DNA from: Psammoneis japonica
Lineage: Eukaryota
Assembly: GCA_008632985.1 (NCBI GenBank)
Contig: QPGO01000111.1
Coordinates: 1-64,000 of the forward strand
DNA length: 64,000 bases
Reading direction: 5' to 3'
Numbering within the stretch: the stretch's first letter is position 1; the number at the start of each line of letters is the position of its first letter. Position numbers and translations under genes: made by a program. This document shows, piece after piece, positions 1 through 64,000 of this stretch. The notes under the pieces were generated by a model. That model was not told the DNA's origin, searched no databases, and was given only the letters and a program-made list of their open reading frames with translations.

Positions 1-3000
1 GCAGCTCAGTGACCAATTTGGGGTCCGCATCAAGTCCCACCTTGCTGACAACATCCCATTCAGCACCAAGGCTTTCATGGATGACCCAGAAGAAAACAAC
101 CAAACTGTTGATTTTTCTGGTGTTGGAGCTCATCATCAAAACAGCACAGCCGAGCGCTCCATCCAAACTGTCACCTCATGGGCACAAGCTGTGCTCCTGC
201 ATGCCATTCTAATGTGGCCTGATGCTGCCAATCTGGAGTCATGGCCTTTTGCCATGACCCATGCGACCTGCCTGTGGAACCACATCCCAAAGTCTGACAC
301 TCGTGCCGCGCCAGTTGAGATCTTCTCTAAGCAACGATTTGACACTCATGCGCATCTACAGTGCTTACAGGCATGGGGGTGCCCCACATGTGTTCTTGAT
401 CCTAAGTTACAAGACGGCAAGAAACCACCTGAGTGGGACCCCAGGAGTCACCGTGGCCAACATCTGGGCATCTCACCTGATCTTTCCACCAACATCGGCC
501 TCATTTTGAATCTGTCAACCAGCTGTGTTAGCCCTCAATGTCACATGGTCTATGACAACCACACTTCGCAACAGTTCCCAACAATGACTCCGGCGGCTTC
601 TTCCAGGATGTTCCCTTTGCCGCTGACCTTTGGGAATCCCTCCCAACCGCAGACTCGCCAGTGCACAATGCTCCGCCTGAGCCTTCCAATGCTTCTGATG
701 ACCCTTGCCATTGCTTGCCGGCCTTGCACAATGATTGGCTGACCCCCACTGAGTGCCGTCATTGCGCCACTCATCGACATGACCGCCATCAACGTCGTCT
801 CAAAAACTCCAAAACGGCCCCCACCGCCGAGCCTCCTTCAACCTCTTTCATCACAGCTCCAGAGGGTGAGCTTCCTGCTGCAACAAACAAATCATCAGCT
901 GACAATCTAGAATCTGCAACTTCAGAGGCTCCAGAGGGAGTCAAGATTGATGAGTTCAGCAATGACAGCGATGACGAATTGTCCCTCGTCAATCATCACG
1001 ACTTGCCTGAGGACCCAGACTTAGGCCCTGATGAAGCTGAGCCTCCACAACTGGCTCCAAATGCCACCACACTCCAACTCGGACTCAAAGTGGTCGCACC
1101 ATCAAGAAGCCAGATCTCTTGATTAAAGCAATGCATGCTGACATCCGCACTCCACCCAACAAGTCACCGAATGCTCATAAAAATCCAAAACGTTCCGTCA
1201 AGTTGGAAACACTGAACAAACAGTTCTTGATGGCCCTGCGTTGGGATGGCATCACCAACGCACTTTGGTCCAAAGACTTGCGCGCAATGCTCAATCTTTT
1301 CAACAAAAACACCAATCAAGTTCATGGCACACTCAAAGAAATGCATCCTCTTGCCCTCGCAGCTGATGCAAATTTGGCTGATGATCCAACTTGGGAAGAA
1401 GCAATGAGTGGCCCTGATCAAGCAGCCTGTCTGAAAGCTTGTGACATTGAAATGAACTCCCTGGTCAAAGGCAAGGATGCCTGGAAAGAAGTGGATCAAC
1501 AAGATTGGATGAATGTCCTGCCGTCCACTTGGGCCTTCAAGTGCAAACGATGCCCCGATGGGTCTATCCGAAAATGCAAAGCCCGATTCTGCATCCGCAG
1601 AGACAAGCAATTGGAAGGCGTTGACTGTTTTGATGCCTTTGCTCCAGTTGTCAATTGGACAACAGCATGGCTGATGCTCACACTTTCTCAAATTTTGGAG
1701 CTCTTGACAAAACAAGTTGATTGTGTCACCGCTTTTGTTCATGCTCCGATTGACAAGGATCCCAAATGGGGCACCATGACACCCAAAGAGCGGGAACGCT
1801 CTGGCATTTTTGTGCAAATGCCTTGCGGATGCTCCAAGCCCGGCAAAGTGCTGAAACTCAAACAAACCGTGCATGGTCTCAAACAAGGACCTTGCAATTT
1901 TTTCCTGCACCTTAAGTCAAAACTTGAAGATGCCAGATTTCAATCACAAGATGATGTTGATCCGTGTCTGTTTGTATCTGACAAAGTCATCTGCCTCACG
2001 CACATTGATGACACACTGTTCTTCTCTCTAAAACAAGAGCGCATCGACAAAGTGATCGAAAACTCAAAATTGATGGCGGTCTGGCCATCAAAGTTGAAGA
2101 TTCTGTCGCAGGTTTTTCAGGAGTCCACATTGAACGCGACACCGACAATGGCACTGTCAAGCTCACTCAAAGCGGTCCATCCAAATGTGTCGTCAAAGCC
2201 CTCAATGCAGGCCATCTGCCGAAGGCCCGAACGCCCACACTGGCTGCTCCCTTGGTCAAGGACACCAACGGAGACCCACCAAATGGAGCCCACAATCATG
2301 CCAGCATGGTTGGCATGCTTCAGCATCTCCAAGGCCATTCTAGGCCAGACATTGCCCATGCCGTTAGCTCAGCAGCCAGATTTGTTCATGGCCCTCATCG
2401 CTTGCATGAACTGGCCCTTGAACGGATCGGGTGACACCTGAAGGGCACTCTGGACGAAGGTTCAATCCTCAAGCCATCTGGGGACTTCAACATTGACGTG
2501 TTTGTTGACTCAGATTTTGCTGGACTGTGGCCGCACGAAGACAAGCATGACCCGGCTTGTGTCAAAAGCCGAACAGGATTTGTCACTTGCACCTCAAACT
2601 GTCCTGTCATTTGGTCCAGTGAGCTTGCACCCGAGATCACTCTCTCAACAATGGAAGCAGAGTGCAATGCTTTTTCCACTTGCATGAAAACTGTCCTTCC
2701 CTTTCTACGCACCGTACAAGCCATTTCTCAAGGCATTGGAGTTGGTCCAGGAACTGCCAAGACTGTCCGCACCATTGTGTGGGAGGACAATGCTGGAGCC
2801 TTGACTCTGGCTAATGTGGAACCTGGCTGAGTTACGCCTGGGTCCAAGCACTGCACAATCAAGCATCATTGGCTCCGTTCACAGCTCAAACCAAATTGAG
2901 TTGCTGTGTCCAAGATCGCAGTGGACTTGCAATGCGCTGACATTCTGACCAAAGGTCTCGTTGCTGTTAAATTCGAGGCTGTTTGAAAGTTGCTTTGCAG

Positions 3001-3459
3001 TTGGCAGCTTCTTCATTCAAGAGGGAGTGTCAACACAGCATGAACTCATGTGTGACATGTGTGTGCTATGCTTGCATGTGCGATTTCCTGCCATCGGTCT
3101 TTCTCAACTTTTCTCACAATTGCAACATCCAGTGTGACAAGACATTGGCAGCTTTGCCGATTGTGCCATCATCATTGGCCCACTTTGCCAGTGACACGCA
3201 TGCCATTCAACCTCAGTCAACTTCTCCTGACTCTCAGACGAGAGTTGTCGCAGTTTGTCGGTGTTTTTCAAAAGTCATTCTGTTTCTGTCTTGTCCGTTT
3301 GGCAGTCTGATTGGGTGTGTAATTGTGCACAAAACTGCGCAACATTTGTTTTTGTGACTGTGTGGACAGTTTTGAATGGAACATGTGTCAGAGACTTTTC
3401 GATGGAAATGTTTGCCTGCATCATTGTTTGTGAATAAAATGAACAGAGGCACATTAACA
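1..3459 (+). mobile_element. Degenerate Ty1/copia LTR retrotransposon (CoDi-like): 3' part with integrase core, RT, RNase H, PPT and 3' LTR; 5' part lies outside the window
   Basis: Integrase core (GVGAHHQNSTAERSIQTV...WPFAM...WGCP...LQDGKK...WDPRS) at ~77-560. RT (VLPSTWAFKCKR.PDG..RK.KARFC, APVVNW, HGLKQ, DPCLF, HIDD for YxDD) at ~1380-2030. RNase H (VDSDFAGLW...KSRTG...LSTMEAE...WEDNAGA...ADILTK) at ~2490-2990. The IN-RT-RH order is copia. Frameshifts and stops are present. Confidence 0.93.
3028..3459 (+). repeat. 3' LTR of the copia element
   Basis: Follows the polypurine tract AAGAGGGAG (3019-3027). Begins TGTCAA and ends TTAACA, consistent with an ancestral TGTTAA...TTAACA inverted terminus carrying one TA->CA change. 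The partner LTR is not in the window, so the 3' end is inferred. Confidence 0.7.
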
Positions 3460-3856
3460 GTTAGATAAAAACAAGTGTCATTGCTCCCAAGAGATTTCCT
3501 TGGTGATGGGAGGGAACACCGAGTCGCACGACTTGTTTTCGTGCAACTTTGGAGAAACCATCGACAGATTTAGCTGGAGGGCAGCCTCGCAAAGCCATGC
3601 GAAGTCCAATGAAGTCACGTCATTTCACCGATCACGCGACTTGCAAGCCAATTTTCAGCACTTGAAGTCATCTTCTCTCAGAACATTGGTGGCACATCTT
3701 CTGCGCAATCCTCTTGTGAGATGCTCGCACGACTTGTTCGAGAACCCTCAGCTCCAAAAAAGAAAAAAGACATCAACAGGCCATGAGATGCGGTGACACC
3801 TGCACCATGGCAGAGAAAAAACAACCTGTGGCTTTGCCAGTGCTCTTGATGCTCCA

Positions 3857-4704
3857 ATGCACCCAGACAAACTTGGTGTTGGAGATGAAAACTCTCCACC
3901 AACTGGGCATGCCGCTGGAGAGGAGGGTTGTGTTGATGGGGAGGAGATGCTTGTTGGGGTGAAGCCCTCTGCATGCAACAACATGGCTGACAGAGAACCT
4001 TTGTTGGAGGTTCCAAACATCCCAAAGGAGGCTGACATTAAGGCAACAGCTGGAAAGAGGCGCCTGCCAAACCTGACAAAAGAGGTCAACCAAGAGCTGT
4101 GTTGGGATCTCTTGACACTGATCAGCACGCGAAATGCCCACTTGCCAATGCCAGATGGTGAGAGCAATCAAAGATGGCAGGAGCTTTTTGACTTGTTCTA
4201 TGATCCTGTTAATGGACCAGCCAGAGGCTGCAGTGTGCCAGAGGCAGAAAGCAAAATTCACAATTTTCGCCAAGCAAACATCCGCAGAATTTGTGTTTTG
4301 GCCAAGAAGTGTGATGCAAAGGCGGGGAAAGGAGCTGACAAGGACGCAACAGGATGTGCGGTTCTGGCAAAGACTCTCCATGCAGCAAGGCTTTCGGCAC
4401 AGGCAGCAAAGAAAGATGAGACTCAAGAGGAGCGCGCAACAAAGCAGCAGCAAGAAAAGTGACAAACGAGAGGTGTGAGTTGGAGCTTGGTCTCACACCT
4501 CCAGCTCCATTCAATGGAGGCAAGCACTCAGCCCATGGCTGTGACGTTGAGCCAACCACAGTCACAACTGTTGGGCACCTGGATGGATCAGCAAGCGGAG
4601 ACTGTCGGTCAAGGGATTTTGTGAAGAATTTGGAGGATGCTCAGAAAGGGGCTGAATCCTTGTTTTCAAATCTGTCAAGTGGACATGGCCTTTGGCTCCC
4701 CTGA
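3857..4704 (+). pseudogene. Putative Harbinger accessory (Myb/SANT-like DNA-binding) ORF, degenerate
   Basis: ORF with LCWDLLTLISTRNAHL...NQRWQELFDLFY followed by a charged helical region. Its position convergent to the transposase fits the Harbinger two-gene layout. The family assignment is inference. Confidence 0.4.
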
Positions 4705-5039
4705 GCTGCAAGCATCCAAGAAGCGCAAGCTGGATGTGGGAACATTGCGGGAGCTGCACATGCTCAAGAGCAATGTGGAAAAAAGCTGAAAAGAGGGGAC
4801 AAGCGTCCAAGCGCTTTCTGTGGAGCCATGTCTGAGGAAGTTTTTTCGTCTTTGGGCAAAAAGCCTGCCAAATCCAATGCCACCACCAAACCATCCACAA
4901 AAAGAAGTTTCAAATGATTGGTTTCTTCCCATTGTTGGCTTGGATTTAATTGATGTTTGGCAAGTTCACATTCAGGTCAAACAGCATGTTTTCAATGGCT
5001 CATCTGACTTTGGCATGCGACCTGCAGGAAGCCATAAGA

Positions 5040-5800
5040 TCGGATGTACATCAGGTGTGAAAACAAAAGCAACACCATTGGAAAGCATTCGTTCTGTAGA
5101 TAAAAGTGTCGCCATTGATTGTTGCAAAACCACAAAACGCGCCAGGAATTTTGCACGCAACTGCGGGGTCGTTTGGATGCATGAATGCTGATTCGGTTGT
5201 GCTTGAGGTGTGAAAATAAAAGCAACACCATTGAAAAGCGCTCGCTCTGTAGATGAAATTGTTGCCATTGATTGTCCCATAATTCTGGGCACTTCTAAAG
5301 CAATGCCTGTTTGAGCAAAACGCACCAGGAATTTGGCGCGCAACTGCGGGGTCGTTTGGATGCATGAATGCTGATTCGGATCTGCCAAGGGTGTGGAAAT
5401 AAAAAAGATGCCATTAGAAAGCTGTTGCTCTGCAGGTGATCTTACTGCCATTGACTGTCCCACAATTCTGAGTGCTTCTAGAGCAACGCCTGTTTAAGCA
5501 AAACGCACCCCAGGATTTTGGCACGCAACTGCGGGGTCGTCCAGACATCTCGACGCCGATTCAGATCTGATGGGGGCACAGAAATAAAAAAGACACCATT
5601 GGAAAGCTCTTGTTCTGCAGACAATGTTGCTGCCATTGATTGTCCCACAATTCCAATTGCTTTTAAAGCAATGCCTGCTCAAGCAAAATGCACAATGATT
5701 TTGGCGCGCATCTGCGGGGTCTTTTGGACACGTCGTTGACAATTCCAATCTGCTGGAGGTGTCGAAACAAAAACGCACCTTTGGAAAGTGCTAATTCTCT
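5040..5800. repeat. Tandem array of ~183-bp units (4 full, 1 partial; first unit internally deleted)
   Basis: Units start at about 5040, 5193, 5376, 5561 and 5743 and share GCCATTGA(T/C)TG and CGCAACTGCGGGGTC. The period is a multiple of 3 and the - strand translates to a repeated 61-aa peptide. Confidence 0.9.
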
Positions 5801-6209
5801 GGACAATCAACACAAACTGTAAAATGTGTTTGTGTTGTTTGCTGCAGGTGCTCTTCGACCGTTGGTGGCAAAAGGCCGAAGGTGCCAATGCTGCCAATTT
5901 GGTTGTGATTGAAACAAGTGCAGCAATTGGCTGGCAAAAATGAAACCCTCAATTGCTCACATGCATGTGGATGCTTGCAACACAGCTTCCAATCACTGAA
6001 TGTGCAACACACCCTGAACAGATTTGCTGCCACACCACAACTCCACTCAACTGCAGTGCAAACGCATTTCATCCAAAAATTCTGTAGAACTTGGATTGGT
6101 GCAAGCGGGGCACCTTGAGCAGGTCGATGCGCCTGTCTGACACATTGCCATTTGGAAACCAGCCTTGTTGGAGCTGCAACAAGCAGTTGCCAATGCCGCT
6201 GAGTTCTTG

Positions 6210-6641
6210 TGCAGCATGCCTCGCTGCTGGACAACACGGCGAGACCGTGCACAAGCCTCTTGCACGTGGCAACGTGGCATTGTTGACACGCACCTGGGAA
6301 GCACGACCACAGGAGGGCGTGGCTCTAGGTCTCAGGCAATTCCAGAAGGATGCTGAGAGAGCATCCGTGTGAAGCACACTGGCCCATCGTCTGGCCCACG
6401 ATGGCAGCGTGATTCCACACGATGACATCACTCGTGCATGGCGCGTGATGGCTTGATTTGCACGATCCATGATGCGAATGCACGATCGATTTGATGCGAT
6501 CCAAATGCAAACGAACAGGGATTTGGCAAGATTCCCCATTCACACGATCCCATTTTCTCTACTCTAAACTGGCTCACAATTTTCACAACGACAAAGTCGC
6601 AACACATCTTCTTTTTCAGCGCCCAGCACATGCACAGGGCA
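6210..6641 (+). repeat. Gypsy 5' LTR
   Basis: Direct repeat of 10687-11118 at a constant offset of 4477. Confidence 0.93.
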
Positions 6642-9600
6642 CAGCAATGTCACTCCCGCACATTGTGCGAGGTGACGAAATCTACAGAAATGAAACTACG
6701 AAATGTTGGTGGGACCGACAAATCTTAAAATGACCATGAAGAAGCAGATTGAGCTGCTGATTCCGTTCGCATGGCCGGAGAAGAAAGAGCTGCAGCAGGG
6801 CGAGTGCCAGACGTTCAAGCTGCGCAACAACCCCACTGATCCGGACAGTCCAACGCACGAGATGGGCATTCCGCACCTTTCTGTGGCTACATGCGAGACA
6901 CTCCTGATCTTTCTGCAACAACGTGGATCACGTGCACGAAGGACAAAACATCACGACCGGGCCAGCGAAATTTGCCCTCATGCGTGACCCACTGCAGGGC
7001 GATGCTCTGACGTCATTTGACAATGCCGCTGACAAGCAGGCATCCCAAACCAACGCCACATGCGCAGCATGCATCACGAAGCTAAAGGAAAGTGTCTTCC
7101 CACATGGGGCGGTGCTGTTGCAGAAGCGTTGTCTGAGGCGCTTCATGCGCAAGCCCACAGAGGTTTCCACTCGTGACTGCATCGCGAGGGCTGTTGAAAT
7201 TAACGGCTGCATCTCTCAGTTTCCACCCGTGACGGAGGATGGAGAAGCACCGGCACCATCACCTGATGACGAACTGTGCGACATGTTTGAGTGCGGTGTG
7301 CCGAACGCATGGCAGAAGTTCATGACGCTGCAGAATTTTGACCCGTTGGCGCATGCTGTCGCCGAATTTGTGCAGTTCTGCGAGCGCACCGAGCAGGTCG
7401 AGCTTGCCGAAGGCAACCGCGACCAAAATGCCAGGGTTCTACATAAGCGGGGATGTAGAACGGACAATTCTGAGTCATTGATCATGACCCAACCGAACAC
7501 CCACGTGAGACGTGTCAAGACTGGACATTCCAGCAACGGAGGCAGCAAGCCCAACACAAAACCTCGGAATGAGGAAGATGTCAATGCTCTCATCGGATCG
7601 AAGGTCAAGGAGTTCTTTGCCAACGCTCAGAAAAAGCGCAAGGCACGCGAGGAGGAGCTTGATCACTTCCGCGACCTCAACTTGAGTGATTCCGAAGATT
7701 CGGGCGCTTGCCGACACGACACAGGCAGTTTTAACACATTGGGTGAATGCACAAATGAACAACTGAATTGCCATCGTACACGTGTTGTAGGCCAATCCCG
7801 CAAACGAGTTAAAAAGACTCATCTCACTCCAATCTTGTTCACAGCTGTGAATGCTAAACATGGCAAGGGCAAGACTCAAACCATTAAGGCACTGCTAGAT
7901 AGTGGCGCCAGCAGTGCTCTACTCGACAGTCGATACTGTAAACGTCTGCGAAGCCATTCAACGGCTGAGACAAACTGGACTACGGTAGCAGGCTCGTTCA
8001 GTACGTCTAACGACTGTACCGTTAAATTTTGGTTACCAGAATTATCCGAAACTGAAGAACTTAAACTACCGTCCACGTACACAACGGAAAGTTGGGCAAG
8101 TACGATATGATTATTGGACGTGACATTCTGGAGACACAAGGCATTGATATTGTCTTCTCTAAACAGATGATAGAGTGGCCATTAGTCAATGGAGAAGTGC
8201 CAATGAGGCACGTAGATGCTACGGTAGAAACCTCCTTCTACCTTCAAGATCCAGAAGCCTTATCTTCGGAAACCGACCGGATTTCGTATTTTAGACGCTA
8301 AGTACGCGCCGGCCTGCCTCGAGGACATAACGCGAGAGGCAATAAGACTTTCTATAGTTCACTAAAATGACCTTTTGGCACTATTGAAACGCCATGAGTC
8401 CTTATTTGATGGGACATTAGGAGAATGGAAGGGAGAACCCTACCATATCCAACTCAAGGAGGGTGTAGAACCATGCCACGCTCGTCCGTATAAAGTACCT
8501 CGTGCGTACGAAGCTACGCTACGTAAAGAAGTAGAACGCCTAGTACGTATCGGTGTTCTCAAACGCGTTAACCGATCCCAATGGGCAGCTCCATCATTTA
8601 TCATACCGAAGAAAGATTTAACGGTACGCTTTATTAATGATTTGAGAGAGCTGAATAAACGGATCAAGCGATTGCCTTGTCCGATTCCTCACATCCAAGA
8701 TATGCTACTTAAGCTCGAAGGCTTTATGTGGGCTAATCGCTGGATTTAAATATGGGCTATTATCACGTCCGATTGGATGCTGACAGCAAGAAGCTCTGCA
8801 CGCTCATCTTCCCGTGGGGCAAGTATGAGATGCAGGTATTGCCCATGGGATTATGTAATTCGCCAGACATTTTCCAAGAACGCATGTCAGGCTTATTTGA
8901 AGATCTATCGTTCGTTCGAACGTACTTAGATGACCTTCTCGTCGTGACGAAAGGCACCTATGAAGATCACCTCAACAAACTTGAAGAAGTTTTATTGAGG
9001 GTCCAGAAAGCAGGACTAAAAGTTAACGCAACTAAATCTCACTTCTGTCAAACCCAATTAGAACACTTGGGTTGTCTGGTCAACAGAGACGGAATACGAC
9101 CAATACCTAATAAAGTCGACGCCATTAAGCGAATCGCGACCCCAACCAATAAACGCGACCTTCGCTCATTTATTGGTATGGTGAACTACTACCGCGACAC
9201 GTGGATAAGACGTTCTGAAGTCTTGGCTCCGCTAACACGACTCGTAAGCGAGACTGTTAAGTGGGAGTGGACGTCCGTTGAAGACGAGGCGTTCGAAACC
9301 GTTAAACGGGTGACATCGGATGATGTTTTATCATCACATCCTGATTTTAACAAACCCTTTGAGATGCATGCCGATGCCTCTAAATGTCAATTGGGAGCAG
9401 TTATATCCCAAGATAATAAACCTGTCGCCTTTCCATCGAGTCGTCCTTTGCATGAAGCTTTTAATGCAGACGCGCAAGATGAGATGTCTCTGCCCATTGG
9501 CTTCAAGCGCATTCAAAAAGCACAACAAAAGGACAAGCGCCTGCTCTCACGAGCCAAGGACTCGTCCGACTGCTCCATTCGTGCGTGTCGTGGGGGAGGG

Positions 9601-10686
9601 TCATCACGACAGTTGATCTGTCACAAGGACAAAATCGTGGCACCACAGTCATTGCAGGTTCCGCCAACTGAATGGCGCCACGAGACACTGTGTCATCCAG
9701 GTGAGACACGTGCGGAAATGTCTGTTGCCCAGCACTTCTGTTGGCCTGGTGTGAGGTCTACGGTGCATTCTACGTGCGTCAAGTGCGATCGATGCCAGAA
9801 GACAAAACGCCGAACGCAGCATCATGGGAAGCTGCCAGAAAAGGTCGCCGAGACAATTCCATGGGAGACTCTGTGCATGGACATGATGGGGCCATGTAAA
9901 ATTCAAAGACGCGGAAAGGACACTTTGCAATTGTGGGCAGTCACAATGATTGACCCAGCAACCGGGTGGTTCGAGATTGAAGAAGTGTCTGCGAAATGCG
10001 CAGACGTCGCAGCAAACGTCGTGGAACAAACGTGGCCATGCAGACATCCGTGGCCAACCCAGGTGGTTTATGACCGTGGGACAGAATTTGTGGCAGAATT
10101 CACATTTAGCCAGATGATTAAAAATGACTGTGGGATTTTGAAGAAACCCACAAGTGAGCGAAATCCACAGGCGAATGCCACAGTGGAACGTGCACACCAG
10201 ACACTTGGCAACATGGCACATTCCTTTTCAGCGCAGGACATGGAACTGGACGAAGATGACCCATGGAGTGGCATCCTCTCCGCAGTGGCCTTCGCCATTA
10301 GAGCCACGGTGCATGCGACCACGCGTGCAAGTCCCACGCAATTGGTCTTCGGACGCGATGCGGTTTTGTCTGTTGCCCATCGTGCCAAGTGGAAGCACAT
10401 GGAAACCAGAAAACAGAAGCTCATCCAATTAAATGACAAGCGTGAAAATCAGAAATGCAAGGAGCATCAATGTGCCGCAGGGCAATTGGCACTTGTCAAA
10501 CAGGAACAATCCTCTAAACGCGGTTCTGACAGCTGTGCAGGACCCGCCAGAGTTGTCCGTGTGCATGACAATGGCACATTGCGTGTCCAGAACGGAGTGC
10601 TGACAGATGCGCACAATCTACGGCAGATTGCACCCTGTCACCAGCAAGACATCCTGTCACTTGACGGCCCTGATCATGGGGGAGTG

Positions 10687-11118
10687 TGCAGCATGCCTCG
10701 CTGCTGGACAACACGGTGAGACCGCGCATGAGCCTCTTGCATGTGGCAACGCAGCATTGTCAACACGCACCTGGGAAGCACGGCCACAGGAGGGCGTGGC
10801 TCCAGGTCTTGGGCAATTCCAGAAGGATGCTGAGAGAGCATCCGTGTGAAGCACACTGGCCCGTCGTCTGGCCCACGATGGTGGCGTGATTCCACACGAT
10901 GACATCACTCATGCATGGCGCGTGATGGCTTGATTCGCACGATCCACAATGCGAACGCACGATCGATTTGATGCGATCCAAATGCGAACGAATGGGGATT
11001 TGGCAAGATTCCCCATTCACATGATCCCATTTTCTCTGCTCTAAACTAGCTCATAATTTTCACAACGACAAAGTCGCAACACATCTTCTTTTTCAGCACC
11101 CAGTGCATGCGTGGGGCA
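10687..11118 (+). repeat. Gypsy 3' LTR
   Basis: Follows the PPT; direct repeat of 6210-6641. Confidence 0.93.
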
Positions 11119-12400
11119 CTTGAAGCCTTGAATCAGCTCTGAGCAGTCAAAGGGGAAAGCGACATTTATTTCAGGTGTTTTCATGTGACTCATTGGCACA
11201 CACAAGATCGCTGCTCACCTTCCAGCTGACACTGGCCCCACACAATTGAGACTCCATTTGGCAAGGAGATGCTGAGGACCTTTGTGCCAAGAAATTTTTT
11301 TATGCCACGTGTGCACTGACCGCTGCACGTCACAGGCGTTTGGCTTTCTAGGTGCATCGACCCAATCTCCAATGGGACCTGTTCCTGGGGTCTCCATCTC
11401 AAAGATGGAGCAGTCCATGAATCCAAGCATGTTGAATGCACCATTTGCAAACCACAAACCTGGCAACAAATGCTGCACTTGATTCAATGGATTTGTCCAA
11501 TGTGAAGGTGTGGCCAATTTTTGTTCAATTGCAGCCACAAATCGTGGAAAGTCATCCACCCATCGCTCAAGACTGTTTCTGTCCAAGAGGTGCCCAAACC
11601 AGCGCTCAGTGCGCCAAAGGAACCAAGGGTGTCCACGCGACCACCGCTTGGTGTTGCCACCAAAGAAACCTTCACACAATCTGACGTTGTCGAGTCCAGT
11701 CACAATCTTTGTCAAAGAAAACAAAAAGAGCTCTTCACCTCCAAACACACACACTTTGTTGCCAGCTGCTGGAACTCTCATGGCTTGTGGCAGACCAAAA
11801 AGCACACACAGGCGGTGCACCTGCTCATGGTCAAACTGTGTGCAAATCCTGAGCCACGCATTGGAGCAGTTGTCAATTAGCCTGTGTCTAACTCGCTCAA
11901 AGCTTGGATCCATTTCAAGCTCTTCTTGGAATGGAATGTCAGCAAGGGCTGCATCTTGCCTCGCCCAATGATCTGCAAGATGACGACACGCAACCAAAGC
12001 TGTCAACGAGCAAGCCGCACCAAAATTGAAGGGTTGTTCATCGTCCAATTCTTCTCCCAAATCCAAATCTGCAAGGTCATGCTCATGATTGATCAGAAGA
12101 AGAAAAATGGCGAGAAATGCCGTCCAATGAATGACTCCTTTCAAGGATGTGGACCAAAGCAAATGGCAAGCACGCAACAAAGATTGACCACCGGTGGGAA
12201 GCGCATGATTTCTGCACTGGCAAGGAGTGTGCCTCATTGCAGCACGGCGGCGATGTCCATTGTGGCGGTGAGGAACCCTTGGCATTTCCACTGCAGCTGT
12301 TTTGTTCTTTCTCCATTTTGCACTTGCTGGTTTTGCAAACGGGAAGCCGCTTCGAACAACCCACATGACATGGTTGCTGCTCTTGTCGCATGACTTCGGA

Positions 12401-12978
12401 GCTTGCGGCTTCACTTGAAGAGATGATGACGTGCACCCGCGGTTGGTGGTGTCTGCTGGGCGCAGACGAAATCACACCATTGGCTGCGAAGCAAACTAGA
12501 CAGCTTCCATTGTCTTGTTGCACCTCTGTGTCAATTCCCGTCTCTTGACAATTGTCAATTGCGGCCATTGATCAAACTGCATGACCTTTTTAAGACTCTG
12601 TGCGGGGGCCAACATCCACAGCAACGACTTCCGGGAACCCACCAAGAAGTCTGACGCAAGCATCAAAGAGCGCCGGGTTCCGACAAAATGTCCTCGATTG
12701 CAAACCGGCAGTTTGGGTGTCGTGTTTTTGGCAATGTTAATTGACTCAAGTGACTTGTCAATTCCAAAACTGCAAGGTAAGTGAGTGGTTTCCTCTGCTG
12801 CTTTTGTTTCTGGTGCAATGGCTGGTTGAACCCGGTCAACCGGCAGTCTACAATCACAACCTGGAATGACCACAATTGTTTCCTCTTGTTTGTCAAATGT
12901 GGTTCAAGTATGTTTAAGGGCATTAAATTGCTTCGCCGAACATGACAGGTCGAGCCCTGGACGTCGAACAAGAACACC
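12401..12978 (-). pseudogene. Decayed partial duplicate of the methyltransferase-like gene at 14729-15592, including its 3' flank
   Basis: Colinear with ~14641-15290, e.g. CCTCTGCTGCTTTTGTTTCTGGTGCAATGGCT and GACAAAATGTCCTCGATTGCAAAC. Has frameshifts and a deletion that removes the FLEIG SAM-binding segment. Confidence 0.9.
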
Positions 12979-13303
12979 ATGACTGCATGATGATTCGAAT
13001 CAAATTTCGGAAACGCAAGTCGAAACTCTGAACCGCGACCCACCCGCGACCTTACGAATCAAGCACGAATCAGCCGCGTACAGCAGTCGTACTTACAGTA
13101 GAACGTGCTTTCGCAGTACGCACGGTACATTTTCTGCATCTGATTGACATCCACGACTCACTTCCTGTCACAAAACCAAACACGCAACAGTACTAACGAA
13201 AATGAAAGACTGCGACGGGAATTAGCACATTTCCATATCCAAGAATAGAAAGAAAAGCCTTATAATACAACACGTTACTATAGCAACCAATTAAAGCAGC
13301 ATC

Positions 13304-14281
13304 ATGTCCCCAGATTCCAACAATCGATTCATATCTTGGTGCGCCTTGGCCGTCTCTTCTTCGGTATGTTTTCATGTTTCGCCGTTGGCGCGCGGATCAT
13401 GCCTTTTTGATTTAGTGTCACTGCAAACGTTGTGTCTCAATCTTTTGCAACATCAATTGGTTTGTCAATTCTGAATCATTTTGTGCTTCCTTGTTTCATT
13501 AAAGGTCGCCTTGATTGCACACACGACAACCGACTACGACTATGTCGATTCCGACATGGAGGGTTACCGGTACGGTTCGTCTCACAAGTGGGTCACCTCC
13601 GTGTGCGCCATTTCCTTGGGTATATCCTTATGTACCATTATGATACATTTTGTTCCCTCGTTCAACTTTGTCGGAGGACTCGGAGAACGCGTTGTGGCGT
13701 TATTTCTTACAATTTGTTGGGTTACCGGGCTTCCCGTGATTTTGAACCCCGACAACGATATTGCCGCGAACGAATTCGGGACACGCAACGACGATCTCTA
13801 CTTTTCGTCATGGGCTGCCTTTAGTACAGCTTTCTACATTGCCATAAGTCTGGTGGCAAAGGCTGTGGTGGGTGTGTCGACGGTTCCGAGAAAGACCTGG
13901 CTGTGGGTGACGCTCTTTGTGGCGTCCGTGGTTGTCATGGTGGCCAGCTCAAGAGACTTTAAATGTTTTTGTGACGGTTTCAATTCCAACGAGTGTGAGC
14001 GGATTGTATTTGGCGTTAGCCTTGGAGCAGTTGGAACCGTGTTTGCCTTGGCCATGTCTCTGTTGACATTGAAGGACAGAATAGACCTAATTGGCGAGTC
14101 TATCATGTCGGTTTTGCTCCTCGTCATGTACAGCTTTGGTGTCGGTTTCATAACATTTGAGCCGCTTGGCAATTTGTATTTTGCGACATGGGGCGGCTTT
14201 ATTGTGGCCATGCTTTTAACAGCTGGTTGCGTCGAGCAGCGCTTTTTTTCAGACGATGATAGTGAGAGTACGGGTACGTGA
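13304..14281 (+). CDS. Multi-pass membrane protein, two exons (intron 13364-13504)
   Basis: ATG at 13304 (MSPDSNNRFISWCALAVSSS), in-frame GTATGT...AAAG intron, about 8 hydrophobic helices with an internally duplicated LYFSSW/LYFATW motif. Confidence 0.8.
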
Positions 14282-14728
14282 CTGTTTCGCGATTTTGATG
14301 CTTTTCTCCAAGTGTATTGTACGCCTTTCCTCACTACGTTTTTTCGTGCTATTGAACGATTGATTCTTAGCACACCTGAAAACAGACCCAGAATCGCAGC
14401 GAGTGGAGGATATACCCAAGGCCTAAGACAACGGAGACTACTGTATAATATTAACACATATGGGTTGGTGGTTTATCCCTCCCTACTAGAGGTACCGGTA
14501 GATTCACAAGTAGCTTTCGTGTCCCTCTACCGGTAGACACGCTACATGTTCACCACTCTAACCTACATGAAGTACGAGTTCATACATCAGTAGCTTTCGT
14601 GTCCTTCATTTATTTAACCCACTGAAGAATAAAAGTACACAGTTACGGCTTGATCAAGCAAGGAGTGGCGGCTTAGTGCTGTCTGCTGGACACGGTAGAA
14701 ATCACATTGGCTCCGCCGCACACTCGCG

Positions 14729-15592
14729 TCAATTGTCCAGTTGTACCTCCGCGTACAATTCCCGACTCTTGACAATGATCAATCGCGGTCGCTGATCAAA
14801 CTGCATAATATTTTCGAGACTTCTTGCTACGGGAAGCAAGTCTCGATTACCACCAATGTCCATGGCAACGACTTCCGGGAACCTACCAAGGAGTCTAACG
14901 CAAGTATCAAAGAGCTTGTCGGGTTCAGACAAAATGTCCTCGATTGCAAACTCGCAGTTTGGATATCGAGTCTTGGCAATATCAATAGACTCGAGCGACT
15001 TGTCAATCCCTAAACAGCAAGGTTTGTTATTTACAGCATCCTCCTCTGCTGCTTTTGTTTCTGGTGCAATGGCTCGTTGAACTCGGTCAACCAGCGGTCC
15101 GTAGTCACAACCAATCTCTAAAAAGCATTCACCTACACACGCATGAACGACAGCAGCCCTTCTATACTGTGGGGTTTCTGGAATGACCAACACAATTCCC
15201 TCTGGTTTTGTCAAGTGTGGTTCAAGTACGGGTATTAAATTGCGGCGTCGAACACGATAGGTCGAGCCCCTTGGATATCGAACAAGGACTCGACGAGTCT
15301 CGTTATTCATATCGCTTCCTTCTTGTTCGTCGTCATCCGAAACGACTCGTGCTCTCATGAATAGCTCACTTCTCGAGTATTGTGCAGTATCATTTGTCTT
15401 AGCATGCCTTTTTGCTTGACCCTTGCTCTTCAATACCCAGCAGAGTGTTTCTGGAGCAAGTCGAGGCGATGGGAAAATTGTGCTCTCCAACTTGTCTTCG
15501 AGAATATAGCGATACGACTGTGGATGCACTGATGACGCATGGCGAGGCTGAGGCAAGTCAATAGAAGACGCACGGTCGTCGCTCTTGCTCAT
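14729..15592 (-). CDS. Class I SAM-dependent methyltransferase-like protein with a small N-terminal beta domain
   Basis: 287-aa ORF with motif I FLEIGCDYG, post-I LGIDKS, DIGGNR and PRLIIVKS. Confidence 0.75.
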   Translation of the reverse strand: MSKSDDRASSIDLPQPRHASSVHPQSYRYILEDKLESTIFPSPRLAPETLCWVLKSKGQAKRHAKTNDTAQYSRSELFMRARVVSDDDEQEGSDMNNETRRVLVRYPRGSTYRVRRRNLIPVLEPHLTKPEGIVLVIPETPQYRRAAVVHACVGECFLEIGCDYGPLVDRVQRAIAPETKAAEEDAVNNKPCCLGIDKSLESIDIAKTRYPNCEFAIEDILSEPDKLFDTCVRLLGRFPEVVAMDIGGNRDLLPVARSLENIMQFDQRPRLIIVKSRELYAEVQLDN

Positions 15593-15723
15593 TTTCGTGA
15601 CAGCTGTTGTGCGGTTTCAACATTGTCGCAAATTATGATGAGAAAAAAATGTGAGGCGAGAAAATGTGCGGTGTCTGTCCACCCATCCCACTTCGGCAGA
15701 AAAAGTGCCAATGGCGTTCGTCT

Positions 15724-16101
15724 TCACGGCGATTTCTCCTCCTCGCCGTGTAGATAGGCTTGCCACATCCAGTCGCCGTCATTTTCTTCCCCATCATCAA
15801 TGACTCCTACAACGTCTTGGTTTACATGTAGCCACGGCCCATTGACTAGGTCCGTTCTAAGGCCTTTGATTGTACCTTCTTCTTGTGTTTCAACAATCAT
15901 GAACTTTGTTTGGCTCTCATGGTCCCGAAAGGCAGGCGTCACCAGGTCGGGAGAACATTCCACAACCATGACTGGATCGTACTCGACGACCTCTTGTCCT
16001 TCCTGGACCAAGAATTCAACAATGCGAACTTTGGTGTGTGTCGGCGACAAGCGAGGAATTGTCATGCGTTTCGACAGAAAAAGAGCCGTCGTTCGGAACA
16101 T
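15724..16101 (-). CDS. Stand-alone biotinyl/lipoyl-domain-like protein with a probable mitochondrial presequence
   Basis: MTIPRLSPTHTKVRIVEFLVQEGQEV...ETQEEGTI resembles the PDH E2 lipoyl domain (MPxLSPT...EG). Arg-rich N-terminus. Confidence 0.65.
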   Translation of the reverse strand: MFRTTALFLSKRMTIPRLSPTHTKVRIVEFLVQEGQEVVEYDPVMVVECSPDLVTPAFRDHESQTKFMIVETQEEGTIKGLRTDLVNGPWLHVNQDVVGVIDDGEENDGDWMWQAYLHGEEEKSP

Positions 16102-16472
16102 GATGAATCAAAATCAATCTGACAATGTTGTCCAGCAGAAGTGGAAGCAATAAACTGTGCAAGTGTCGATAAAGAAGCAAAGATGGCGACTGTATGCCGG
16201 TATTTGTCCGCCATGGTGTTGACTGAGTCACATTTTTTGTTTTTTCAGGATGCCGTCTGGCATTCTGTCCCATTCTCAAATTTGATGCGGAACAGGCTTT
16301 TTTGCTTTTGCCACGTCACACACACAAAATAAACAAAAAACCCAAAATCGTCCAGAAAATGCGAAAAATCGAAAGAAACAAGCACTTACACAACTCCACA
16401 ACAAACCAACGCAACATCACACTTTCAACTTGTTCTGCAATACAACAACAACAGCACCTTCTTATACATACA

Positions 16473-17165
16473 ATGGGTGGTTCGTTTAGCAGTAGTAGCA
16501 GCTCTTCTAAATCCTCGTCAAAACAGCCACAACGACGCAATGTCACGATAAGTCAGGTAGACCGAGCCGTGCTGGATTTAAAGAATACCCGTGATGCGCT
16601 TACAAAATACCGTCGCAAGTTGGAACTGGATGAGGCCAAAATTGTACAGCGTGCCAAGGAGGCCAAGAACAAGGGCGATACCAAGACGGCTCTCAATTTG
16701 TTGCGTTTGAAAAAGTTCAAGCATCAACAAATGGATCAAGTAAATAATCAGCTCTTGACGGTACTGCAAATGGTGGAGACGATTGAAGGCAAACAGAACG
16801 AGGCGCAAGTCTTGGATGCCATTCAAAACGGAAAGGACTCTCTTGCCAAATTGCACGAGGAAAATTCGCTTGAAAAGGTGTTGGATCTTATGGATACTGT
16901 ACAAGAACAAGCCGAGTTGGAACAAGAGATTTCAAACGTATTGGCGGGTGTGCCCGAGTTGGACAGCGCGGCAGAAGAGGAAGTATTGGCAGAACTAGAA
17001 GCGTTGGAAAAGTCCATGAAGGCAGAAACAACACCCATGGAGCTTCCAAACGTGCCAACGACCGAATTACCAACTCCTCTTCCCAATGTACCTACAACAG
17101 AGTTGCCAGTTCCGCAAAAAGCCGAGTCAGCTTCAAAATCAGGGAGAGTTGCTGTTCCGTCGTAA
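16473..17165 (+). CDS. VPS20: ESCRT-III Snf7-family subunit Vps20/CHMP6
   Basis: N-myristoylation-type start MGGSFS, VDRAVLDLKNTRD, a coiled-coil Snf7 core, and C-terminal LPNVP (MIM2-like) motifs. Confidence 0.88.
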   Translation: MGGSFSSSSSSSKSSSKQPQRRNVTISQVDRAVLDLKNTRDALTKYRRKLELDEAKIVQRAKEAKNKGDTKTALNLLRLKKFKHQQMDQVNNQLLTVLQMVETIEGKQNEAQVLDAIQNGKDSLAKLHEENSLEKVLDLMDTVQEQAELEQEISNVLAGVPELDSAAEEEVLAELEALEKSMKAETTPMELPNVPTTELPTPLPNVPTTELPVPQKAESASKSGRVAVPS

Positions 17166-17475
17166 GTTGGTCGTCCCCGAACTATTTGTACAAACACATG
17201 ATAATATGTTGAACTCATATTGTTGTTACTATAGGTGAGCTTGTTGAATCACTACTACAAATACTATGCTATTAGCATGTTCCCCATAACTTGTCCCCAA
17301 ACTGTGAAACATGTCTACCAGCCTTCCGAAAGAGACGCACGTCCAGTAACTACCATCAACTTGTCAACAAAATCTGCTACTGCACGTACATTCCCCTAAT
17401 ACATATATACTTTCCCCTAATCATGCCCCACCCTACTGTGACTTGCTCCCTCCGGAATCGCATGTCAGATGCACC

Positions 17476-20400
17476 CTAACCCCAATGCATCGACGATGTC
17501 AAACGGGCGCTTTCCAAACGGGCCTTGCGCTGAATCTCTGTCTCAATAGCTTCTCTCAATGTAACGACCCATACGTTCTTTTCTTCCAGAGAAGCAGCCA
17601 CGGCCAAGAAGGACTTGCGTGGATGATAAACCTGAAACGCCTTTCGAAGGTACTTTTTGTTTCCACCCGATGGAAAGTAATCTGTAATCTTCATGAGATA
17701 CAACGGAAACTCCTCGTGGACCTTGTATTCTCCATTGGATGCCTTCTTGGCATAAATCAACACGTCCGAAAACAAAAAGAACCGGTACGTCGTGGTACGA
17801 CCAGATCGATTGGACCGCTTCATCAGATCACCCTCTCGAACAATCGAGCGAGACGGATCGTTCAGCAAGAATCCACCGTTGCGAATCTGTCGGACTGTGC
17901 GGTGCATCTCCTTGGCAATGCCAGAGTCAATCTTGAGAGTGGCGTGTAACTCATTAAAGATTGAGTTCACCTGTACCAAGGCATTCAGCTTGGCTTTCTC
18001 GTCTTGCGGATTCGAGCAGTCCATCTCCAGATCAATGTACCAATCCTCAAGTTTGTAAGCATTGAAGCTATGAGCACCATGCCACTTGTCGCGCTTCTCG
18101 GCAAACATCTTGAATCGAGCCAACTGAGTAACGAATGCGGAACGCTCCATTGTCATGTCTAAACAAATCGTGGAGCAAATGGCGTACTTCAACACATCTA
18201 GACAATACTCCATTCCCTGCGAATCCAAATGCGCCTTGTCAAGAGTCGAATTGATAAGTCCGTGGAACAGGTACCATGTAGACGACCAGGCTTTCTTGAC
18301 GAGATTCCTAGTCACTTGCTCGGCATCGCCCTCGGTGTCATCGCAATAGGCTTCAACCGTATAAAACGGGTTCTCGTGTACAGACAGTCCCCGAAGGAGC
18401 TCTTCGGCTGGCTTGACACTCTGTTTGATCGATTCAAGCTGTGCGTCCAGGTCCGTCATCACTGCTTCATCGTCCTTGTTGACCGGCGACACTGGAAAGG
18501 TTCCGCAGGTCATGTCCTCAATGATCGCGATAGGTTCAGCCTCGACTGAATCATAGATTGCGGAGAGATAGTCCTGAGTGAGTTCCTCGGCGTTGTCAAC
18601 CCCTCTGAGATTGTTCAAGAACTCAACTTTCGTCATTTTCTTGCGTTGCACCCGACTTGCCGTCGGAAGTTGGACCTTGTGCAAGTCTGTGTTCAGCATA
18701 ATGATAGCAAAAGCCAAGAGGAAAACCGTATCTTGATCTTGAAAGGGGCAACGCTGAAAGTCACCGGCGTTGTCCTCCCAATAGCATTGGGCAAAGGTTG
18801 TCATGACACGATCAATCTTTTGCGCTTCTCCCGGCAAACGAAAACCGCAGTTTGTCAAGAAGTAGCGAAGCCTTGTTTTTCGATATTCACAAGAAAAGAT
18901 GACGGATGAGACATGCATGAAAGGAAGCAGAGAAATCTACGACACATGGCACAAAGAGAAGTACACTTACCCTTCTTCAATATTCATCCCAACAAAAGAA
19001 ATCGCACGAACGTAGTTGAAGCGAATCAAGTTTTTGTATTCAACACCCGCACCATCGATTCCTCCGTCTCCCAAGTAGTTCCCCAACACTTCAGAGTCGA
19101 TCTTTGAGCTATGGATTCTCAGAAAAGAAGCAATATCTCTTGGTGACGGCGTGAGAAAATTGGATGCAACGAGATAGTCAATGGCTTTGTTTAAGCTCTT
19201 CTCCTCGATCATTTTAAATGCGACACCAAGGGTCTCTTCCGAGTTTGGAATGTCCTCTGCATCATTGTTGCTCTCTGTAAGATTTGTCTCGTCTTCTCCT
19301 TTCATCATTTTGATTGGCGCAGTTGAAGGCGCCGCAACATTTCGACTTGGTTCAGGGGTCTGTGGCTGGTTCTGTGGCTGTCGAACCGGCGACATGGACC
19401 TCCCACGTGGAGGCTTCAAGGCCTTCTTTCGTTCAGGGGCGATCGATTTTTGCCAATAGTCTACCATTTCACTACCCCTTTCAGGGCTTTGAGATCTTGA
19501 CCGAGGAGATGTAACGTCTCTATGGAGGATGGGTACTTGCAGCCTAGGAACTCCATTTTTCCGAAATCTACTTGCCGGCGAAGGTATATCGAACTCATCA
19601 ACAGACGCGCTAGGCTCGCTCTCATCCAGCGCTGTACATTCATTCTCGGGATCTTGCCTTTCCTCTTCTAGCGATGTCCAAGTCGTAACCAAATGCCGAA
19701 ATTTTGGTCCAGAAGCAGTGGCTGCACTCTCGGCGAGGGACTGTATTAGAGGACGGGAATCAATCGTGAGAACGCTGAGTGAAAACATAGATACAGTGCG
19801 AAATGCCAGTTATACAAACCTTAGCAATCTTTGTAAGAGCCTCAAAGGACTTATGTTGCAAAACACGTCCTCCCTCTGGAATCGATGTCCGTACCGCTCC
19901 CTTTTCTGACGCTGAGGAAGATCTTGGGGAAGTCGGCGGACCAGCCCCAGTGGTTTGGCTCAAATGGATTCTCTCTCCAATGATGTCTCCCGATTTTTCG
20001 GCGATCGTGCAAAGTGCGGCACAAAGCTCCTGGCAGATTTTCCACTGCGGTCCTGGCATGATTCTTGACGTGGCACTGCTAGTCCCTCCCACGGAAAAGT
20101 CTAGGTCAAAGTTGAGGAAAATCTCAAGCATATCATCCTTCCCGGCGGAGAACCAGATAGTCAACTGTTCAAGAATCTCAACCTGATGTGAGAGCAGTTT
20201 CTGCGATTGATGAGTGCCGGCAGATCCGTTACTCTGTGATGAAACCGACGGCTCTAAATGTTTGCCTGACGACAGAAGATGAGGACCCAACTGGAGGACC
20301 CTCATGATAAACTGCTCAATTAAGACACCTAGCTCCATCTTCATAGAACGTCGATAGTAAGGCGTGCACCAAAGAGCAGATATCATTCGGATCATCCTTC

Positions 20401-23400
20401 GAAATACCATAGTATGCTCAAGTCCTGACGACGTATTCCACAGAAGGCACGGAACAATAAGTCGACGGATTGCGTATGCCAGCGTATTGATCGATTTCAT
20501 GGATTTGACTGATGACACTTCTTCAAGAAGGTTTGACTGCTCCTGACCCCATCGGTCGAGAAAATGTGTCAGGAGTTCCATGCTCAGCAATTTACTAGCA
20601 ACATCGCGCGGTACGCTCTCTTCGGATCGTGACATGCGCCGGATCTTTGTCGAAGAGACTTTCACAAGATTCGCCATGATGGCAAAGGACATGATGTAGA
20701 TTTGTTGGCTTTCGTTCCCCAAAAGTGCTTCTGATCCAAATAACCCATTTCCACAAGATGTCATCATATCATGCCAAAAAAGTTCACTCCCACCAGATCT
20801 GTGAATTTGATGGATCGCCAACTGAGTGTAATTAGCCAGGTCAACATGTTGCACGGACCCATGAGACATTGACAACAGAAGATTATGAACTGAACCTCCT
20901 AAGCCATCAGTCCTATCCTCCATTTCGACAAGGCCCATCTCCTCACGTTCTACACTACTCAGACTGCGCAACCGTACAAGACACAATGACACCAGCTCCT
21001 TAAGCGCAAGCGCAGCAGCCTGGGGTGCACCACCAGGTAAGAATGCGCCTTCTTCTAGCAAGAGAGCTGTATCGTCAGCCAAGACTGCATTCATCCCCGT
21101 CTCCGCATCCACGCGTTGTGCCAAGGGCCAGCTAGTCGTAGTCGTAGGAAAGCTGGCACCAAAGTAGAAAACAAATAGGAAGAAACGAATGGCGTACCCG
21201 ATCGTACGTGTATTCAGTTTTCCTCCAGAATATCTGATAGCAGCATCGACGAACTCAACACAGGGTCCAAAGCTAGTTTCACGCGCGCTGGCGGTTGCAA
21301 CATCGCAGACCGACTGAATGGCTAGGTCCAAGAGAGTTAATCGAGAGCTGGCGTTGTTGCTGTTCTCTTTCGCATCTTGAACGTCTCGTCGGAAGAACTC
21401 CGTCTTGGTAAGAAGACTGTGCAGACCCTCTACTGCAATAAGGGCAGACCCACCATGATGAGTATAACAGGCAGTCAATATGGGTGTCAGTACCGCAATG
21501 CGAGACTGTAGAGACTCGTTTACGTCCGGAATTGAAGCTGCTTTACCAGGGGGTGTATCAGCATCAGAAATAACAGGGATAAAGTCCATTGCATCGAGGC
21601 AACCCTTGAGAGCCACACCGTCACGAGATGGCAAACTCGAGCGCTGAGACTCATTCAATGATTCATCTCCACTGATTATATCATGTAGTGAAAGTTCTGA
21701 CATAGAGCTGAATGAAAGGTCTCTCTTGTGATCTTTTTGATCCACGTCGGAGCCTGGTTCAATAGCTGGACTCATCATTAACAGGGACGACGAAGTATTC
21801 GTGAGGACTGAGCCATCCCCAACCAGCCCATAGTCAGATACCGAAGAAGATGAAAAGGACGACATTATGTGTTCATGGCTCCCTTGTACACTTGAAGTGT
21901 ATTTAATGGACTTAGTTGTTTTCGGGATGTCGGCACAGTCAATGGATGAATGTTGCTTCCGCGAAGCTTCGATGAGCGATATCCTATTGGAGACAGAGCT
22001 TGGACTTAACAGCGAGTGCGTTGATCGGTCCATGATATGGAAGCGTCCAACCTTTGACTCTACCACCGTTCCGCCAGTGCAGTAGTACGCTTGAAGACTG
22101 TTCTGCAGAAAAGATTGACTGCTCACGGAGCCTTGTTTTAAGTCTTTCGAAATCCGTGCTTTCGAGAAGTGAACCGACAATACCAAAGGCAAAGGCCTCA
22201 GCGTCTCTAGGTTTGCCAAGCGCTGACGAAAGGCCAGGAAGACGGGAAATCCTGCTTTGGAGCTCATGTCAGCCACGAAGTTACGAGGAGTCCTCTCGAG
22301 CACAGTATACCCTTCCGGGATGGCCTCGCCTTTGGAAGGTAGAAGAGGGATAATTCCAGTGATTGGATTTCCTTCCCTCGAGCGTCGATAGCAGAGGTAG
22401 ATCCTTTCATCAGAACAACCGTGGTTGAGATTGGCCGGGGTCGTTGAAACATCTTTAGAAGAGACATTCTCAAGTTCCTCCTCTGGGTTGTATCGTCGGA
22501 CTACACAGAAGCCGGGAGGAACAAATTCCTTCCTATCCGGAAATATAAGTGTTAACGCCGTGACGCAAGGTCGTTGAGCAGCTTTGTCCCAGCTAGGCTC
22601 CTTCTTGACGTTCAGAAAGACCTTTGTCTTTTTCTTGTTTTTGGGACTGCCCTCAGGACATCCACTTAACGCCCCAAATGGATCGCCGCTCCCAGATTGA
22701 GAGATTCGATAGTAGCCCCTTGGTGGAAGGTGGTCACCGTGAGTGACAAGGATATCCGTGATTGCTCCAGAAAGAACTGAGTCACTTGCATCTTCAATGT
22801 TCACACTTTTCGTCTTCGAAGAAACACCAGAAGAAGACCTGAAACTGCCTGTCCTGCACACCAGGGAGGTCTTCAGTGACGACACCGACGACGAGGATCG
22901 AACTTGGCGACTCGACTGGTGACGAGAGATATGCGGAGAGAAGGGAGTGGATGATAAGAAACGAGCATACTCCGAGCCATACATCTTAATTCTTCCTTGA
23001 GACGAAAGCTTTGAAGTCTCCATGGAGACACTCCGGTTTGTTGGAATCGACTTGGGTTGGCGTGTGTGGGTATCACTGGCATCCGGCACATTCTGGGGCC
23101 GTTCTCCAGGTTCTTCTCCAGCAATATCAACGTCTGTTTCTTCTGCAGGTTCTTCCCCAGCAATCTCAGCCTCCGTTTCTTCTTGAATATTGTCCATTGC
23201 ACTACACGCAGAGATATTTGGAAACTCATCGTCACAAGAATCTGAAGGGGCCAACTCCAGGTCGGCATCATCGGCAAGAGCATTCGAATCTTCAGAATCA
23301 CCACTCCGCATCATCTCAATGGCGTCGAGTACAACCTCATCACTATCGCGTGATTTCTTGCTTGAGACCCAATCACTTGAGTCATTAAAGAACTGATTTT

Positions 23401-24481
23401 TGTCGATATGCTTGACATTTGTTCGGATGGGGGTCGGCGGTAGATTATCCACGTCGCGAAAAGGCTGTTCGTCTTGGTCGATATTTTCCGCATGGATCAA
23501 TGTAGGGTCATCGGATTTAATCTCATCAACTATTACCACGTCAGAAGATCCGGATAATGTGTGTTGAACTTCGAGATCAGTTGGCTTCATACCATTCTTC
23601 TTTCGACCGAGTCTTCTTGCAAACCAACGCTTTTTGCTTATCCGTGGCTTCGAGGTCGGCGTCGAAGCAGCGTCGGCAGATGTCTTGGTATTTATCGTAG
23701 ATTCAACATTGATAATCCCGCTCTCAGGAATAGCTTCGACGTTTTCCTTGACGCTACTAAGGGATTCTTGTTCTTCTGGAATTACACCCTCGGTAAGTGA
23801 GACCGAGTCCAGGGTCCGGGAGCACAACGTGGCAAGCGCGACATTTCCCATTTTCATCTCTGAATGAGACTGACTCTTTTTATAGTTCTCCATCCAAAGG
23901 CCTTTTGATTCATTCTCTATTCCGGAACTTGAAAGAGTAGAAGTAGCCTCGAGATTGTATGCATCAATGCTCGGGTCAGCTCCGCCAGCATGCGACCCGT
24001 TCTCAGACCCCTTGAAGGACGATGCTACTGACGTGCTATCATCAAAATGCTTAAAGGCGTGCTGTTGACGCGAAGTATGAAGATGAACATGAGGGATTTT
24101 CTCGCTGTATGGGCGTGAGTAGGAGCTTCCACCTGTGGACCTTGTACCAAGGGACGCCTTGGATGATCCAAACCTTGGTGAGATAATTCGTTTTCGTTTC
24201 GGCGCAGTGATCGACGGCACCGGAGGAAATTCGTCATTGGCAGGCGGAGAGTCATTGAGAGTGACTTGTTCTAAAATAGCCTTGACGACATCACATGCCT
24301 CATCTATGCCGCTGGCTTTCGATACCGTGGAATCTTCTTTTGCTTTTGAAGCCTCCGCCCCAGTGACGTTCTGGTCTTTTGATGGAATTGACGACAGGCT
24401 GCTCATCTGACTTGCATCATCGAGTTCCTCGTTCACCTCGACATCATTTGCGTACGGCAAAAGTGCCGTTGGCAACGACAT
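17476..24481 (-). CDS. Large Sec7 ArfGEF with MABP domain, helical (DCB/HUS-like) region, Sec7 and C-terminal PH domain; introns 19741-19819 and 18872-18970
   Basis: Sec7 motifs FRLPGEAQKIDR and AFAIIMLNTDLH. PH domain (VREGDLMK...RFFLFSDVLIY...EEKNVWVVTL). MABP-like repeats (PPRGYYRI, VPPGFCVV, ANLNHG, IYLCYRR, PITGI). Both GT-AG introns preserve the frame. Confidence 0.9.
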
Positions 24482-25079
24482 TATGATGCGCTATTATAAG
24501 ACTTGCTCTTCGATCTCTATTGCAGTACTGTACCCGTGTCGTCTTCAAGAGCACAACGCGATCGAAAAAATTGGGGATGTTTGCGAAAAAGTGACGAGAA
24601 ACGAAACGTTCATCGGCGAGAAATCAATGCAAATCTAACGGAGTGTATTCGTTGATGCGCATCCGTTTTGTGTGTGTATCGTAAGGTACTTAACGACTTG
24701 TGTTTATATACACTTTAATTTTTAAGAAGTAATATGCTTACTGAACGTTGCTGTTTCATTAAACTATGTGTATTTTTAACTTTAATGCTACGCATAAATT
24801 TAGTAATCAGTTAATATATTATTAAAAAAATTGATAAATATGTTTTCTAGGATGTAATATAACACCTCTTTTGCTGATACAAATAAAGCCTCGCCGCCGA
24901 ACAAGATTTCGATTTTTGCTCACAAAGATGGTTCTCATTTTTTTTACCGTACCGGTATAGATTCGACGAGGTGTCATGAAGATTGATTCTCACACCTGTC
25001 TCTCAATTCTCGGATTCGACTCTTCCTCTTAGCGTTACGTATTGCCATGCCGGTACCGGTACAGGACGTCGTAAAAGCC

Positions 25080-25934
25080 ATGCCCACAACTACCTGCTGT
25101 TTTACATTCGTTCTTCTTGTCGGCTTATCTGCGGTTGCCGTTCAAGCTGAACTCGACGTGTTTGTTCGTGATCGCCACATTACTGTTTCTGACAAGAAAT
25201 GCGGCTTTTGCGCGGAAACTGACGGGTGCTTTTCCTTTTCAAGAGCCTTTTACGTTCAAGGAGAGTGCCGTCAACGTGCAAGCGGTGGATCTAGCATCTA
25301 TAATCTCCTTAGCGACAACGTTGTTTGTCGTCAGGACTTTAATCAAAGCTGCGAGGACCTGCCAACGTTCGACGCGGCAAGCGAGGATGACTGTGGTCAA
25401 CTCTTCAACATTGATAAATGCGAATCCTCGGTAAAAGTGACCAGGCTCAGCAACTGGTGCATCAAGTCTGACCGACCCTCTGAACCATTCGTTATTCCTG
25501 TCTTTAATGTTCAACGTTATGACAGTCTCGACGATTGTAATTCGGGAGCAGCCTTTGCGTCCTCACTACTTCCTGATGATCCACATCTATGCCTTCTTAT
25601 TGGGATCCAAGATGGTATCAACAAGTTCTATGGGAGTCGTCGGTACTACTGCAACGGCACTACGTTAACAAGCGAGATGTTCCAAGACCGGATCTGCTCA
25701 GAGCCCACCGAAACTCCGTCTGACACGGACGGAGCAACCAATCAGTGCCCTTCAACGCACACTGGCGAGGATGTTTGGACTTCGGATTGTTCCTCCGCTT
25801 CAATCTATTGCAAAGATTTTTACTCTACATATTTCGGATTACAGCTTTCTGCTGACGGCACGTCGTCTGGATCCCGAATGCTCGCAACATTGCCTCTACT
25901 GTCAGCTTGCGCGTTTAGCTTTCTCCTGTCTTGA
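25080..25934 (+). CDS. Secreted cysteine-rich protein with a hydrophobic C-terminus (possible GPI anchor)
   Basis: Signal peptide (FVLLVGLSAVAVQA), many Cys, and a small-residue run (TSSGS) before a terminal hydrophobic tail. Confidence 0.7.
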   Translation: MPTTTCCFTFVLLVGLSAVAVQAELDVFVRDRHITVSDKKCGFCAETDGCFSFSRAFYVQGECRQRASGGSSIYNLLSDNVVCRQDFNQSCEDLPTFDAASEDDCGQLFNIDKCESSVKVTRLSNWCIKSDRPSEPFVIPVFNVQRYDSLDDCNSGAAFASSLLPDDPHLCLLIGIQDGINKFYGSRRYYCNGTTLTSEMFQDRICSEPTETPSDTDGATNQCPSTHTGEDVWTSDCSSASIYCKDFYSTYFGLQLSADGTSSGSRMLATLPLLSACAFSFLLS

Positions 25935-27372
25935 GCAACACTGATGGTGAGAAATAGTGTTGTTCTAATATTATTAGTGTGCTGGTACTCTGCTCGATCA
26001 ATCGAATGTATATTTTGCCGGCAAACCACCTTTCTCTGACACAGCCATGGTGGCAGGACCTACGTACACCGCCCTCAGACAAGAGCAAGATTTGCTCTCA
26101 CTTCTCATTTTAATGCTTTCTGAAACTAGAAGACCAGCAGCACCATCTATTAGAGTCGGGTAGCCAGATCTACCATGTCTCTCTACGAGGAAGCGAAAGG
26201 ATAGCCGGCGAATCAGCGTGATCGTTCGACTACAGACAGGAAGGATTGGGTGGCGAGCTTTCATCTTCCTCCTTGACAAATCGTCCGACTACTTCTGAGC
26301 TGACGGCTTGGTTGGACTCACTCCCATAAGAACGTAAAGTGACTAATGTACGGCTAAATCTTTCCATGCAACAGCCCAAGGTCAATTCCAATGAGGAAGA
26401 ACTACTTTCGAGAGACACTGTTGCGTCTGTCACCCGGTTGTTCGCCACTTTCACAAATTTGCTTTTCGCAACAGCAAGAGCTCACTCCCATTGTTCCCAT
26501 GAGAAGCAACGGTCCGCCGACCGACACCAGAAATAGCCGCTCGAGATGCTTTGCTTCCGCTTGATGCATTCCACTTGATTTCAAATGAAACACGCTGGAA
26601 AAGGAGCATTGAATCGCACGACGTTGGAGGATTCGACCAGCCGCAGAGACCTGTGGGAGCGGCGACATTTTGATATTATTATAGCAACGTTGACTTGTCA
26701 AGGGAGAAAGAGAGAAAGAGAGCGTGTGGATACAGATAGACTACAACAAGCGCTGAGCTCGAAAGGCTGCGGCGCAAAAATGAGACCCAAGACGGCGGAA
26801 GAGCGGAAGATCTGAGTCAATCTCCGGGTTTTGTGTATCTCTCTGGCCTCGCCCTCTCTCTACCGGTACCGGTGCTCTCTACGTCTACCGGTAGGCCCTA
26901 CCTCAGCGAAAAGCTATGACCAAAACGCTTCTTTTACTATCCAATGTATGAAGAATCAACGAAGGCGACTCGGAGCTACATAAACGAGCAAAACCTGAAT
27001 CCATACTTGTCCTGTAAGGAAAAAGAGAAACATACAGTTGACGGGATAACAAGTTGCACTACCTAATGCTGTACCTCGTATGCAACACTATGGAGGTCCT
27101 CCACTCTGCCTTTTCGATACGGTCAGGACTTGTAGGATGCAAAAGACGAAAGGATCAATGTATTTAAAGTGTAATTGATTATGAAAATGTCGTGGCTTGA
27201 ATCTATATCCCAAAAAAGTCCCCGAGTTGCATGTACAGTGTGCATCGAAGCCAATCATTTCCCCGTCCCTCCCTGCCCCGTAGTTGATGATGGCATCTTC
27301 CTCTCCTGTGCGACTTAATACCATCATAGAAGAAAGCCGCCGTTGTATCCCTTGTTGTTCCCCAAGTCTCGC

Positions 27373-27840
27373 TTATGCTTGCTCTTGTAGTTGCTGTCCA
27401 ATCAACAAGTTCCAGAAATCTGTCCAATCCGGCACTTCTTGGAGAGCCTTGCAGAGAATACGCTTCATGACACCCTTTGCATTTTCTTGGCACCAAGGAT
27501 CATCACAAATAACAAGTGGTGCAAAACCAACAACCGTAGTACCGGCGTGTCCGGGAACACAAAGAAATCTCGAAGCGTTCGACTGACCACAAACACAACA
27601 CACCCAAGGTTGTGAATCAAGAATCGTTGACTGAGCTTGGAGGACCATCTTGTTCATAACAGCGGCACTGTTGGATGCCTTTTCTACGGCCTCTTGTGTC
27701 TTTTTGTTGTTCTTGTTTTTGTTCCGGCAAGTATCCAACACACGAGCGTCTCGACTTGACAAAGAAACCGGAATTGTGAACTCTTGACGATGACCAACAA
27801 GGTCGGTGACTTCTGTTTCAAAGTTAATCGTAGTAACCAT
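27373..27840 (-). CDS. Hypothetical protein with a possible Zn-binding CxxC...CxxxxC
   Basis: 155-aa ATG ORF containing WVCCVCG and PLVICDDPWC. Confidence 0.55.
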   Translation of the reverse strand: MVTTINFETEVTDLVGHRQEFTIPVSLSSRDARVLDTCRNKNKNNKKTQEAVEKASNSAAVMNKMVLQAQSTILDSQPWVCCVCGQSNASRFLCVPGHAGTTVVGFAPLVICDDPWCQENAKGVMKRILCKALQEVPDWTDFWNLLIGQQLQEQA

Positions 27841-28591
27841 TGTATTGAGAACGATAATGCGTCGTTTCGAAGCAAAATACGCCGATGAAATGAAGGGAAT
27901 GGTGGTATCAAATCGTTTTTGTGAAAAAGAGTGAGACCGGTTCGCTCAACTGCGTCGTCGCGTTTTGTCTCGTTGCTCGTTGCCGATCTTTCAGTCACAG
28001 TTCGATGCTAACGCCACCATTATGAAAAGCTTCATGTCTCTAGAAGAATTAAAACGATGGAATCTTTCGACCCCTGAGGCTTGAACATTCCTTTCAAAGA
28101 CAGCGATAATAACAAAATTCTTAACGATTTCTGAAGAATCAGGAATCTTAACTCTCTCATCGACAGAAATAGCTCCAGAGTCTTGGATTGCCGCCAACAT
28201 TTTTCGAAATTTTGGTCATCTGTGGTTTCAAATTTTCAAAGATTTATGCCCCACATTGAAAAGTGATCGCGGGAAACTCGTTGACAACTCCCAACAGGAT
28301 TTCATCACAAAAGACTGAGGCGCTTCGCAAGAGGCTCCATTGTTTCGATTCAAATGCGTAGAGACGAATATTGGCAATGGTTCTATGGCCAGTTTACACT
28401 CGCTGAGATCAACAGCGACGAATTCGGACGGCTCACAGCTCTCATCATTAACCAAGTCGTAAAAATTCATAGAGATAGGGTTAGGGAAAGCAGCAGGCAG
28501 CAGCTTGCATTTTGTGTGTTTTATGTTGTTGCGTCTCGATTACTGCCGACGCTAAAAACTACCACCAGTAATCGAGTGCTGCTAGTCAACA

Positions 28592-30178
28592 ATGACGAGT
28601 AGTAAGAAGCATTTTCTGTTACTTCTCGCTTCAGTATTGCTTCTCAGCCGAAACGCGTCTGCCGATACAGAAAACGATAAGTGTCCTTCGTCACTGCTGC
28701 ACTACGAAGAGTTTTACATCAACGGCACGTGGGTAAAGCCAGTGTCTCCGACGCCTACACTCCTCCCCGTTATCAACCCGTCAACTGCTGACCCTATTGT
28801 CTCGATATCGTTGGCAAGCTCACAAGATGTAGACGCGGCTGTATCAGCGGCACGCGATGCCTTTCCGTCGTGGTCTCACGAAACGACTGTGCAAGAGCGA
28901 ATTGGTTTTATCGAGAAACTGCTAGAGATTTACCTGGAACGGCAAGAAGAAATGGCTCAGTTGATTTCCATGGAAATGGGTGCTCCTATTGACATGGCTC
29001 GAGACGGCCAAGTAGGTTCAGGCGCCTATCACATTGAAGACTTTTTACGAATTCTCCACAACGAGGAGTTTGAGTTTGAACGGACGCTTCCTGGCGACGA
29101 TCCAGATGATCCAGCAACAAGGATATTCATGGATCCAGTGGGAGTCGTGGCCATGATTACACCGTGGAATTGGCCCATGAATCAAGTCACGCTCAAAGTC
29201 ATTCCCGCCTTGGCTGTCGGTTGTACCTGTGTTCTGAAACCATCCGAAATTGCGCCGCTCTCGTCCTTGTTGTTTGCCGAAATGATGCACGAGGCTGGTT
29301 TCCCGCCCGGTGTTTTTAATTTGGTCAATGGCGATGGAGAGGGCGCTGGAACACTATTGACAAGCCACCCATATGTAGACATGGTGTCCTTCACCGGATC
29401 CACGAGAGCAGGAAAGCTCATTACAAAATCCGCAGCGGATACATTCAAGCGAGTCAGCCTCGAGCTTGGAGGAAAGGGAGCCAATCTTATTTTTGCGGAT
29501 GCTCCAAATGTGTACGAGACGATTGAATACGGAGTGCATGGCTGCTTTGGGAACTCTGGCCAATCATGCAGTTCTCCATCTCGAATGCTGGTGGAACGGA
29601 GTATCTATGACAAGGCAATTGAGATTGCACAAGAGGTTGCAGAGGAGGTTGAGGTCGATTCGGCGGATAAAGAGGGCGACTTTTTGGGACCCGTCGTGAG
29701 CTTGCAGCAATGGGAAAAGATACAAAAATACATTGAAACTGGCATTGCGGAAGGAGCTCGGTTGGTGGCGGGTGGTTTGGGCCGGCCCGAGGGGACGAAT
29801 GGACGTGGGTACTTTGTAAAACCAACCGTCTTTTGTGACGTTGACAACAGCATGACGATTGCAAAGGAGGAAATATTTGGTCCCGTTTTGTCCATCATAC
29901 CGTTTGACACGGAAGAAGAGGCATTGGCCATTGCCAATGACACACCGTACGGCCTCACAAATTACGTTCATAGCATGAATGGCAATCGTCGAAGGCGTTT
30001 GGCGCGGCGTCTTCGTTCCGGTATGGTCGAAATGAACTACGAGGAGGGCGCAGATGGGTCGCCGTTTGGTGGGGTAAAGGCAAGTGGGAACGGTCGAGAG
30101 GGAGGAGTATGGGGAATGCAAGAGTTTTGCGAAGTCAAGGCCATCACGGGATGGTTTGACGAGGAAGACGCAGGCTGA
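28592..30178 (+). CDS. NAD-dependent aldehyde dehydrogenase with an N-terminal signal peptide
   Basis: ITPWNWP, KPSE, SFTGST, LELGGK, catalytic GQSC, EEIFGPV, PFGG.K.SG.GREGG. Intronless. Confidence 0.95.
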   Translation: MTSSKKHFLLLLASVLLLSRNASADTENDKCPSSLLHYEEFYINGTWVKPVSPTPTLLPVINPSTADPIVSISLASSQDVDAAVSAARDAFPSWSHETTVQERIGFIEKLLEIYLERQEEMAQLISMEMGAPIDMARDGQVGSGAYHIEDFLRILHNEEFEFERTLPGDDPDDPATRIFMDPVGVVAMITPWNWPMNQVTLKVIPALAVGCTCVLKPSEIAPLSSLLFAEMMHEAGFPPGVFNLVNGDGEGAGTLLTSHPYVDMVSFTGSTRAGKLITKSAADTFKRVSLELGGKGANLIFADAPNVYETIEYGVHGCFGNSGQSCSSPSRMLVERSIYDKAIEIAQEVAEEVEVDSADKEGDFLGPVVSLQQWEKIQKYIETGIAEGARLVAGGLGRPEGTNGRGYFVKPTVFCDVDNSMTIAKEEIFGPVLSIIPFDTEEEALAIANDTPYGLTNYVHSMNGNRRRRLARRLRSGMVEMNYEEGADGSPFGGVKASGNGREGGVWGMQEFCEVKAITGWFDEEDAG

Positions 30179-30379
30179 CTTTTTTTAATCAAACGTATTT
30201 GCGGAATGACATCCTACCTACTGAAAGTTAACTATTGCTTCAGGATCGCGCATACATTTTTGTTGATTGAGACTAGAACTTTCAAAGCCAATCTATTCAA
30301 CAAAAACATCGCTCGTATTTTATCGTGAGCGTTCGCTTGTTGGACATTCACCGAGCCATCGTCTACCACACTGTAGCTA

Positions 30380-32480
30380 CCGCGCTGGTTACATATCTAA
30401 GAAGTAACTCTAGAGTCGTAGCTCTTCGACTAAAAGAGCAATAAGTCGAAATTAGAGAGTCATACGCAGAGCGAAGGTCGAGGGGCGTTCGGAGGGTGCG
30501 GAGGAAACGAAGGGGAGCAGTCCGGTGGTGCGGACAGAGAGGGATTGCAGCATAGAAAGGATTGACATGTGGAGAAACGGTCGGAGATAGCTGTTCCAAA
30601 GTTGAGGCTGAGGAGCTGGGAAGCCCAAGATTGGGGGCAGATGAATGGTGCAAAGAGCTGAATTGGTCAGCAGAGAGTTGCTTCCAGACAACACACCTCG
30701 GTTGTGTTGTTTGCTTGGGGGGGGGAGGAGAGAGGTGCTGGAGAGAGAGAGCAGTGGTGTTTCTTGAAAAGCTGCAAATGAACAGGAGAAACTGTGGGAG
30801 ACGTGGAGCCATGAATGAGCTGCACATTGACACTGACAGGGCATTTGGGAGGATGGCTGGTTGGGAAGCCAGCTGGTTTGAGCAGGAGAACATGCTGAAG
30901 GGAGGGGGCAAGAGGTTTGACAACTTGACAACAGTGCAGACAGCAGCATCATGTGTGTGTTTAGAGAGAGGGCCCTTGTGAGTTGTGGGACATTGGAAGG
31001 CATGTTCCCTGAAAGAGTCAAGAACATGCTGGCAGCCACAAGGGGCAGGAGGAGCAGCAAAGGTCCAGAGGGAAAACAGGTGGGCAAAGATTCCAGAGGA
31101 GGAGAAAGGTGAGTTGGGAAGAGGAGAGATGGTTGGACAAGTGGGCTCAGGAGAGAAAGTGAAGACAGAGGCCAGTGAGCAGGGGGCTTGTTGAAAGTCA
31201 AGGTGATTGAGGAGGCCGGGGGTGTGGCATCACCACATTTGTGACAACAAACAAGGTGCAGACATGTTGAGCAAGGCTGCAAAGGCCACAGGGTGGGCTG
31301 CATCAGAAAAAAGATGGGTGAGCCAAGGTGTTGGAAGACAGAGCAGAGAGGCAAGGGGAAGAGCAAGAGTTGAGCCAGGAAGAGAAGGAAGCAGAGTGAC
31401 TGGGTGGGAGGGTGAGCTGCTGGTTGTTGGATGGGGAGATGCCATGTTTTGCCAGGTGGGAGGAACAGGCAAGAGAAACAAGGAGGGAAGGGATGGAGGC
31501 AGCGCAGATGTCATGGCAGCCAGTGCGCTGCCAAGAGGAACAAGGGGTGGGCAATGAGCTGGGTGGAGATGGGAAGCAAGAGAGGTGCCGCAGCAAGGTG
31601 ACAAAAAAGAGAGACTGCCTGATGAGAGCAAAAGAAAAAGGAGAAGCCCAGTGGAAGAGGCTTGGCTGACCTTGGAGGGCAGTTGAAAATTACAGTGGAC
31701 ATCAGATGAAAGAAGAGATGTGGGGGGTGGAGGAAACAAAGCAGCATCTGCAAAATGGCGTGCCCCCCAATTTTTTGTCAGCTGCACAGGGGTGACAAAA
31801 AACAGGACAATGAGCAAAGGAGTTGGCATCATCAGAGAGAAAGCTGGGGGCAAACTCAAAAATCCAGCAGGTCAACCAAGGAGTTGATAAGAGCATCAGT
31901 GTCTTCAGGGTTTTGTCGCGGTTGGCCGCTGGGCTCACAAAAGAAAAGGCATCAGAAAAAGCAGCAGCAACATTGTCAGCACAGAGAGAGAGAGAGAGAG
32001 AGATGGAGAGGACAGGGATGATGTGAGGAGAGATCTTGGTCTTGGAGCGGTCGAGGACAGTGTCGAAGCAAGGCAGGGGCAAAAAAGGAGAGGTGGCGGT
32101 GCAGGAGCAAAAAAAGGAGTGATGGAGCAAGAGGGAGGAGGGCACATGGTTGGTGTCATCAAGGCAAGAGGAGGTGGCAGCCTTGGAGTGGGCTGGAAGG
32201 CAAAGCTGTCATTCTTGGTTCAGAGGAGCAAGGGCCCTGCCTGGCAAGAAGGACAAGACTGGAGAACAAAGGTGGGCCAAGCTGGCGCCAGTCTTGGACG
32301 AACCCTTCTGCTGCTGGCTGTTGGAGAAAGTCACGGCACACCAACAAACGTTGGGTTCTTGACACATGAGGTGGAAAAAGGGGAGGAGAGGTCGAAATTT
32401 AGGAGAGGAAGAGAGCGCAACGCGACAGGCATCCCGGGAAGCTGCCATGCTTTGGAGGGGTTTTGGCAGCCACCGACCAA
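30380..32480 (-). mobile_element. Degenerate 5'-truncated non-LTR retrotransposon relic (CRE/Ambal-like RT)
   Basis: Fragmented RT-like peptides on -: SRDACRVAL...LLPFFHLM.QEPNVCW, EGFVQ..LGPPLF (QGxPLxP-like), SFLSDD (YxDD-like), LGG.PF. Strong purine skew, TpA and CpG nearly absent, (AG)n at ~31982. Confidence 0.55.
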
Positions 32481-32696
32481 CGACCAACAACGACCAACGA
32501 CGAGACGCACATTCCAATTCAACATGAGACAAAAAGACGCGACTGAAACTTTATGAACGTATTTAACTTTGAAGATTGATTATATATGAACATCCTCAGA
32601 TCTGAACAAACGATACATTTGGAACTTTGGAGCTTGCTTCCATTGTTCCACGCAGAAACAATGGCACAACTTGATCGAGAGCTTCATTGAACCGCC

Positions 32697-34304
32697 ATGC
32701 ATCGTCGAGTAGTTGTTGCTTCTGGTGTCAGCCGCACAGCACTACCAACAAAAGGGAGTACTCCTGGTACCATTATAAAGGATGCCGAGTCTAACTCAGA
32801 AAATTGCTCGCACAGTAAGAAAACCAAAAGGAGAATACTGCGAGGAAGGAGATATTTCTCAGAAAAGCTTGTTCTACGCTCAATTGTCGTGGGAGCCGTT
32901 TGTTCCTATCTTGTTTTCCGTGTTTGCTATCTCGAAGCGCCGATTGAAAACCTTCGAACAGGCCTTGGACTACGAGCAGCATCACCAATCAAGGTGGAGG
33001 GAGTGATTATAAGGCGTCATTACAGCACTACTGATTTCATAGCTCAACATGAAACATCGTCAACAAATGTGGCAGATATGACTACGAGAAAATTAAGAGA
33101 CGAGAAAGATGGGCATGTGCGCCTTTATGCCTTTGACGAGAGGCCTGAATCAGCACGATTATCAAAAGAGTGGGACTTGATCTATACAGACCGTTCAGAG
33201 AATCATGCCCTCAACGTTTCTCAAGTCGATGCGAACGTTTGCCTTGGTTCTTCCTCTCAGAATGGCATTCGTTGCCTACCCTCCTTATTTATTGTTGGCT
33301 TTGAAAAGTGCAGCACGACCGCCATTAGCATATTTCTGTCCCACCACCCAAACCTTCAATCTCGATGGTTAGAGGGGCGATTCTTTGAGCACGTGCGCCA
33401 TGAGCAAGACCTTGAACATTGGTACGATCGGTACCTCACAACGACTGTTCCAGCAATACCAGACGGCAGAGTGGGTCAATATTGGGCTTTTGAAAAGTCT
33501 CCAGCCTATGCTTCTTCTCCAGCTGCACCACAAATGTTGTCTTCGTTGCTTCCTTCGGCAAAGCTGCTCTTTGTAACGCGCAATCCCACCGAACGAGCGT
33601 ACAGCATGTTTGTCATGTACAGTAGTCACTGGCCCAATGTTTCCAGCTTCTTCCGAGTGCATCGTCTTTCCTTTTTCATCAAGAATATGAAAACCGGAGA
33701 TGTTCGCTATGTCGGAGATCCAACCATGCAATACAGTTCCGGACCTGGAGTAGGCGGAACACAGGTGCCGTCGGAGCAGCTACCAAGCAGTCGTGCCGAC
33801 GAGGAGTGGCGCTTCTTGTCGTTTCCCCCAGATCCAAAAGACTTCCATTCATGGGTTCGATACGCTCTAGACCGGGCCAAGGAGCACAAACCAAAGTTGA
33901 CAGACAACTCTCGACAGCATCGTCTCCTCTTTGGAGGCTGCTATGCATCATACCTCAAAAGATGGCTCCGATTCTTCCCGCCAGAGAACTTTGTGCTATT
34001 ACAAAGCGAGATGTTCTTCACCGACGAGACACCAGCTTCCTTAATAACGCTGCAAGAGACATTGGGTCTCCCATTGTACGACTACCGTAACATCGGAACC
34101 TTTGAAGCCAATGGCCGATTCGACATTTTGTCTCCGGGATCGTTTTCAAACGAGTTTGTCAATGGCTACCATGGTGTGCCTCCAATGCTGGATGAAACGA
34201 GAGCACTGCTTGACGAATTTTATTGCAAGGAAAACAAGGAGCTGAGCGCTATGCTCGGCGGGAGAAGCCTACCTGGATATGCTTGTGCAGATCGTGCGGC
34301 TTAG
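32697..34304 (+). CDS. Golgi-type sulfotransferase (heparan sulfate 3-O/NDST-like fold), type II membrane protein
   Basis: 5'-PSB loop PSLFIVGFEKCSTT, FEKSPAY, 3'-PB RNPTERAYS, and an N-terminal TM helix. Confidence 0.85.
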   Translation: MHRRVVVASGVSRTALPTKGSTPGTIIKDAESNSENCSHSKKTKRRILRGRRYFSEKLVLRSIVVGAVCSYLVFRVCYLEAPIENLRTGLGLRAASPIKVEGVIIRRHYSTTDFIAQHETSSTNVADMTTRKLRDEKDGHVRLYAFDERPESARLSKEWDLIYTDRSENHALNVSQVDANVCLGSSSQNGIRCLPSLFIVGFEKCSTTAISIFLSHHPNLQSRWLEGRFFEHVRHEQDLEHWYDRYLTTTVPAIPDGRVGQYWAFEKSPAYASSPAAPQMLSSLLPSAKLLFVTRNPTERAYSMFVMYSSHWPNVSSFFRVHRLSFFIKNMKTGDVRYVGDPTMQYSSGPGVGGTQVPSEQLPSSRADEEWRFLSFPPDPKDFHSWVRYALDRAKEHKPKLTDNSRQHRLLFGGCYASYLKRWLRFFPPENFVLLQSEMFFTDETPASLITLQETLGLPLYDYRNIGTFEANGRFDILSPGSFSNEFVNGYHGVPPMLDETRALLDEFYCKENKELSAMLGGRSLPGYACADRAA

Positions 34305-34704
34305 AATCCATCGAATAAAGGTTCAACTCGATACGAATGTCCTGAGTCACGGGTGCTGAAGCTTAATCGACATTCCCGGACTTTCATGGAATCGCTTGGG
34401 TGTAAAGGCTTTCTCATTTCTTCCTTTCTGTTTCGCTCTCTGCTCTCCCGCCACGTGGCTCAATGCCTCTGGAGTCCAAAGGCTTTTCCCAAGACGTCTG
34501 CTACAAGGAGTTCTGCACAGTGTGAGAGTGCACGAGGACTCGCATACTCCTAATCAGAACGAGCAAGAATAGGTAGGCACCATGCCTCTCTCTACAGGGG
34601 AGGAGTAAGAAAGCACTGTACATGAGAATTGTAAGCTTGCAACCTAATCTTCAAAACTAAATGAACTCGCAATCTAATTTTTGTGCAACTACATACAAGG
34701 TACT

Positions 34705-36558
34705 TTAAACAACTCTGAACACAAACGCCGATCCCGATCTATCGCCATTGGGATCACTCCCAGTTGAACCAATTCCAATGGTCCCATTTCCACAAATCGT
34801 CACTGAATTTCCGAGACGATCTAATTCGGCTCTGCCAAATACACCCTCACCCAATTGATTCCATTCGCCCTTGTTAATGTCGTACTTGAGCATCACAGCA
34901 TGACCAGCTTCTGTTAAACCACTCGCGTTGTATAACCGACTTCCTACAGCCAACCTATCTCCTTCTCCATTCAAGGCCACTGAATACCCAAAGCCATCTC
35001 CGGGTTGACGAGTATGCATGGTTGGGCCTCGTTGCACCCATTCTTCTCCTGCAGCGTCGTAGGCGAAGACAAAAACCTTTTCATCGTCCACCTTGGATGC
35101 TCCCGCCGCAACGATCAAGCCATCGTCATTGAGAGAAACCGAAATTCCGAGCAAGTCTCCAGTTTCTCCAATGAGTGGCTCACCCATTGGTACCCACAAG
35201 TCCAATGTTGAATCGTATCGAAACATGGACACCTGCCCAGCGTTCTTTCCGCCATCATCCACGGAACGTGCCCCAACCGCAATAATAGTACCAGCACGGT
35301 TCATGGACACGGATTCACCAAACAAATCATGTTGGGATGGCCCATCAAGTGTCTGTCCAACTTGTTCCCAGCTACCACCGACGTATCGGTATGCCCGAAC
35401 CCATCCAGAATTGAGCCCATTCACGGTGTCTCCCCTCCGGGCTCCCACCAAGAGAGTATCGCCCGTATCGGATAATGACACGGAAATACCAAATTCATCC
35501 CCCACAATGTCTCCTGTCACGTCCGTTCCAAGTTGGAACCACTCTCGTGCGGTAACATTGTACTCGTAGACTCGTACATAACCAGAATCCGACTTTTCAC
35601 CGCTTTCGCTCTTCTGTAGCGCTCCGACCGCTAGTCTTGATCCATTGTCGTTCAATGCAACCGATCTGCCGTAGACGGCTTGGATTCCTTCTCCTCTCAG
35701 AATTTGACCCTTGGGGATCCAAGCAGACTGAGTGGATGATGATTCATCCAATTCAAACACGGAAGCATATCCACGAGTGTCTCCATGGGAATATTTTTGA
35801 GTGGCTCCAACAGCCATGACTCTTGCATCCCGTGACAAGGCCACGGACGTGCCGTAGTAGTCTTCGGTCGCATTCCCCGTCAGATTCTGTCCAATCTGAC
35901 TCCATGTTCCATTCAATATCTGGACCGTAGGAGTCTCAATGGGAGCCGACGATGACTTTGAATCTTTCTGGGTGGAAACCACAACCGCCACGACCACACC
36001 AACCACAATCAACAGCATGACTGCAATCAAAAAGAGCAATCGTTTCCTGTTTTGGGTTCCTTTTGCCACTTGTGCATGTACAAGTGGGAGCTTCTTGGGC
36101 AAATCTTGTAACTCTTCTTGAAGTCGACGAGACAATTCAGCTTCGAGATCTTCGTCTGGCTGCGCGAGTTGTGCTTCCAAAAGCACAGGCGTCTCGTCGT
36201 CGTTTTGAGTACGAGGAGGAGCTTCAGACAGCATCAGTGATAAATCATCTGTTGCTGTGGCCTGTTCCGCCGCAGTCTCGGTATCTTCTTCGGTAGGAAG
36301 AATACCACGTCGAACAGATTGACCTTCTCCGCTGACTGCAAACGCTCCAACGGGGGGAGGTGGGGCTGCAGTGTCTGCGTCGTCTCGATTGACGGCTTGT
36401 TCTTGTTCACGATCGTTAGATTCTTCAGAACCTTCCGGGTTTTCTTTCTTTTTCTGTTTCTCCAACGATAATTCTTCGAGATTATTCAAAGATCCATCCG
36501 TCCTCCCGGATCTTTCTTCATCATGGCGCCTCTGTTTCTCATCATCCTTGTTCGTCAT
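34705..36558 (-). CDS. Single-pass membrane protein with an extracellular FG-GAP-like beta-propeller
   Basis: About 7 repeats of W.Q.G..L.G....D.FG.SVSL...G..LAVGA, one TM helix, and a cytosolic N-terminus with a PVGAFAV motif. Confidence 0.85.
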   Translation of the reverse strand: MTNKDDEKQRRHDEERSGRTDGSLNNLEELSLEKQKKKENPEGSEESNDREQEQAVNRDDADTAAPPPPVGAFAVSGEGQSVRRGILPTEEDTETAAEQATATDDLSLMLSEAPPRTQNDDETPVLLEAQLAQPDEDLEAELSRRLQEELQDLPKKLPLVHAQVAKGTQNRKRLLFLIAVMLLIVVGVVVAVVVSTQKDSKSSSAPIETPTVQILNGTWSQIGQNLTGNATEDYYGTSVALSRDARVMAVGATQKYSHGDTRGYASVFELDESSSTQSAWIPKGQILRGEGIQAVYGRSVALNDNGSRLAVGALQKSESGEKSDSGYVRVYEYNVTAREWFQLGTDVTGDIVGDEFGISVSLSDTGDTLLVGARRGDTVNGLNSGWVRAYRYVGGSWEQVGQTLDGPSQHDLFGESVSMNRAGTIIAVGARSVDDGGKNAGQVSMFRYDSTLDLWVPMGEPLIGETGDLLGISVSLNDDGLIVAAGASKVDDEKVFVFAYDAAGEEWVQRGPTMHTRQPGDGFGYSVALNGEGDRLAVGSRLYNASGLTEAGHAVMLKYDINKGEWNQLGEGVFGRAELDRLGNSVTICGNGTIGIGSTGSDPNGDRSGSAFVFRVV

Positions 36559-37081
36559 GTTTGTGGCTTATCGATAGACTGTAAATCCAAAGTACTGTAG
36601 AAGAAGGAGTGGAGTGAAGTGAAGCTCTCTCTTGGTGCAGAGTTTTGTTATGAGATTGTTGTGTGCCCGTAACAGTCATGTAACAGTCATCTGTCATCAA
36701 CAGGACGCAACCCTCATGAGCCTTCGCATTCTGACACCTCAAACTTGAACTTGTGTCGAGAGAAGAAAGACTTATTGTGACGTCATCACCACATGTCCAA
36801 TTTTGTGAGTGTGTCCAGAGATATTTTTGCTTGGGTTCCCGAGACCGAACACCGTTGTGCGTGCGCGCTACCGTCTTGCATGTGAATGCCTGTGGACATT
36901 TATGTACGTATCAAAGCATGAATAACGCTTCTTAAGTATTCGTTTTCTGTTCCACGATCCGGCATGATCGCCGACGATCGCAGATCGAAGTCACTTTTTG
37001 GCGAGATTGTCATCTTGTGCCGGCGACCTCCTGCTGTTGGAAAAGAGCAACACCAATGCGGCTGCATTCTCACGTGAGAAA

Positions 37082-39392
37082 ATGGCGGTCTCACTCACTT
37101 TCATTGGCGTCCTTGTCACGCTAGATGTCCTCTTTCTTGCCAACTACGTGCTTATCAAATGGTTCCGAAAGTGGACCGACCAACGAGAAGGAGAACTTGC
37201 CGCCGAACGATCCGCTGCCAAGTTGAGAGCTGGTAGCTTGCGGAATGTATTCAATTTTTCGTCTTCGAAACCAAATCGACTAGTGGTTTACTTCCAAGCG
37301 ATTTTTCAAGATGCTGTTCATCGCGATTGTAGTAGCGTTCAAAAGTTTGAAAACTGGTGCGATCTTCCCTATGCATGCGGTAAATTGGCTACCGTCGCTC
37401 TTGTCATTTTCTCGGTTTGTCTATTATCCACAGACTTTTTGGTAAGCAATATTTCTTGCGTTCGTCAAGTTTACATTGTATAAAAGTCAACATGCACGAC
37501 AGGCACACTAACCACGTCCACGGTCGTGATCCGCCACTTCCATGTCAACCTCCGTTCAGGCGCCAGATTCAATGTTTAGTAAAAATGCATCCTCCAATCG
37601 AGGCTTTTGCAAAACCGTCAAATCCAACGATACGTTAAACAGCTTTGAGTCTCTCGTAAGCTCTGCGGTAAATTTGAATCAATCGAGAAACCAATATAAC
37701 TGGACAAACGGATTCCACGAGGCACTCGTCGCCGACACTTCACTATACGGTACAGATGGCTTTGAGTGTGCAAGTACTAGTGAAATGTCGGGATCCAAAG
37801 ACGATTGGACCAACACGAACCAATCCTTTTTTCCTGGCTACTGTGCTGCTGCCAAACAAGCAGAAATAGATCTAGCCATGCGAGCACGATGCAAAGAACA
37901 ACGGTGTAAATGTGCAAGACTTTTGAATACCGGTGTAAAGCTATGCTGGCTAGCAAAAATATGTGTCGACGTTGAGGTCTCATGTCCCGCGTACACGGGC
38001 GACCAGGAGGCAGAGTTACAAGACTATTACTCGCAGAATGAGCAAGATATAAAAGCCGAAGAAGAAAATCAGGCAAACGCCGGCGATTCACTTCCCACCT
38101 TGTCAAGCAAACTGTCGTCGGGTGCTGCATATACAATCAAGAAAATTATGCACCAGGTTAATGTGGCATCCACATTATATGCAGTATATTCCCTGATTGG
38201 CCTTTTCTTCCCAGCTCCGTTATTGATGTTTCGGTTACCGTTTTGGTACCACCTCAAACGTTTCCTTTTTGGTATTCACAAGCCAACATTCATTCTACTC
38301 GTCGTGGCTTTGTGGTGGGGTATTGAGTATTTTTATCCAATCTGGATGAATCCTGATGTCCGTCTTTATCTTCGGATGATACGCCTCGGAGACCCGTGCC
38401 TGTTTGATAGCGATTTTATCAACGCAAAGGTAGGCGTGATAAAGAATGTCTGCCAAGAGCTCGTGGCCTTGGAGGCCAATTTCACGGCAAGCACATTGGC
38501 AATAAACCGAATCAGCACTGAGGTGGGATTCTTCATCAATTCATGCAACTGCTCCTTTCCCAATCAAAACTTGCTCTACTTCCAGACACCTCGATACATT
38601 TATCGCAACCAAGCCAAGGAATTTGGATTTGTGCGAGAGATTGACGGTTTATGCCAACAACCGTACTGCAATCAAGTCTTCTTTCCCCAAAAGGGAAACT
38701 CATTTCTTGGTGAAACGTCAATGTGCTTTGACACAAGTCTCGCAAGAAAATATCTCTTCAAAGCCCCTGGGGAAGGTGCAGTAACCAATTGGTGGCAGAT
38801 TTGGATAAGCACCGGCATTCTAGCAAAGCTTCTCGTCACGTTCGCCGCGACAAACTTTTGTATCGCTGTTTACCATATGGCGGATCCACTCAGTTATTGT
38901 GGTGGGCGCTTTGAATGGCCCCCTGAATATTTGTTTCGTGGTCGTTCGATCAACAATACAGCTCGCATCAAGGTTTCCAGTGCAACCGGTATGCCTTCGG
39001 ATATGGCGCTGGAGCTAAGGGCTCGCAAGACTGCAAGTCTATGCATCATATCACGAAAATGGGTCATTATTTGGGGTATACTGACGCATTTATGCCTCCT
39101 AAATTTGGCCATGTCAACTGCAGATGCCAACGTTAGCATCATGGGTACCAACAATGGTCTATTCCTCCTATTCGGCTTGGGATTGAATGTCGCCTTCTTC
39201 TTTGTGCTGCTATGCCTCCGCCGCCGTTCTCGGCAGCAGTCCAAAGATGACGAGGACAAGACGGAGCCAGACGACATCGCAAAGCCATACATCATGCTAG
39301 GATCCAACGAAAGTGAAAGCGACACTATCCTCTTGAGCTCCGTTTCGTCATCGTCATCAAGCGAAGACGGTAACTGTCGCAGTATCCTTTGA
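37082..39392 (+). CDS. Uncharacterised polytopic membrane protein with Cys-rich loops; intron 37442-37559
   Basis: Two ORFs joined in frame by GTAAGC...CACTAAC...CAG, with several TM segments and N-glycosylation sequons. Confidence 0.7.
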
Positions 39393-39718
39393 AGATTGAG
39401 AACGAGCTACCGTTGAAAAGGATACGATCAAGAATTTTCATCACAATCAAGCCACGGCTACGGCTACTGGTATTCGTATCCATGTCAGCATTCTTACCGA
39501 GAGAACCGTGCCAAGAATGAACAATGAAGTGCAGCATTGTATCGAGTGCCGACGTCCTGTTGACCTATTTCTGTCCATACCGGGTACTGTATTTTAATCC
39601 GGTGCACTAGAATTGCTTGAATGATATCCAATGATAGATAATAATCAGATACTGTAACACTTGTACATTTACCTAAAACCTGCTACTGACTACTACTCGT
39701 AACATGGTACGATCATAC

Positions 39719-40963
39719 TTATTCCTTGTTTTCTCCTGTTTTGACAAAGTCCGGATTGTTCGTCAAGAACCAAAAAATAAGATTCTCATCGCAGCGCGGA
39801 CCTGCCAAGACATGCGGCCAAAGAGCTGCAGGCACGTCGTGGCGACGTAGCAAGTGTCTTCCTGCGTTGTTCATCTTGATGTAGCAATCCATTACATCAA
39901 CTTCCGTGACCTGGCCATACATCGGTATATACAAATGTTGCAAACTCACATCTCGAACGGAATACGAAACTTCTCCAATGTCCTTGGCTGTGGTTGTAAG
40001 CGACCAACAACCATACAAGTCGAGACGTCGAAGACTCGGCAGCTCCAGAATTTCCTTTGGAATCAACGTCAACTGCTTACACCCCCCCAGATCTAAGCAC
40101 TCCAACTTTGTGAGCAATGCCATCTTGGCAGGCAACTCAACAAGTTCGGAACAACCGCTAAGATCCAACGTCGTTAGATTGACCAGATTGCTCACGTCGA
40201 CTTGCAAGAATTCATCCAAGCCACTGGAGCAGCTGTCAAGTTTTAATTTTTGCAGCTGTGAAAGCTTCCCAATCTCAATTGGGAGTTTTGTGAGTTTCTG
40301 GCAATTAGAAAGATTGAGTCCCTCGAGCTGATGTAACTGCCCGATTTTAGGAGACAACTCAGCGAGGAGGGAGCTGCAATCACTCAAATCCAGCGCCTCC
40401 AAGTTTGTCAACTGCCAAAATTGATCTGGCAACTGTTCAAGACTTGTGCACCCACTAATGCAAAGTGTTGTCAGCTGCTCCTTCAATTGCCCGATTCCCA
40501 TTGGCAACTCTTCGAAACTTGCGCAATCTATAAGGTAAAGGCATCTAAGCTGCTTCAATTGCCCAATTCCCTTGGGCAAACTTTTGAGTGCAATGCAATG
40601 ATACAAAAGCAGCGTCTTCAAGCTTTTCAATTGGCACACTTCATCAGGCAACGCAACAATGACCGAGTTTTGAGACAAATGCAAAACTTCAAGTCGCTGC
40701 AGCTGTCCGATTTCGCGAGGGATCCGCTCAAGATGGAAGCAACTCTCCACGCGCAATTCGACAAGCAGATGCAACAAGCGGATTTCGCGCGGCAGCTCAA
40801 CCAAATCATGAAGTTGGAACAAATGGATTTCTCTTACATCGATGTAGTTTTCGTGTCCTTCCTCATTAGTGACGAGACAATCATTTAGCAAATCCGACCT
40901 TGGCAATCCCGTAGCTCGTGCCGTTGCAGTGAGGATTCGGTCGGAAGCATCGTCATCGTCCAT
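39719..40963 (-). CDS. Leucine-rich repeat protein (24-aa LxxLxxLxLxxCxxLxxLPxxIG repeats)
   Basis: About 11 plant-R-gene-like LRRs and a C-terminal N.AGRHLL...ALWPHVL...IFWFL cap. Confidence 0.9.
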   Translation of the reverse strand: MDDDDASDRILTATARATGLPRSDLLNDCLVTNEEGHENYIDVREIHLFQLHDLVELPREIRLLHLLVELRVESCFHLERIPREIGQLQRLEVLHLSQNSVIVALPDEVCQLKSLKTLLLYHCIALKSLPKGIGQLKQLRCLYLIDCASFEELPMGIGQLKEQLTTLCISGCTSLEQLPDQFWQLTNLEALDLSDCSSLLAELSPKIGQLHQLEGLNLSNCQKLTKLPIEIGKLSQLQKLKLDSCSSGLDEFLQVDVSNLVNLTTLDLSGCSELVELPAKMALLTKLECLDLGGCKQLTLIPKEILELPSLRRLDLYGCWSLTTTAKDIGEVSYSVRDVSLQHLYIPMYGQVTEVDVMDCYIKMNNAGRHLLRRHDVPAALWPHVLAGPRCDENLIFWFLTNNPDFVKTGENKE

Positions 40964-41517
40964 TGTTGTGATTCTTATTCCCCTGGAGATGGATTGTGAG
41001 AGTATTTAGCTCGCTCAAAGTGAGTTTGTTGCAAGAAAAATACCGTTGACGATTTCAAATGCTGTCAACGACCGTGCGCCGGGCCATGTCTCGTTGTGTG
41101 TGTGATGCGTTTCGCGATACATTTCTTGTGTGTCGTTTTTGATTGTTGGGCGATATTACAGGCGTTCTCATATAAACGCGAGAAAGCCAACACTGTGACT
41201 TATGTAATCAAAAGCCAACGTTTCGTTGACGGTACAAGTAAAACCGGACATAACTCCCGCGGGACCATCGTCTCGCAGTTTCTTTTCAAATGTTTTCTTT
41301 TGATTGTTTTGAAATTTTCGCTGTTCGCTTCCTGCGAACTCACTCCAACGCTCTACGCACCTTCCAACGTAAGATAATGAGTATCAGCATTGTCCCTACT
41401 GAGATACAAGTATATTTCTACATATGTGATTTCCTACACCAAAATGTACCAAATATAACGGCCGCGCGCCATTTTTCTGAAATCTTTTTGCAGCAGCAGC
41501 ACACAACAACAGCCACC

Positions 41518-43022
<1,505 letters not shown>

Positions 43023-43159
43023 AGTGTGGAAGACGATATTTGGGGATGATATGATTGAGAGAGTAGTGTGTAGTGTAGTAGTTTAGAATTAGGGCCAGAA
43101 TATTGAAAGCCGTTCTGTACTCAGCAACATCACAACGCATGGTCACTCCCAAGTCTATT

Positions 43160-44665
43160 TTAAGAGTCTTCTTCGTGATGCTTTCCCTTCTTCTTTTTCC
43201 CATGTGGCCCCTTTTCACCCCCCTTCTTTTTGCCCTTCTTTCCCTTTTTGCCGCCCTTCTTGCCCTTTTTCCCTCGACGGCAAGAGTCTGCATCGTAGTC
43301 AATACACGAGTAATCCGAAAGCGTCACCAAGGCTTGTTCATTTGGAAACTCCCCGATAAACTGGCATGCAACATCGTCGTCGTATGTTCCGAAGTTGTGC
43401 TGTGCATACACGGGAGCGCCGTTGAGCACAACGACGGGTGCGGCATGAACAAAATCATTGTGTAAAAAGCACGTGTTCTTTATCACAAGCGGTCCAACCG
43501 TGTTGATGGCCCAACCAATCGGCTAAACCAAAGAAGCGAAATGAATACAAGGTAAGCACAGCATCCACATAATTTCTCTAGAGCAACAAGGAGTAGTGAA
43601 GTATGCTCATACCTGCACACTTTGTTGTCCGTAGTCATTGTCTTGAAAGATACAGTTGTGGATCTCTAGCAGATTCTCAGGGCGGGCAGTTGTAATGATA
43701 CCAGGCCGGACACCCAGAGGACTTCCACTATTGCTCTACCAAAGAAAGATTCGTAAGATTACAATAGGCTCAATACACAAACGGATAAAAAAAATGAATC
43801 GAAGTTCGTACCTCAAAGACCGTTCTAATGAAAGAAATGGTTAGTGAGTTGATCCCTTGAGTCACCCTTGAGTTAGTTGCCTGAAGCCCCCTTCGCAAGT
43901 CCTGCTCCTCCTCTTCATCTTCTACTCCGTTGCGGTCTCGCTCATTGATTTTTCTGGATAACATCTTTGTTATCGTATCGACATCCAATTCTTCGTTGTC
44001 AAGTGTCATCATTCGTCGATTACTACGATTATCATAGATCATAACTATAGGGCCAATGGTTTGGTGATTCTAGAAAGTAGACAGGAAGGAGTTAGAAAGA
44101 TAACAAACGTTTCAAACAACAGATGTATGCACTTCTTGTCATGACCTACCCGAATGATACAGTCTACAAAGGATATGTCGCCAGGATTTGCAAAAACCAT
44201 GGAGAAGCTGTTCGAGCCTGCCTCCTCAAATGTGATTCCCTTGTACCGTACGTTTATTTGTGCAACATCGACACCCATTTGAAAACTCACGATTTGACTG
44301 CCACCACCCTTGATGACACAATTATTGGCAGATGAGCCATCTCGGCCACATTGGTACACGGCATTCGATCTTGGAAGCAAGGGACGGAAGCCGCCTTCAT
44401 AGTTTCCTCCGCCGACACTTACTCCCATGATAAATTCAGTGTTGGGACAGAGAATGTAGGTACGCGGAATGCTTTCATCAGCTGTTTGGTCATCCTCGGA
44501 CAGCTCATCGAGATCCGTGTAACATTCTGATTCCGAAGGCACAACGATTCTGGAAGAAGCCAATGACGACTCCTCGCAAAATGTCCTCCGACTGCAACCG
44601 AGCAAGACAACAAGAACAAGCAATGCTTTTCTAGTGAAGTTCATTTGCCGGTCCATCATTTCCAT
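43160..44665 (-). CDS. Multi-exon secreted protein with an RxL motif and Lys/Gly-rich tail
   Basis: Signal peptide, CYTDLDEL...YILCPNT...CGRDGSSANNCVI, several short GT-AG introns (e.g. donor ~44149), RRGLQ, and C-terminal GKKGKKGGKKGKKGKKK. Exact exon joins are not fully resolved. Confidence 0.7.
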
Positions 44666-45363
44666 CCCAAGTGTGCATCACTCGTTTGAAAGAATAACAA
44701 GGATGGTCTCCCCAAAAATGTGAGGTTGGTTTCGGTTGGGCGTTGGGTCGTTTGCGTGACAATACAATGTACATACCGGGATAACATTTTAAAAAATGAA
44801 TTATGGAAAGGATTTATTTACGTATAATATAAAATGTTAGTCAATTTTCTAATAGCTGTATTTTATATTGAGCGTTGAGTCTGCCATTCGAAATTTGAAT
44901 TTTTGGCGGTTCCTAGAGGTCGTTCATTAATGAGAAAGATGACATTCGCCTGGATTTTGTTGTTCCATTTCGGTTCGCAATCATATCAAGAATCCTGCAA
45001 CCATGATGGGCGATGATCTGTCGGTCCGAATCCTCGGTGGCACGGCCAGAGCTAGCTACTGGAATGCCAGAGACGCAATTGTTGGTTAATCGGTATGTAG
45101 CTGTTGAACCACGGTACAAAGGTCACGTCAATGTCAGTGGTGTCAACATCCCCCCAAACCATGGATATTGCCTCCATTATCCATTCTCTTCGAAACGGAT
45201 GTACATTATACTTTCCAGAGGGAGTAGAGTCAAATCTTCTGCAGGGAGATCTGCCTCGCGAACGAGAGCTCCTAGGCAAGCCACAACGCATGCCAAACAA
45301 TCTTTACTAAAATCCAGTTCTTGCTGGGAATCAATGCTGCCAAACAATCTATTATACATATGT

Positions 45364-47670
45364 TTATTGGTAGGCATCCTCATCGTCGAAGTCGTTTGAA
45401 ACTCCAGCATCCTCCTCGCCGTCGTCATCATCTTCTATTTGGTCCGTGTCGATTCCAAGATCGTCAGCCAAGTTTACGAGCGTCATGGTATCTTCAAGTA
45501 ATCGTCTGAGTTCATCGACACTAGTTTTGTTCATATCAACATTTCCTTCTTCTGTTCGTACAATGTCTTGAACCACTGGGGGCTCAACGTCTACAAATTC
45601 AAAATTCAACTCCTTCGCCAACTTTTCCATTTTTTCGGCCTCCTCTCCTTCTTTGAGAATGGAAACGACTCGCCCACCGCCTCCTAGAACGCTTCCCCGC
45701 TGACCGACACGTCCTACTCTTCCCGCTAAATGAACGTATTCTCTTGGATCATCGATGGGAAGGTACAGTGTGTAGACATGACTGACATTTGGAAAGTCAA
45801 GACCTCTTACAGAATTGGGTGTTGCCAGCATTACACTTGTTTTCCCGCTTCGAAACTGCTCCATCATGGACAAGGGTCGAATCCCTGTATCCGGAAGAAG
45901 CGCGCACAGCTTGTGCTCTCCCCATAGCGCATCACGAATGGTTTCAATCGACGCTCTTGCTTCTTTTTCACTCGGGTAAAACACAACTACGCGGGGACGC
46001 ATCGATTCGTCATTTTGATGTGTAGCATTGTAGGATTTCAACTCTTGCCGCAGCAGCCGAGCCAAATTCAAGAGACCTGTATTGTTGGCCACGACGACAC
46101 GCTCATGTCGTAAACCAGGGTCAAGACAAACGTCCAAATCTTGAAGAGACGCAGTTTCGGATTGACTCCCAACCAAAATAGACGATCCGTCACCGTCACT
46201 GCTATGGGATTCTAAAGGAGCAAAACGTGTGGCAGTAGAAATGTAGCTCTTGCCCTCGGGTAGAACTCGCGATTTTACTGCCAAATTACCCAACGATTCC
46301 GTTACACTGGCGCCCACTAAGAACACCAATCTCGAGTAGTCGCGTTGTTCGATATCATCGTCAAAGAGGGAATCCAAATCCTCCGTCTTTGTCTTTTCCA
46401 ATGCCAAGTCAGCCTCGTCGTAAATAATTACCCTAAGTGTGGAGGGGTCCACATCCTTGTCAGTGATAAGTTTGCTGAGATACTTTGGTGTGGTAATGGC
46501 GACATCTGTTTGTAGTTTGAGCCCGAACTCAGCGTCCTCTTCATCAAGAATACAAGCAATCTTGACTCCTTTTGGCCCCTTGTATCGAAACGAATTTTGC
46601 TTTCCAGGCAAAATTTCGGTAGGATCCCGCTTAATGTTGCCACCCACCAATTCGTACAATACCATGGCAGTTTGCACACCGAGCTCTCGTGTGGGAACAA
46701 CAATCAACGCCAGTGGGTCCTTGACGTTGGTACCAGATTTACCCAAGCTGGACAGAGCAGCACCTGTCGCAATGGCACTATCGCGTTTGATTTGTCTACG
46801 ACTTGACGATCGGACTTGTGGCGAGGTGACAACTGCCACACGAGCCAGCATGTCATCGGTCGTATCCCCGACACTCTCTTCCGCACCAACACGAACACGT
46901 TGTCGTGTAAATAGTGAATCACTCAACGTACTCAACAGAGGAACCAAATATGCCAGAGTCTTTCCAGATCCCGTTGTTCCGCTTACAACAATACCCATAT
47001 CTTGATTATCATTCAACAGTCCAACGCGCTCTTCCAATGTTGACTCTTCATCTTCATCTTCTTTCATAGAAGTTACAGCCTGTGTGCTGTTGGCCAGAAT
47101 AGCATTCACTGCTTCCATCGCATTAATTTGAATAGTTGTAGGAAATGTAAAATTAAGAGAATCTAACCGCTCAATCAACCATGGTGCTGCTCCAAGTCCC
47201 CGCCATGACAATCGACGCCGCCGTTGCTTTAGTTCCTCCTTGTCCTTGGGTGGCTCCTTGCCTTGCCACAACCGACTCAACAGAATATCGGATAGCCGAC
47301 CAGCTTCCATAAAGTCTTCACGCTCGGCAGCTAGGAAAAAAAAGACGAGTAGGAAAAAAGATGAAAACGTAAGCGAAAGGGCGATTTGCCGATAAACGCG
47401 GCCTTACAGAAGAAAAAGAAACCCACCGTTTCTCAAAAGAGTCTGCAATTCATTCAGCCCCATTTTTTCTTCCGACGACACGGATGCCGAGCCTTGGGAC
47501 TTGTGTCCATCTTGCTCTGGCGAAGTGCCATACAATTTCAAAGTTTGTCGTTTCTGCTGCATCAAGGATGGATTTCTCGTCGTCGATAAAGAAGTCCATC
47601 CACTCACGCAAACATTATGTTGAAGAACAAAAACAAAGCACAAGCTCTGTACAGCAGAAAAGCCCTTCAT
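45364..47670 (-). CDS. DEAD-box-like RNA helicase with a probable plastid presequence and N-terminal UVR-like motif; intron ~47331-47427
   Basis: Q-motif PTTIQ, GTTGSGKT, PTREL, DEAD, RGLD, HLAGRVGR. The splice gives LRNAAEREDFMEAGRLSD. Confidence 0.85.
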
Positions 47671-48094
47671 TGAGAATTGAGACGTCCGACTATTTTCTAC
47701 CAAAACAAGCCGCTTCAATCAAGGACAGGTCAAAATTTTGAATCCTACTTTCGCTGTTGCGGTTCGAAAGAAAGCAACGAAAGACGATAGAGTCAGAATT
47801 CAGATTGGCTCCGAAAAAAAGTGAGGCAACACCGCACAACGAAAGCGGCTCCACGTGTCATACTGGCGATTACCGTAGATTTACAGACCAAACTGCCGTA
47901 CGTCCGCCGTGCGCGATGACAAGCCTCTAGCTAGAGTTAGCAGAGAGTAAGAGCTACAAGCTAAACTATGCAGAAAAGAAGGAATGACAGAGAAGAGCTT
48001 TCACTCCTGCTATGGCCAGCAACTCCCAGAATCGAAATCCTGTGCATGACAACGCGATTTAGAATAATATAATCCGTACAGTACCGTTGTAGTA

Positions 48095-51000
48095 CTACTC
48101 GGAATCTTCCAGCGGCTCATTTGATCGCTGCAACTGAGCCAGAAATAGAGAATCCGCAACTTTCTTTTCAACGGGGAGGCGCGGAGTAGGCTTTACATCT
48201 TCATCACTGTAGTTGTTGATGTTCTTGTTCGCATAGAGGCTAATCTTGTAGTCTTCAATTTGTCCACTTTTCAATACACCACCTTGATAGAGGATTCTTC
48301 GCGCAGGGGCCGAATCAAAGTTGACTTTCATGGTCTCTCCGAGGTTGAAAACAAATCTTTGAAATTCTCCAAAATCGCGAAGTACACGCGTCGCGTCTTG
48401 CCAACTATTGCGATGTTTGACATCCAAACGAAGCCAAATTTTCTCATTGTCCGCGTCAAACAAATTGAACCGATAGTTTACGAGTGCTTCCCAAACGCGA
48501 GGGTGGTCGACAATGTACCTTTCAATAGCAGCCTTGAAGACCTCATCACCATCTTTCTCGATGAAACGCACATGCATGGGCTGTTCAAGAACACAAACTG
48601 CATTTGGTGAACGATTCAAATTGCGGATGCGTTCTCCAGATATCGTGCCATTGTTGACCGTGGCCACTTCGTTGGTCAGGGCGAAGCGCACGGTAGTCGA
48701 AAACAGGTTGATGTCCTCAACAAACCAAGAGATACCCGCACCAGGATAAGGGCCATTGCTATCAAGAACTATGCGGTCACCCAAGTCGTATGGTCGTCGA
48801 ACAGCAATCAGTAGAACGCCTTCAATGTACTTTGAGGCAGAAGCACCCATGGCGAAGCTGAATGACACGAGGAGTGTCGATAAACTGACTAGCAGCGGCC
48901 ATGGATTGATGTTCATGACCGACAAGATTATCAAGAAAAGGAAGAACCCATAGGCGCCATCAATGATCTTCTCTAGAGCATGGTCAATCACTGAAGCGTT
49001 GCCAACAGAAGCCCGAAAGTAACGCAGCCTTCGATACAAGCTGTCACATGTCTGAACAAAAGCCAGCAAAGGAATGTTGCCGAAGCGGTCGGGTCGAATG
49101 AATTTCCGCAAGGCGTTTCGTTTCTTCTCATTGACTGTTTCGTCTTCTTCCTGAGCTAGCATGGCAATCACATCGTTGGATAAAACGGAGGAGCCCGGTG
49201 TGAGCCTTACCAGTTTTTGATAAACATTGTGCGCGGACTCGATACACTCGTCTCTGGTCGAGGCCGGCCCAAAAGCATCTCCAAACGGGAGAGGATCATC
49301 CATGAAGGCCAAGGCTCTCCGAAATCGAAGAATGTCGTGAATACTAGCGTCGCTCGTCTTTTCCAGCTTGTTGACAGGCTCTTGCCATCGGTCTAGGAAT
49401 TGCTTGATTCGGATACTCCCGCTTTCGCTCCGAGACAGATTAGCACTGGCGCTATGTTTCAACATACCCTTGCGCTCAACGGGATTAGGGCTATTAACGC
49501 TGTCCGAGTCAGAAACAGTTTCGTCGCGTAGTTGGTCACTGCTGTCCAGGTTGTAAAAGCCGTCATGTCTCAACCACCTGACAGACCCAGCGACACCCTT
49601 TGACTTTGCGGGTGCACCACTCTTTAATCCGGTCACATCTGTTTCACCTGATGCAATACGATCGGCTTCTTCCGCAAGATCGGCTACTTCACTGAGGATG
49701 ACAATGTCTTGTAATATTTTTTTCAGCCTTGGTTTGAACACAACAAAAGTTCGTCGTCCGAAATGGATTGCAACTAACGCTCGCTTGACACTGATTGCGA
49801 GACCCGCCAATATCAGCGACAGCAGAAACCTGAGATACAAATCTGATGAAAGGATGTAGCTACCGGAGTTGGCCAGGGAGTAGATCTTAATGCCTGTCAT
49901 GTACAGCCAGTGAGTTTGAAAGGGGTTGTCTCCGTGGAGTAGGAGCAAATCCCACACGCCCCAACAGATTGCGACGAGCGGCCATCCCTTTGCTTGCAAT
50001 GCCCATAAAGTCACTAAAGGGCCCAACCACTGGACAGTATGCTTTGAACCCAATACTAAACCATCAATGATAATGTATTGTGTCAATCGCGCGAGCTCCA
50101 AGGTAAGGAGTTGCCTCCCTATAAAGTTGAACCACCACGACAAGGTGGCCTTTCCAGGCATGAAATCAAACCTGGGATTTTTTAGATAATAATAAAAGAT
50201 CCACGCCATAACAAACAGTGGCATTGCCAGCAGCACAAAGTACGCCGATGTCAGCATTTGCCCAAAGAGACACAGCCATCGGTACGGGCTCAAACAACGC
50301 AAAATCTTATGAAAGAGCTTGAGACATTTGCGACGATTTCTTCTCGTCTGACGCCTCTCACGCAGTCTCTCCATTTGTGTCGCACCATAGGAAGCGTCTT
50401 CGCCTAGCAAGGGTAGTTGGTCTTCTGCGGTTGGAGAAGTGGAGCTGGAACTCCTTTCTTCATCGCCGTCACCTCTTTGCAACAACTTCTCTACTCGGAG
50501 CGCATTGTAAACAAGCTGGTCCATATGAGAATCCTCCACTGCAAAGGCACTTGTGCCCAGCAAATCCTTTTCATGACCACCAACAGCGTTGAAAAATTCT
50601 GCGGAAGTTTCCGTCGTGGTTGTTGCAGCTACATCCTGGTTTTCTACTGTGTTCTCTGCCACCTCGGAATTTTCTGCCGCCACAGCTGTAGGGTCTTCTT
50701 CCGTAATAATCTGGAGTAGAGCATGAGCATTCAAAGTTCCTGAGCGTTTATGACTTGCCTTCTTTTTGGAAGAAGCAGCCTTTTTCTTTTCTTCTCGCCG
50801 CTTCTGGATAACGAGTTGGGCTATGTCCCTGAATCGTGGAGAAGGCTTTTTGGTAGCAACGGGAGAGGTGTCACTCCCTTCCAACGACGACGACGCTTTA
50901 AGGTCGTCCTTACTGTCAAAAAGGTTGTACATTTGTTCAAAACTAACCGTATCGCCCAACATGGGTCTTTCACCAGTCACTGCAGCCTGATAAGCTTCGC

Positions 51001-51136
51001 CAGAAGCCGTGCGAACTCGACCTCTGCGTCCTTCGATGCTTTCAAAGAGCTGCGTTTCGGCTGTGGATGAATCTAGATCTGAAAGCGTCAGACGATCCTC
51101 AGGGGGAGGTGGAGGAGGCTCATTAGAAGAAGACAT
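48095..51136 (-). CDS. MscS-like mechanosensitive channel
   Basis: TM bundle followed by LLVSFSFA.G......IEGVLLIAVRRPYDLGDRI, VEDINLFSTT and I.NLNRSP. Confidence 0.9.
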   Translation of the reverse strand: MSSSNEPPPPPPEDRLTLSDLDSSTAETQLFESIEGRRGRVRTASGEAYQAAVTGERPMLGDTVSFEQMYNLFDSKDDLKASSSLEGSDTSPVATKKPSPRFRDIAQLVIQKRREEKKKAASSKKKASHKRSGTLNAHALLQIITEEDPTAVAAENSEVAENTVENQDVAATTTTETSAEFFNAVGGHEKDLLGTSAFAVEDSHMDQLVYNALRVEKLLQRGDGDEERSSSSTSPTAEDQLPLLGEDASYGATQMERLRERRQTRRNRRKCLKLFHKILRCLSPYRWLCLFGQMLTSAYFVLLAMPLFVMAWIFYYYLKNPRFDFMPGKATLSWWFNFIGRQLLTLELARLTQYIIIDGLVLGSKHTVQWLGPLVTLWALQAKGWPLVAICWGVWDLLLLHGDNPFQTHWLYMTGIKIYSLANSGSYILSSDLYLRFLLSLILAGLAISVKRALVAIHFGRRTFVVFKPRLKKILQDIVILSEVADLAEEADRIASGETDVTGLKSGAPAKSKGVAGSVRWLRHDGFYNLDSSDQLRDETVSDSDSVNSPNPVERKGMLKHSASANLSRSESGSIRIKQFLDRWQEPVNKLEKTSDASIHDILRFRRALAFMDDPLPFGDAFGPASTRDECIESAHNVYQKLVRLTPGSSVLSNDVIAMLAQEEDETVNEKKRNALRKFIRPDRFGNIPLLAFVQTCDSLYRRLRYFRASVGNASVIDHALEKIIDGAYGFFLFLIILSVMNINPWPLLVSLSTLLVSFSFAMGASASKYIEGVLLIAVRRPYDLGDRIVLDSNGPYPGAGISWFVEDINLFSTTVRFALTNEVATVNNGTISGERIRNLNRSPNAVCVLEQPMHVRFIEKDGDEVFKAAIERYIVDHPRVWEALVNYRFNLFDADNEKIWLRLDVKHRNSWQDATRVLRDFGEFQRFVFNLGETMKVNFDSAPARRILYQGGVLKSGQIEDYKISLYANKNINNYSDEDVKPTPRLPVEKKVADSLFLAQLQRSNEPLEDSE

Positions 51137-51199
51137 GGTGGTAGTATGTCTTGAGTGTGCGAGAATGCTCGCTATATCCTACTTCGTACAACGACGATG

Positions 51200-54100
51200 G
51201 CAGCTGTATGTCGTGCTCATGGTCACGCAGTCTCGCGGACGACTCACTCCTCGCGTTTTCAGCATCGCGCCCCTCGACGCGACGCTCAGTCGCGAGCAAG
51301 TCTGTGCGTGCACTGCGTGCATCCATCACCATCGCTGCACTTGCAGATTCTGAAATGTCCCTCTGTTGCACCATTGCAGCAAAGCGTTCCTTCTCCTTCA
51401 CAACCTTCGATGCAGATGCAATCGCACTGCCGGGCGAGTTGGTGCACTCACTGTTGGTGACATTGGCACAAGGACTGAGATCATTTCAAAGAGACTGGGT
51501 CAAGCTCGCATCATCCATTCTGACACCCTGGTGGCCATGTGCCAAGAAGGCTCACGGCATGGACATCTGTGTCGAGTTCACAGGAATTGTTTGCTTCAAC
51601 ACTGCAATCACACTGCATGGACCCACCCACTCCAGACCCCTTGAAGGTCAAATGGTTGTTTCCATCAATGACAATTCCCGGGTCAGTGGCACAACTGAAG
51701 CTTCCACACACTCATGACTTTTTCCCGCCGCAATGGCCAATGACGCACTTGCTGAACCACTTAAAAATGTCATCCATGTGGCTCTCGTGGCCTTCAGTGT
51801 GCAGAAGCAACTGCACAAAATGCAGCAGATGCAGCCACCTGGCTGTTCGATGCAGAGTGGCGTGTTTCACATCATTGAAAACTGTGTCTCCCATGCCAAA
51901 GAAGTTGTTGTCAAGCCTGCACAACTGATGATTCTTTCATTGCCCTGCAACCTCTGAATCTGGCTCTTCACAGTGTTTTGGGCCACAAAAGGATGAAACA
52001 AAGAAACAGGGGCAAGAAGAACTTGTGAACAAATGCCCCCGATTCACATGATGCAGCCGAGCCAGCCAAACACTCGCCCTTTTGTGCTGTGGCAGAGCAA
52101 CACAACAAATGCTGACAAAAACTGCAAAAAATGGTGCAGATCATCATGGCAGTTAGATTTGCAGGACAGCAAGCAATGCAGCCAGTGAGCAAAAGATCTT
52201 GGATGATGGCAAGAACTTTTTTGATTTGTGGGAGATTCGTTCCACAGAAATCTGCAGGGATCTCTTGGCATGTTTCCAGCCAGAGTTAAGTTCAGAGAAC
52301 CTTTTTGAGGAAGTTTGTGGAATGACAGCATGCCATGAAACCAAAATGACCCAATCACTCCAGTTGCCAAGTGATTGCTCTGGACAAAAGCCACAGAGGT
52401 GTGATTGTTCTGCTCACAGGTTCCAAGAATCTGTTGTGTTTTCTTTTTGCTGAGATTGGCAACAAGAACAGCTTCACTTGGCAGTTGTCCAACTGCAGCA
52501 CTTTCTTCTCTGGCCAGACAAAACAGCACTGCAGCACTCATTGGCAGGCCAACAAGCCCTCCACACAGCTCATCTTGGTCTTTGTTTTGGCTTCTTTTGG
52601 TGGTGATCTGTGCTTCCTCCCCAGCACACATTCTCCTTTTGCATTGCCACAGCAATTTTTGCACTTTGTTTTGAAGTGTCTCTCTCCTTCTTTTTGAACA
52701 CTCCAACAAATCTTGAACAAACACAGCACTTTGTGATTTTGGCAAATCCCCAGACAACCTCCACAGGGATTTCCACAATGACCAACTCACACTTCACATT
52801 CTTCAACATGGCTGCCCAGCCAGCACTGGCATCCTTTCTTGTTCAAAAAGGATTTCCACAACAACAACCAATTTGGCTGTTTTTTTCTGCTCAATGACTG
52901 CTCCAGGACAAAAGTGGACAGCTCACACTGCTGCCTTTTCCTGCTCAGCACCAACCAGAGCAGATGCTTGCATGGAAAAAGCCAGCGAAGGTGCTCAACA
53001 ACAACAGAGAGAGGGCACATCTCTGCAAGTGCAGTGCCCATGCAAAAGCACTGCAAGGCTGTCAGTGGTGTGAAGTGCACCCAGCACACAAAAAGAGGAC
53101 TTCATTGTGGTGCCCTCAAAGACAACCCCTGGTGCACTTTTGCAGCTGAGGCAAAGTGCAATCTTGACATTGTTGGGTGTCAGAGAGGCTGAGTTAACCT
53201 CAAATCTGCCTGCCCCATGAGCAATGGACCCAAAAGAAGAAGCTTGGGTAGAGAGCTGTTCTGCTTGCCTTGCCACCCTGAAAAAAACTCCTGGACAACA
53301 AATTTGCATAGAAGCAGCACCAGTGCCCCCCAGTGGAAATGCCAAAAAAGTCCAGAATTTTGTGATTTTTTGACATTCCTGGCACTGTTTCCATGCTTGA
53401 TTCTGCACAGTTTCTGGAAGTTCCTGACTTTCTTGGCATTTTTGCTGTGGGACCCTGCTGGTGCTGCTTCTGCATTAATTTGGTTTTCTGGCATTCTTTT
53501 TGTGGGGTGCCTTGCAAATGATGCAAAGGTGGGTCAAAAGAAAAAGAAGTGTGGCTGATCATAAGATGCGTCACACATGTTGGAGTTTCATTCTTTCTCA
53601 TTGCACAAATGACAGAGGGCCTCAAAAATGTCAGTGAACCTCAGAACAACATTTTTGTAAAGGAAAAGACTGGACAACAAATGACAGGGTAAAGAAATTG
53701 AGGAGGTGAATGATGCCATTCCTGTGATGACCACATTGTTGCACAGACACATCACCAGCAGCCTGAGGTGCATTGGCTTCTTTGGAGGTGTGCACAGCTG
53801 GCCAGTGGGGCTGCTCACAAACAGACAAGCAGGAGCATTGGGGAGGATGTGGTGCCCTGCAGCTTGAAGGCATCAGTGCAAATGAGTCATGCCATCAGCC
53901 CATCAGCTGATGCACGAAATGGCTGATCCACTGCTTTTGAAGCTGGTGCGCTGTTTTGTTCCAAAAGGTTCAGAGGCAACCACATGAAATGGTGGTGTCT
54001 GCCTGCTGGTTTTGAGAAAGTGCCATTGTTTCCCAAGGTGCAAAAGCTCTTGCCTCAGAGATGAAGCACAGCATGCACACAGATTGAGAGCAGAGTTTAC

Positions 54101-54950
54101 AAATTTCCAACACACAGTGGAGCAAGCACCACACATCACAAAACTTTCAAAAAGCTGTGTGTGGACCAGGTGCAACAACTCTCCTGCAAGACTGGCCAGC
54201 AGAAAAGACAGTGTTGTCATGCCAACACATTTGATGTGGGGAAGGCAACATGCATGTCCTGCATTGAACACCCATGTTGATTTTAGAAGAGGTTTGGACT
54301 GCCTTTGCCATGCACTCTGGCAGAGTCAGCCCTTGTGTGAACATCCAGAGGTGTGCGCACAAGGCAGCATCAACCACACTTCATCTGTGCTGCCTTCTTT
54401 CCTGACCTGCTCTCAACATGGAAGGTTTGCACCACTTCCCTGACTCGCCACTTGGGTCTGTGCCACTGGGTCTGTGCCTGCATGAGGCAACTCAGAGAAC
54501 AGCATCTCCTGTGCTCCACTGCAGTCCCAGTGCATTTGCCATGACACCCTTTGCTGCCTTTTGATCAGGTGAGAAGAGACCAACAGTGTTCTGTTGTGTG
54601 TGACACAAGGTTGAAAAAATGATGCATGCAACCACATGCACAAAGCTCATGCAAAGAATTGACAGTTTCTTTGCAGCTGCAACATCCCTCCCAAAAATGT
54701 GTCTAACCCTGATGCTCAATCCACAGCTCATGCCAAGCAGGAGTGTGCAACAGTGTGGATGAAGAGTGGGACAACACCAATGTGCCCAGCGATGATGCAC
54801 ACATGGCCACCATTCCTGACGCCAAAAAAACAACCAAGTGTAAATGAGACAAAATGTCGTCAATGCCACAAAAGCCAGACGTTTAACATGCCGTGGAGGA
54901 CAAGACGCCCTCCCAAACTCAGCGTCAAGAATTGCAGCATGCCTTCTGGC
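51200..54950 (-). mobile_element. Heavily degenerate DNA transposon relic, probably MULE/MuDR-like
   Basis: No intact ORF. Remnant peptides on - (QLPSEAVLV, GTCEQNN..SVAFVQS, HAVIP, IDGNNH..K) resemble a MULE DDE core. TpA and CpG are almost absent. No TIRs found. Confidence 0.45.
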
Positions 54951-55178
54951 TGTACCGGTAGGGACTCTAGAATGAAAAAGGCCAAGAGAGCCCTAGCCAA
55001 GTAAGCATCTGCATTAAAGACTGGGCGGAGTTTAAAAATAACCAACACAAGCACGATGCACTAAGCACACCTAGCAGCAGATAGGCTGCAATTGTATGGA
55101 AAGATTCGGTCGGTATCTATGCTTTGAATATCAAACTGTTGAAAGCCTCTTCACATTGTGTAGCCATAGCCTTATACC

Positions 55179-56201
55179 CTAGTCATCAGCATAGACCAAC
55201 TTGTTCACCTCTGACAAGCTGCAGTACAATGAAAAATTATAAACAAGCGACATTGTAAGCATACCAACACGCTATATATTCAACATCCACACGCCACATA
55301 TTCGCACTTACAACTTTGTCCTAACGGCACCCGGTTTGGAGATTTCCAATAAATCCCGATCCTTCTCCAAGACTCCTTGTTCAAACTTGATTCGTTTCCT
55401 CACTTCGGATGGAAAGAGTGGAGTAAAGAGCTTGACGAGCGCTCCCAAGAGTGGCGGCAAGTTGAGCAACAGCGTCGGTCCCGACAAGGCGGGGTACAGA
55501 CTGTTGGCTTGTTTGGAGGCCTCGGAGAGTGCCGTACGAAACGATGCATCACCACCCACGAGCTTGACACCCGCCAAGTCATTGGCGGCAACGACACACG
55601 CGAGTCGATCTTGTTGTTGCGACCTTGTATTGGCGACAAGGGCATTGACTTCTTTGCAATACAGAAAAAAGTCCACCATGTCGTCCACACTGCTCAAACT
55701 CGACATGAGTCCCTTGTCGTCAATTTTTCCGGCACGAATGCAATAAATGAGGTCGCCAGTGGATGTCGTTGAGGTTAAACACTGCGACGATGTAATGTAC
55801 TGGTTAATGGTGGAGGCATGCGGAGCCGCGTCTCGTACAGGAGCATTGTCCCACGCAGAGTCTGCTCCAGAGGTTGCCTTTTCTACGGCCGACACTGCCG
55901 CGTCACAAATAGCCTTGCCGGGTCCCATGCGCCACTTGAGATTCTCTTTTAAAAGATCCAATTGTTCATCTGCGGACTCGAGTTTCTTGTCCAGACAGTA
56001 TCGCAGATAAAACACATCGTTCGAGTAGGGCTCTGCATCCGTGGAGCCGACAATGTTTTTGGTTTCCGTCTTGAGAGCATTGACTTGATTTGCATTTTCC
56101 TGCAATAACGTTGCTAGGGGTTTACTGGATAAGGAAAATCCCGAGACAGTCGAGGCAATGACGCCCAATAGTAGCAACGCGACTCGGAGCAGAGGCGTCA
56201 T
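55179..56201 (-). CDS. CRAL-TRIO/Sec14-like lipid-binding protein with a bipartite (VSG-F) plastid-type presequence; intron ~55219-55311
   Basis: DVFYLRY...LKWR, NDLAGV, YP.L....LLNLP...KLF.P.FP...KI. The final exon FLSEVNKLVYADD* is in frame. Confidence 0.8.
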
Positions 56202-56691
56202 GGCTGCCAAAAAAGATTTGTGATGATGTTGATGTTGAAAAAATGCCGATCGCAAAGATCGCGATGATGTCATGATGATGTCACGAAGAATTCAGCGATG
56301 CGCTTGAGAGGTCGTCCTTGGTCCGTCAAGAACAAACCACGACCGCATAATGATATGCCCTAAATAAAAATCAGTCTCTAATAAAATACTATAAAAGTAT
56401 CCAACCAATCAAATGTCTTGAAAATGGAGGGAGTTTTGAGTGAGTCACTCATCGTACAAGTTGTACCAGTTCCAACGTTTAATTAACTGTCTATAGCTAC
56501 TAAGATGAACATTCTATGTCGAGACACAGTTGACGAAACCACGTGGGAGCAACGGCGGACAAAGATTTAGAGCGAATCATCGCAGTGCCGCATGCTCGTG
56601 TGCGTTTGCTCCTGTTGTTTGTATGGTACAAAACCAGTACTGAGCAGCAGCAGCAGCAGCAGAAGGAGCGAGAGAGAACCAACCAACCACC

Positions 56692-59600
56692 ATGGGGTTG
56701 GGGTTTCGTTTACCAGAAGCGTATCATTATCCAGAAGGGCAGAAAGTTGTCGAACCTCATGAAAATGATGTGCTCTGCGGGAGAGGCGGAGGTTCAAATA
56801 GTCACCCGGGCAACATGTGGTTCAGACGTCTCGTTTATTGCAATCGTCCTCTGTACCGAGCGTCTCCCAAACACACCAAGCTTGTCGTTGCCAAGGCTAT
56901 TGTTCAGTGCGTTCACGAGCAAATTCCTCCGGGACGATTTCTGGAACACAACAAGGAGACGGGCATGTACCACGTCGTCCCGTACAAGCGAGCCGTCGAG
57001 AAGAGCTCCCAGTCACTCCGTGAAAAGAATGACGAAGAAAAGATGCGAGAGGCACAAGAGGAAAAAGCAGACGCCAAGTCCAAGAAGGCTCCTTTTGACC
57101 CAAAACAGAAAAAGAATCATACCGTACCAGTTCCGCTCAATCCCATGGGAACGCCCGTGGATGGGAGTGAAATCAAGTTATTGCATCATTCACTGTGTAC
57201 GAAGAGCAAAGAACTGATAAAGAAGAAGACACTCGAAGCAGCTTCTCAGGCTAATACTACGGCAGCAACGACGAAGAAGAGAGAATTGCCCACTGCGGCA
57301 GCGGCAGCAAAGAGAGGTTTGCCACCGTTGAAGGCCAATACGGTAGCGGCAGCGAGGGGAGGAATGCCCAAGATGGCAGTGGGACCGGGAGGAATGCCCA
57401 ATACCGCGGCAGCGGCACCGGGAGGAATGCCCCACATGGCACCTCCGTTTGGAATGATGCCGCCCGGAGCCATGAATGGAAATTATCCGCCCATGAGGAA
57501 CCCTTTCCTCTTCATGTCAATGAATGCTGGAAGAAACGCCTTTCCTCCGGCAGCCGCCATGAAGGGTGCGTCTGCGGGAAATACGGGTCCAACCAACATC
57601 ATCACGACGCCCTCTATCCAGAAGGGTGCTGCTGCGGGCAATCCAAAGCTCGCACCGACGTCGGCGCCCCTAGCAGGACCGAGTGAAACGAACAACATGA
57701 CGCATAGTACGGAACATCCCAACGGACAACTTCCAGGCCTTCCTGCCACGAACGCAAGCAGTGATACAGATGATGCTCAGAAGAAAGTGGCTGAAACTAG
57801 TACGACCGCGGCTCCTGCTGCTTCTGATTTGAAGTGTCAAGAGGCGGGTGAGACACAGGCGCCTGATACAAGTACTCTCCCTCCAGGGCTGTCCAAGTTA
57901 CCGACCAATACAACGATCCATCCAGAGCAGCACCTCAAGAACCAATTTATGGCAAATCAAATGACGATGGCGACGGCGGGTTTCGGTATGCCAATGAACC
58001 CCGAGCTATTCAAGGGCCAAATGGCAGCAGGTATAAGCCCATACTTTCCCATGATGCCCATGGCCAATGGTATGAACCCTCAAGGACTGGCGGCTACCAT
58101 GGCGGCCGGTGCTGGTGGCATGAATTCTAACAGTTCCGTAGCTGCTACGACTCCGGCTCCTACTGGCGTCAATGCTCAGGGTTCTGGAGCTACTGAGACC
58201 GAAGCTCCGAGTGCGACGAATGGCCAAAACGTTGCAGCTACTACGGCGGAAGCTTCCAAGGGTCCGAACGCTCAGAATGTTGCTCAAGGACCTCCAACGA
58301 CGTTGCCGGCCATTGGAAAACTTGTAACTACCACGACGGTGGCTACTACTGACCAACCCCTTGCAGCTACTACGACAGCAGCTCCGGCTGGTAAAAATCT
58401 CGCAGCCACTACGACAGCAGCTCAAGCTGGTGTGGATGTCCAAAATCTTGAAATGAAGACAGAGGCTCCGGCTGTACCAACAACGAATTTTCCGAAACCG
58501 TCAGATACAGAGGCGACTGATACGAGCTCTATCGCAGCCGCGGCACCTACCGCAGGATCGACACAAGGCGGCGCTGCTGCTGAAACAAAGTTACCAACTA
58601 TGGAGGAGCTCAAGAAGCAAATGGAAATGCTCAATCAGGGCGTGCCGTTGAATCAGGAGCAACTCGACAGTCAAATGGCGGCGTTGAGCCAGCAGGAGCA
58701 AGTCACGAATCAAACGGCAATGTTGAGCCAGCAGGATCAACTCAAGAGTCAAATGGCTGTGTTGAACCAGCAACAGCTGCTCCAGAGACAAATGGCGGCT
58801 GTGAACCAGATTACGGCTTTGAACCAGCAGGAGCAGCTGAAGAGACAAATGGCGTCTTTCAAACAGCAGCAAGAGGAGCAACTGAAGAATTCTATGACCC
58901 AAGAGCAACTCAAGAGTCAAGGGCAGCCCAACACCCCAACAGGGAATATGAACCAGGATCATATCAAGTTTCAAGAGGCGAGTTCATTGTCCCAGGAGCA
59001 ACTGAAGAATCAAATGGCGAGCTTGAACCAGCAGCAGCTTAAGAGTCAAATGGCGAATTTTGGTTCCTTTCCGTTCATGAATCCTCACCTCCCCTTTGCA
59101 ATGCCACCGGCAAATGGGAATGCGCCGAAATCCGGAGTGCCTCCCGCGGCTCTGGCGTCCGCAACGAGTACCGCCTCCACAGCGAAATCTGCGGATAGTG
59201 CAGATTCGGGCACAACTGCCCAACCAACGATCCCTGCAATGTCCTCCAACGAGGAACAGCTCAAGATGCAAATGGCAAACTTTGGCTCTCCGTTGATGAA
59301 TCCATCTCTTCCTTTTCCAATGGCAGCCGCTGAGGGTACCGGTATGCCTGCTATGGGCTCGATGAATTCTGGGGAACTGTCAGAGTCTGCGTCAATGGAA
59401 TTGGAACTCCAAAGACAAATCGTACTCTTGGAGCAAATCAAGAGAAACATAGCGTACACCGGTCCTCCTGCCTTGAATCCAATGCTTTCAGGGCCTCTAC
59501 CGACCACGAAAGATTCGAGTTCTAAGGAAGGAACTGCAGAGGTGGCTACTCCAGAAACCCCTACTCCGACTGTTCAGAAACCACTTGTAGGGGCTTCTGG

Positions 59601-61008
59601 TTTCGGTACCCCAACCGCGGCTTTGAAAGATGTCACTGCCCAAGCCCCATCGCTTACCCAATTGCAAACTCAAGCGTCAGCGCCTCCCCAAGTGCAGACT
59701 CAGGTATCAGCAATGACCCAAATGCAGCCTCAAGCACGAACCCCGGCCCAAGCAACAGCTCAAGTGCCAGCGACAGCCCAAATGCAGCCTCAAATACCTT
59801 TTCCAGCCCAGATGCCACCAGGGATGCCCGCAATGTTCAACTGCATGCATCCCATGCATCGAATGCCAAACGGTTTTGTCCCTCCTTTTATCAATCCGCG
59901 GGCTCCGTCTTCAAGGATCTTTTTCGATGCAAAGGCTTCGAAACCTCCGGTAAAGGTCTTTATTCCTCCGAGACCACCGAAACCGCCTCCCAAGCCTCCA
60001 AAGACGCCAAAACCGCCAGCGCCAACGGAAGCGGATCTCGCAATGTGGGCGCCACAAATGAGCAGTGATCTCAAGGCTCAAATGTCTGGATACGCGTTGC
60101 AAGCTTTGCAGAGTGCTGGGGCCATTTCGACGGATGGCGTTTCGAATCCTTCTGTCACCAATTTCATACTTGCAGGCAAGCCACCGGCCAAGCCACCGGC
60201 CAAGCGCTCTTTTAAGGATACGTTTGGAACGGGAAGGAGCCGCAATCACCGCATGCTTCCCACCAAGAGGCGTCGAATCGAAGACGACGACGATGACGAG
60301 GAAACTGACATGGCTGTTCCTCCGCCAACCGAACCATTACAAGACCGCGCCTCCAGCATGTTTCGATATTTTCATGAAAATAAAATCTTGTCGGAAGATC
60401 CTACCAAGACGAAACAGAAAGACTTACCAACGACGTCTCACGACGAGGAGTCTCCGCTTACCATGTTGATGAAAGTGGCCACATCGGAACTGGTACAAAA
60501 CGAAAATGAAGAAAACATGAAGCGAGTCCAATCGTCGTCGTCGTTATGCCCTGCCGACTTGACGAGAACCACCACGGCATGCAGTGATTTGACAGCTAAT
60601 AGCACATTACCTTTTCCACAAGATGAAGAGGTCCGCCATCCGGGTGAATCGATCGCCAAGGCTTCGGCCACGTTGAATCGCAGCATGACGAATCAAATGT
60701 CGGATTGGTTCAAGTCGTCCTTTCTGCATTCTCCAGAGCAAGAACAAATGCTACCCAATCTCCAGCACGCGGCGAGTAGCAACAGCATGCTTCTTCCGCC
60801 CGTGTTGTCACCGGCACCGAGTTCCAATAATTTCTTGCATAAGCTGGCGCCGGGTCGATTGCTGTCTGGCTTTTCTTCCATGTTTCATCCATCCCAACGA
60901 GTGGGTGGTGGTACCACGACGAAAAGTACAGGGTCCTTGTTGGATGACTATGAAGAAACGGATTTGGAAGCCAAAATGCGAACCGTGCCGACCAACACTA
61001 CAGACTGA
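56692..61008 (+). CDS. DUF6824-type domain protein (putative diatom DNA-binding regulator) with long low-complexity Q/P/M/A/T regions
   Basis: PHENDVLCGRGGGSNSHPGN..FR.LV...Y....K..K..VA..IV..V....PPGRFL...EKSSQSLRE in a 1438-aa ORF. Confidence 0.85.
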   Translation: MGLGFRLPEAYHYPEGQKVVEPHENDVLCGRGGGSNSHPGNMWFRRLVYCNRPLYRASPKHTKLVVAKAIVQCVHEQIPPGRFLEHNKETGMYHVVPYKRAVEKSSQSLREKNDEEKMREAQEEKADAKSKKAPFDPKQKKNHTVPVPLNPMGTPVDGSEIKLLHHSLCTKSKELIKKKTLEAASQANTTAATTKKRELPTAAAAAKRGLPPLKANTVAAARGGMPKMAVGPGGMPNTAAAAPGGMPHMAPPFGMMPPGAMNGNYPPMRNPFLFMSMNAGRNAFPPAAAMKGASAGNTGPTNIITTPSIQKGAAAGNPKLAPTSAPLAGPSETNNMTHSTEHPNGQLPGLPATNASSDTDDAQKKVAETSTTAAPAASDLKCQEAGETQAPDTSTLPPGLSKLPTNTTIHPEQHLKNQFMANQMTMATAGFGMPMNPELFKGQMAAGISPYFPMMPMANGMNPQGLAATMAAGAGGMNSNSSVAATTPAPTGVNAQGSGATETEAPSATNGQNVAATTAEASKGPNAQNVAQGPPTTLPAIGKLVTTTTVATTDQPLAATTTAAPAGKNLAATTTAAQAGVDVQNLEMKTEAPAVPTTNFPKPSDTEATDTSSIAAAAPTAGSTQGGAAAETKLPTMEELKKQMEMLNQGVPLNQEQLDSQMAALSQQEQVTNQTAMLSQQDQLKSQMAVLNQQQLLQRQMAAVNQITALNQQEQLKRQMASFKQQQEEQLKNSMTQEQLKSQGQPNTPTGNMNQDHIKFQEASSLSQEQLKNQMASLNQQQLKSQMANFGSFPFMNPHLPFAMPPANGNAPKSGVPPAALASATSTASTAKSADSADSGTTAQPTIPAMSSNEEQLKMQMANFGSPLMNPSLPFPMAAAEGTGMPAMGSMNSGELSESASMELELQRQIVLLEQIKRNIAYTGPPALNPMLSGPLPTTKDSSSKEGTAEVATPETPTPTVQKPLVGASGFGTPTAALKDVTAQAPSLTQLQTQASAPPQVQTQVSAMTQMQPQARTPAQATAQVPATAQMQPQIPFPAQMPPGMPAMFNCMHPMHRMPNGFVPPFINPRAPSSRIFFDAKASKPPVKVFIPPRPPKPPPKPPKTPKPPAPTEADLAMWAPQMSSDLKAQMSGYALQALQSAGAISTDGVSNPSVTNFILAGKPPAKPPAKRSFKDTFGTGRSRNHRMLPTKRRRIEDDDDDEETDMAVPPPTEPLQDRASSMFRYFHENKILSEDPTKTKQKDLPTTSHDEESPLTMLMKVATSELVQNENEENMKRVQSSSSLCPADLTRTTTACSDLTANSTLPFPQDEEVRHPGESIAKASATLNRSMTNQMSDWFKSSFLHSPEQEQMLPNLQHAASSNSMLLPPVLSPAPSSNNFLHKLAPGRLLSGFSSMFHPSQRVGGGTTTKSTGSLLDDYEETDLEAKMRTVPTNTTD

Positions 61009-61423
61009 CAGGTCATGAAGATAGAAATATTTTGAATATAGGGGAAACAAAAATTGATTGAACTGTGTTTTTGCAGAGTGGCGCTCTTGCTCTAGCGCCC
61101 TGCTCTATAGATGCTGCTGCGGCATACTTCTTTATACAACCATTCACTTGATTGGATCGGGTTGTCACGACAAACAACTACTGCGGCAGTATCGTGCACT
61201 AGCTAGAGGTAAAGCAATTCCAAAATTGCAACTGACTTTGTAGTATAGATGGCTCTGCAACTCTACATTTTTTCATGTACATTTTGAAGTCATGAAGCTA
61301 GAAATATCCGTACATGAGCTAGGTACAGGTAACAAAGACAATGTATTCTGATAGAAAAGGAAACAGTCTTGTTGTTGTACATTACAATCTCAAAGCACCA
61401 CTTCGTATTAATAGCGAACGGGA

Positions 61424-61984
61424 TTATCTAACGACACTTTTACTGATCACCTCAGCATCAATAATGTCATCGGCTGAGTTTGGTCCAATCACCCGAATGC
61501 CTTCGAGGACCTCTGCGTCGACGTAGATTTTTGGTTCTTCTTGGTGCCGAGTGTCCTTTTTGTCTGAAATTCCACGAAAGAGTTCCTCGTCTTCAACGTC
61601 CTCATAAAGTTGGTTCTGAGTGCTCGTCCATTGATCCTTGGCATATTGTTTAGGTTTTTGAAACCGAGACTTGAGTTGCCGAAAACCTTCCTTGACACCT
61701 GCCGCTACTTCCTGACCCATCTTGGCGGCGACATTGCGCGTCGCCTTGCCCAGTGCCTTGAGATCGTCAGTCAAGTCACTGTCACTGTTCTCGGTCGCAT
61801 GCAAAGTGGTGAAAGTCGGATTGACACGTGGCATTGTCATTGCAGTACTATGCTGGATTGATGCTGATCTGTCAGAGGGAATCGATCTGCTGTTGAGCGA
61901 GACAACGAAGGGCGATGCCTTCGGGACAAGAGCTGACGAGGCGATTGCCAAAAATGCACAAGTTGTGGCGGTTGCTCGGACCAT
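61424..61984 (-). CDS. Hypothetical protein with a bipartite-type presequence
   Basis: Signal peptide ending ASP-F, a Ser/Thr-rich transit-like region, and C-terminal VDAEV/IDAEV motifs. Confidence 0.65.
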   Translation of the reverse strand: MVRATATTCAFLAIASSALVPKASPFVVSLNSRSIPSDRSASIQHSTAMTMPRVNPTFTTLHATENSDSDLTDDLKALGKATRNVAAKMGQEVAAGVKEGFRQLKSRFQKPKQYAKDQWTSTQNQLYEDVEDEELFRGISDKKDTRHQEEPKIYVDAEVLEGIRVIGPNSADDIIDAEVISKSVVR

Positions 61985-62199
61985 GATCAGTGTGTTTGTT
62001 GTTGTAATGTGAGTTTGAAATGTTATGCGCAAAGTGGATTCGTCTCTTTATGAGAGAACATTGAGAAAGAAAAGAAAAGAGGAAGAGAAATCTTTCGAGT
62101 TTCAAGTTGTTCGTGATTGATGATTCGTGACACCTGACACCGTTTCTTCGAAAATCTATTTTGTGTGTGTCGTCAGTCGGATTCGGCCGTTGTGTAGCA

Positions 62200-64000
62200 T
62201 CTCTGTAATGACCCTACGTAGGAATGGAATCATGCATGATTGAGTTGAGTCAGTCATGCCTGATGACGATGGAGCCGATCTTTTTGAAAATCTATCGGCA
62301 TGCAGCACAGACCGCAGGCCGAAAGGGTGCAAATTCCCTTGTTTGCATGGCATGTGTTTGCAAAAAGCATCAAAACAGCTGATGCTTTTAAATCATTTAT
62401 GACACAATCATGGAAAAAATGCCCCCAAATGCTCTCTGCCTCTGCACTCGTCTCGCTCCACAAACAACATGAGACGGCAACGGCAGAAATGCCGCTCGAG
62501 CTCAATGGAGGTGGGGCAGCTGGCACCTGCCTTCACAACATCGCTTGTGACACAAAAGCCTGCCACATTGTGAAGACAGATGCCAGCCACCCAACTGCAA
62601 TTTTGTGAATGAACGAAGCATTTCTGCCATTGTCGCGCGTTGTTTGCATGGTGAGAACAGAATGCAGTGGGACATTTTTCCCACAATTGCGCCGCAAATG
62701 ACTGGAGCAGCAGCAACATTTGATGCTTTTGCAAGTGCACATCATGGGGACAAAAGGGTTTGCATCCTCTCAAAGGTTTGGGAGGGGGGGGGGATGTGGC
62801 AATGAGAGCTGGGGAGCCCGCTGACTAAAAACATGTGTGTGCCCAGCTTTTGGCGAGCACTGCCACGCTGCCACATGACAAAACTGGCTGTCCCGCTGAT
62901 TCTGCCCCCTGAACCTTCAAGCCTGGCAGACTGAGCTGCTCTCACCATCTGCTTGCCACCTCCTCAACCCATTTTTTTGCAGCCATGTTGCAAGCTACAA
63001 AGTGAGCATGGCTCAACTTTGACACCTTTGCCCGCCCAAGCAAGGACAAACAAGCACCAGCAAGCTGGGTGGATGCCAAGGTGGCTCCCAATGGCAGGAC
63101 TTGCAAACTTGCTGCACACCAGCAGCTCACACTTCCAGCTGCAAAAGACAGTGGTGGTTGGCTGGGGCTGCACTCAATTTGCTCCAAACCTGGGGGCATC
63201 TTGAGAGCTCTGCACAAGGCACAATGTGCTCAGCATCTTTGTTGAAAAACTGCACATGATCTCTGGCTCACTTGCTCCACCAAAACCCTGTGCACAAACC
63301 CTGGAGCACACTGCAACAGAGGCAAAGATTTTGTGGTGGCAGCAGTGCCACCAGCAATTGCAAGTGCCTCAAATCCAGGAGTCAAAAATGGGCGCAAGCA
63401 GCCATTTGAGAGGGCTGCAGCTCTCTGGTCTTTAAAGTGATCATGCCGCCATCCTTGCTGTGCAGCTCCTGATGCGGCACACCAAGCTTTCAGAGCAGCC
63501 TTCCCCTGCACTCCTGTGCCTTTTGTTGGCTTGGACCCAACTGGGCTTGAGTCCAGCCAGTCCAGCAGAAAATGAAAACTGAGCTCCTGTTGCCAGAGAA
63601 GGGAGAAAGCATGGCAGGTTTGGTGGCGGACAAAATGTCCAACCAAGATGGCATGGTCCAGTGTGATGCCATTGACAAAAATGCTGCCCTTGCTCAAAAT
63701 GACATTTCTGATGATGATGCAAGCACCTTCTCCAGATGCCAGTGCTGCTCATGCAATTGCTTTTTCTTGACCTTGTGTTGCTTCTGACAAGCCACCAGCT
63801 GCACCATGACTTGGCCTGGTGTGGCAGCCTCTCAACAAAAAAGCCATGGCCTTCGTGCACTTTGGTGACACCACCGTCAACATGGTGTGCAAGCAAGAAA
63901 GCTCCAAACAAAAAGAAAAAGAAGCTGACATTGCAGAAGAAGAAAGCAGGTCATTGTGCACACCTGACAGCATGGTGCCCAGCTTGTGGTCATCAATGCA
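62200..64000. mobile_element. Unclassified degenerate repeat relic (runs off the window end)
   Basis: Same TpA-poor, TG/CA-rich composition and Tyr-less overlapping ORFs as the identified TE relics. No recognisable domain. Confidence 0.45.

Follow-up and report, generated by a model that had tools for sequence, protein, structure and literature searches.

Repeat-induced point mutation, known as RIP, in ascomycete fungi turns C:G into T:A, chiefly at CpA, and gives rise to TpA, AT-richness and stop codons; it depends on RID/DIM-2 and takes place before meiosis. In Neurospora, the accessible part of one report gives its rate as approximately 3.4e-6 per bp per generation (PMC7296669). A closer system is known from the chlorarachniophyte Bigelowiella natans. 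In a mutation accumulation experiment described by Mettrop et al., in the accessible part of a 2026 preprint (bioRxiv 10.64898/2026.01.13.699255), 230 of 231 mutations in two viral regions were A>G or T>C changes, every one of them at TpA (210/211 in the NCLDV region and 20/20 in the virophage region). The TpA mutation rate was about 1000 times background, and 11 of 15 lines were mutated, with 2-45 mutations each. The same portion of the preprint reports TpA-poor TE-like coding sequences, as well as TpA-poor, CpA- and TpG-rich clusters enriched in RT and DDE domains.

We focused our attention on a window (the whole stretch of 64,000 nucleotides analyzed) from a probable diatom nuclear genome, in which repeat-derived DNA has very probably undergone targeted, in-place A:T to G:C mutation at TpA. 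The process is of the same kind as the hypermutation, confined to TpA, that integrated viral DNA undergoes in B. natans. As far as the accessible preprint text goes, in both cases A:T>G:C change occurs only at TpA, yielding TpG or CpA depending on the strand hit, and it touches foreign or mobile DNA only, the rest of the genome being ordinary, at about 10^3 times background. The hosts differ in lineage (Rhizaria there, probably a diatom and thus Stramenopila here), and so do the targets, which are giant-virus and virophage inserts in B. natans but LTR retrotransposons and family-less repeats here. Saturation is also stronger in the window, where the observed/expected ratio (O/E) of TpA is 0.1, against 0.45 in the NCLDV region, and TpA loss coincides with CpG decay, unlike in B. 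natans. Moreover, the evidence is evolutionary here and consists of de novo mutations there, and a 3'-neighbour rule (TAY > TAG > TAA) applies here, while the words "context" and "trinucleotide" are absent from the accessible preprint text. A preliminary description of this DNA knew of no account of such a process in diatoms. Full-text literature searches likewise found no diatom report, but given the preprint, as far as it is accessible, the claim of novelty was overstated.

The features of the window are as follows.
1 to about 7750, no strand: TpA-depleted tract 1, with a copia pol relic, repeats, and the gypsy 5' LTR and gag
2-3031, plus strand: copia pol relic (RVT_2, E 2.8e-16; tblastn coverage by copia homologues)
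5133-5728: 183-bp tandem array (TRF) among the family-less repeats of tract 1
6208-6642, plus strand: gypsy 5' LTR (435-bp gapless alignment to 10685-11119)
7777-9462, plus strand: unmutated island in the gypsy element, with protease, RT and the first part of RNase H
About 9480 to about 12930, no strand: TpA-depleted tract 2, with an RNase H remnant, integrase (Integrase_H2C2 and rve matched), the 3' LTR, a repeat and a host-type copy
10685-11119, plus strand: gypsy 3' LTR (LTR-pair alignment)
12439-12975, no strand: mutated paralogue of 14668-15289, in tract 2
14668-15289, no strand: unmutated copy serving as the reference, in a region of normal TpA, inside minus-strand ORF 14729-15616
About 30470-32550, no strand: TpA- and CpG-depleted tract 3 (TpA 2.9 and CpG 19.7 per kb)
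About 51210-54950, no strand: TpA- and CpG-depleted tract 4 (TpA 4.0 and CpG 13.4 per kb)
About 62220-64000, no strand: TpA- and CpG-depleted tract 5 (TpA 3.4 and CpG 16.3 per kb)

TpA depletion in these tracts is real and far above chance. In 1-kb windows, TpA O/E was 0.02-0.33 in the tracts (0.06-0.33, or 7-10 TpA per kb, in tract 1) and approximately 0.4-0.96 elsewhere, in agreement with the near absence of TpA first noted. The five tracts pooled (18,804 bp) hold 118 TpA (O/E 0.10), where 748.5 are expected from host density (Poisson P = 3e-181); the remaining 45,196 bp hold 1799 (O/E 0.58), and unique DNA outside ORFs of at least 150 aa has an O/E of 0.70. While TA falls from 39.8 per kb outside to 6.3 in the tracts, the summed share of TA, TG, CA and CG is constant (24.1% in the tracts, 23.9% elsewhere): O/E is 1.70 for TG, 1.59 for CA and 0.47 for CG in the tracts, as compared to 1.15, 1.15 and 0.99 in the rest of the window, with CpG O/E as low as 0.05 within tracts. 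Tract borders, set from individual TpA positions, are sharp at 250-bp resolution. These data support the restriction of TpA loss to sharply bounded, repeat-derived tracts, a TE family being recognized in two of the five. Tracts 3 and 4 gave no match among Pfam, copia or gypsy queries; a 1027-aa host ORF ends at 51178, about 30 bp before the start of tract 4, and tract 5 continues beyond the window end. The earlier attribution to LTR, non-LTR and DNA elements thus holds for copia and gypsy, whereas the Harbinger and non-LTR labels found no confirmation in Pfam and homologue searches.

The slightly higher GC content of the tracts (50.4% versus 47.5%) would fit gene conversion biased towards GC, or an overall AT>GC mutation bias in repeats. 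Yet the O/E values of AA, AT and TT are essentially the same inside and outside the tracts while TA falls 6-fold, and TpA survival differs more than 30-fold between contexts (ATAT, 0 found and 54 expected; TTAA, 25 and 40). Such strict context dependence refutes this explanation, whose probability we regard as negligible.

The direction of change is visible in conserved Tyr codons. The 11 consensus-Tyr columns (defined from 60 homologues) in the gypsy ORF's depleted part encode Cys in six cases (TGY), His in two (CAY), Arg in two (CGC) and Ala in one, and Tyr in none. Tyr is kept in 6/10 such columns in the island (Fisher P = 0.004) and in 176/199 in seven related gypsy loci (P = 4e-10). In the copia ORF, Tyr is absent from 466 aa, as compared to 2.7% across 100 homologues, and four consensus-Tyr columns became His (two), Cys and Phe. 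Together with the LTR and paralogue comparisons below, these outcomes bear out the claimed direction, TpA to TpG or CpA, and the claim that both strands were hit. Twelve of the 13 Tyr example strings offered in its support were recovered in place; the exception is "LHIDD", where the residues are THIDD.

A foreign family TpA-poor by its own composition can be rejected, as related gypsy loci are TpA-normal (O/E of at least 0.57 in 78/79). Even relatives with CpG O/E near 0 retain a TpA O/E of 0.62-0.90 and Tyr at 25-26 of 31 positions, which shows that CpG methylation alone is not the cause. As for an artefact introduced by assembly, by polishing or in the calling of modified bases, the hundreds of gypsy copies make collapse or chimera conceivable, the spared island could be one such chimera, and the sequencing platform of run X1 is not on record. 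Nevertheless, k-mer contigs from X1 (possibly the very sample behind the window assembly) match the depleted sequence at unique-level depth, with 637/637 bases identical at 3127-3763 and 498/499 at 436-934. Moreover, the changes follow the logic both of codons (TAY becoming TGY or CAY) and of an LTR pair, and CG shows no gain, contrary to what random strand-conflicting base calls would give. Artefact or foreign origin is, as a whole, barely credible.

The gypsy LTR pair dates the change relative to insertion. The two copies are 92.2% identical over 435 bp without gaps, and 33 of the 34 mismatch columns are TA/TG/CA/CG interconversions, within YR dinucleotides (56% expected; P = 7.6e-8). By site, nine have TG in one LTR and CA in the other, four have TA facing TG or CA, 11 have CG facing TG or CA, 22 have CG and one has TA in both, and one is another mismatch; CpG decay predicts only 0.69 of the nine TG/CA sites (P of at least nine = 5e-8). 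Fitting these counts yields 21 ancestral TpA in 435 bp (48 per kb, a normal density), 86% of them mutated in each LTR, and a TpA rate approximately 1500 times background (range 270-59,000) and 8.7 times that of CpG. At such a rate TpA can saturate while the LTRs are still about 99.7% identical outside TA/CG-network sites. Since LTRs are identical at integration, and these differ now at TpA-type sites, the change from TpA to TpG or CpA took place after integration, on DNA.

This bears directly on A-to-I RNA editing by an ADAR- or ADAT-like enzyme, or reverse-transcriptase error, fixed through retrotransposition, which would have made the copies TpA-poor at insertion. Both identifiable elements are retrotransposons, and known A-to-I RNA editing typically has U/T on the 5' side of its target; ADAR hyper-editing of repeat double-stranded RNA likewise gives A>G clusters on both duplex strands, with a preference for a 5' U. 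ADAR acts on RNA, however, and favours a 3' G, whereas here Y is preferred over G; to our knowledge, ADARs are a metazoan family. In addition, comparing depleted with spared parts of the one element, the sense strand loses 58 TA per kb and gains both TG (+31) and CA (+41). The nine TG/CA and four TA-containing LTR sites, which fit normal ancestral TpA density, refute the explanation for the LTRs, and it could hold for internal regions only if TG and CA states were shared by descent among copies. We consider it highly improbable. The preliminary description had likewise called it unlikely, and its reading of a mutator acting at the DNA level is supported.

A fragment that is not a retroelement was mutated likewise. 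Between the host-type copy at 12439-12975 and its unmutated paralogue, whose surrounding ORF has no Pfam match, 2 of 20 TpA were kept, while six became CA and five TG, in line with the earlier mention of a mutated host-gene copy. Non-CpG dinucleotides other than TpA were kept at 56-88%, and CpG at 44% (15/34), nine lost CpG having become TG or CA. That the reference copy, 2 kb away, is unmutated counts against the targeted process.

The preliminary description had taken 1-12980 as largely depleted; this is true for most of it, but the island at 7777-9462 is spared, with 66 TpA per kb (O/E about 1) and normal TG and CA levels. The island is as high-copy as the mutated rest of the element, and its right edge coincides with an RNase H deletion of approximately 72-74 aa at about 9433-9460. 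Hence, a simple rule of the whole repeat or whole domain does not hold, unless this 1.7-kb island came later. Word depth is 12,000-29,000 for the gypsy family, 200-1100 in tract 1 and 200-300 at 11340-13340, as compared to 60 in unique DNA. In reads, the other gypsy copies differ from the window by transitions in 81% of cases (A>G 337, T>C 336, C>T 298, G>A 254; 40 of 1553 differences were listed individually), all four types being expected if TG or CA outcomes arose independently among copies.

On the premise that ancestral TpA contexts were like those of host DNA or related elements, the surviving TpA imply the motif 5'-TAY (5'-RTA on the other strand), hit in the order TAT >= TAC > TAG > TAA by the base 3' of the adenine. 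With two baselines, an additive two-strand model fits (chi2 5.1 and 8.9, 6 df), and a model in which all contexts survive equally is rejected (chi2 126.6 and 70.5, 9 df). Patch repair of methylated repeats by a Pol-eta-type Y-family polymerase, with A>G at WA, had been among the mechanisms first suggested. Pol eta makes T:G mispairs and causes A>G at WA in immunoglobulin hypermutation, and error-prone repair could be drawn in by the CpG lesions of these tracts. WA covers AA, yet AA shows no depletion (O/E 1.21 within the tracts, 1.15 elsewhere), is the best-kept dinucleotide between the paralogues (37/42), and shows no AA>AG change among the LTR mismatches, of which all but one lie in the TA/CG network. 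Furthermore, TpA is saturated where CpG has barely decayed (62-63 CpG per kb in depleted gypsy parts, 59 in the island). Such repair is disfavoured, and we find it very unlikely.

TpA being palindromic, T>C at 5'-RTA and A>G at 5'-TAY read the same in sequence, and this allows a different chemistry: thymine oxidized or hydroxymethylated at TpA in repeats (e.g., 5hmU or 5fU from an enzyme of the TET/JBP type) would mispair with G, as a TpA counterpart of 5mC-driven CpG decay with no dedicated mutator. In dinoflagellates 5hmU lies preferentially at TpA and TpC, 5-formyluracil mispairs with G, and the 5mC-type CpG decay of these tracts points to modified chromatin. Nevertheless, the rates from the LTR fit are very high for a passive lesion, and the bursts in only some B. 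natans lines, as far as the accessible preprint text describes them, suggest a regulated activity. We regard base modification as rather unlikely.

Within targeted mutation, our tentative choice is that a candidate TadA/ADAT-like or other CDA-fold deaminase converts adenine in DNA to hypoxanthine, and we give it a little less than even weight. TadA and ADAT2-ADAT3 convert A to I, giving A>G, on natural substrates with U/T 5' of the target adenine, and the native UAC context of bacterial TadA resembles TAY; engineered ABEs carry this activity over to DNA. According to the accessible part of one report, amphioxus BjADAT2, the one natural eukaryotic ADAT2 that has been assayed on DNA, has GAA and not TA as its preferred context in E. 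coli DNA, which speaks against this choice; it also deaminates C at TCG and favours hairpin loops (PMC10354150); unlike this enzyme, as described there, the tracts give no evident C>T at TCG beyond CpG decay. The strands are hit independently, a top-strand hit turning TpA into TpG and a bottom-strand hit into CpA, with a probability that depends on the base 3' of the adenine. The rate is roughly 10^3 times background substitution, and at repeat-tract edges mutation ceases over a distance of tens to a few hundred bases. Ordinary 5mC-type CpG decay is a second, slower process in the same tracts. It shares with the TpA process silenced repeats, a palindromic target and the products TpG and CpA, and differs in substrate (CpG), direction (GC>AT) and an approximately 9-fold lower rate.

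Overall, the locus resembles RIP in its dense, dinucleotide-specific, in-place transitions on both strands of sharp-edged repeats, at a rate orders of magnitude over background. Unlike RIP, the process eliminates TpA together with TAG stops (TAA being the resistant context) and raises GC by 3 points; and where RIP mutates both duplicates, the process here has spared one paralogue as well as the central part of a high-copy element. Chromatin marks or small RNA may direct the enzyme to repeats that are silenced and cytosine-methylated, and mobile elements would thereby be disabled in a genome-defence role. Against such a role, the mutation removes TAA and TAG stops and creates none, and gene killing would be less efficient than by RIP. 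The preliminary interpretation is, as a whole, partly supported. A repeat mutator directed at TpA and changing A:T to G:C is otherwise in print only for one unrelated alga, in the 2026 preprint.

Counted in 1-kb windows, the majority of the sequence holds 21-74 TpA per kb (observed/expected ratio, O/E, ~0.4-0.96), and the stretches that a preliminary description of this DNA had singled out as nearly devoid of TpA hold 1-18 per kb (O/E 0.02-0.33), with TpG and CpA at O/E values of 1.4-2.1. The edges are abrupt at 250-bp resolution, and the positions of individual TpA place the depleted tracts as follows:

1-~7750, depleted tract 1
~9480-~12930, depleted tract 2
~30470-32550, depleted tract 3
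~51210-54950, depleted tract 4
~62220-64000, depleted tract 5

The preliminary description had treated 1-12980 as a largely continuous TpA-poor region, which applies to 1-~7750 and ~9480-~12930 and fails for 7777-9462, an island within a gypsy element, with TpA at 66 per kb, TG and CA at normal levels, and edges at ~7750 and ~9462.

Table. Dinucleotide content of the depleted tracts and of the remaining window (count, O/E in brackets)
Length: depleted tracts, 18,804 bp; remaining window, 45,196 bp
TpA: depleted tracts, 118 (0.10); remaining window, 1799 (0.58)
TG: depleted tracts, 1853 (1.70); remaining window, 3107 (1.15)
CA: depleted tracts, 1995 (1.59); remaining window, 3380 (1.15)
CG: depleted tracts, 560 (0.47); remaining window, 2514 (0.99)
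TA+TG+CA+CG share: depleted tracts, 24.1%; remaining window, 23.9%

At host density the tracts would hold 748.5 TpA (Poisson P = 3e-181 for the 118 present), which confirms the near-absence first noticed by eye. The sum of the four dinucleotides is constant, as interconversion inside the TA/TG/CA/CG set predicts, and the O/E values of AA, AT and TT are essentially unchanged while that of TA goes from 0.58 to 0.10. Unique DNA outside the tracts and long ORFs has a TpA O/E of 0.70 and a CpG O/E of 1.03 (host ORFs, TpA O/E 0.52), so that the depletion is not general to non-coding DNA. CpG O/E varies from tract to tract (three tracts, ~0.05-0.3; 1-6 kb, ~0.5; gypsy element, ~0.85-1.0), and TpA depletion is near-complete in every one of them, whatever the CpG level. 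Surviving TpA number 3.4 per kb in the CpG-poor relics, compared to 7-8 per kb in younger tracts, with context classes alike. As a separate observation, 30001-32000, in tract 3, has a strong plus-strand purine skew unlike the other tracts (GC skew +0.365, AT skew +0.243), which may reflect the composition of the element behind this tract.

Pfam searches identified a copia reverse transcriptase (RT; RVT_2, E = 2.8e-16) at 1041-2441, and gypsy RT, RNase H and integrase domains within ORF 8737-10719. A tblastn search with 270 copia and gypsy homologues covered 2-3031 (copia) and 7673-10695 (gypsy), with no further match to these homologues anywhere in the window. The long terminal repeats (LTRs) of the gypsy element are:

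6208-6642, gypsy LTR
10685-11119, gypsy LTR

Stop-to-stop ORFs of the remaining tracts matched no Pfam family at E<=0.01 and none credibly at E<=5, and three of the five tracts are thus without a family detectable by Pfam or tblastn. Labels of non-LTR and Harbinger elements had also been proposed; since no family and no relative was found, both are unconfirmed. For the ORF with the VEWSCG and EEHL motifs behind the Harbinger label (5791-6324, minus strand), Pfam gave no match and a search among longer proteins gave no relative, the latter being weak evidence, and the label is not thereby disproved. Copy number was approached through word depth, summed over public-run contigs matched at >=80% likeness:

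Unique host DNA, word depth 60
1-6 kb, word depth 200-1100
Gypsy element, word depth 12,000-29,000
11.3-13.3 kb, word depth 200-300

All examined parts of the first tract complex (1-13 kb) are thus repetitive, the gypsy family being present in hundreds of copies.

Stop-to-stop ORFs, 120-418 aa long, also overlap in stacks on both strands of the depleted tracts:

3748-4640, both strands, stacked ORFs
11215-12903, both strands, stacked ORFs
30363-32556, both strands, stacked ORFs
52044-54992, both strands, stacked ORFs
63230-63950, both strands, stacked ORFs

None matched a Pfam family. Such long spurious ORFs arise because loss of TpA removes TAG stops (TAA being the resistant context), and gene predictors are likely to make false calls in these tracts. 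A tandem array lies at 5133-5728 inside a depleted tract (183-bp unit, 3.2 copies, 78% matches); its units show columns of mixed TG, CA and TA, only 32 of the 125 variable columns belong to the TA/TG/CA/CG network, and the end units align badly; the array was set aside as evidence. The host genes of the window include one for a DUF6824 protein and an intronless aldehyde dehydrogenase (28586-30178, plus strand), whose best match overall has 80% identity and whose best named eukaryotic relative, from Attheya, has 67%; many Rhodobacteraceae-type bacterial proteins are nearly equal (63-66%), and the diatom gene is possibly of bacterial ancestry. Bacillariophyta predominate among the atlas clusters of DUF6824 (scores 0.84-0.87, a lead only), and with the Attheya relative this points to a diatom as the probable source of the window. 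Bigelowiella natans is an unlikely source, as the protein searches gave nothing near-identical, provided that its proteome is in the database.

The direction of change can be read from tyrosine codons and from a pair of paralogues. When 60 gypsy homologues were aligned to the pol ORF of the window, the 11 consensus-Tyr columns of its depleted part read Cys in six cases (TGY), His in two (CAY), Arg in two (CGC) and Ala in one, with no Tyr retained. The TpA-normal part of the same ORF keeps Tyr in 6 of 10 consensus columns (Fisher P = 0.004 against the depleted part), and seven related metagenome loci keep it at 176 of 199 positions (P = 4e-10). In the copia ORF, none of 466 residues is Tyr, compared to 2.7% in 100 homologues, and the four columns with a Tyr consensus hold two His, one Cys and one Phe. 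The earlier reading that conserved Tyr had been replaced by TAY to TGY, CAY or CGY changes is thus borne out in 10 of the 11 depleted gypsy columns. Moreover, 12439-12975, inside a depleted tract, is a copy, at 75-77% identity, of a segment in TpA-normal DNA, 14668-15289. Only 2 of the 20 TpA of the latter are kept in the depleted copy, where six have become CA and five TG, in support of the claim that a copy of a host gene was affected; retention is 56-88% for the other non-CpG dinucleotides (37 of 42 for AA) and 44% for CG, with nine CG changed to TG or CA. The TAY codon changes, the conversion of 11 of 20 TpA to CA or TG and the balance between TA loss and TG plus CA gain all identify A:T>G:C as the substitution type. 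Fungal repeat-induced point mutation (RIP) converts C:G to T:A, mainly at CpA, and so creates TpA and AT-rich DNA. The tracts of the window, in contrast, lose TpA, gain CpA and TpG and have a GC content of 50.4%, versus 47.5% in the remaining window, so that the change does run in the opposite direction to RIP, as had been proposed.

The two LTRs of one element are identical at integration, and the gypsy pair therefore dates the changes. The LTRs form a gapless 435-bp alignment with 34 differing columns, 33 of which fall in the TA/TG/CA/CG network, against 56% predicted by LTR base composition (P = 7.6e-8). Discordant sites comprise nine TG/CA, two TA/TG, two TA/CA, six CG/TG and five CG/CA; concordant sites comprise 22 CG, one TA, 30 TG and 44 CA. 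For a TG/CA site to arise, both LTRs must have changed once, the ancestral dinucleotide being TA or CG. From the CG classes, the mutated share of CpG is 20% in either LTR (c = 0.20), and CpG decay at that level predicts just 0.69 of the nine TG/CA sites (P(>=9) = 5e-8); the remainder must stem from ancestral TpA resolved independently in each LTR, and CpG decay is rejected as the cause of TpA loss. The fit puts ancestral TpA at 21 in 435 bp, a normal density (48 per kb), of which 86% have mutated in each LTR. Essentially all TpA loss in the LTRs thus took place in the chromosome after integration, on either strand. The same pair yields a per-site TpA rate of ~1500 times background, with a range of 270-59,000 that is wide because there is one background mismatch outside the network, and a CpG rate of ~170 times background, resting on that same mismatch; the ratio of the two rates is 8.7. 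CpG decay of the 5-methylcytosine type is present as a separate, slower process, seen in the 11 LTR sites pairing CG with TG or CA and in CpG O/E values of 0.05-0.5 in older tracts.

With this result, three explanations fall away. Editing of the RNA ahead of reverse transcription would place the changes earlier than integration, contrary to the LTR discordance, and TG and CA are both gained on the sense strand; reverse-transcriptase error likewise conflicts with differences that arose after integration, and the initial judgement that both were unlikely is upheld. An intrinsically TpA-poor element is inconsistent with the normal ancestral TpA density of the LTRs, and 78 of 79 related gypsy loci have a TpA O/E of at least 0.57.

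Per kb, the depleted internal parts of the gypsy element differ from its spared part by -58 TA, +31 TG, +41 CA and +2.5 CG. As TG and CA both rise, both strands contribute, in agreement with the nine TG/CA sites of the LTRs and with the fit of an additive two-strand model. Surviving TpA are far from random in context:

Table. Surviving TpA by context (expected counts from host DNA)
ATAT: 0 observed, 54 expected
ATAC/GTAT: 2 observed, 112 expected
GTAC: 2 observed, 71 expected
CTAG: 7 observed, 29 expected
CTAA/TTAG: 27 observed, 55 expected
TTAA: 25 observed, 40 expected

A model with independent mutation of the two strands, in which the 3' neighbour of the adenine determines the rate, was fitted with two baselines.

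Table. Context model (mutations per strand) and fit, by baseline
TAA: host DNA, 0.20; 78 related elements, 0.63
TAG: host DNA, 0.55; 78 related elements, 0.90
TAC: host DNA, 1.6; 78 related elements, 1.6
TAT: host DNA, 1.9; 78 related elements, 2.0
Two-strand model, chi2 (6 df): host DNA, 5.1; 78 related elements, 8.9
Uniform survival, chi2 (9 df): host DNA, 126.6; 78 related elements, 70.5

The resulting motif is 5'-TAY, which reads 5'-RTA on the partner strand. GC-biased gene conversion would give A:T>G:C changes in any context, and the effect observed depends strongly on dinucleotide and trinucleotide, which argues against it; a context-independent A:T>G:C spectrum is not what the tracts show (compare ATAT with TTAA). 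Error-prone repair of the polymerase-eta type, one of the mutators put forward in the preliminary description, acts at WA, yet AA is not depleted (O/E 1.21 in the tracts, 1.15 elsewhere) and is mostly kept in the paralogue pair, and this candidate was rejected.

Regarding the reliability of the sequence, independently assembled contigs of X1, a public sequencing run, reproduce the depleted bases at 3127-3763 (637 of 637 bases, depth 65.8) and at 436-934 (498 of 499, depth 56.1), both at unique-level depth; this supports the depleted sequence, though not fully independently, as X1 may be the window's own sample. Comparison with other genomic copies gave 1553 difference rows in all, and 81% of the 1514 places tallied by kind are transitions (A>G 337, T>C 336, C>T 298, G>A 254), with each of the four types represented, as expected from independent TG or CA outcomes among copies. 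Relatives of the gypsy element with CpG near zero have TpA O/E values of 0.62-0.90 and keep 25-26 of 31 Tyr, and hence CpG methylation or decay alone does not bring TpA loss; this, too, speaks against a composition intrinsic to the element. On a metagenome contig, a short gypsy relic (L044:1-1518) has a TpA O/E of 0.19 and a CpG O/E of 0.04, and keeps three of eight conserved Tyr, with two Cys and two His; the TpA signature thus exists outside the window. Another, L017:251-1750, combines a normal pol with a 5' part poor in TpA (O/E 0.13-0.41), a partial pattern comparable to the island of the window, and from these two contigs the signature may occur in other organisms. The gypsy copy of the window also carries a frameshift between ORFs 8366-8749 and 8737-10719; contigs of other copies holding 2912 of 4001 of depth have an extra C at 8735, and many other gypsy copies may be in frame at 8735-8737.

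The right edge of the unmutated island coincides with an RNase H deletion of ~72-74 residues (homologue ~594 joined to ~668, at ~9433-9460), its left edge falls at the start of pol, within a continuous ORF, and its copy depth equals that of its flanks. The island may stem from gene conversion by, or recombination with, an unmutated copy at a later time, it may be a stretch that a guide leaves uncovered, or it may be a chimera of assembly or polishing. Fungal RIP mutates all copies over the duplicated length; here, by contrast, 14668-15289 and the high-copy 7777-9462 are unmutated, so that neither homology nor copy number suffices to predict mutation. The unmutated state of the paralogue and of the island could each result from selection or later arrival.

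A full-text literature search found no report of a TpA hypermutation signature in diatoms, in line with the preliminary description; the process is nevertheless not without precedent, as the search found one report of the same kind from any organism, a 2026 preprint on Bigelowiella natans (bioRxiv 10.64898/2026.01.13.699255). According to its available text, 231 of 302 nuclear mutations in mutation-accumulation lines fell in two integrated viral regions, nearly all of them A>G or T>C and all at TpA, at ~1000 times the genomic rate and in some lines only; TpA-poor, CpA- and TpG-rich clusters and coding sequences were enriched in RT and DDE domains, and its authors proposed an ADAT2-like DNA adenine deaminase. 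That text makes no mention of diatoms or of trinucleotide context. The tracts of the window resemble this case: nearly all their substitutions are A>G or T>C, and the changes are limited to TpA (33 of 34 LTR mismatch columns in the network), affect both strands with TpG and CpA as products, reach a local rate of the order of 10^3 times background, and are confined to the tracts, host DNA being normal, the 1-13 kb tracts multi-copy and three of five tracts lacking a family match. The present case thus has every B. natans feature open to a test from sequence. To these it adds a second lineage, saturation on LTR retrotransposons, proof from an LTR pair that the changes followed integration, co-occurrence with CpG decay and the TAY rule.

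Altogether, chromosomal DNA of the window has very probably undergone a repeat-targeted, TpA-specific (TAY) A:T>G:C hypermutation that matches in kind the process of B. natans. Adenine deamination would be the most likely chemistry of those considered, its chief competitor being a mutagenic modification of thymine at TpA. With regard to adenine deamination, bacterial TadA has the native context UAC, closer to TAY than the GAA of amphioxus ADAT2. The latter (BjADAT2), a natural DNA adenine deaminase, prefers GAA and hairpin loops in the available text of its description, and is therefore a misfit to TAY (PMC10354150). RIP needs a cytosine methyltransferase of the RID/DIM-2 type and takes place before meiosis. 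DNMT4 (RID-like) genes are reported from many diatoms, none tied to a TpA signature in the available part of that source (PMC9998398). A TadA/ADAT2-type agent would be a nuclear CDA-fold deaminase (HxE...PCxxC) acting on DNA at TA; in a domain search, none of the window's 16 long host ORFs showed a deaminase domain. In a bolder model, to which we give limited credence, a guided diatom DNA adenine deaminase (an 'adenine base editor' for 5'-TAY) would be recruited to newly silenced repeats and rewrite TpA soon after insertion, as the A:T>G:C counterpart of RIP; it would be shared with chlorarachniophytes and could hence be an ancestral or a widespread trait of the SAR supergroup.

Since some diatoms lend themselves to genetics, knockouts could serve in the search for the enzyme responsible, and a natural enzyme that targets adenines of nuclear DNA within a defined TAY motif would be of interest to base-editing research. 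Mutated transposable elements escape homology-based repeat annotation, as the tracts without a detectable family illustrate, and LTR-divergence dating overestimates age unless TpA- and CpG-derived sites, nearly all the differences here, are masked. Decay of transposable elements here raises GC instead of lowering it. If the reading is true, TpA-specific A:T>G:C hypermutation of mobile DNA would be known from two lineages that are phylogenetically far apart, which suggests that the process is widespread among marine protists and would turn a single-species case into a candidate for a widespread mechanism of genome defence or genome decay.

Follow-up and report, generated by a model that had tools for sequence, protein, structure and literature searches.

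Evidence for separate loss of TpA steps in the two LTRs of a Ty3/gypsy retrotransposon in the diatom Psammoneis japonica

When, in which direction and by what kind of change did the two long terminal repeats (LTRs) of a retrotransposon, identical at insertion, become different? This question is raised by a 4,909-bp element (6210-11118) in the window analysed here, a stretch of 64,000 nucleotides of contig QPGO01000111.1. The element is a Ty3/gypsy LTR retrotransposon within a transposon-rich island. Its two 432-bp LTRs with TG...CA ends are 92.1% identical and are framed by a 4-bp target site duplication (TSD, CTTG); no third LTR copy occurs within the 64-kb window. Pfam domains of the pol frame follow the Ty3/gypsy order (RVT_1, RT_RNaseH_2, Integrase_H2C2, rve), with RT_RNaseH_2 spanning just 63 of 100 profile positions, and the gag-protease frame contains a DSGA protease motif but gives no match in a Pfam scan. 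The pol frame is offset relative to 8366-8749, and an extra C behind 8735 is found in 73% of the family depth. The purine-rich tract that precedes the 3' LTR is, from its position, likely the polypurine tract. Homologues of pol retrieved by protein search are 44-57% identical; the best match reaches 57%, so the family of this element is absent from that collection. Metagenome contigs contain seven loci with pol relatives (43-63% identity), none of the same family, and no match to an exact 25-base LTR word. These seven relatives were used as outgroups and as a TA control; their observed/expected TA ratio is 0.68-0.98 overall and their ends are not depleted. The genes of the window are intron-poor with single long frames and include a DUF6824 domain of diatom type, and their nearest Atlas clusters are commonest in Bacillariophyta. 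All coordinates are collected in Table 1.

Table 1. Features of the retrotransposon and of the surrounding transposon-derived blocks (ratios are observed/expected)
Feature	Position	Strand	Description
TSD CTTG, left copy	6206-6209	+	identical to 11119-11122
5' LTR, 432 bp, TG...CA	6210-6641	+	3 TA (0.13), 27 CG
Internal 5' zone (leader and gag-like), TA-stripped	6642-7731	+	TA 0.07-0.26
gag-protease open frame, 400 codons	6908-8110	+	retropepsin-type LLDSGAS motif close to end
Spared centre	7732-9462	+	114 TA, 6.5% of dinucleotides, TA 0.8-1.2; CG 1.05-1.37
pol open frame, 660 codons	8737-10719	+	RT, part of RNase H, integrase zinc finger, integrase core
Internal 3' zone, TA-stripped	9463-10686	+	TA 0.11-0.18; zero TA across 9463-9758
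Purine-rich tract GGGGGAGTG	10678-10686	+	abuts 3' LTR; read from sequence
3' LTR, 432 bp	10687-11118	+	3 TA (0.13), 28 CG
TSD CTTG, right copy	11119-11122	+	read from sequence
Older TE block upstream	1-6205		TA 0.03-0.36, CG 0.28-0.73
copia-type RT relic in upstream block	1041-2441	+	
183-bp tandem repeat in upstream block	5133-5728		
Older TE-like block downstream	11123-13000		TA 0.03-0.2, CG 0.36-0.75
418-codon open frame in downstream block	11215-12471	-	no Pfam match
Further block, TA and CG nearly gone	30500-32500		TA 0-0.11, CG 0.04-0.49, CA/TG 1.4-2.1
Further block, TA and CG nearly gone	51500-55000		TA 0-0.22, CG 0-0.33
Further block, continues past window end	62500-64000		TA 0-0.07, CG 0.1-0.32

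The LTRs were compared ungapped over 432 positions (6210-6641 against 10687-11118), and self-BLAST likewise aligns the pair without gaps. They differ at 34 positions and every difference is a transition, an outcome with a probability of about 1e-6 if transitions made up two thirds of changes. Pyrimidine-purine (YR) steps occupy 240 LTR positions and hold 33 of these differences; the other 192 positions hold one (6306/10783). This agrees with the original prediction, which had described nearly all differences as transitions within the TA/CA/TG/CG class without indels and had proposed classing each aligned mismatch as its check: transversions and indels both number zero. By dinucleotide in the two LTRs, 22 sites are CG/CG, nine CA/TG, six CG/TG, five CG/CA, two TA/CA, two TA/TG and one TA/TA. 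The reciprocal differences already noticed there are real, namely TA/CA at 6326/10803, TA/TG at 6560-61/11037-38, TG/TA at 6570-71/11047-48 and CA/TA at 6577/11054. The CpG class thus comprises 11 of the 24 differing sites (11 of the 34 differing positions) and the TA class 13 (6252, 6275, 6284, 6326, 6333, 6405, 6470, 6516, 6560, 6570, 6577, 6627 and 6635).

Could the decay of methylated CpG alone have produced this pattern? The CA/TG sites would then be CG steps hit on opposite strands, and the TA/CA and TA/TG sites background C-to-T changes. Such decay takes place in this element. Deamination of CpG 5-methylcytosine accounts for the 11 sites with CG against TG or CA and for the CpG-poor transposon blocks, and diatom transposons are described as CpG-methylated (PMC9998398). 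The family polarises four LTR sites, taken from the 40 listed of 460 variable places, all of the CpG class with none of the 13 TA-class sites among them: at 6386, 11019 and 11022 the consensus is CG and the change is CG decay, and at 10725 TG became CG. Among the variable places listed, at least 16 window-specific CpG decays are found in the element, all within TA-poor zones, with at least 10 in the internal 5' zone (6746-7607). Replacements of Arg by Cys, His, Gln or Trp relative to the outgroups, in pol and in the copia relic, are in line with CpG decay; the relic keeps four of ten Arg (replaced by 2 Q, 2 C, 1 W and 1 V). Most LTR differences of the CpG class reflect ordinary C-to-T decay, not TpA loss. 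However, 22 intact shared CpG steps and 11 single decays lead to an expectation of only 0.69 opposite double decays, whereas nine CA/TG sites are seen (e.g., 6252-53/10729-30; P=5e-8), a 13-fold under-prediction of a class to which the original prediction had drawn attention. CpG decay also cannot remove TA; it explains neither why the TA ratio is 0.13 in the LTRs but 0.8-1.2 in the centre nor the losses of conserved Tyr described below. It explains only part of the LTR differences, and as the sole process it is very unlikely. A model in which TA is lost independently from each LTR fits with a loss of p=0.87 per LTR and an ancestral number of TA steps of N=22.4, compared with 23.0 expected at an observed/expected ratio of 1.

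The direction of change can be read from coding DNA. Codons of pol were compared with 60 distant homologues as outgroups. In the TA-rich centre (8737-9462) six of eight conserved Tyr are kept, and in the TA-poor 3' part (9463-10719) none of eight (5 Cys, 2 His, 1 Arg; Fisher p=0.007). Within this 3' zone 33 of 180 conserved columns differ, including 18 inferred TA-to-CA/TG changes and three CpG decays. All six A-to-G changes at codon position 1 are preceded by T, and single hits comprise 11 TA-to-TG and five TA-to-CA changes, a non-significant strand bias (p=0.21). The copia relic shows eight TA losses and 13 CpG decays and keeps none of four conserved Tyr, which gives 0/12 for depleted DNA overall (pol 3' zone and relic). 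At all four informative family-variable sites (8825, 8852, 8894, 8923) the TA codon encodes the residue of 55-60 of the 60 outgroups; the CA/TG allele there represents 35-83% of the family depth and includes a replacement of the catalytic Tyr of YxDD by His. Among the listed places of the internal 5' zone, the window has CA/TG at 7534, 7555, 7580 and 7661 with TA in 56-84% of the family depth, and at 7582 TA amounts to 40%. These comparisons establish the direction, and they support the view that TA was lost, not gained, in the LTRs.

The reverse reading is a RIP-like C-to-T change at CpA/TpG that creates TA and makes TA the derived state. Differences between TA and CA/TG are indeed the classic footprint of RIP, and RID-like DNMT4 genes are reported for many diatoms, with function unknown (PMC9998398). 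But TA is scarce and CA/TG abundant in the affected DNA, whereas the fungal process raises TpA and lowers CpA/TpG, and among the conserved codons for Tyr, Leu and Ile those with TA are ancestral. At least 18 missense hits have left the 660-codon pol frame free of stop codons, although RIP would have turned Gln and Trp codons into TAA or TAG. No creation of stop codons accompanied these changes and a RIP-like origin is barely conceivable. Together with the excess of CA/TG sites over the CpG expectation (9 against 0.69), the fate of conserved Tyr (0/8 against 6/8) and the four family sites out of four bear out the central claim of the original prediction that TpA was lost LTR by LTR. The data support loss separately in each LTR and after LTR formation.

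The context of the changes is TpA, though not absolutely. Exceptions are the Tyr-to-Arg replacement at 9676, the TG-to-CG changes at 10519 and 10725 and the non-YR change at 6306; in addition, A:T-to-G:C changes outside TpA occur at 7509, 7533 and 8241 with a family support of 88-100%.

Regarding the extent of the depletion, TA density within the element is normal only at 7732-9462, with borders that are sharp to within tens of bases. In the internal 5' zone 12 TA are counted across 6326-7456 and none across 7457-7731. Outside the element the depletion continues unbroken into the flanking DNA on both sides. In total, five TA-poor and CG-poor blocks are present in the window (TA 0-0.36, CA/TG 1.3-2.3), and their contents include gypsy and copia sequences. 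The footprint of TA loss is also carried by the tandem repeat at 5133-5728 and by non-LTR parts of other blocks. Genic DNA of the window has a CpG ratio near 1 and a TA ratio of about 0.5-0.7. TA makes up 3.0% of dinucleotides in the window and 3.8% in its genic parts, and G+C is 0.50 in the blocks compared with 0.48 in genic parts. TpA depletion with CpA/TpG gain is hence regionally confined to foreign or repeated DNA.

Measured from the element ends, the depleted zones are similar in length (1,522 and 1,656 bp) and leave the centre spared, as could be expected if TA loss had hit linear cDNA from both ends after LTR synthesis but before integration. The unbroken depletion of flanking DNA and the same footprint in the tandem repeat and other non-LTR sequences speak against this possibility. 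Moreover, the sole direct observation of such a process (10.64898/2026.01.13.699255) concerns integrated DNA, and the co-located CpG decay better suits methylation bound to chromatin. A cDNA stage is quite improbable; the process likely acts on integrated chromosomal DNA rather than on unintegrated cDNA.

The sharp borders could also point to gene conversion, by which a separately mutated copy overwrote one LTR or the end zones, or a pristine copy later restored the centre as a patch, which would then not be a protected domain. Donors would be at hand in a family of thousands of contigs whose variable places are transitions in 441 of 457 cases. The 34 LTR differences are, however, spread over the whole repeat (13, 12 and 9 by successive thirds) without any patch, the LTRs have lost as much TA (87%) as the internal zones next to them (about 84%, from observed/expected ratios), and the TSDs match. 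Gene conversion is unlikely, and it would alter the place of TA loss but neither its direction nor its independence.

The family data come from 5,414 contigs of run X1 that map to the element; their variable places comprise 441 transitions and 16 transversions. Run X1 is possibly the source of the window assembly, so it offers no independent safeguard against errors of base calling, by which modified bases in silenced DNA would have been misread as transitions. The blocks are probably heavily modified DNA, and no library type is recorded for X1. On the other side, an X1 contig is identical to the window over 6000-6235, and X1 contains 59% of the 31-mers sampled from 6000-11400. Contigs of up to 315 kb from k-mer assembly imply accurate reads, and indels are lacking over 432 bp. 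Furthermore, the footprint matches a process that was measured with Illumina data in another alga (10.64898/2026.01.13.699255). An artefact of sequencing or assembly is extremely unlikely. In one contig of depth 59.9, positions 6205 and 11119 are linked by an overlap of four bases, which resembles an empty site; the junction contig has a depth of 62.1. The insertion is possibly polymorphic; the empty-site allele is represented by this one contig, in which the intervening sequence is unspecified.

The closest known counterpart is the TpA hypermutation of Bigelowiella natans (Mettrop et al., 2026; bioRxiv 10.64898/2026.01.13.699255). Mutation-accumulation lines of this alga acquired 231 new mutations in two integrated viral regions, of which 230 were A-to-G or T-to-C changes, each of them at TpA. 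As in the element described here, changes are almost exclusively A-to-G and T-to-C at TpA, giving TpG or CpA depending on the strand, and they are confined to foreign-DNA stretches; they leave clusters poor in TpA and rich in CpA+TpG, with reverse-transcriptase and DDE genes among them. Both the A-to-G/T-to-C direction and the TpA restriction, the latter with the exceptions listed above, are found in the window. There are differences, too. The host is a chlorarachniophyte (Rhizaria) there and a diatom here, and TA makes up 6.0% of dinucleotides in B. natans according to the same report compared with the lower value of our window. The process was seen directly there, whereas here an LTR pair and outgroups provide the indirect evidence. 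That report describes no accompanying CpG change, in contrast with the CpG decay of the TA-depleted zones reported here, and only the outer parts of the 4.9-kb element are affected here, with a few hits outside TpA. RIP of ascomycete fungi is similar in being transition-only, dinucleotide-specific and regionally bounded, and in hitting each repeat copy separately with inflated divergence. It differs in chemistry: RIP acts from C:G to T:A mainly at CpA, with new TA steps, a higher A+T content and stop codons as the result, whereas here TA is destroyed, G+C is slightly up and stops are absent. Editing by APOBEC3 or ADAR is comparable in that enzymes produce clustered transitions in retroelements; ADAR has a preference for an A that follows U. 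These enzymes act on minus-strand cDNA or RNA; they therefore mark one strand and leave the LTRs alike, in contrast with the two-stranded hits and differing LTRs of this element. Editing of RNA (ADAR-like) or of the minus strand (APOBEC-like) is contradicted by hits on both strands (11 TG, 5 CA) and by 34 LTR differences in both directions. Hydroxymethyl-uracil at TpA, of the dinoflagellate type, was considered and dropped in view of the intron-poor genes, the DUF6824 domain, the nearest Atlas clusters and a spliced-leader motif that had no match with up to two mismatches. A report of TpA-directed hypermutation in diatoms was not found in the literature searched; the TpA-only signature itself is known from B. 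natans.

We are fairly confident that a regional TpA-to-CpA/TpG process, acting after LTR synthesis and independently on each LTR with CpG decay alongside, is the best explanation. Both LTRs would have been made from one template, and afterwards a context-specific process would have converted TpA to CpA or TpG by A:T-to-G:C transitions that each hit a single strand of this palindromic step. About 87% of TpA steps would thus have been removed per LTR, independently, and the neighbouring 1.1-1.2 kb of internal sequence at either end would have lost about as much. In the same depleted zones about 20% of CpG steps would have decayed to TpG or CpA, as expected for methylated transposon DNA, and the 1.7-kb centre would have escaped both. 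At saturation the two signatures mark the other transposon blocks of the window. By analogy with the proposal for Bigelowiella natans, the process may be enzyme-driven, with adenine deamination at TpA, and it may be aimed at silenced or methylated foreign DNA. The location of CpG decay within the same sharp-edged zones points to a testable link with DNA methylation or chromatin.

This LTR pair represents a natural clock experiment, in which the process acted after LTR formation and per copy on about 87% of its sites and left other sites almost untouched. Separate TA loss in each LTR after formation makes an insertion look far too old in standard LTR dating. The prediction that the age would be overestimated is supported: K is 0.086 over all sites compared with one difference in 192 non-YR positions, an inflation of at least 16-fold. 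There are also indirect hints of a rate far above background, with 33 differences in 240 YR positions against one in 192 others and a possible empty-site allele.

For genome annotation it matters that, with the disappearance of TAA and TAG, very long open frames persist in eroded transposons; such frames can mislead gene finders, and the eroded copies are missed by similarity searches. Targeted mutation from TpA to CpA/TpG, newly described in one chlorarachniophyte, would become known from a second major lineage of algae, so that a shared and possibly ancient defence against mobile DNA becomes testable. Tentatively, and with more doubt than conviction, we suggest that diatoms carry a genome defence that mirrors RIP, with TpA erosion by adenine deamination, targeted at silenced and methylated foreign DNA, and CpG erosion alongside in sharply bounded domains. 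If this is true, codons for Tyr, Leu and Ile would be ruined with no stop codon arising, and the process would be fast enough to saturate a still-polymorphic insertion; it would bias every LTR-based age and every ORF-based gene call of such genomes. Homology with the Bigelowiella system would make it an ancient defence common to the SAR supergroup.

The LTRs of the Ty3/gypsy element form the two ends of a complete LTR retrotransposon and can be aligned without gaps (Table). Of 432 positions, 34 are mismatched; every mismatch is a transition (transversions 0/34), and indels are absent. Within pyrimidine-purine (YR) steps, i.e. TA, CA, TG or CG, lie 33 of these differences (240 positions), and the 192 non-YR positions contain a single one (6306/10783). 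Alignment and classification of the mismatches are in line with the original observation of indel-free differences that are nearly all transitions within the TA/CA/TG/CG class, and every difference site it had named is present as described.

Features of the element and of the window (TA, CG and CA/TG values of the blocks are observed/expected ratios)
Feature	Position	Length or count	Remarks
5' LTR	6210-6641	432 bp	starts TG, ends CA
3' LTR	10687-11118	432 bp	starts TG, ends CA
Target-site duplication	6206-6209 and 11119-11122		CTTG, flanking both LTRs
LTR class CG/CG		22 sites	
LTR class CA/TG		9 sites	
LTR class CG/TG		6 sites	
LTR class CG/CA		5 sites	
LTR class TA/CA		2 sites	
LTR class TA/TG		2 sites	
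LTR class TA/TA		1 site	
Element 5' zone	6326-7456	12 TA	
Element 5' inner edge	7457-7731	0 TA	
Element centre	7732-9462	114 TA	sole TA-dense part of element
Element 3' inner edge	9463-9758	0 TA	
Element 3' zone	9759-11054	13 TA	
TA-poor blocks of window	1-7700, 9500-13000, 30500-32500, 51500-55000, 62500-64000		TA 0-0.36, CG 0-0.95, CA/TG 1.3-2.3
Tandem repeat, upstream block	5133-5728	183-bp unit, 3.2 copies	78% matches
gag-protease frame	6908-8110	400 codons	DSGA protease motif
pol frame	8737-10719	660 codons	RT, part of RNase H, integrase zinc finger, integrase core; Ty3/gypsy order

The sites with CA in one LTR and TG in the other could descend from CG that was hit on opposite strands, so that CpG decay alone would explain them. 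However, with 22 CpG sites intact and 11 decayed in one LTR, the probability of decay is 0.20 for each LTR, at which only 0.69 CA/TG sites are predicted but nine were observed (P=5e-8). A model with ancestral TA (one TA/TA, four TA/other and nine CA/TG sites) yields 22.4 TA at the outset, lost with a probability of 0.87 in each LTR; from the base composition of the LTR, 23.0 TA would be expected at observed/expected = 1. For comparison, the centre of the element, which is untouched, has a ratio of 0.8-1.2, and values for seven metagenomic relatives range from 0.68 to 0.98. Therefore, the LTRs were TA-normal when made and each of them then lost most of its TA alone. The claim of independent TpA loss after insertion stands in its direction and in the separate loss per LTR, and that integrated DNA was the substrate we only infer. 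The 11 CpG-class sites constitute a separate, smaller component of the LTR differences.

The direction of change was followed in pol, aligned with 60 distant homologues (44-57% identity) and with conserved columns defined by at least 80% agreement. Where TA is scarce (9463-10719), the element departs from 33 of 180 conserved columns, with 18 single steps from TA to CA or TG and only three CpG decays. None of the eight conserved tyrosines is kept there (now five TGT Cys, two CAT His and one CGC Arg), whereas six of eight are kept in the TA-rich part at 8737-9462 (Fisher p=0.007). All six A-to-G changes at codon position 1 in 9463-10719 are preceded by T. The upstream block also contains a copia-type relic (1041-2441). 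Compared with 60 other homologues, this relic has kept none of four conserved tyrosines (two Cys, two His) and four of ten conserved arginines, the others being two Gln (CAA), two Cys (TGC), one Trp (TGG) and one Val; here eight TA losses are accompanied by 13 CpG decays.

Variation within the family was obtained from 5,414 contigs of sequencing run X1 placed on the element, a run that may represent the source data of the assembly itself and not independent support. Among the variable places 441 are transitions and 16 transversions. At the family-variable positions 8825, 8852, 8894 and 8923 the window has the codons TAT, TTA, TTA and TAC, and its residues agree with 55, 60, 60 and 60 of the 60 outgroups, respectively, while the CA/TG allele makes up 35-83% of family depth. 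The last of these positions belongs to the catalytic YxDD tyrosine of RT, found in the window and in 60/60 outgroups, which is CAC (His) in 83% of family depth (four contigs). Stop codons can be created by C-to-T changes and not by A-to-G or T-to-C changes, and the pol frame contains none in its 660 codons. Outgroups, family and the stop-free frame together establish TA as the ancestral and CA/TG as the derived state. A RIP-like reading with TA as the derived state is excluded, since the outgroup-matching TA codons are ancestral and the pol frame is stop-free.

The loss follows sharp borders. The centre (1.7 kb) has normal TA and CpG, its first kept TA lies at 7732 and its borders are defined within tens of bases; either protection of this domain or a later gene-conversion patch may account for it. 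Among the variable places listed, the stretch 7534-7661 has CA/TG in the window and TA in 56-84% of family depth at four sites, and in 40% at 7582. From observed/expected ratios TA loss in the internal end zones of the element amounts to about 84%, which equals the LTR estimate; taken as a whole, each end of the element has lost about 85% of its TA. At least 16 CpG decays are specific for the window; among the places listed all fall in the TA-poor end zones and none in the centre. The depleted zones extend unbroken into flanking DNA. Genic DNA of the window has TA ratios of about 0.5-0.7 and CG of about 1, and the blocks that look oldest have TA and CG ratios near zero. On the + strand, the region 30001-32000 is strongly skewed towards purines (GC skew 0.365, AT skew 0.243), with TA and CG almost absent. 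The tandem repeat of the upstream block, which is not an LTR, bears this footprint too: of its 61 variable columns, 47 vary by transitions only, and at nine of 40 YR columns some copies have CA and others TG, one of these columns being CA/TA/TG.

CpG-class LTR sites were polarised by the family at 6386, 11019, 11022 and 10725, among the variable places listed. At the first three the family state is CG, as in ordinary CpG decay; 11019 decayed in both LTRs and is therefore not among the differences of the pair. At 10725 the 3' LTR has CG and the family TG (100%), at 9676 an outgroup Tyr corresponds to CGC (Arg) in the window, and at 10519 outgroup Tyr, family TGC and window CGC (Arg) are found. 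As these double or off-context hits show, a former TA can be struck a second time and can therefore proceed to CG, creating a new CpG. The preference for TpA context is thus strong, not absolute. There is a hint of a wider motif with TAT as putative preferred target, since a following T is found at nine of 118 surviving TA in depleted DNA (all TA-poor blocks) vs 31 of 114 TA in the centre (p=1e-4). On the mirror-image side, A before surviving TA is not significantly depleted (16/118 vs 22/114, p=0.29).

The TpA-directed A:T-to-G:C process works on both strands (single hits in the 3' zone of pol comprise 11 TG vs five CA, p=0.21), hits the two LTRs separately, is limited to sharp-edged stretches of transposon DNA and is co-located with CpG decay. 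It would act on integrated DNA by enzymatic deamination of adenine at TpA to hypoxanthine, which would be read as G, and the mark that guides cytosine methylation may target it as well. Mettrop et al. described mutation-accumulation lines of B. natans in which A-to-G or T-to-C changes, all at TpA, made up 230 of 231 new mutations in integrated giant-virus and virophage regions, the rate being about 6e-7 per site per generation; clusters of that genome that are poor in TpA and rich in CpA+TpG are enriched in reverse-transcriptase and DDE domains, and an ADAT2-like adenine deaminase was proposed (bioRxiv 10.64898/2026.01.13.699255). Full-text literature searches found no report of TpA-directed hypermutation in diatoms. 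According to Hoguin et al. (2023) DNMT5a CpG-methylates diatom transposons, and DNMT4 genes of the RID-like type, whose function is unknown, are widespread in diatoms (PMC9998398).

LTR-divergence dating overestimates the age of the insertion, as had been expected: naive divergence is K=0.086 overall vs one difference in 192 non-YR positions. For illustration only, our own sums on the B. natans figures (211 mutations, 6,169 TpA, 3,132 generations; bioRxiv 10.64898/2026.01.13.699255) amount to about 1.1e-5 per TpA and generation, a rate of another organism, at which about 2e5 generations would have to pass for 87% loss; K=0.086 at the background rate of 3.5e-10 in the same source would read as about 1e8 generations. 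In one X1 contig (depth 59.9), 6205 is followed directly by 11119 with an overlap of 4 bases, so that 4,913 bases are left out; the contig spanning the left junction has a depth of 62.1. Such a joint is exactly expected for an uninterrupted target site, and from this one contig the insertion may be heterozygous or polymorphic, or the contig may stem from a paralogous empty site.

The copy at 6210-11118 is defective. Its RT frame is split near 8735, where it lacks a C found behind this position in 73% of family depth, and the RNase H match is partial (63/100 profile positions, 9400-9700). The closest protein relatives reach at most 57% identity and are metagenomic (collection of 5.8 billion proteins). 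In a relative with 43% pol identity the terminal repeats (L005:1-289 and L005:5029-5317) differ at 13 of 289 positions, 12 being transitions and eight being TA vs CA/TG, unpolarised; the contig has normal TA overall (0.98). Genes of the window are long uninterrupted frames (aldehyde dehydrogenase, Sec7/BIG-type protein, Snf7, RBBP4-like protein, DEAD helicase, MscS-like protein and DUF6824 protein), and Bacillariophyta is the commonest taxon in the nearest Atlas clusters of the DUF6824 part (score 0.87) and the helicase (0.98). The host is therefore probably a diatom. A 418-codon open frame in the downstream TA-poor block (11215-12471, - strand) has no Pfam match and is possibly an eroded transposase. 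Many long open frames without family match occur on both strands of TA-poor blocks (1-13000, 30363-31871, 52044-52793) because TAA and TAG stops were eroded, which is a pitfall for ORF-based gene calling. For the family itself, histidine at the catalytic tyrosine in most of its depth suggests that most copies are probably dead through the same process.

Follow-up and report, generated by a model that had tools for sequence, protein, structure and literature searches.

Targeted hypermutation of chromosomal A:T to G:C is the subject of one preprint found in our literature search, which reports hypermutation restricted to TpA in NCLDV and virophage DNA integrated in the genome of Bigelowiella natans (Mettrop et al., 10.64898/2026.01.13.699255). 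As presented in that preprint, the main target is a single-copy, transcriptionally silent viral insert, the process is active at ~1000 times background (a rate taken from mutation-accumulation lines), host-type domains are listed among the TpA-poor sequences, and an ADAT2-like deaminase is put forward as an unproven candidate; the words 'diatom' and 'pseudogene' do not occur in its main text. RIP is premeiotic, needs RID/DNMT4 or DIM-2, and usually mutates both members of a linked duplication. Its DIM-2/DIM-5/HP1 branch is described in Neurospora as repeat-triggered and chromatin-mediated, mutating single-copy DNA that links direct repeats (10.1101/344036), and RIP is also reported to leak into adjacent unique DNA (PMC6963459). 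Diatom transposons are described as islands of CG methylation placed by DNMT5a (PMC9998398), and TadA-derived base editors are reported to prefer UACG (PMC8052359). Here we describe a locus in the diatom Psammoneis japonica that forms a natural experiment on target choice: the same host sequence lies in three places, twice hit independently and once spared, with fronts placed to ~100 bp.

The window is the whole 64,000-nucleotide stretch analysed, positions 1 to 64,000 of the forward strand of contig QPGO01000111.1 (GCA_008632985.1), and its features are collected in Table 1. The end of a second contig, C237, overlaps the window start (C237:96490-103048 matches window 1-6558 at 99.8% identity over 6.56 kb), and we rejected the idea that C237 is the allelic haplotype of the window. 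Allelism is also disfavoured by the genes right of 14962, which have no second copy, and by copy-specific X1 contig depths of 62.8 and 68.5 versus 60.1 for unique sequence, which are a hint only, as depth is not copy number. C237 and a third contig, C113, would represent one chromosome copy. The depleted block extends ~34 kb further left on C237, with a TA o/e of 0.06-0.33 per kb, the gypsy core excepted; the gypsy element of the window is erased at both ends and spared in a core at ~7700-9450, and X1 holds an empty-site joint (6205>11119). The decayed element abutting the pseudogene Uw is presumably a Harbinger-like DNA transposon, judging by its motifs; a Pfam search with it gave no match.

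Table 1. Features of the window discussed in the text (o/e values and comparisons are given in the prose).
Feature	Position	Strand	Remarks
TpA- and CpG-depleted block, part inside the window	1..12960	.	copia remnant, other repeats, gypsy, Uw
Gypsy LTR retrotransposon	6208..11119	+	LTRs 6208-6642 and 10685-11119, 92% identical
Multi-copy decayed element, right part	11119..12441	-	end abuts Uw; left part ~5040-6209
Uw, pseudogene of the gene with predicted methyltransferase fold, 3' two thirds	12440..13003	-	TpA-erased
Right-hand front of the erased block	12911..13053	.	from comparison with U237
CpG-rich spacer/promoter piece	13004..13164	.	duplicate at C237:42135-42295, 98.8%
Intact gene for a 294-aa hydrophobic protein	13304..14426	+	introns 13364-13504 and 14274-14370; TpA kept
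3' end of P and downstream DNA	14501..14962	-	duplicate at C237:44472-44933, 96.5% (P237, truncated)
Parent P, intact 287-aa diatom gene	14732..15592	-	TpA kept

The product of P is predicted to have a class I SAM-dependent methyltransferase fold: the top Foldseek matches of its predicted model (pLDDT 85) are methyltransferases (E 8e-4). Pfam and PDB sequence searches with the P protein gave no identifying match, and 2 of 28 homologues weakly match methyltransferase families; there are 107 homologues, the named ones including diatoms. The 5' part of P is single-copy. The 294-aa protein is probably a membrane protein, and the spliced reading of its gene has a single, terminal stop; the protein belongs to a diatom family, and its look-alikes in the Atlas are unnamed diatom clusters. 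This membrane gene is the second gene of a duplicated two-gene unit, and the region probably holds an old tandem array of this unit (membrane gene plus methyltransferase-fold gene), which segmental duplication and inserting transposons subsequently dispersed.

An initial annotation of this DNA had proposed that Uw is a copy of P, 2.3 kb away, which lost TpA dinucleotides while the parent kept them. The seven P/Uw changes that it quoted are all present in the sequence. Uw has a TA o/e of 0.23 over 12440-12960 and 80.1% identity to P; where 21 parental TpA sites can be aligned, Uw has TG at six, CA at six and CG at one (13/21), with six otherwise changed and two intact. Transitions from P to Uw affect 16/43 A/T bases in TpA versus 15/240 elsewhere (Fisher p=3.3e-7). 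Tyr106 (15276) and Tyr112 (15258) of P are Tyr in 27/27 homologues, and all 27 have either Tyr or Phe at Tyr210 (14964) and Tyr164 (15102), so TA is ancestral at these four sites; the direction of change in the copy, TpA to TpG or CpA, is backed both by these outgroup codons and by sister copies. P itself is ordinary in its TpA content, as had been claimed, with a coding-sequence TA o/e of 0.61 versus 0.43-0.69 in five other genes of the window and a codon-junction ratio of NNT|A to NNC|A of 15:17 versus 119:184 (p=0.45).

The descent of Uw directly from P did not survive comparison with two sister copies, which are closer to Uw than P is: U237 (C237:34139-34617, 95.6%), ~75 kb to the left, and U113 (C113:127165-127650, 92.3%), 114 kb to the right, the pair distances of 75-190 kb assuming that C237 adjoins the window. 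Deletions of 20 bp and 66 bp are common to all three, and the P/Uw pair is not the relevant duplication. CTAA>CTGA (14896), GATAGG>GACAGG and GATATC>GACGTC are found in all three sisters and thus predate Uw's present position; the last of these had been read as a double hit. We also dropped an argument that the P/Uw pair (80%) falls below a RIP threshold, as the value of ~80% over 400 bp finds no support in PMC7296669, where duplicates are defined at >65% over 100 bp.

Measured against U237, TA has become TG or CA at 12/18 sites in Uw (8 TG, 4 CA), with 1/7 in reverse (binomial p=0.003), and at 68/83 sites in U113 (37 TG, 31 CA), with 3/16 in reverse. Differences between U237 and Uw fall on 12/36 TA bases, 5/43 CG bases and 4/397 other bases, so that since their split 33% of TA bases have changed versus 1.0% of other bases, as a footprint only. 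Twelve sites are hit in both Uw and U113, with the same product at six and the opposite product at six; the opposite products show that U113 lost its TpA independently of Uw. U113 retains an intron, which is also hit. CpG decay accompanies the TA loss, with CG of U237 decayed at 5/22 sites in Uw (reverse 0/17) and 36/94 in U113 (reverse 10/67). The action on host-gene copies beyond transposon sequence, as the initial annotation had it, is seen twice; its further statement that only the copy beside the transposon block was hit holds for P and Uw alone: U113 is hit harder (68/83), and two broken copies next to erased insertions are spared.

The fronts lie inside homologous DNA. In the window, the last TA converted relative to U237 is at 12911 and TA is densely kept from 13053, which places the front 250-390 bp upstream of the membrane-gene ATG at 13304. 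Conversion of U113 begins at C113:129037, inside exon 1, with homology extending to 129314, and 6/6 aligned U113 TA are kept at C113:129121-129282, the promoter of this dead copy. Near-identical duplicates can also both be spared: TA changed at 1/25 sites in each member for the 3' end of P and P237, and at 0/7 and 1/8 for the spacer/promoter piece. The spared copies include broken ones, namely the U237 tail with frameshifts, the truncated P237, and V237, which has a stop. U237 and P237 are spared although erased insertions adjoin them, and runs of kept TA continue ~250 bp (U237) and ~550 bp (P237) into those insertions, with fronts at about C237:34860 and 45490; adjoining a transposon is therefore not sufficient for a hit, and proximity to a transposon block does not predict one. 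Because near-identical duplicates are both spared or hit one-sidedly and the front crosses homologous DNA, the comparisons support targeting that would follow position and not the presence of a matching partner. To that extent the earlier claim that the domain matters and not homology is upheld, but the dichotomy is not a clean one, because the DIM-2 branch of RIP combines a repeat trigger with chromatin.

Our best overall explanation, which we regard as probable, is a TA(Y)-preferring A-to-G mutator that works where DNA is silent and CG-methylated and goes no further than promoters and transcribed sequence. It would act on DNA and change the A of TA to G, the product being TG or CA according to the strand; a following pyrimidine is the preferred context, and 65-90% of sites are converted in sharply bounded patches. 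The direction, the TpA specificity, the action on both strands, the independent hits that followed duplication, the fronts within homologous DNA and the coincidence with CpG decay are all shown by the comparisons. Local DNA state, not origin or partner, would decide a hit: Uw and U113, in silent CG-methylated patches, would be rewritten, and promoters and transcribed DNA would be spared even in broken copies abutting erased transposons (the tails of U237 and P237, and V237). We think it rather likely that methylation and silencing mark the patches, and that the front is halted by transcription or by open promoters. The basis for this putative silenced state is CpG decay and one RNA-like run, X2, which is labelled 'DNA?' and whose spliced contigs (GT..AG intron out) are the sole reason to take it for RNA; one X2 contig, from the C237 paralogue, lacks intron 1 of the membrane gene. 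Among the pieces listed, X2 reproduces exactly the 10 differences of U237 over 12440-12711, together with its flank, and exactly the nine of P237 over 14501-14832; at the listed membrane-gene and promoter places its letters are those of the C237 paralogue and not of the window copy. Missing cover of Uw letters was not counted as proof of silence.

We surveyed the gypsy family with its TA-rich core as query, finding 28 copies and scoring 40 of 185 candidates; because that core served as the query, the survey favours spared cores. The same multi-copy core is kept in 23 of 27 mutated copies (<=8 of ~32 sites converted), with typically 75-90% of sites converted in the flanks on both sides, and CpG decay falls likewise, from 0.11-0.22 outside to 0.04-0.08 within the spared core. 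TA>CG accounts for nine cells versus 2512 TG/CA cells in the 27 copies, and the double change was rejected as a signature. Conversion proceeds inward from both LTRs to copy-specific fronts, as would be expected if close repeats (an LTR pair, transposon ends) were sensed by homology, heterochromatin were built there, and the mutator spread 1-2 kb until it met an active gene, as in the DIM-2 branch of RIP; the last step is shared with our best explanation, and the trigger is pairing. Such nucleation is favoured by the position of Uw, which has an LTR 1.3-1.8 kb away and immediately adjoins the end of a multi-copy element, and by the mutated linkers and leakage reported for RIP. However, insertions (possibly later ones) that alter the distance to the LTRs hardly shift the spared core along the sequence (L062, L064, L068), outward spread from LTRs varies from none to >1.5 kb, the membrane gene is unmutated although it forms the linker between tandem duplicates 2.3 kb apart, and the main B. 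natans target is described as single-copy. The prediction that one-LTR copies are spared also failed, as the missing LTRs of L054, L059, L074 and L079 are merely displaced by nested insertions, and L066, with no second LTR found within 20 kb, is nonetheless hit. We consider a repeat trigger unlikely. Some observations count against our best explanation as well: L054 and L079 are almost unhit, for which we found no reason, nothing in the explanation leads one to expect an open transposon core, and every hit sequence examined has a homologue somewhere, so that on this DNA homology-free targeting is something we infer.

In hit zones TA>TG conversion is 0.36-0.44 per strand, and the other A contexts give 0.008-0.044 (AA), 0.014-0.069 (CA) and 0.004-0.009 (GA), values (0.004-0.069) that partly reflect CpG decay in the reference copy. 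The 3' base matters, with 0.48-0.62 for TAC, 0.33-0.61 for TAT, 0.21-0.40 for TAG and 0.17-0.29 for TAA; in double-stranded data a changed A in TAY is indistinguishable from a changed T in RTA. TA and CG o/e are correlated (Spearman 0.79 over 244 1-kb bins), and TA o/e is <0.2 in 120 of the 244 bins, about half of the 244 kb examined. Fourteen of these 120 bins show little CpG loss, so TA loss and CpG decay can part. CpG decay accompanies the loss of TA and does not cause it. The enzyme could be a deaminase of TadA/ADAT type, drawn to such silent chromatin, that converts adenine to inosine, which replication then fixes, a chemistry to which we assign about an even chance. The same targeting could also operate through an oxidised thymine in RTA that is copied as if it were C, or through an error-prone polymerase (Pol eta) mis-inserting G opposite T in repair patches at deaminated 5mC. 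Damage to T fits equally, because a TA>TG change on one strand is a TA>CA change on the other; TA loss also maps to the same places as CpG decay, and A>G outside TA is somewhat raised in hit zones (for AA, 0.017 versus 0.003 in the spared core). Pol eta errors fall at WA (AA as well as TA), include many transversions and form same-strand tracts, whereas here TA exceeds AA 10- to 47-fold, transversions are <0.01 in gypsy hit zones, and processive same-strand runs are absent, with 2962 adjacent hits on the same strand versus 2991 +/- 30 in permutations. TA conversion also lies far above CpG decay (0.36 versus 0.066 per strand), and these other chemistries seem improbable.

If patches arose anywhere and selection purged those in useful genes, fronts next to intact genes would follow, and both window fronts and the U237 region do adjoin intact genes, namely the membrane gene and a gene divergent from U237's membrane gene that its motif suggests is of DTW type. 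Spared DNA also includes the broken U237 tail, P237, V237, the promoter of the dead U113, transposon edges and gypsy cores, and because selection should not guard such DNA base by base, survivorship is very unlikely. ADAR-like RNA editing fixed by reverse transcription, or a RIP-like gain of TpA in P and U237, can draw on the TG/CA-TA exchange between old paralogues (7/17 U237 TA are TG or CA in P, 3/17 in reverse) but is, the alignments being right, refuted almost beyond doubt by the retained and hit intron of U113, by gypsy products on both strands (3126 TG and 2853 CA cells), by nine TG/CA swaps between the two LTRs of one insertion, and by TA/TG/CA trios and invariant Tyr codons that fix TA as ancestral.

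The process inflates LTR-divergence dates and pseudogene ages in such genomes, and algae may possess a natural adenine editor that works on DNA. More specifically, we tentatively propose a natural chromatin-guided adenine base editor in diatoms: a TadA/ADAT-type deaminase that would read a silent-chromatin mark, need no partner, convert TAY almost to saturation on either strand, in dead host genes as much as in transposons, and be stopped within ~100 bp by promoters or transcription. A PF00383 search gave nine matches, comprising ADAT2-like (C26:119851), TadA-like (C38:7368), dCMP and RibD-like deaminases; these look housekeeping-type and are evidence neither for nor against a mutator enzyme. 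DNA_methylase has 27 matches in the genome. The locus makes the question of pairing or chromatin directly testable, with TAY as the fingerprint of the enzyme.

Among known systems, TadA/ADAT2 and the editors derived from TadA share the A-to-G outcome and, as described for the editors, the preference for 5' T/U and 3' C; the link is by motif only, and no natural enzyme of this type is known to edit diatom chromosomes. Decay of 5mC, from CpG to TpG or CpA, marks the same blocks as the TA loss and weakens within the core that TA loss spares; unlike the diatom process it cannot remove TpA, and it is several times weaker. RIP, as described in Neurospora (10.1101/344036, PMC7296669, PMC6963459), similarly alters repeats and pseudogenes almost to saturation, through transitions at particular dinucleotides of both strands, with spill-over into neighbouring DNA and a link to cytosine methylation. 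It is opposite in direction, however, making TpA from CpA and TpG (C:G to T:A), whereas the diatom process removes TpA (CA>TA 0.010-0.033 versus TA>TG 0.36-0.44 per strand); unlike RIP, the diatom process leaves no strand runs, and it changes one member of a pair (U237/Uw, U237/U113) or spares both (P/P237). B. natans is closest, and what its preprint describes is also seen in the diatom: A:T to G:C transitions are restricted to TpA, yield both TpG and CpA, and form discrete regions of TpA depletion with CpA/TpG excess (10.64898/2026.01.13.699255). B. natans is a chlorarachniophyte with viral targets and a rate measured in lines, whereas here a diatom, a stramenopile, carries the footprint alone, in retrotransposons, other repeats and host-gene copies, with Uw and U113 lying beside transposons; compared with that description, the diatom pattern is near saturation, with fronts ~100 bp sharp, a 3'-pyrimidine preference and co-located CpG decay. 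If the same system operates in Bigelowiella, it would be an old and overlooked genome defence of the SAR lineage and a mirror image of RIP.

All seven parent-to-copy changes quoted in the initial annotation are present in the sequence, and pairwise alignment of window 14643-15296 with 12403-12982 (453 of 555 columns identical) bears out the TpA bias behind them. Of 21 parental TpA in the pseudogene Uw, 12 have become TG or CA, one CG, six are altered otherwise and two are intact; transitions affect 16 of 43 A/T sites in TpA versus 15 of 240 others (Fisher p=3.3e-7). The parent P has retained its TpA, as claimed (TA observed/expected, o/e, 0.61 versus 0.43-0.69 in five other genes), and with T|A to C|A at its codon junctions at 15:17 versus 119:184 (p=0.45) it is ordinary. 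Per kb, TA o/e is 0.06-0.33 in the window's first 13 kb, 8001-10000 excepted, and about 0.3-0.85 in genic DNA. P and the facing 294-aa hydrophobic gene form a duplicated unit; weak but consistent matches (best E 8e-4; model pLDDT 85) predict a class I SAM-dependent methyltransferase fold for P.

Features of the window and related contigs (C numbers; L010 is a stretch of C237)
Feature	Location	Strand	Description
Parent gene P	window 14732-15592	minus	287 aa; 107 homologues, named ones include diatoms
Hydrophobic, probable membrane gene facing P	window 13304-14426		intact; 294 aa; unnamed diatom family
Pseudogene Uw	window 12440-13003		methyltransferase-fold gene copy (3' two thirds)
Gypsy element	window 6208-11119		LTR retrotransposon; both ends erased, ~7700-9450 spared
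Copia remnant	window 556-2830		RT motif HIDD
Further erased blocks	window 30900-32300, 51200-54800, 62400-64000		
Ordinary neighbours	window 15724-18936, 19760-24490		small biotin-lipoyl-like ORF (below cut-off), Snf7, Sec7/PH guanine exchange factor gene with long 5' ORF
Overlap with window 1-6558	C237:96490-103048		4 substitutions, 11 gap columns
Collinear repeat of window 12440-14962	C237:34139-34617, 39345-39434, 42135-42295, 42851-44933		three insertions between
Inverted copy of unit	C113:127020-129314		
Membrane-gene paralogue V237	C237:42851-44165 (L010:7851-9165)		premature stop; TpA kept; spliced in run X2
Further membrane-gene paralogue	C237:18311-19420		
Small inverted-repeat element	C237:38850-39352 (L010:3850-4352)		inserted at TTAA of pseudogene U237
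12-kb segmental duplication	C237:79758-91822/C113:135863-148000		84-86% identical; erased on both sides
TpA erasure without CpG decay	C113:107001-108000, 115001-120000		TA o/e 0.02-0.14, CG o/e 0.83-0.99
Two-domain dCMP-deaminase-like gene	C41:505477-506590, C317:55748-56795		protein identical in part compared

Additional copies, located by genome search, give Uw a different history from that first proposed, a copy of the gene 2.3 kb away: it is closer to its sister copies U237 (95.6%; about 75 kb left) and U113 (92.3%; 114 kb right) than to P (80.1%). Two deletions (20 bp and 66 bp) occur in all three, so the pseudogene predates its present places; the changes at 14896, 15258 and 15276, read initially as traces of the present TE block, are also common to all three and thus say nothing about that block. 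Judging by the sequence overlap, C237 is most likely the contig immediately left of the window. Two of the four substitutions there are TA/CA and two CG/CA or CG/TG, with three of the four in a tandem repeat; they reflect assembly noise or else hits that arose very recently between copies of the chromosome. V237 resembles the window gene at 96-98% identity in its 5' part and 75-92% in its 3' part, which suggests a chimeric history. The left target-site copy of the inverted-repeat element reads TTGA, so this hit postdates the insertion.

The sister copies also give the direction of change. From U237 to Uw, 12 of 18 TA read TG (8) or CA (4), versus one of seven in reverse; from U237 to U113 the counts are 68 of 83 and 3 of 16. 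U237 and Uw differ at 12 of 36 bases in TA, 5 of 43 in CG and 4 of 397 others. Among the 18 U237 TA sites, 12 are changed in both Uw and U113, three in U113 only and three in neither, and where both changed the product is identical at six sites and opposite at six; ancestral TA hit in separate events is therefore the sole simple origin. An outgroup alignment of 27 of the 107 homologue matches agrees: Tyr106 and Tyr112 are Tyr in 27/27, and all 27 carry Tyr or Phe at Tyr164 and Tyr210. We regard the TpA to TpG/CpA direction as virtually certain. Most Tyr codons of the U113 membrane gene have become Cys and its intron is changed as well, so the process acts on DNA and extends to host genes. It is a TpA-specific A:T to G:C process, working on both strands in sharp, near-saturated patches, and it postdates duplication.

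The gypsy copies show the same pattern in a larger sample. We took 28 of 39 other long matches and scored 350 sites that are TA in the two least-mutated copies; the query was the TA-rich core and 40 of 185 candidates were scored, a sample biased towards spared cores. Across 27 other copies (window included), conversion per bin is 65-88% outside ruler positions 1500-2500 and 16-45% within, and CpG decay is 0.11-0.22 outside 1500-3000 and 0.04-0.08 inside. The core is kept in 23 of 27 mutated copies, the exceptions being L066, where the spared part is displaced, L077, L078 and L080. Since the core is multi-copy to the same degree as the remainder, copy number is not decisive. The spared core surrounds the protease/RT start, with fronts on both sides that differ by copy (L053-L080). 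Copies L054 (C196) and L079 (C265) are almost unchanged over most of their length; one-LTR copies were rejected as arbiters of pairing, as a nested insertion has moved one LTR of each 7-10 kb away, and two hit copies show the like.

Products are TG in 3126 and CA in 2853 copy-by-site cells, which are not all independent, and there are no strand runs in gypsy (same-product neighbours 2962 versus 2991 +/- 30, 500 permutations). The TA to CG double hit, one of the quoted changes, is rare, with 9 cells against 2512 TG/CA (182 sites, 27 copies). A to G conversion by 3' base is 0.48-0.62 for TAC, 0.33-0.61 for TAT, 0.21-0.40 for TAG and 0.17-0.29 for TAA, and among surviving TA in 120 depleted kb TTAA is richest (0.51 of genic level) and ATAT poorest (0.012). 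In the copia remnant, motif positions with a conserved Tyr read His or Cys, consistent with TAY (Y, pyrimidine) to CAY/TGY.

Position, more than pairing, separates hit from spared copies. The duplicate pairs with the highest identity are spared in both members: 14501-14962/C237:44472-44933 (96.5% identical) has 1/25 and 1/25 TA changed, and 13004-13164/C237:42135-42295 (98.8%) 0/7 and 1/8. The window/C237 membrane-gene pair is at background (10/62 and 5/58) despite the stop in the C237 copy. Conversion in U113 stops inside exon 1 (ATG at 129098), at a front placed between 129037 and 129121; beyond it 6/6 aligned TA are kept, with homology extending to 129314. In the window the front can be placed between 12911 and 13053, on the upstream side of the ATG at 13304. 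Of the 23-24 TA retained by a small repeat at C237:42309-42821, two C113 copies have converted 19 and 17. TE proximity, proposed as a predictor, fails: an erased insertion cuts U237 and another borders the end of P237, the truncated C237 copy of P's 3' end, and both copies are spared, with TA kept about 250 and 550 bp inside these insertions. The original observation is confirmed in part, and its interpretation, that targeting follows silenced chromatin, is partly supported. Window 31001-32000 (TA o/e 0.04, strong skew in G and in A) lies amid ordinary genes and has no repeats within the examined 148 kb of C113 or C237; it may serve to test single-copy targeting.

Run X2 contains four spared copies, of which three are broken, judging by contig letters among the matches listed for this one sample; it bears on these copies and not on whether Uw is silent. 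X2 is labelled 'DNA?', and none of the runs listed is on record as RNA; we infer that it is RNA-derived because one contig lacks the GT..AG intron 13364-13504 and the gypsy element is almost uncovered. Its contig over 12440-12711 matches U237 exactly (10 differing letters plus C237 flank), that over 14501-14832 matches P237 exactly (9 letters), and in the membrane gene 17/17 letters listed agree with the C237 paralogue, so that the window's own membrane gene, although spared, draws no such support from X2. Over P's single-copy part, two contigs have zero differences.

Weaker CpG decay accompanies TA loss (Spearman 0.79 over 244 bins), with little CpG loss in 14 of 120 TA-depleted bins; the C113 patches without CpG decay are perhaps young. 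We favor, with moderate confidence, a model in which erased patches would be the CG-methylated silent islands described for diatom transposons (PMC9998398), and promoters or transcription would halt them. More tentatively, the enzyme could be a deaminase of TadA/ADAT type, given how the TAC preference resembles the UACG preference of TadA-derived editors (PMC8052359); deaminases located in the searched genome look housekeeping-type. Thymine damage as the chemistry would leave an identical footprint. Repeats may trigger the start of patches: the Neurospora DIM-2/DIM-5/HP1 branch of repeat-induced point mutation (RIP) mutates the single-copy linker between direct repeats (10.1101/344036), and leakage is reported as well (PMC6963459). 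The process is not RIP itself, because its direction is opposite and the partners of diatom duplicates are spared.

We found no diatom report of such a process in the open-access literature; this kind of process has been described once before. TpA hypermutation in B. natans (10.64898/2026.01.13.699255) works alike, although in another host lineage; the diatom process differs in sequence context and CpG link, and its targets are transposons and host-gene copies, amounting to about half of the DNA examined.
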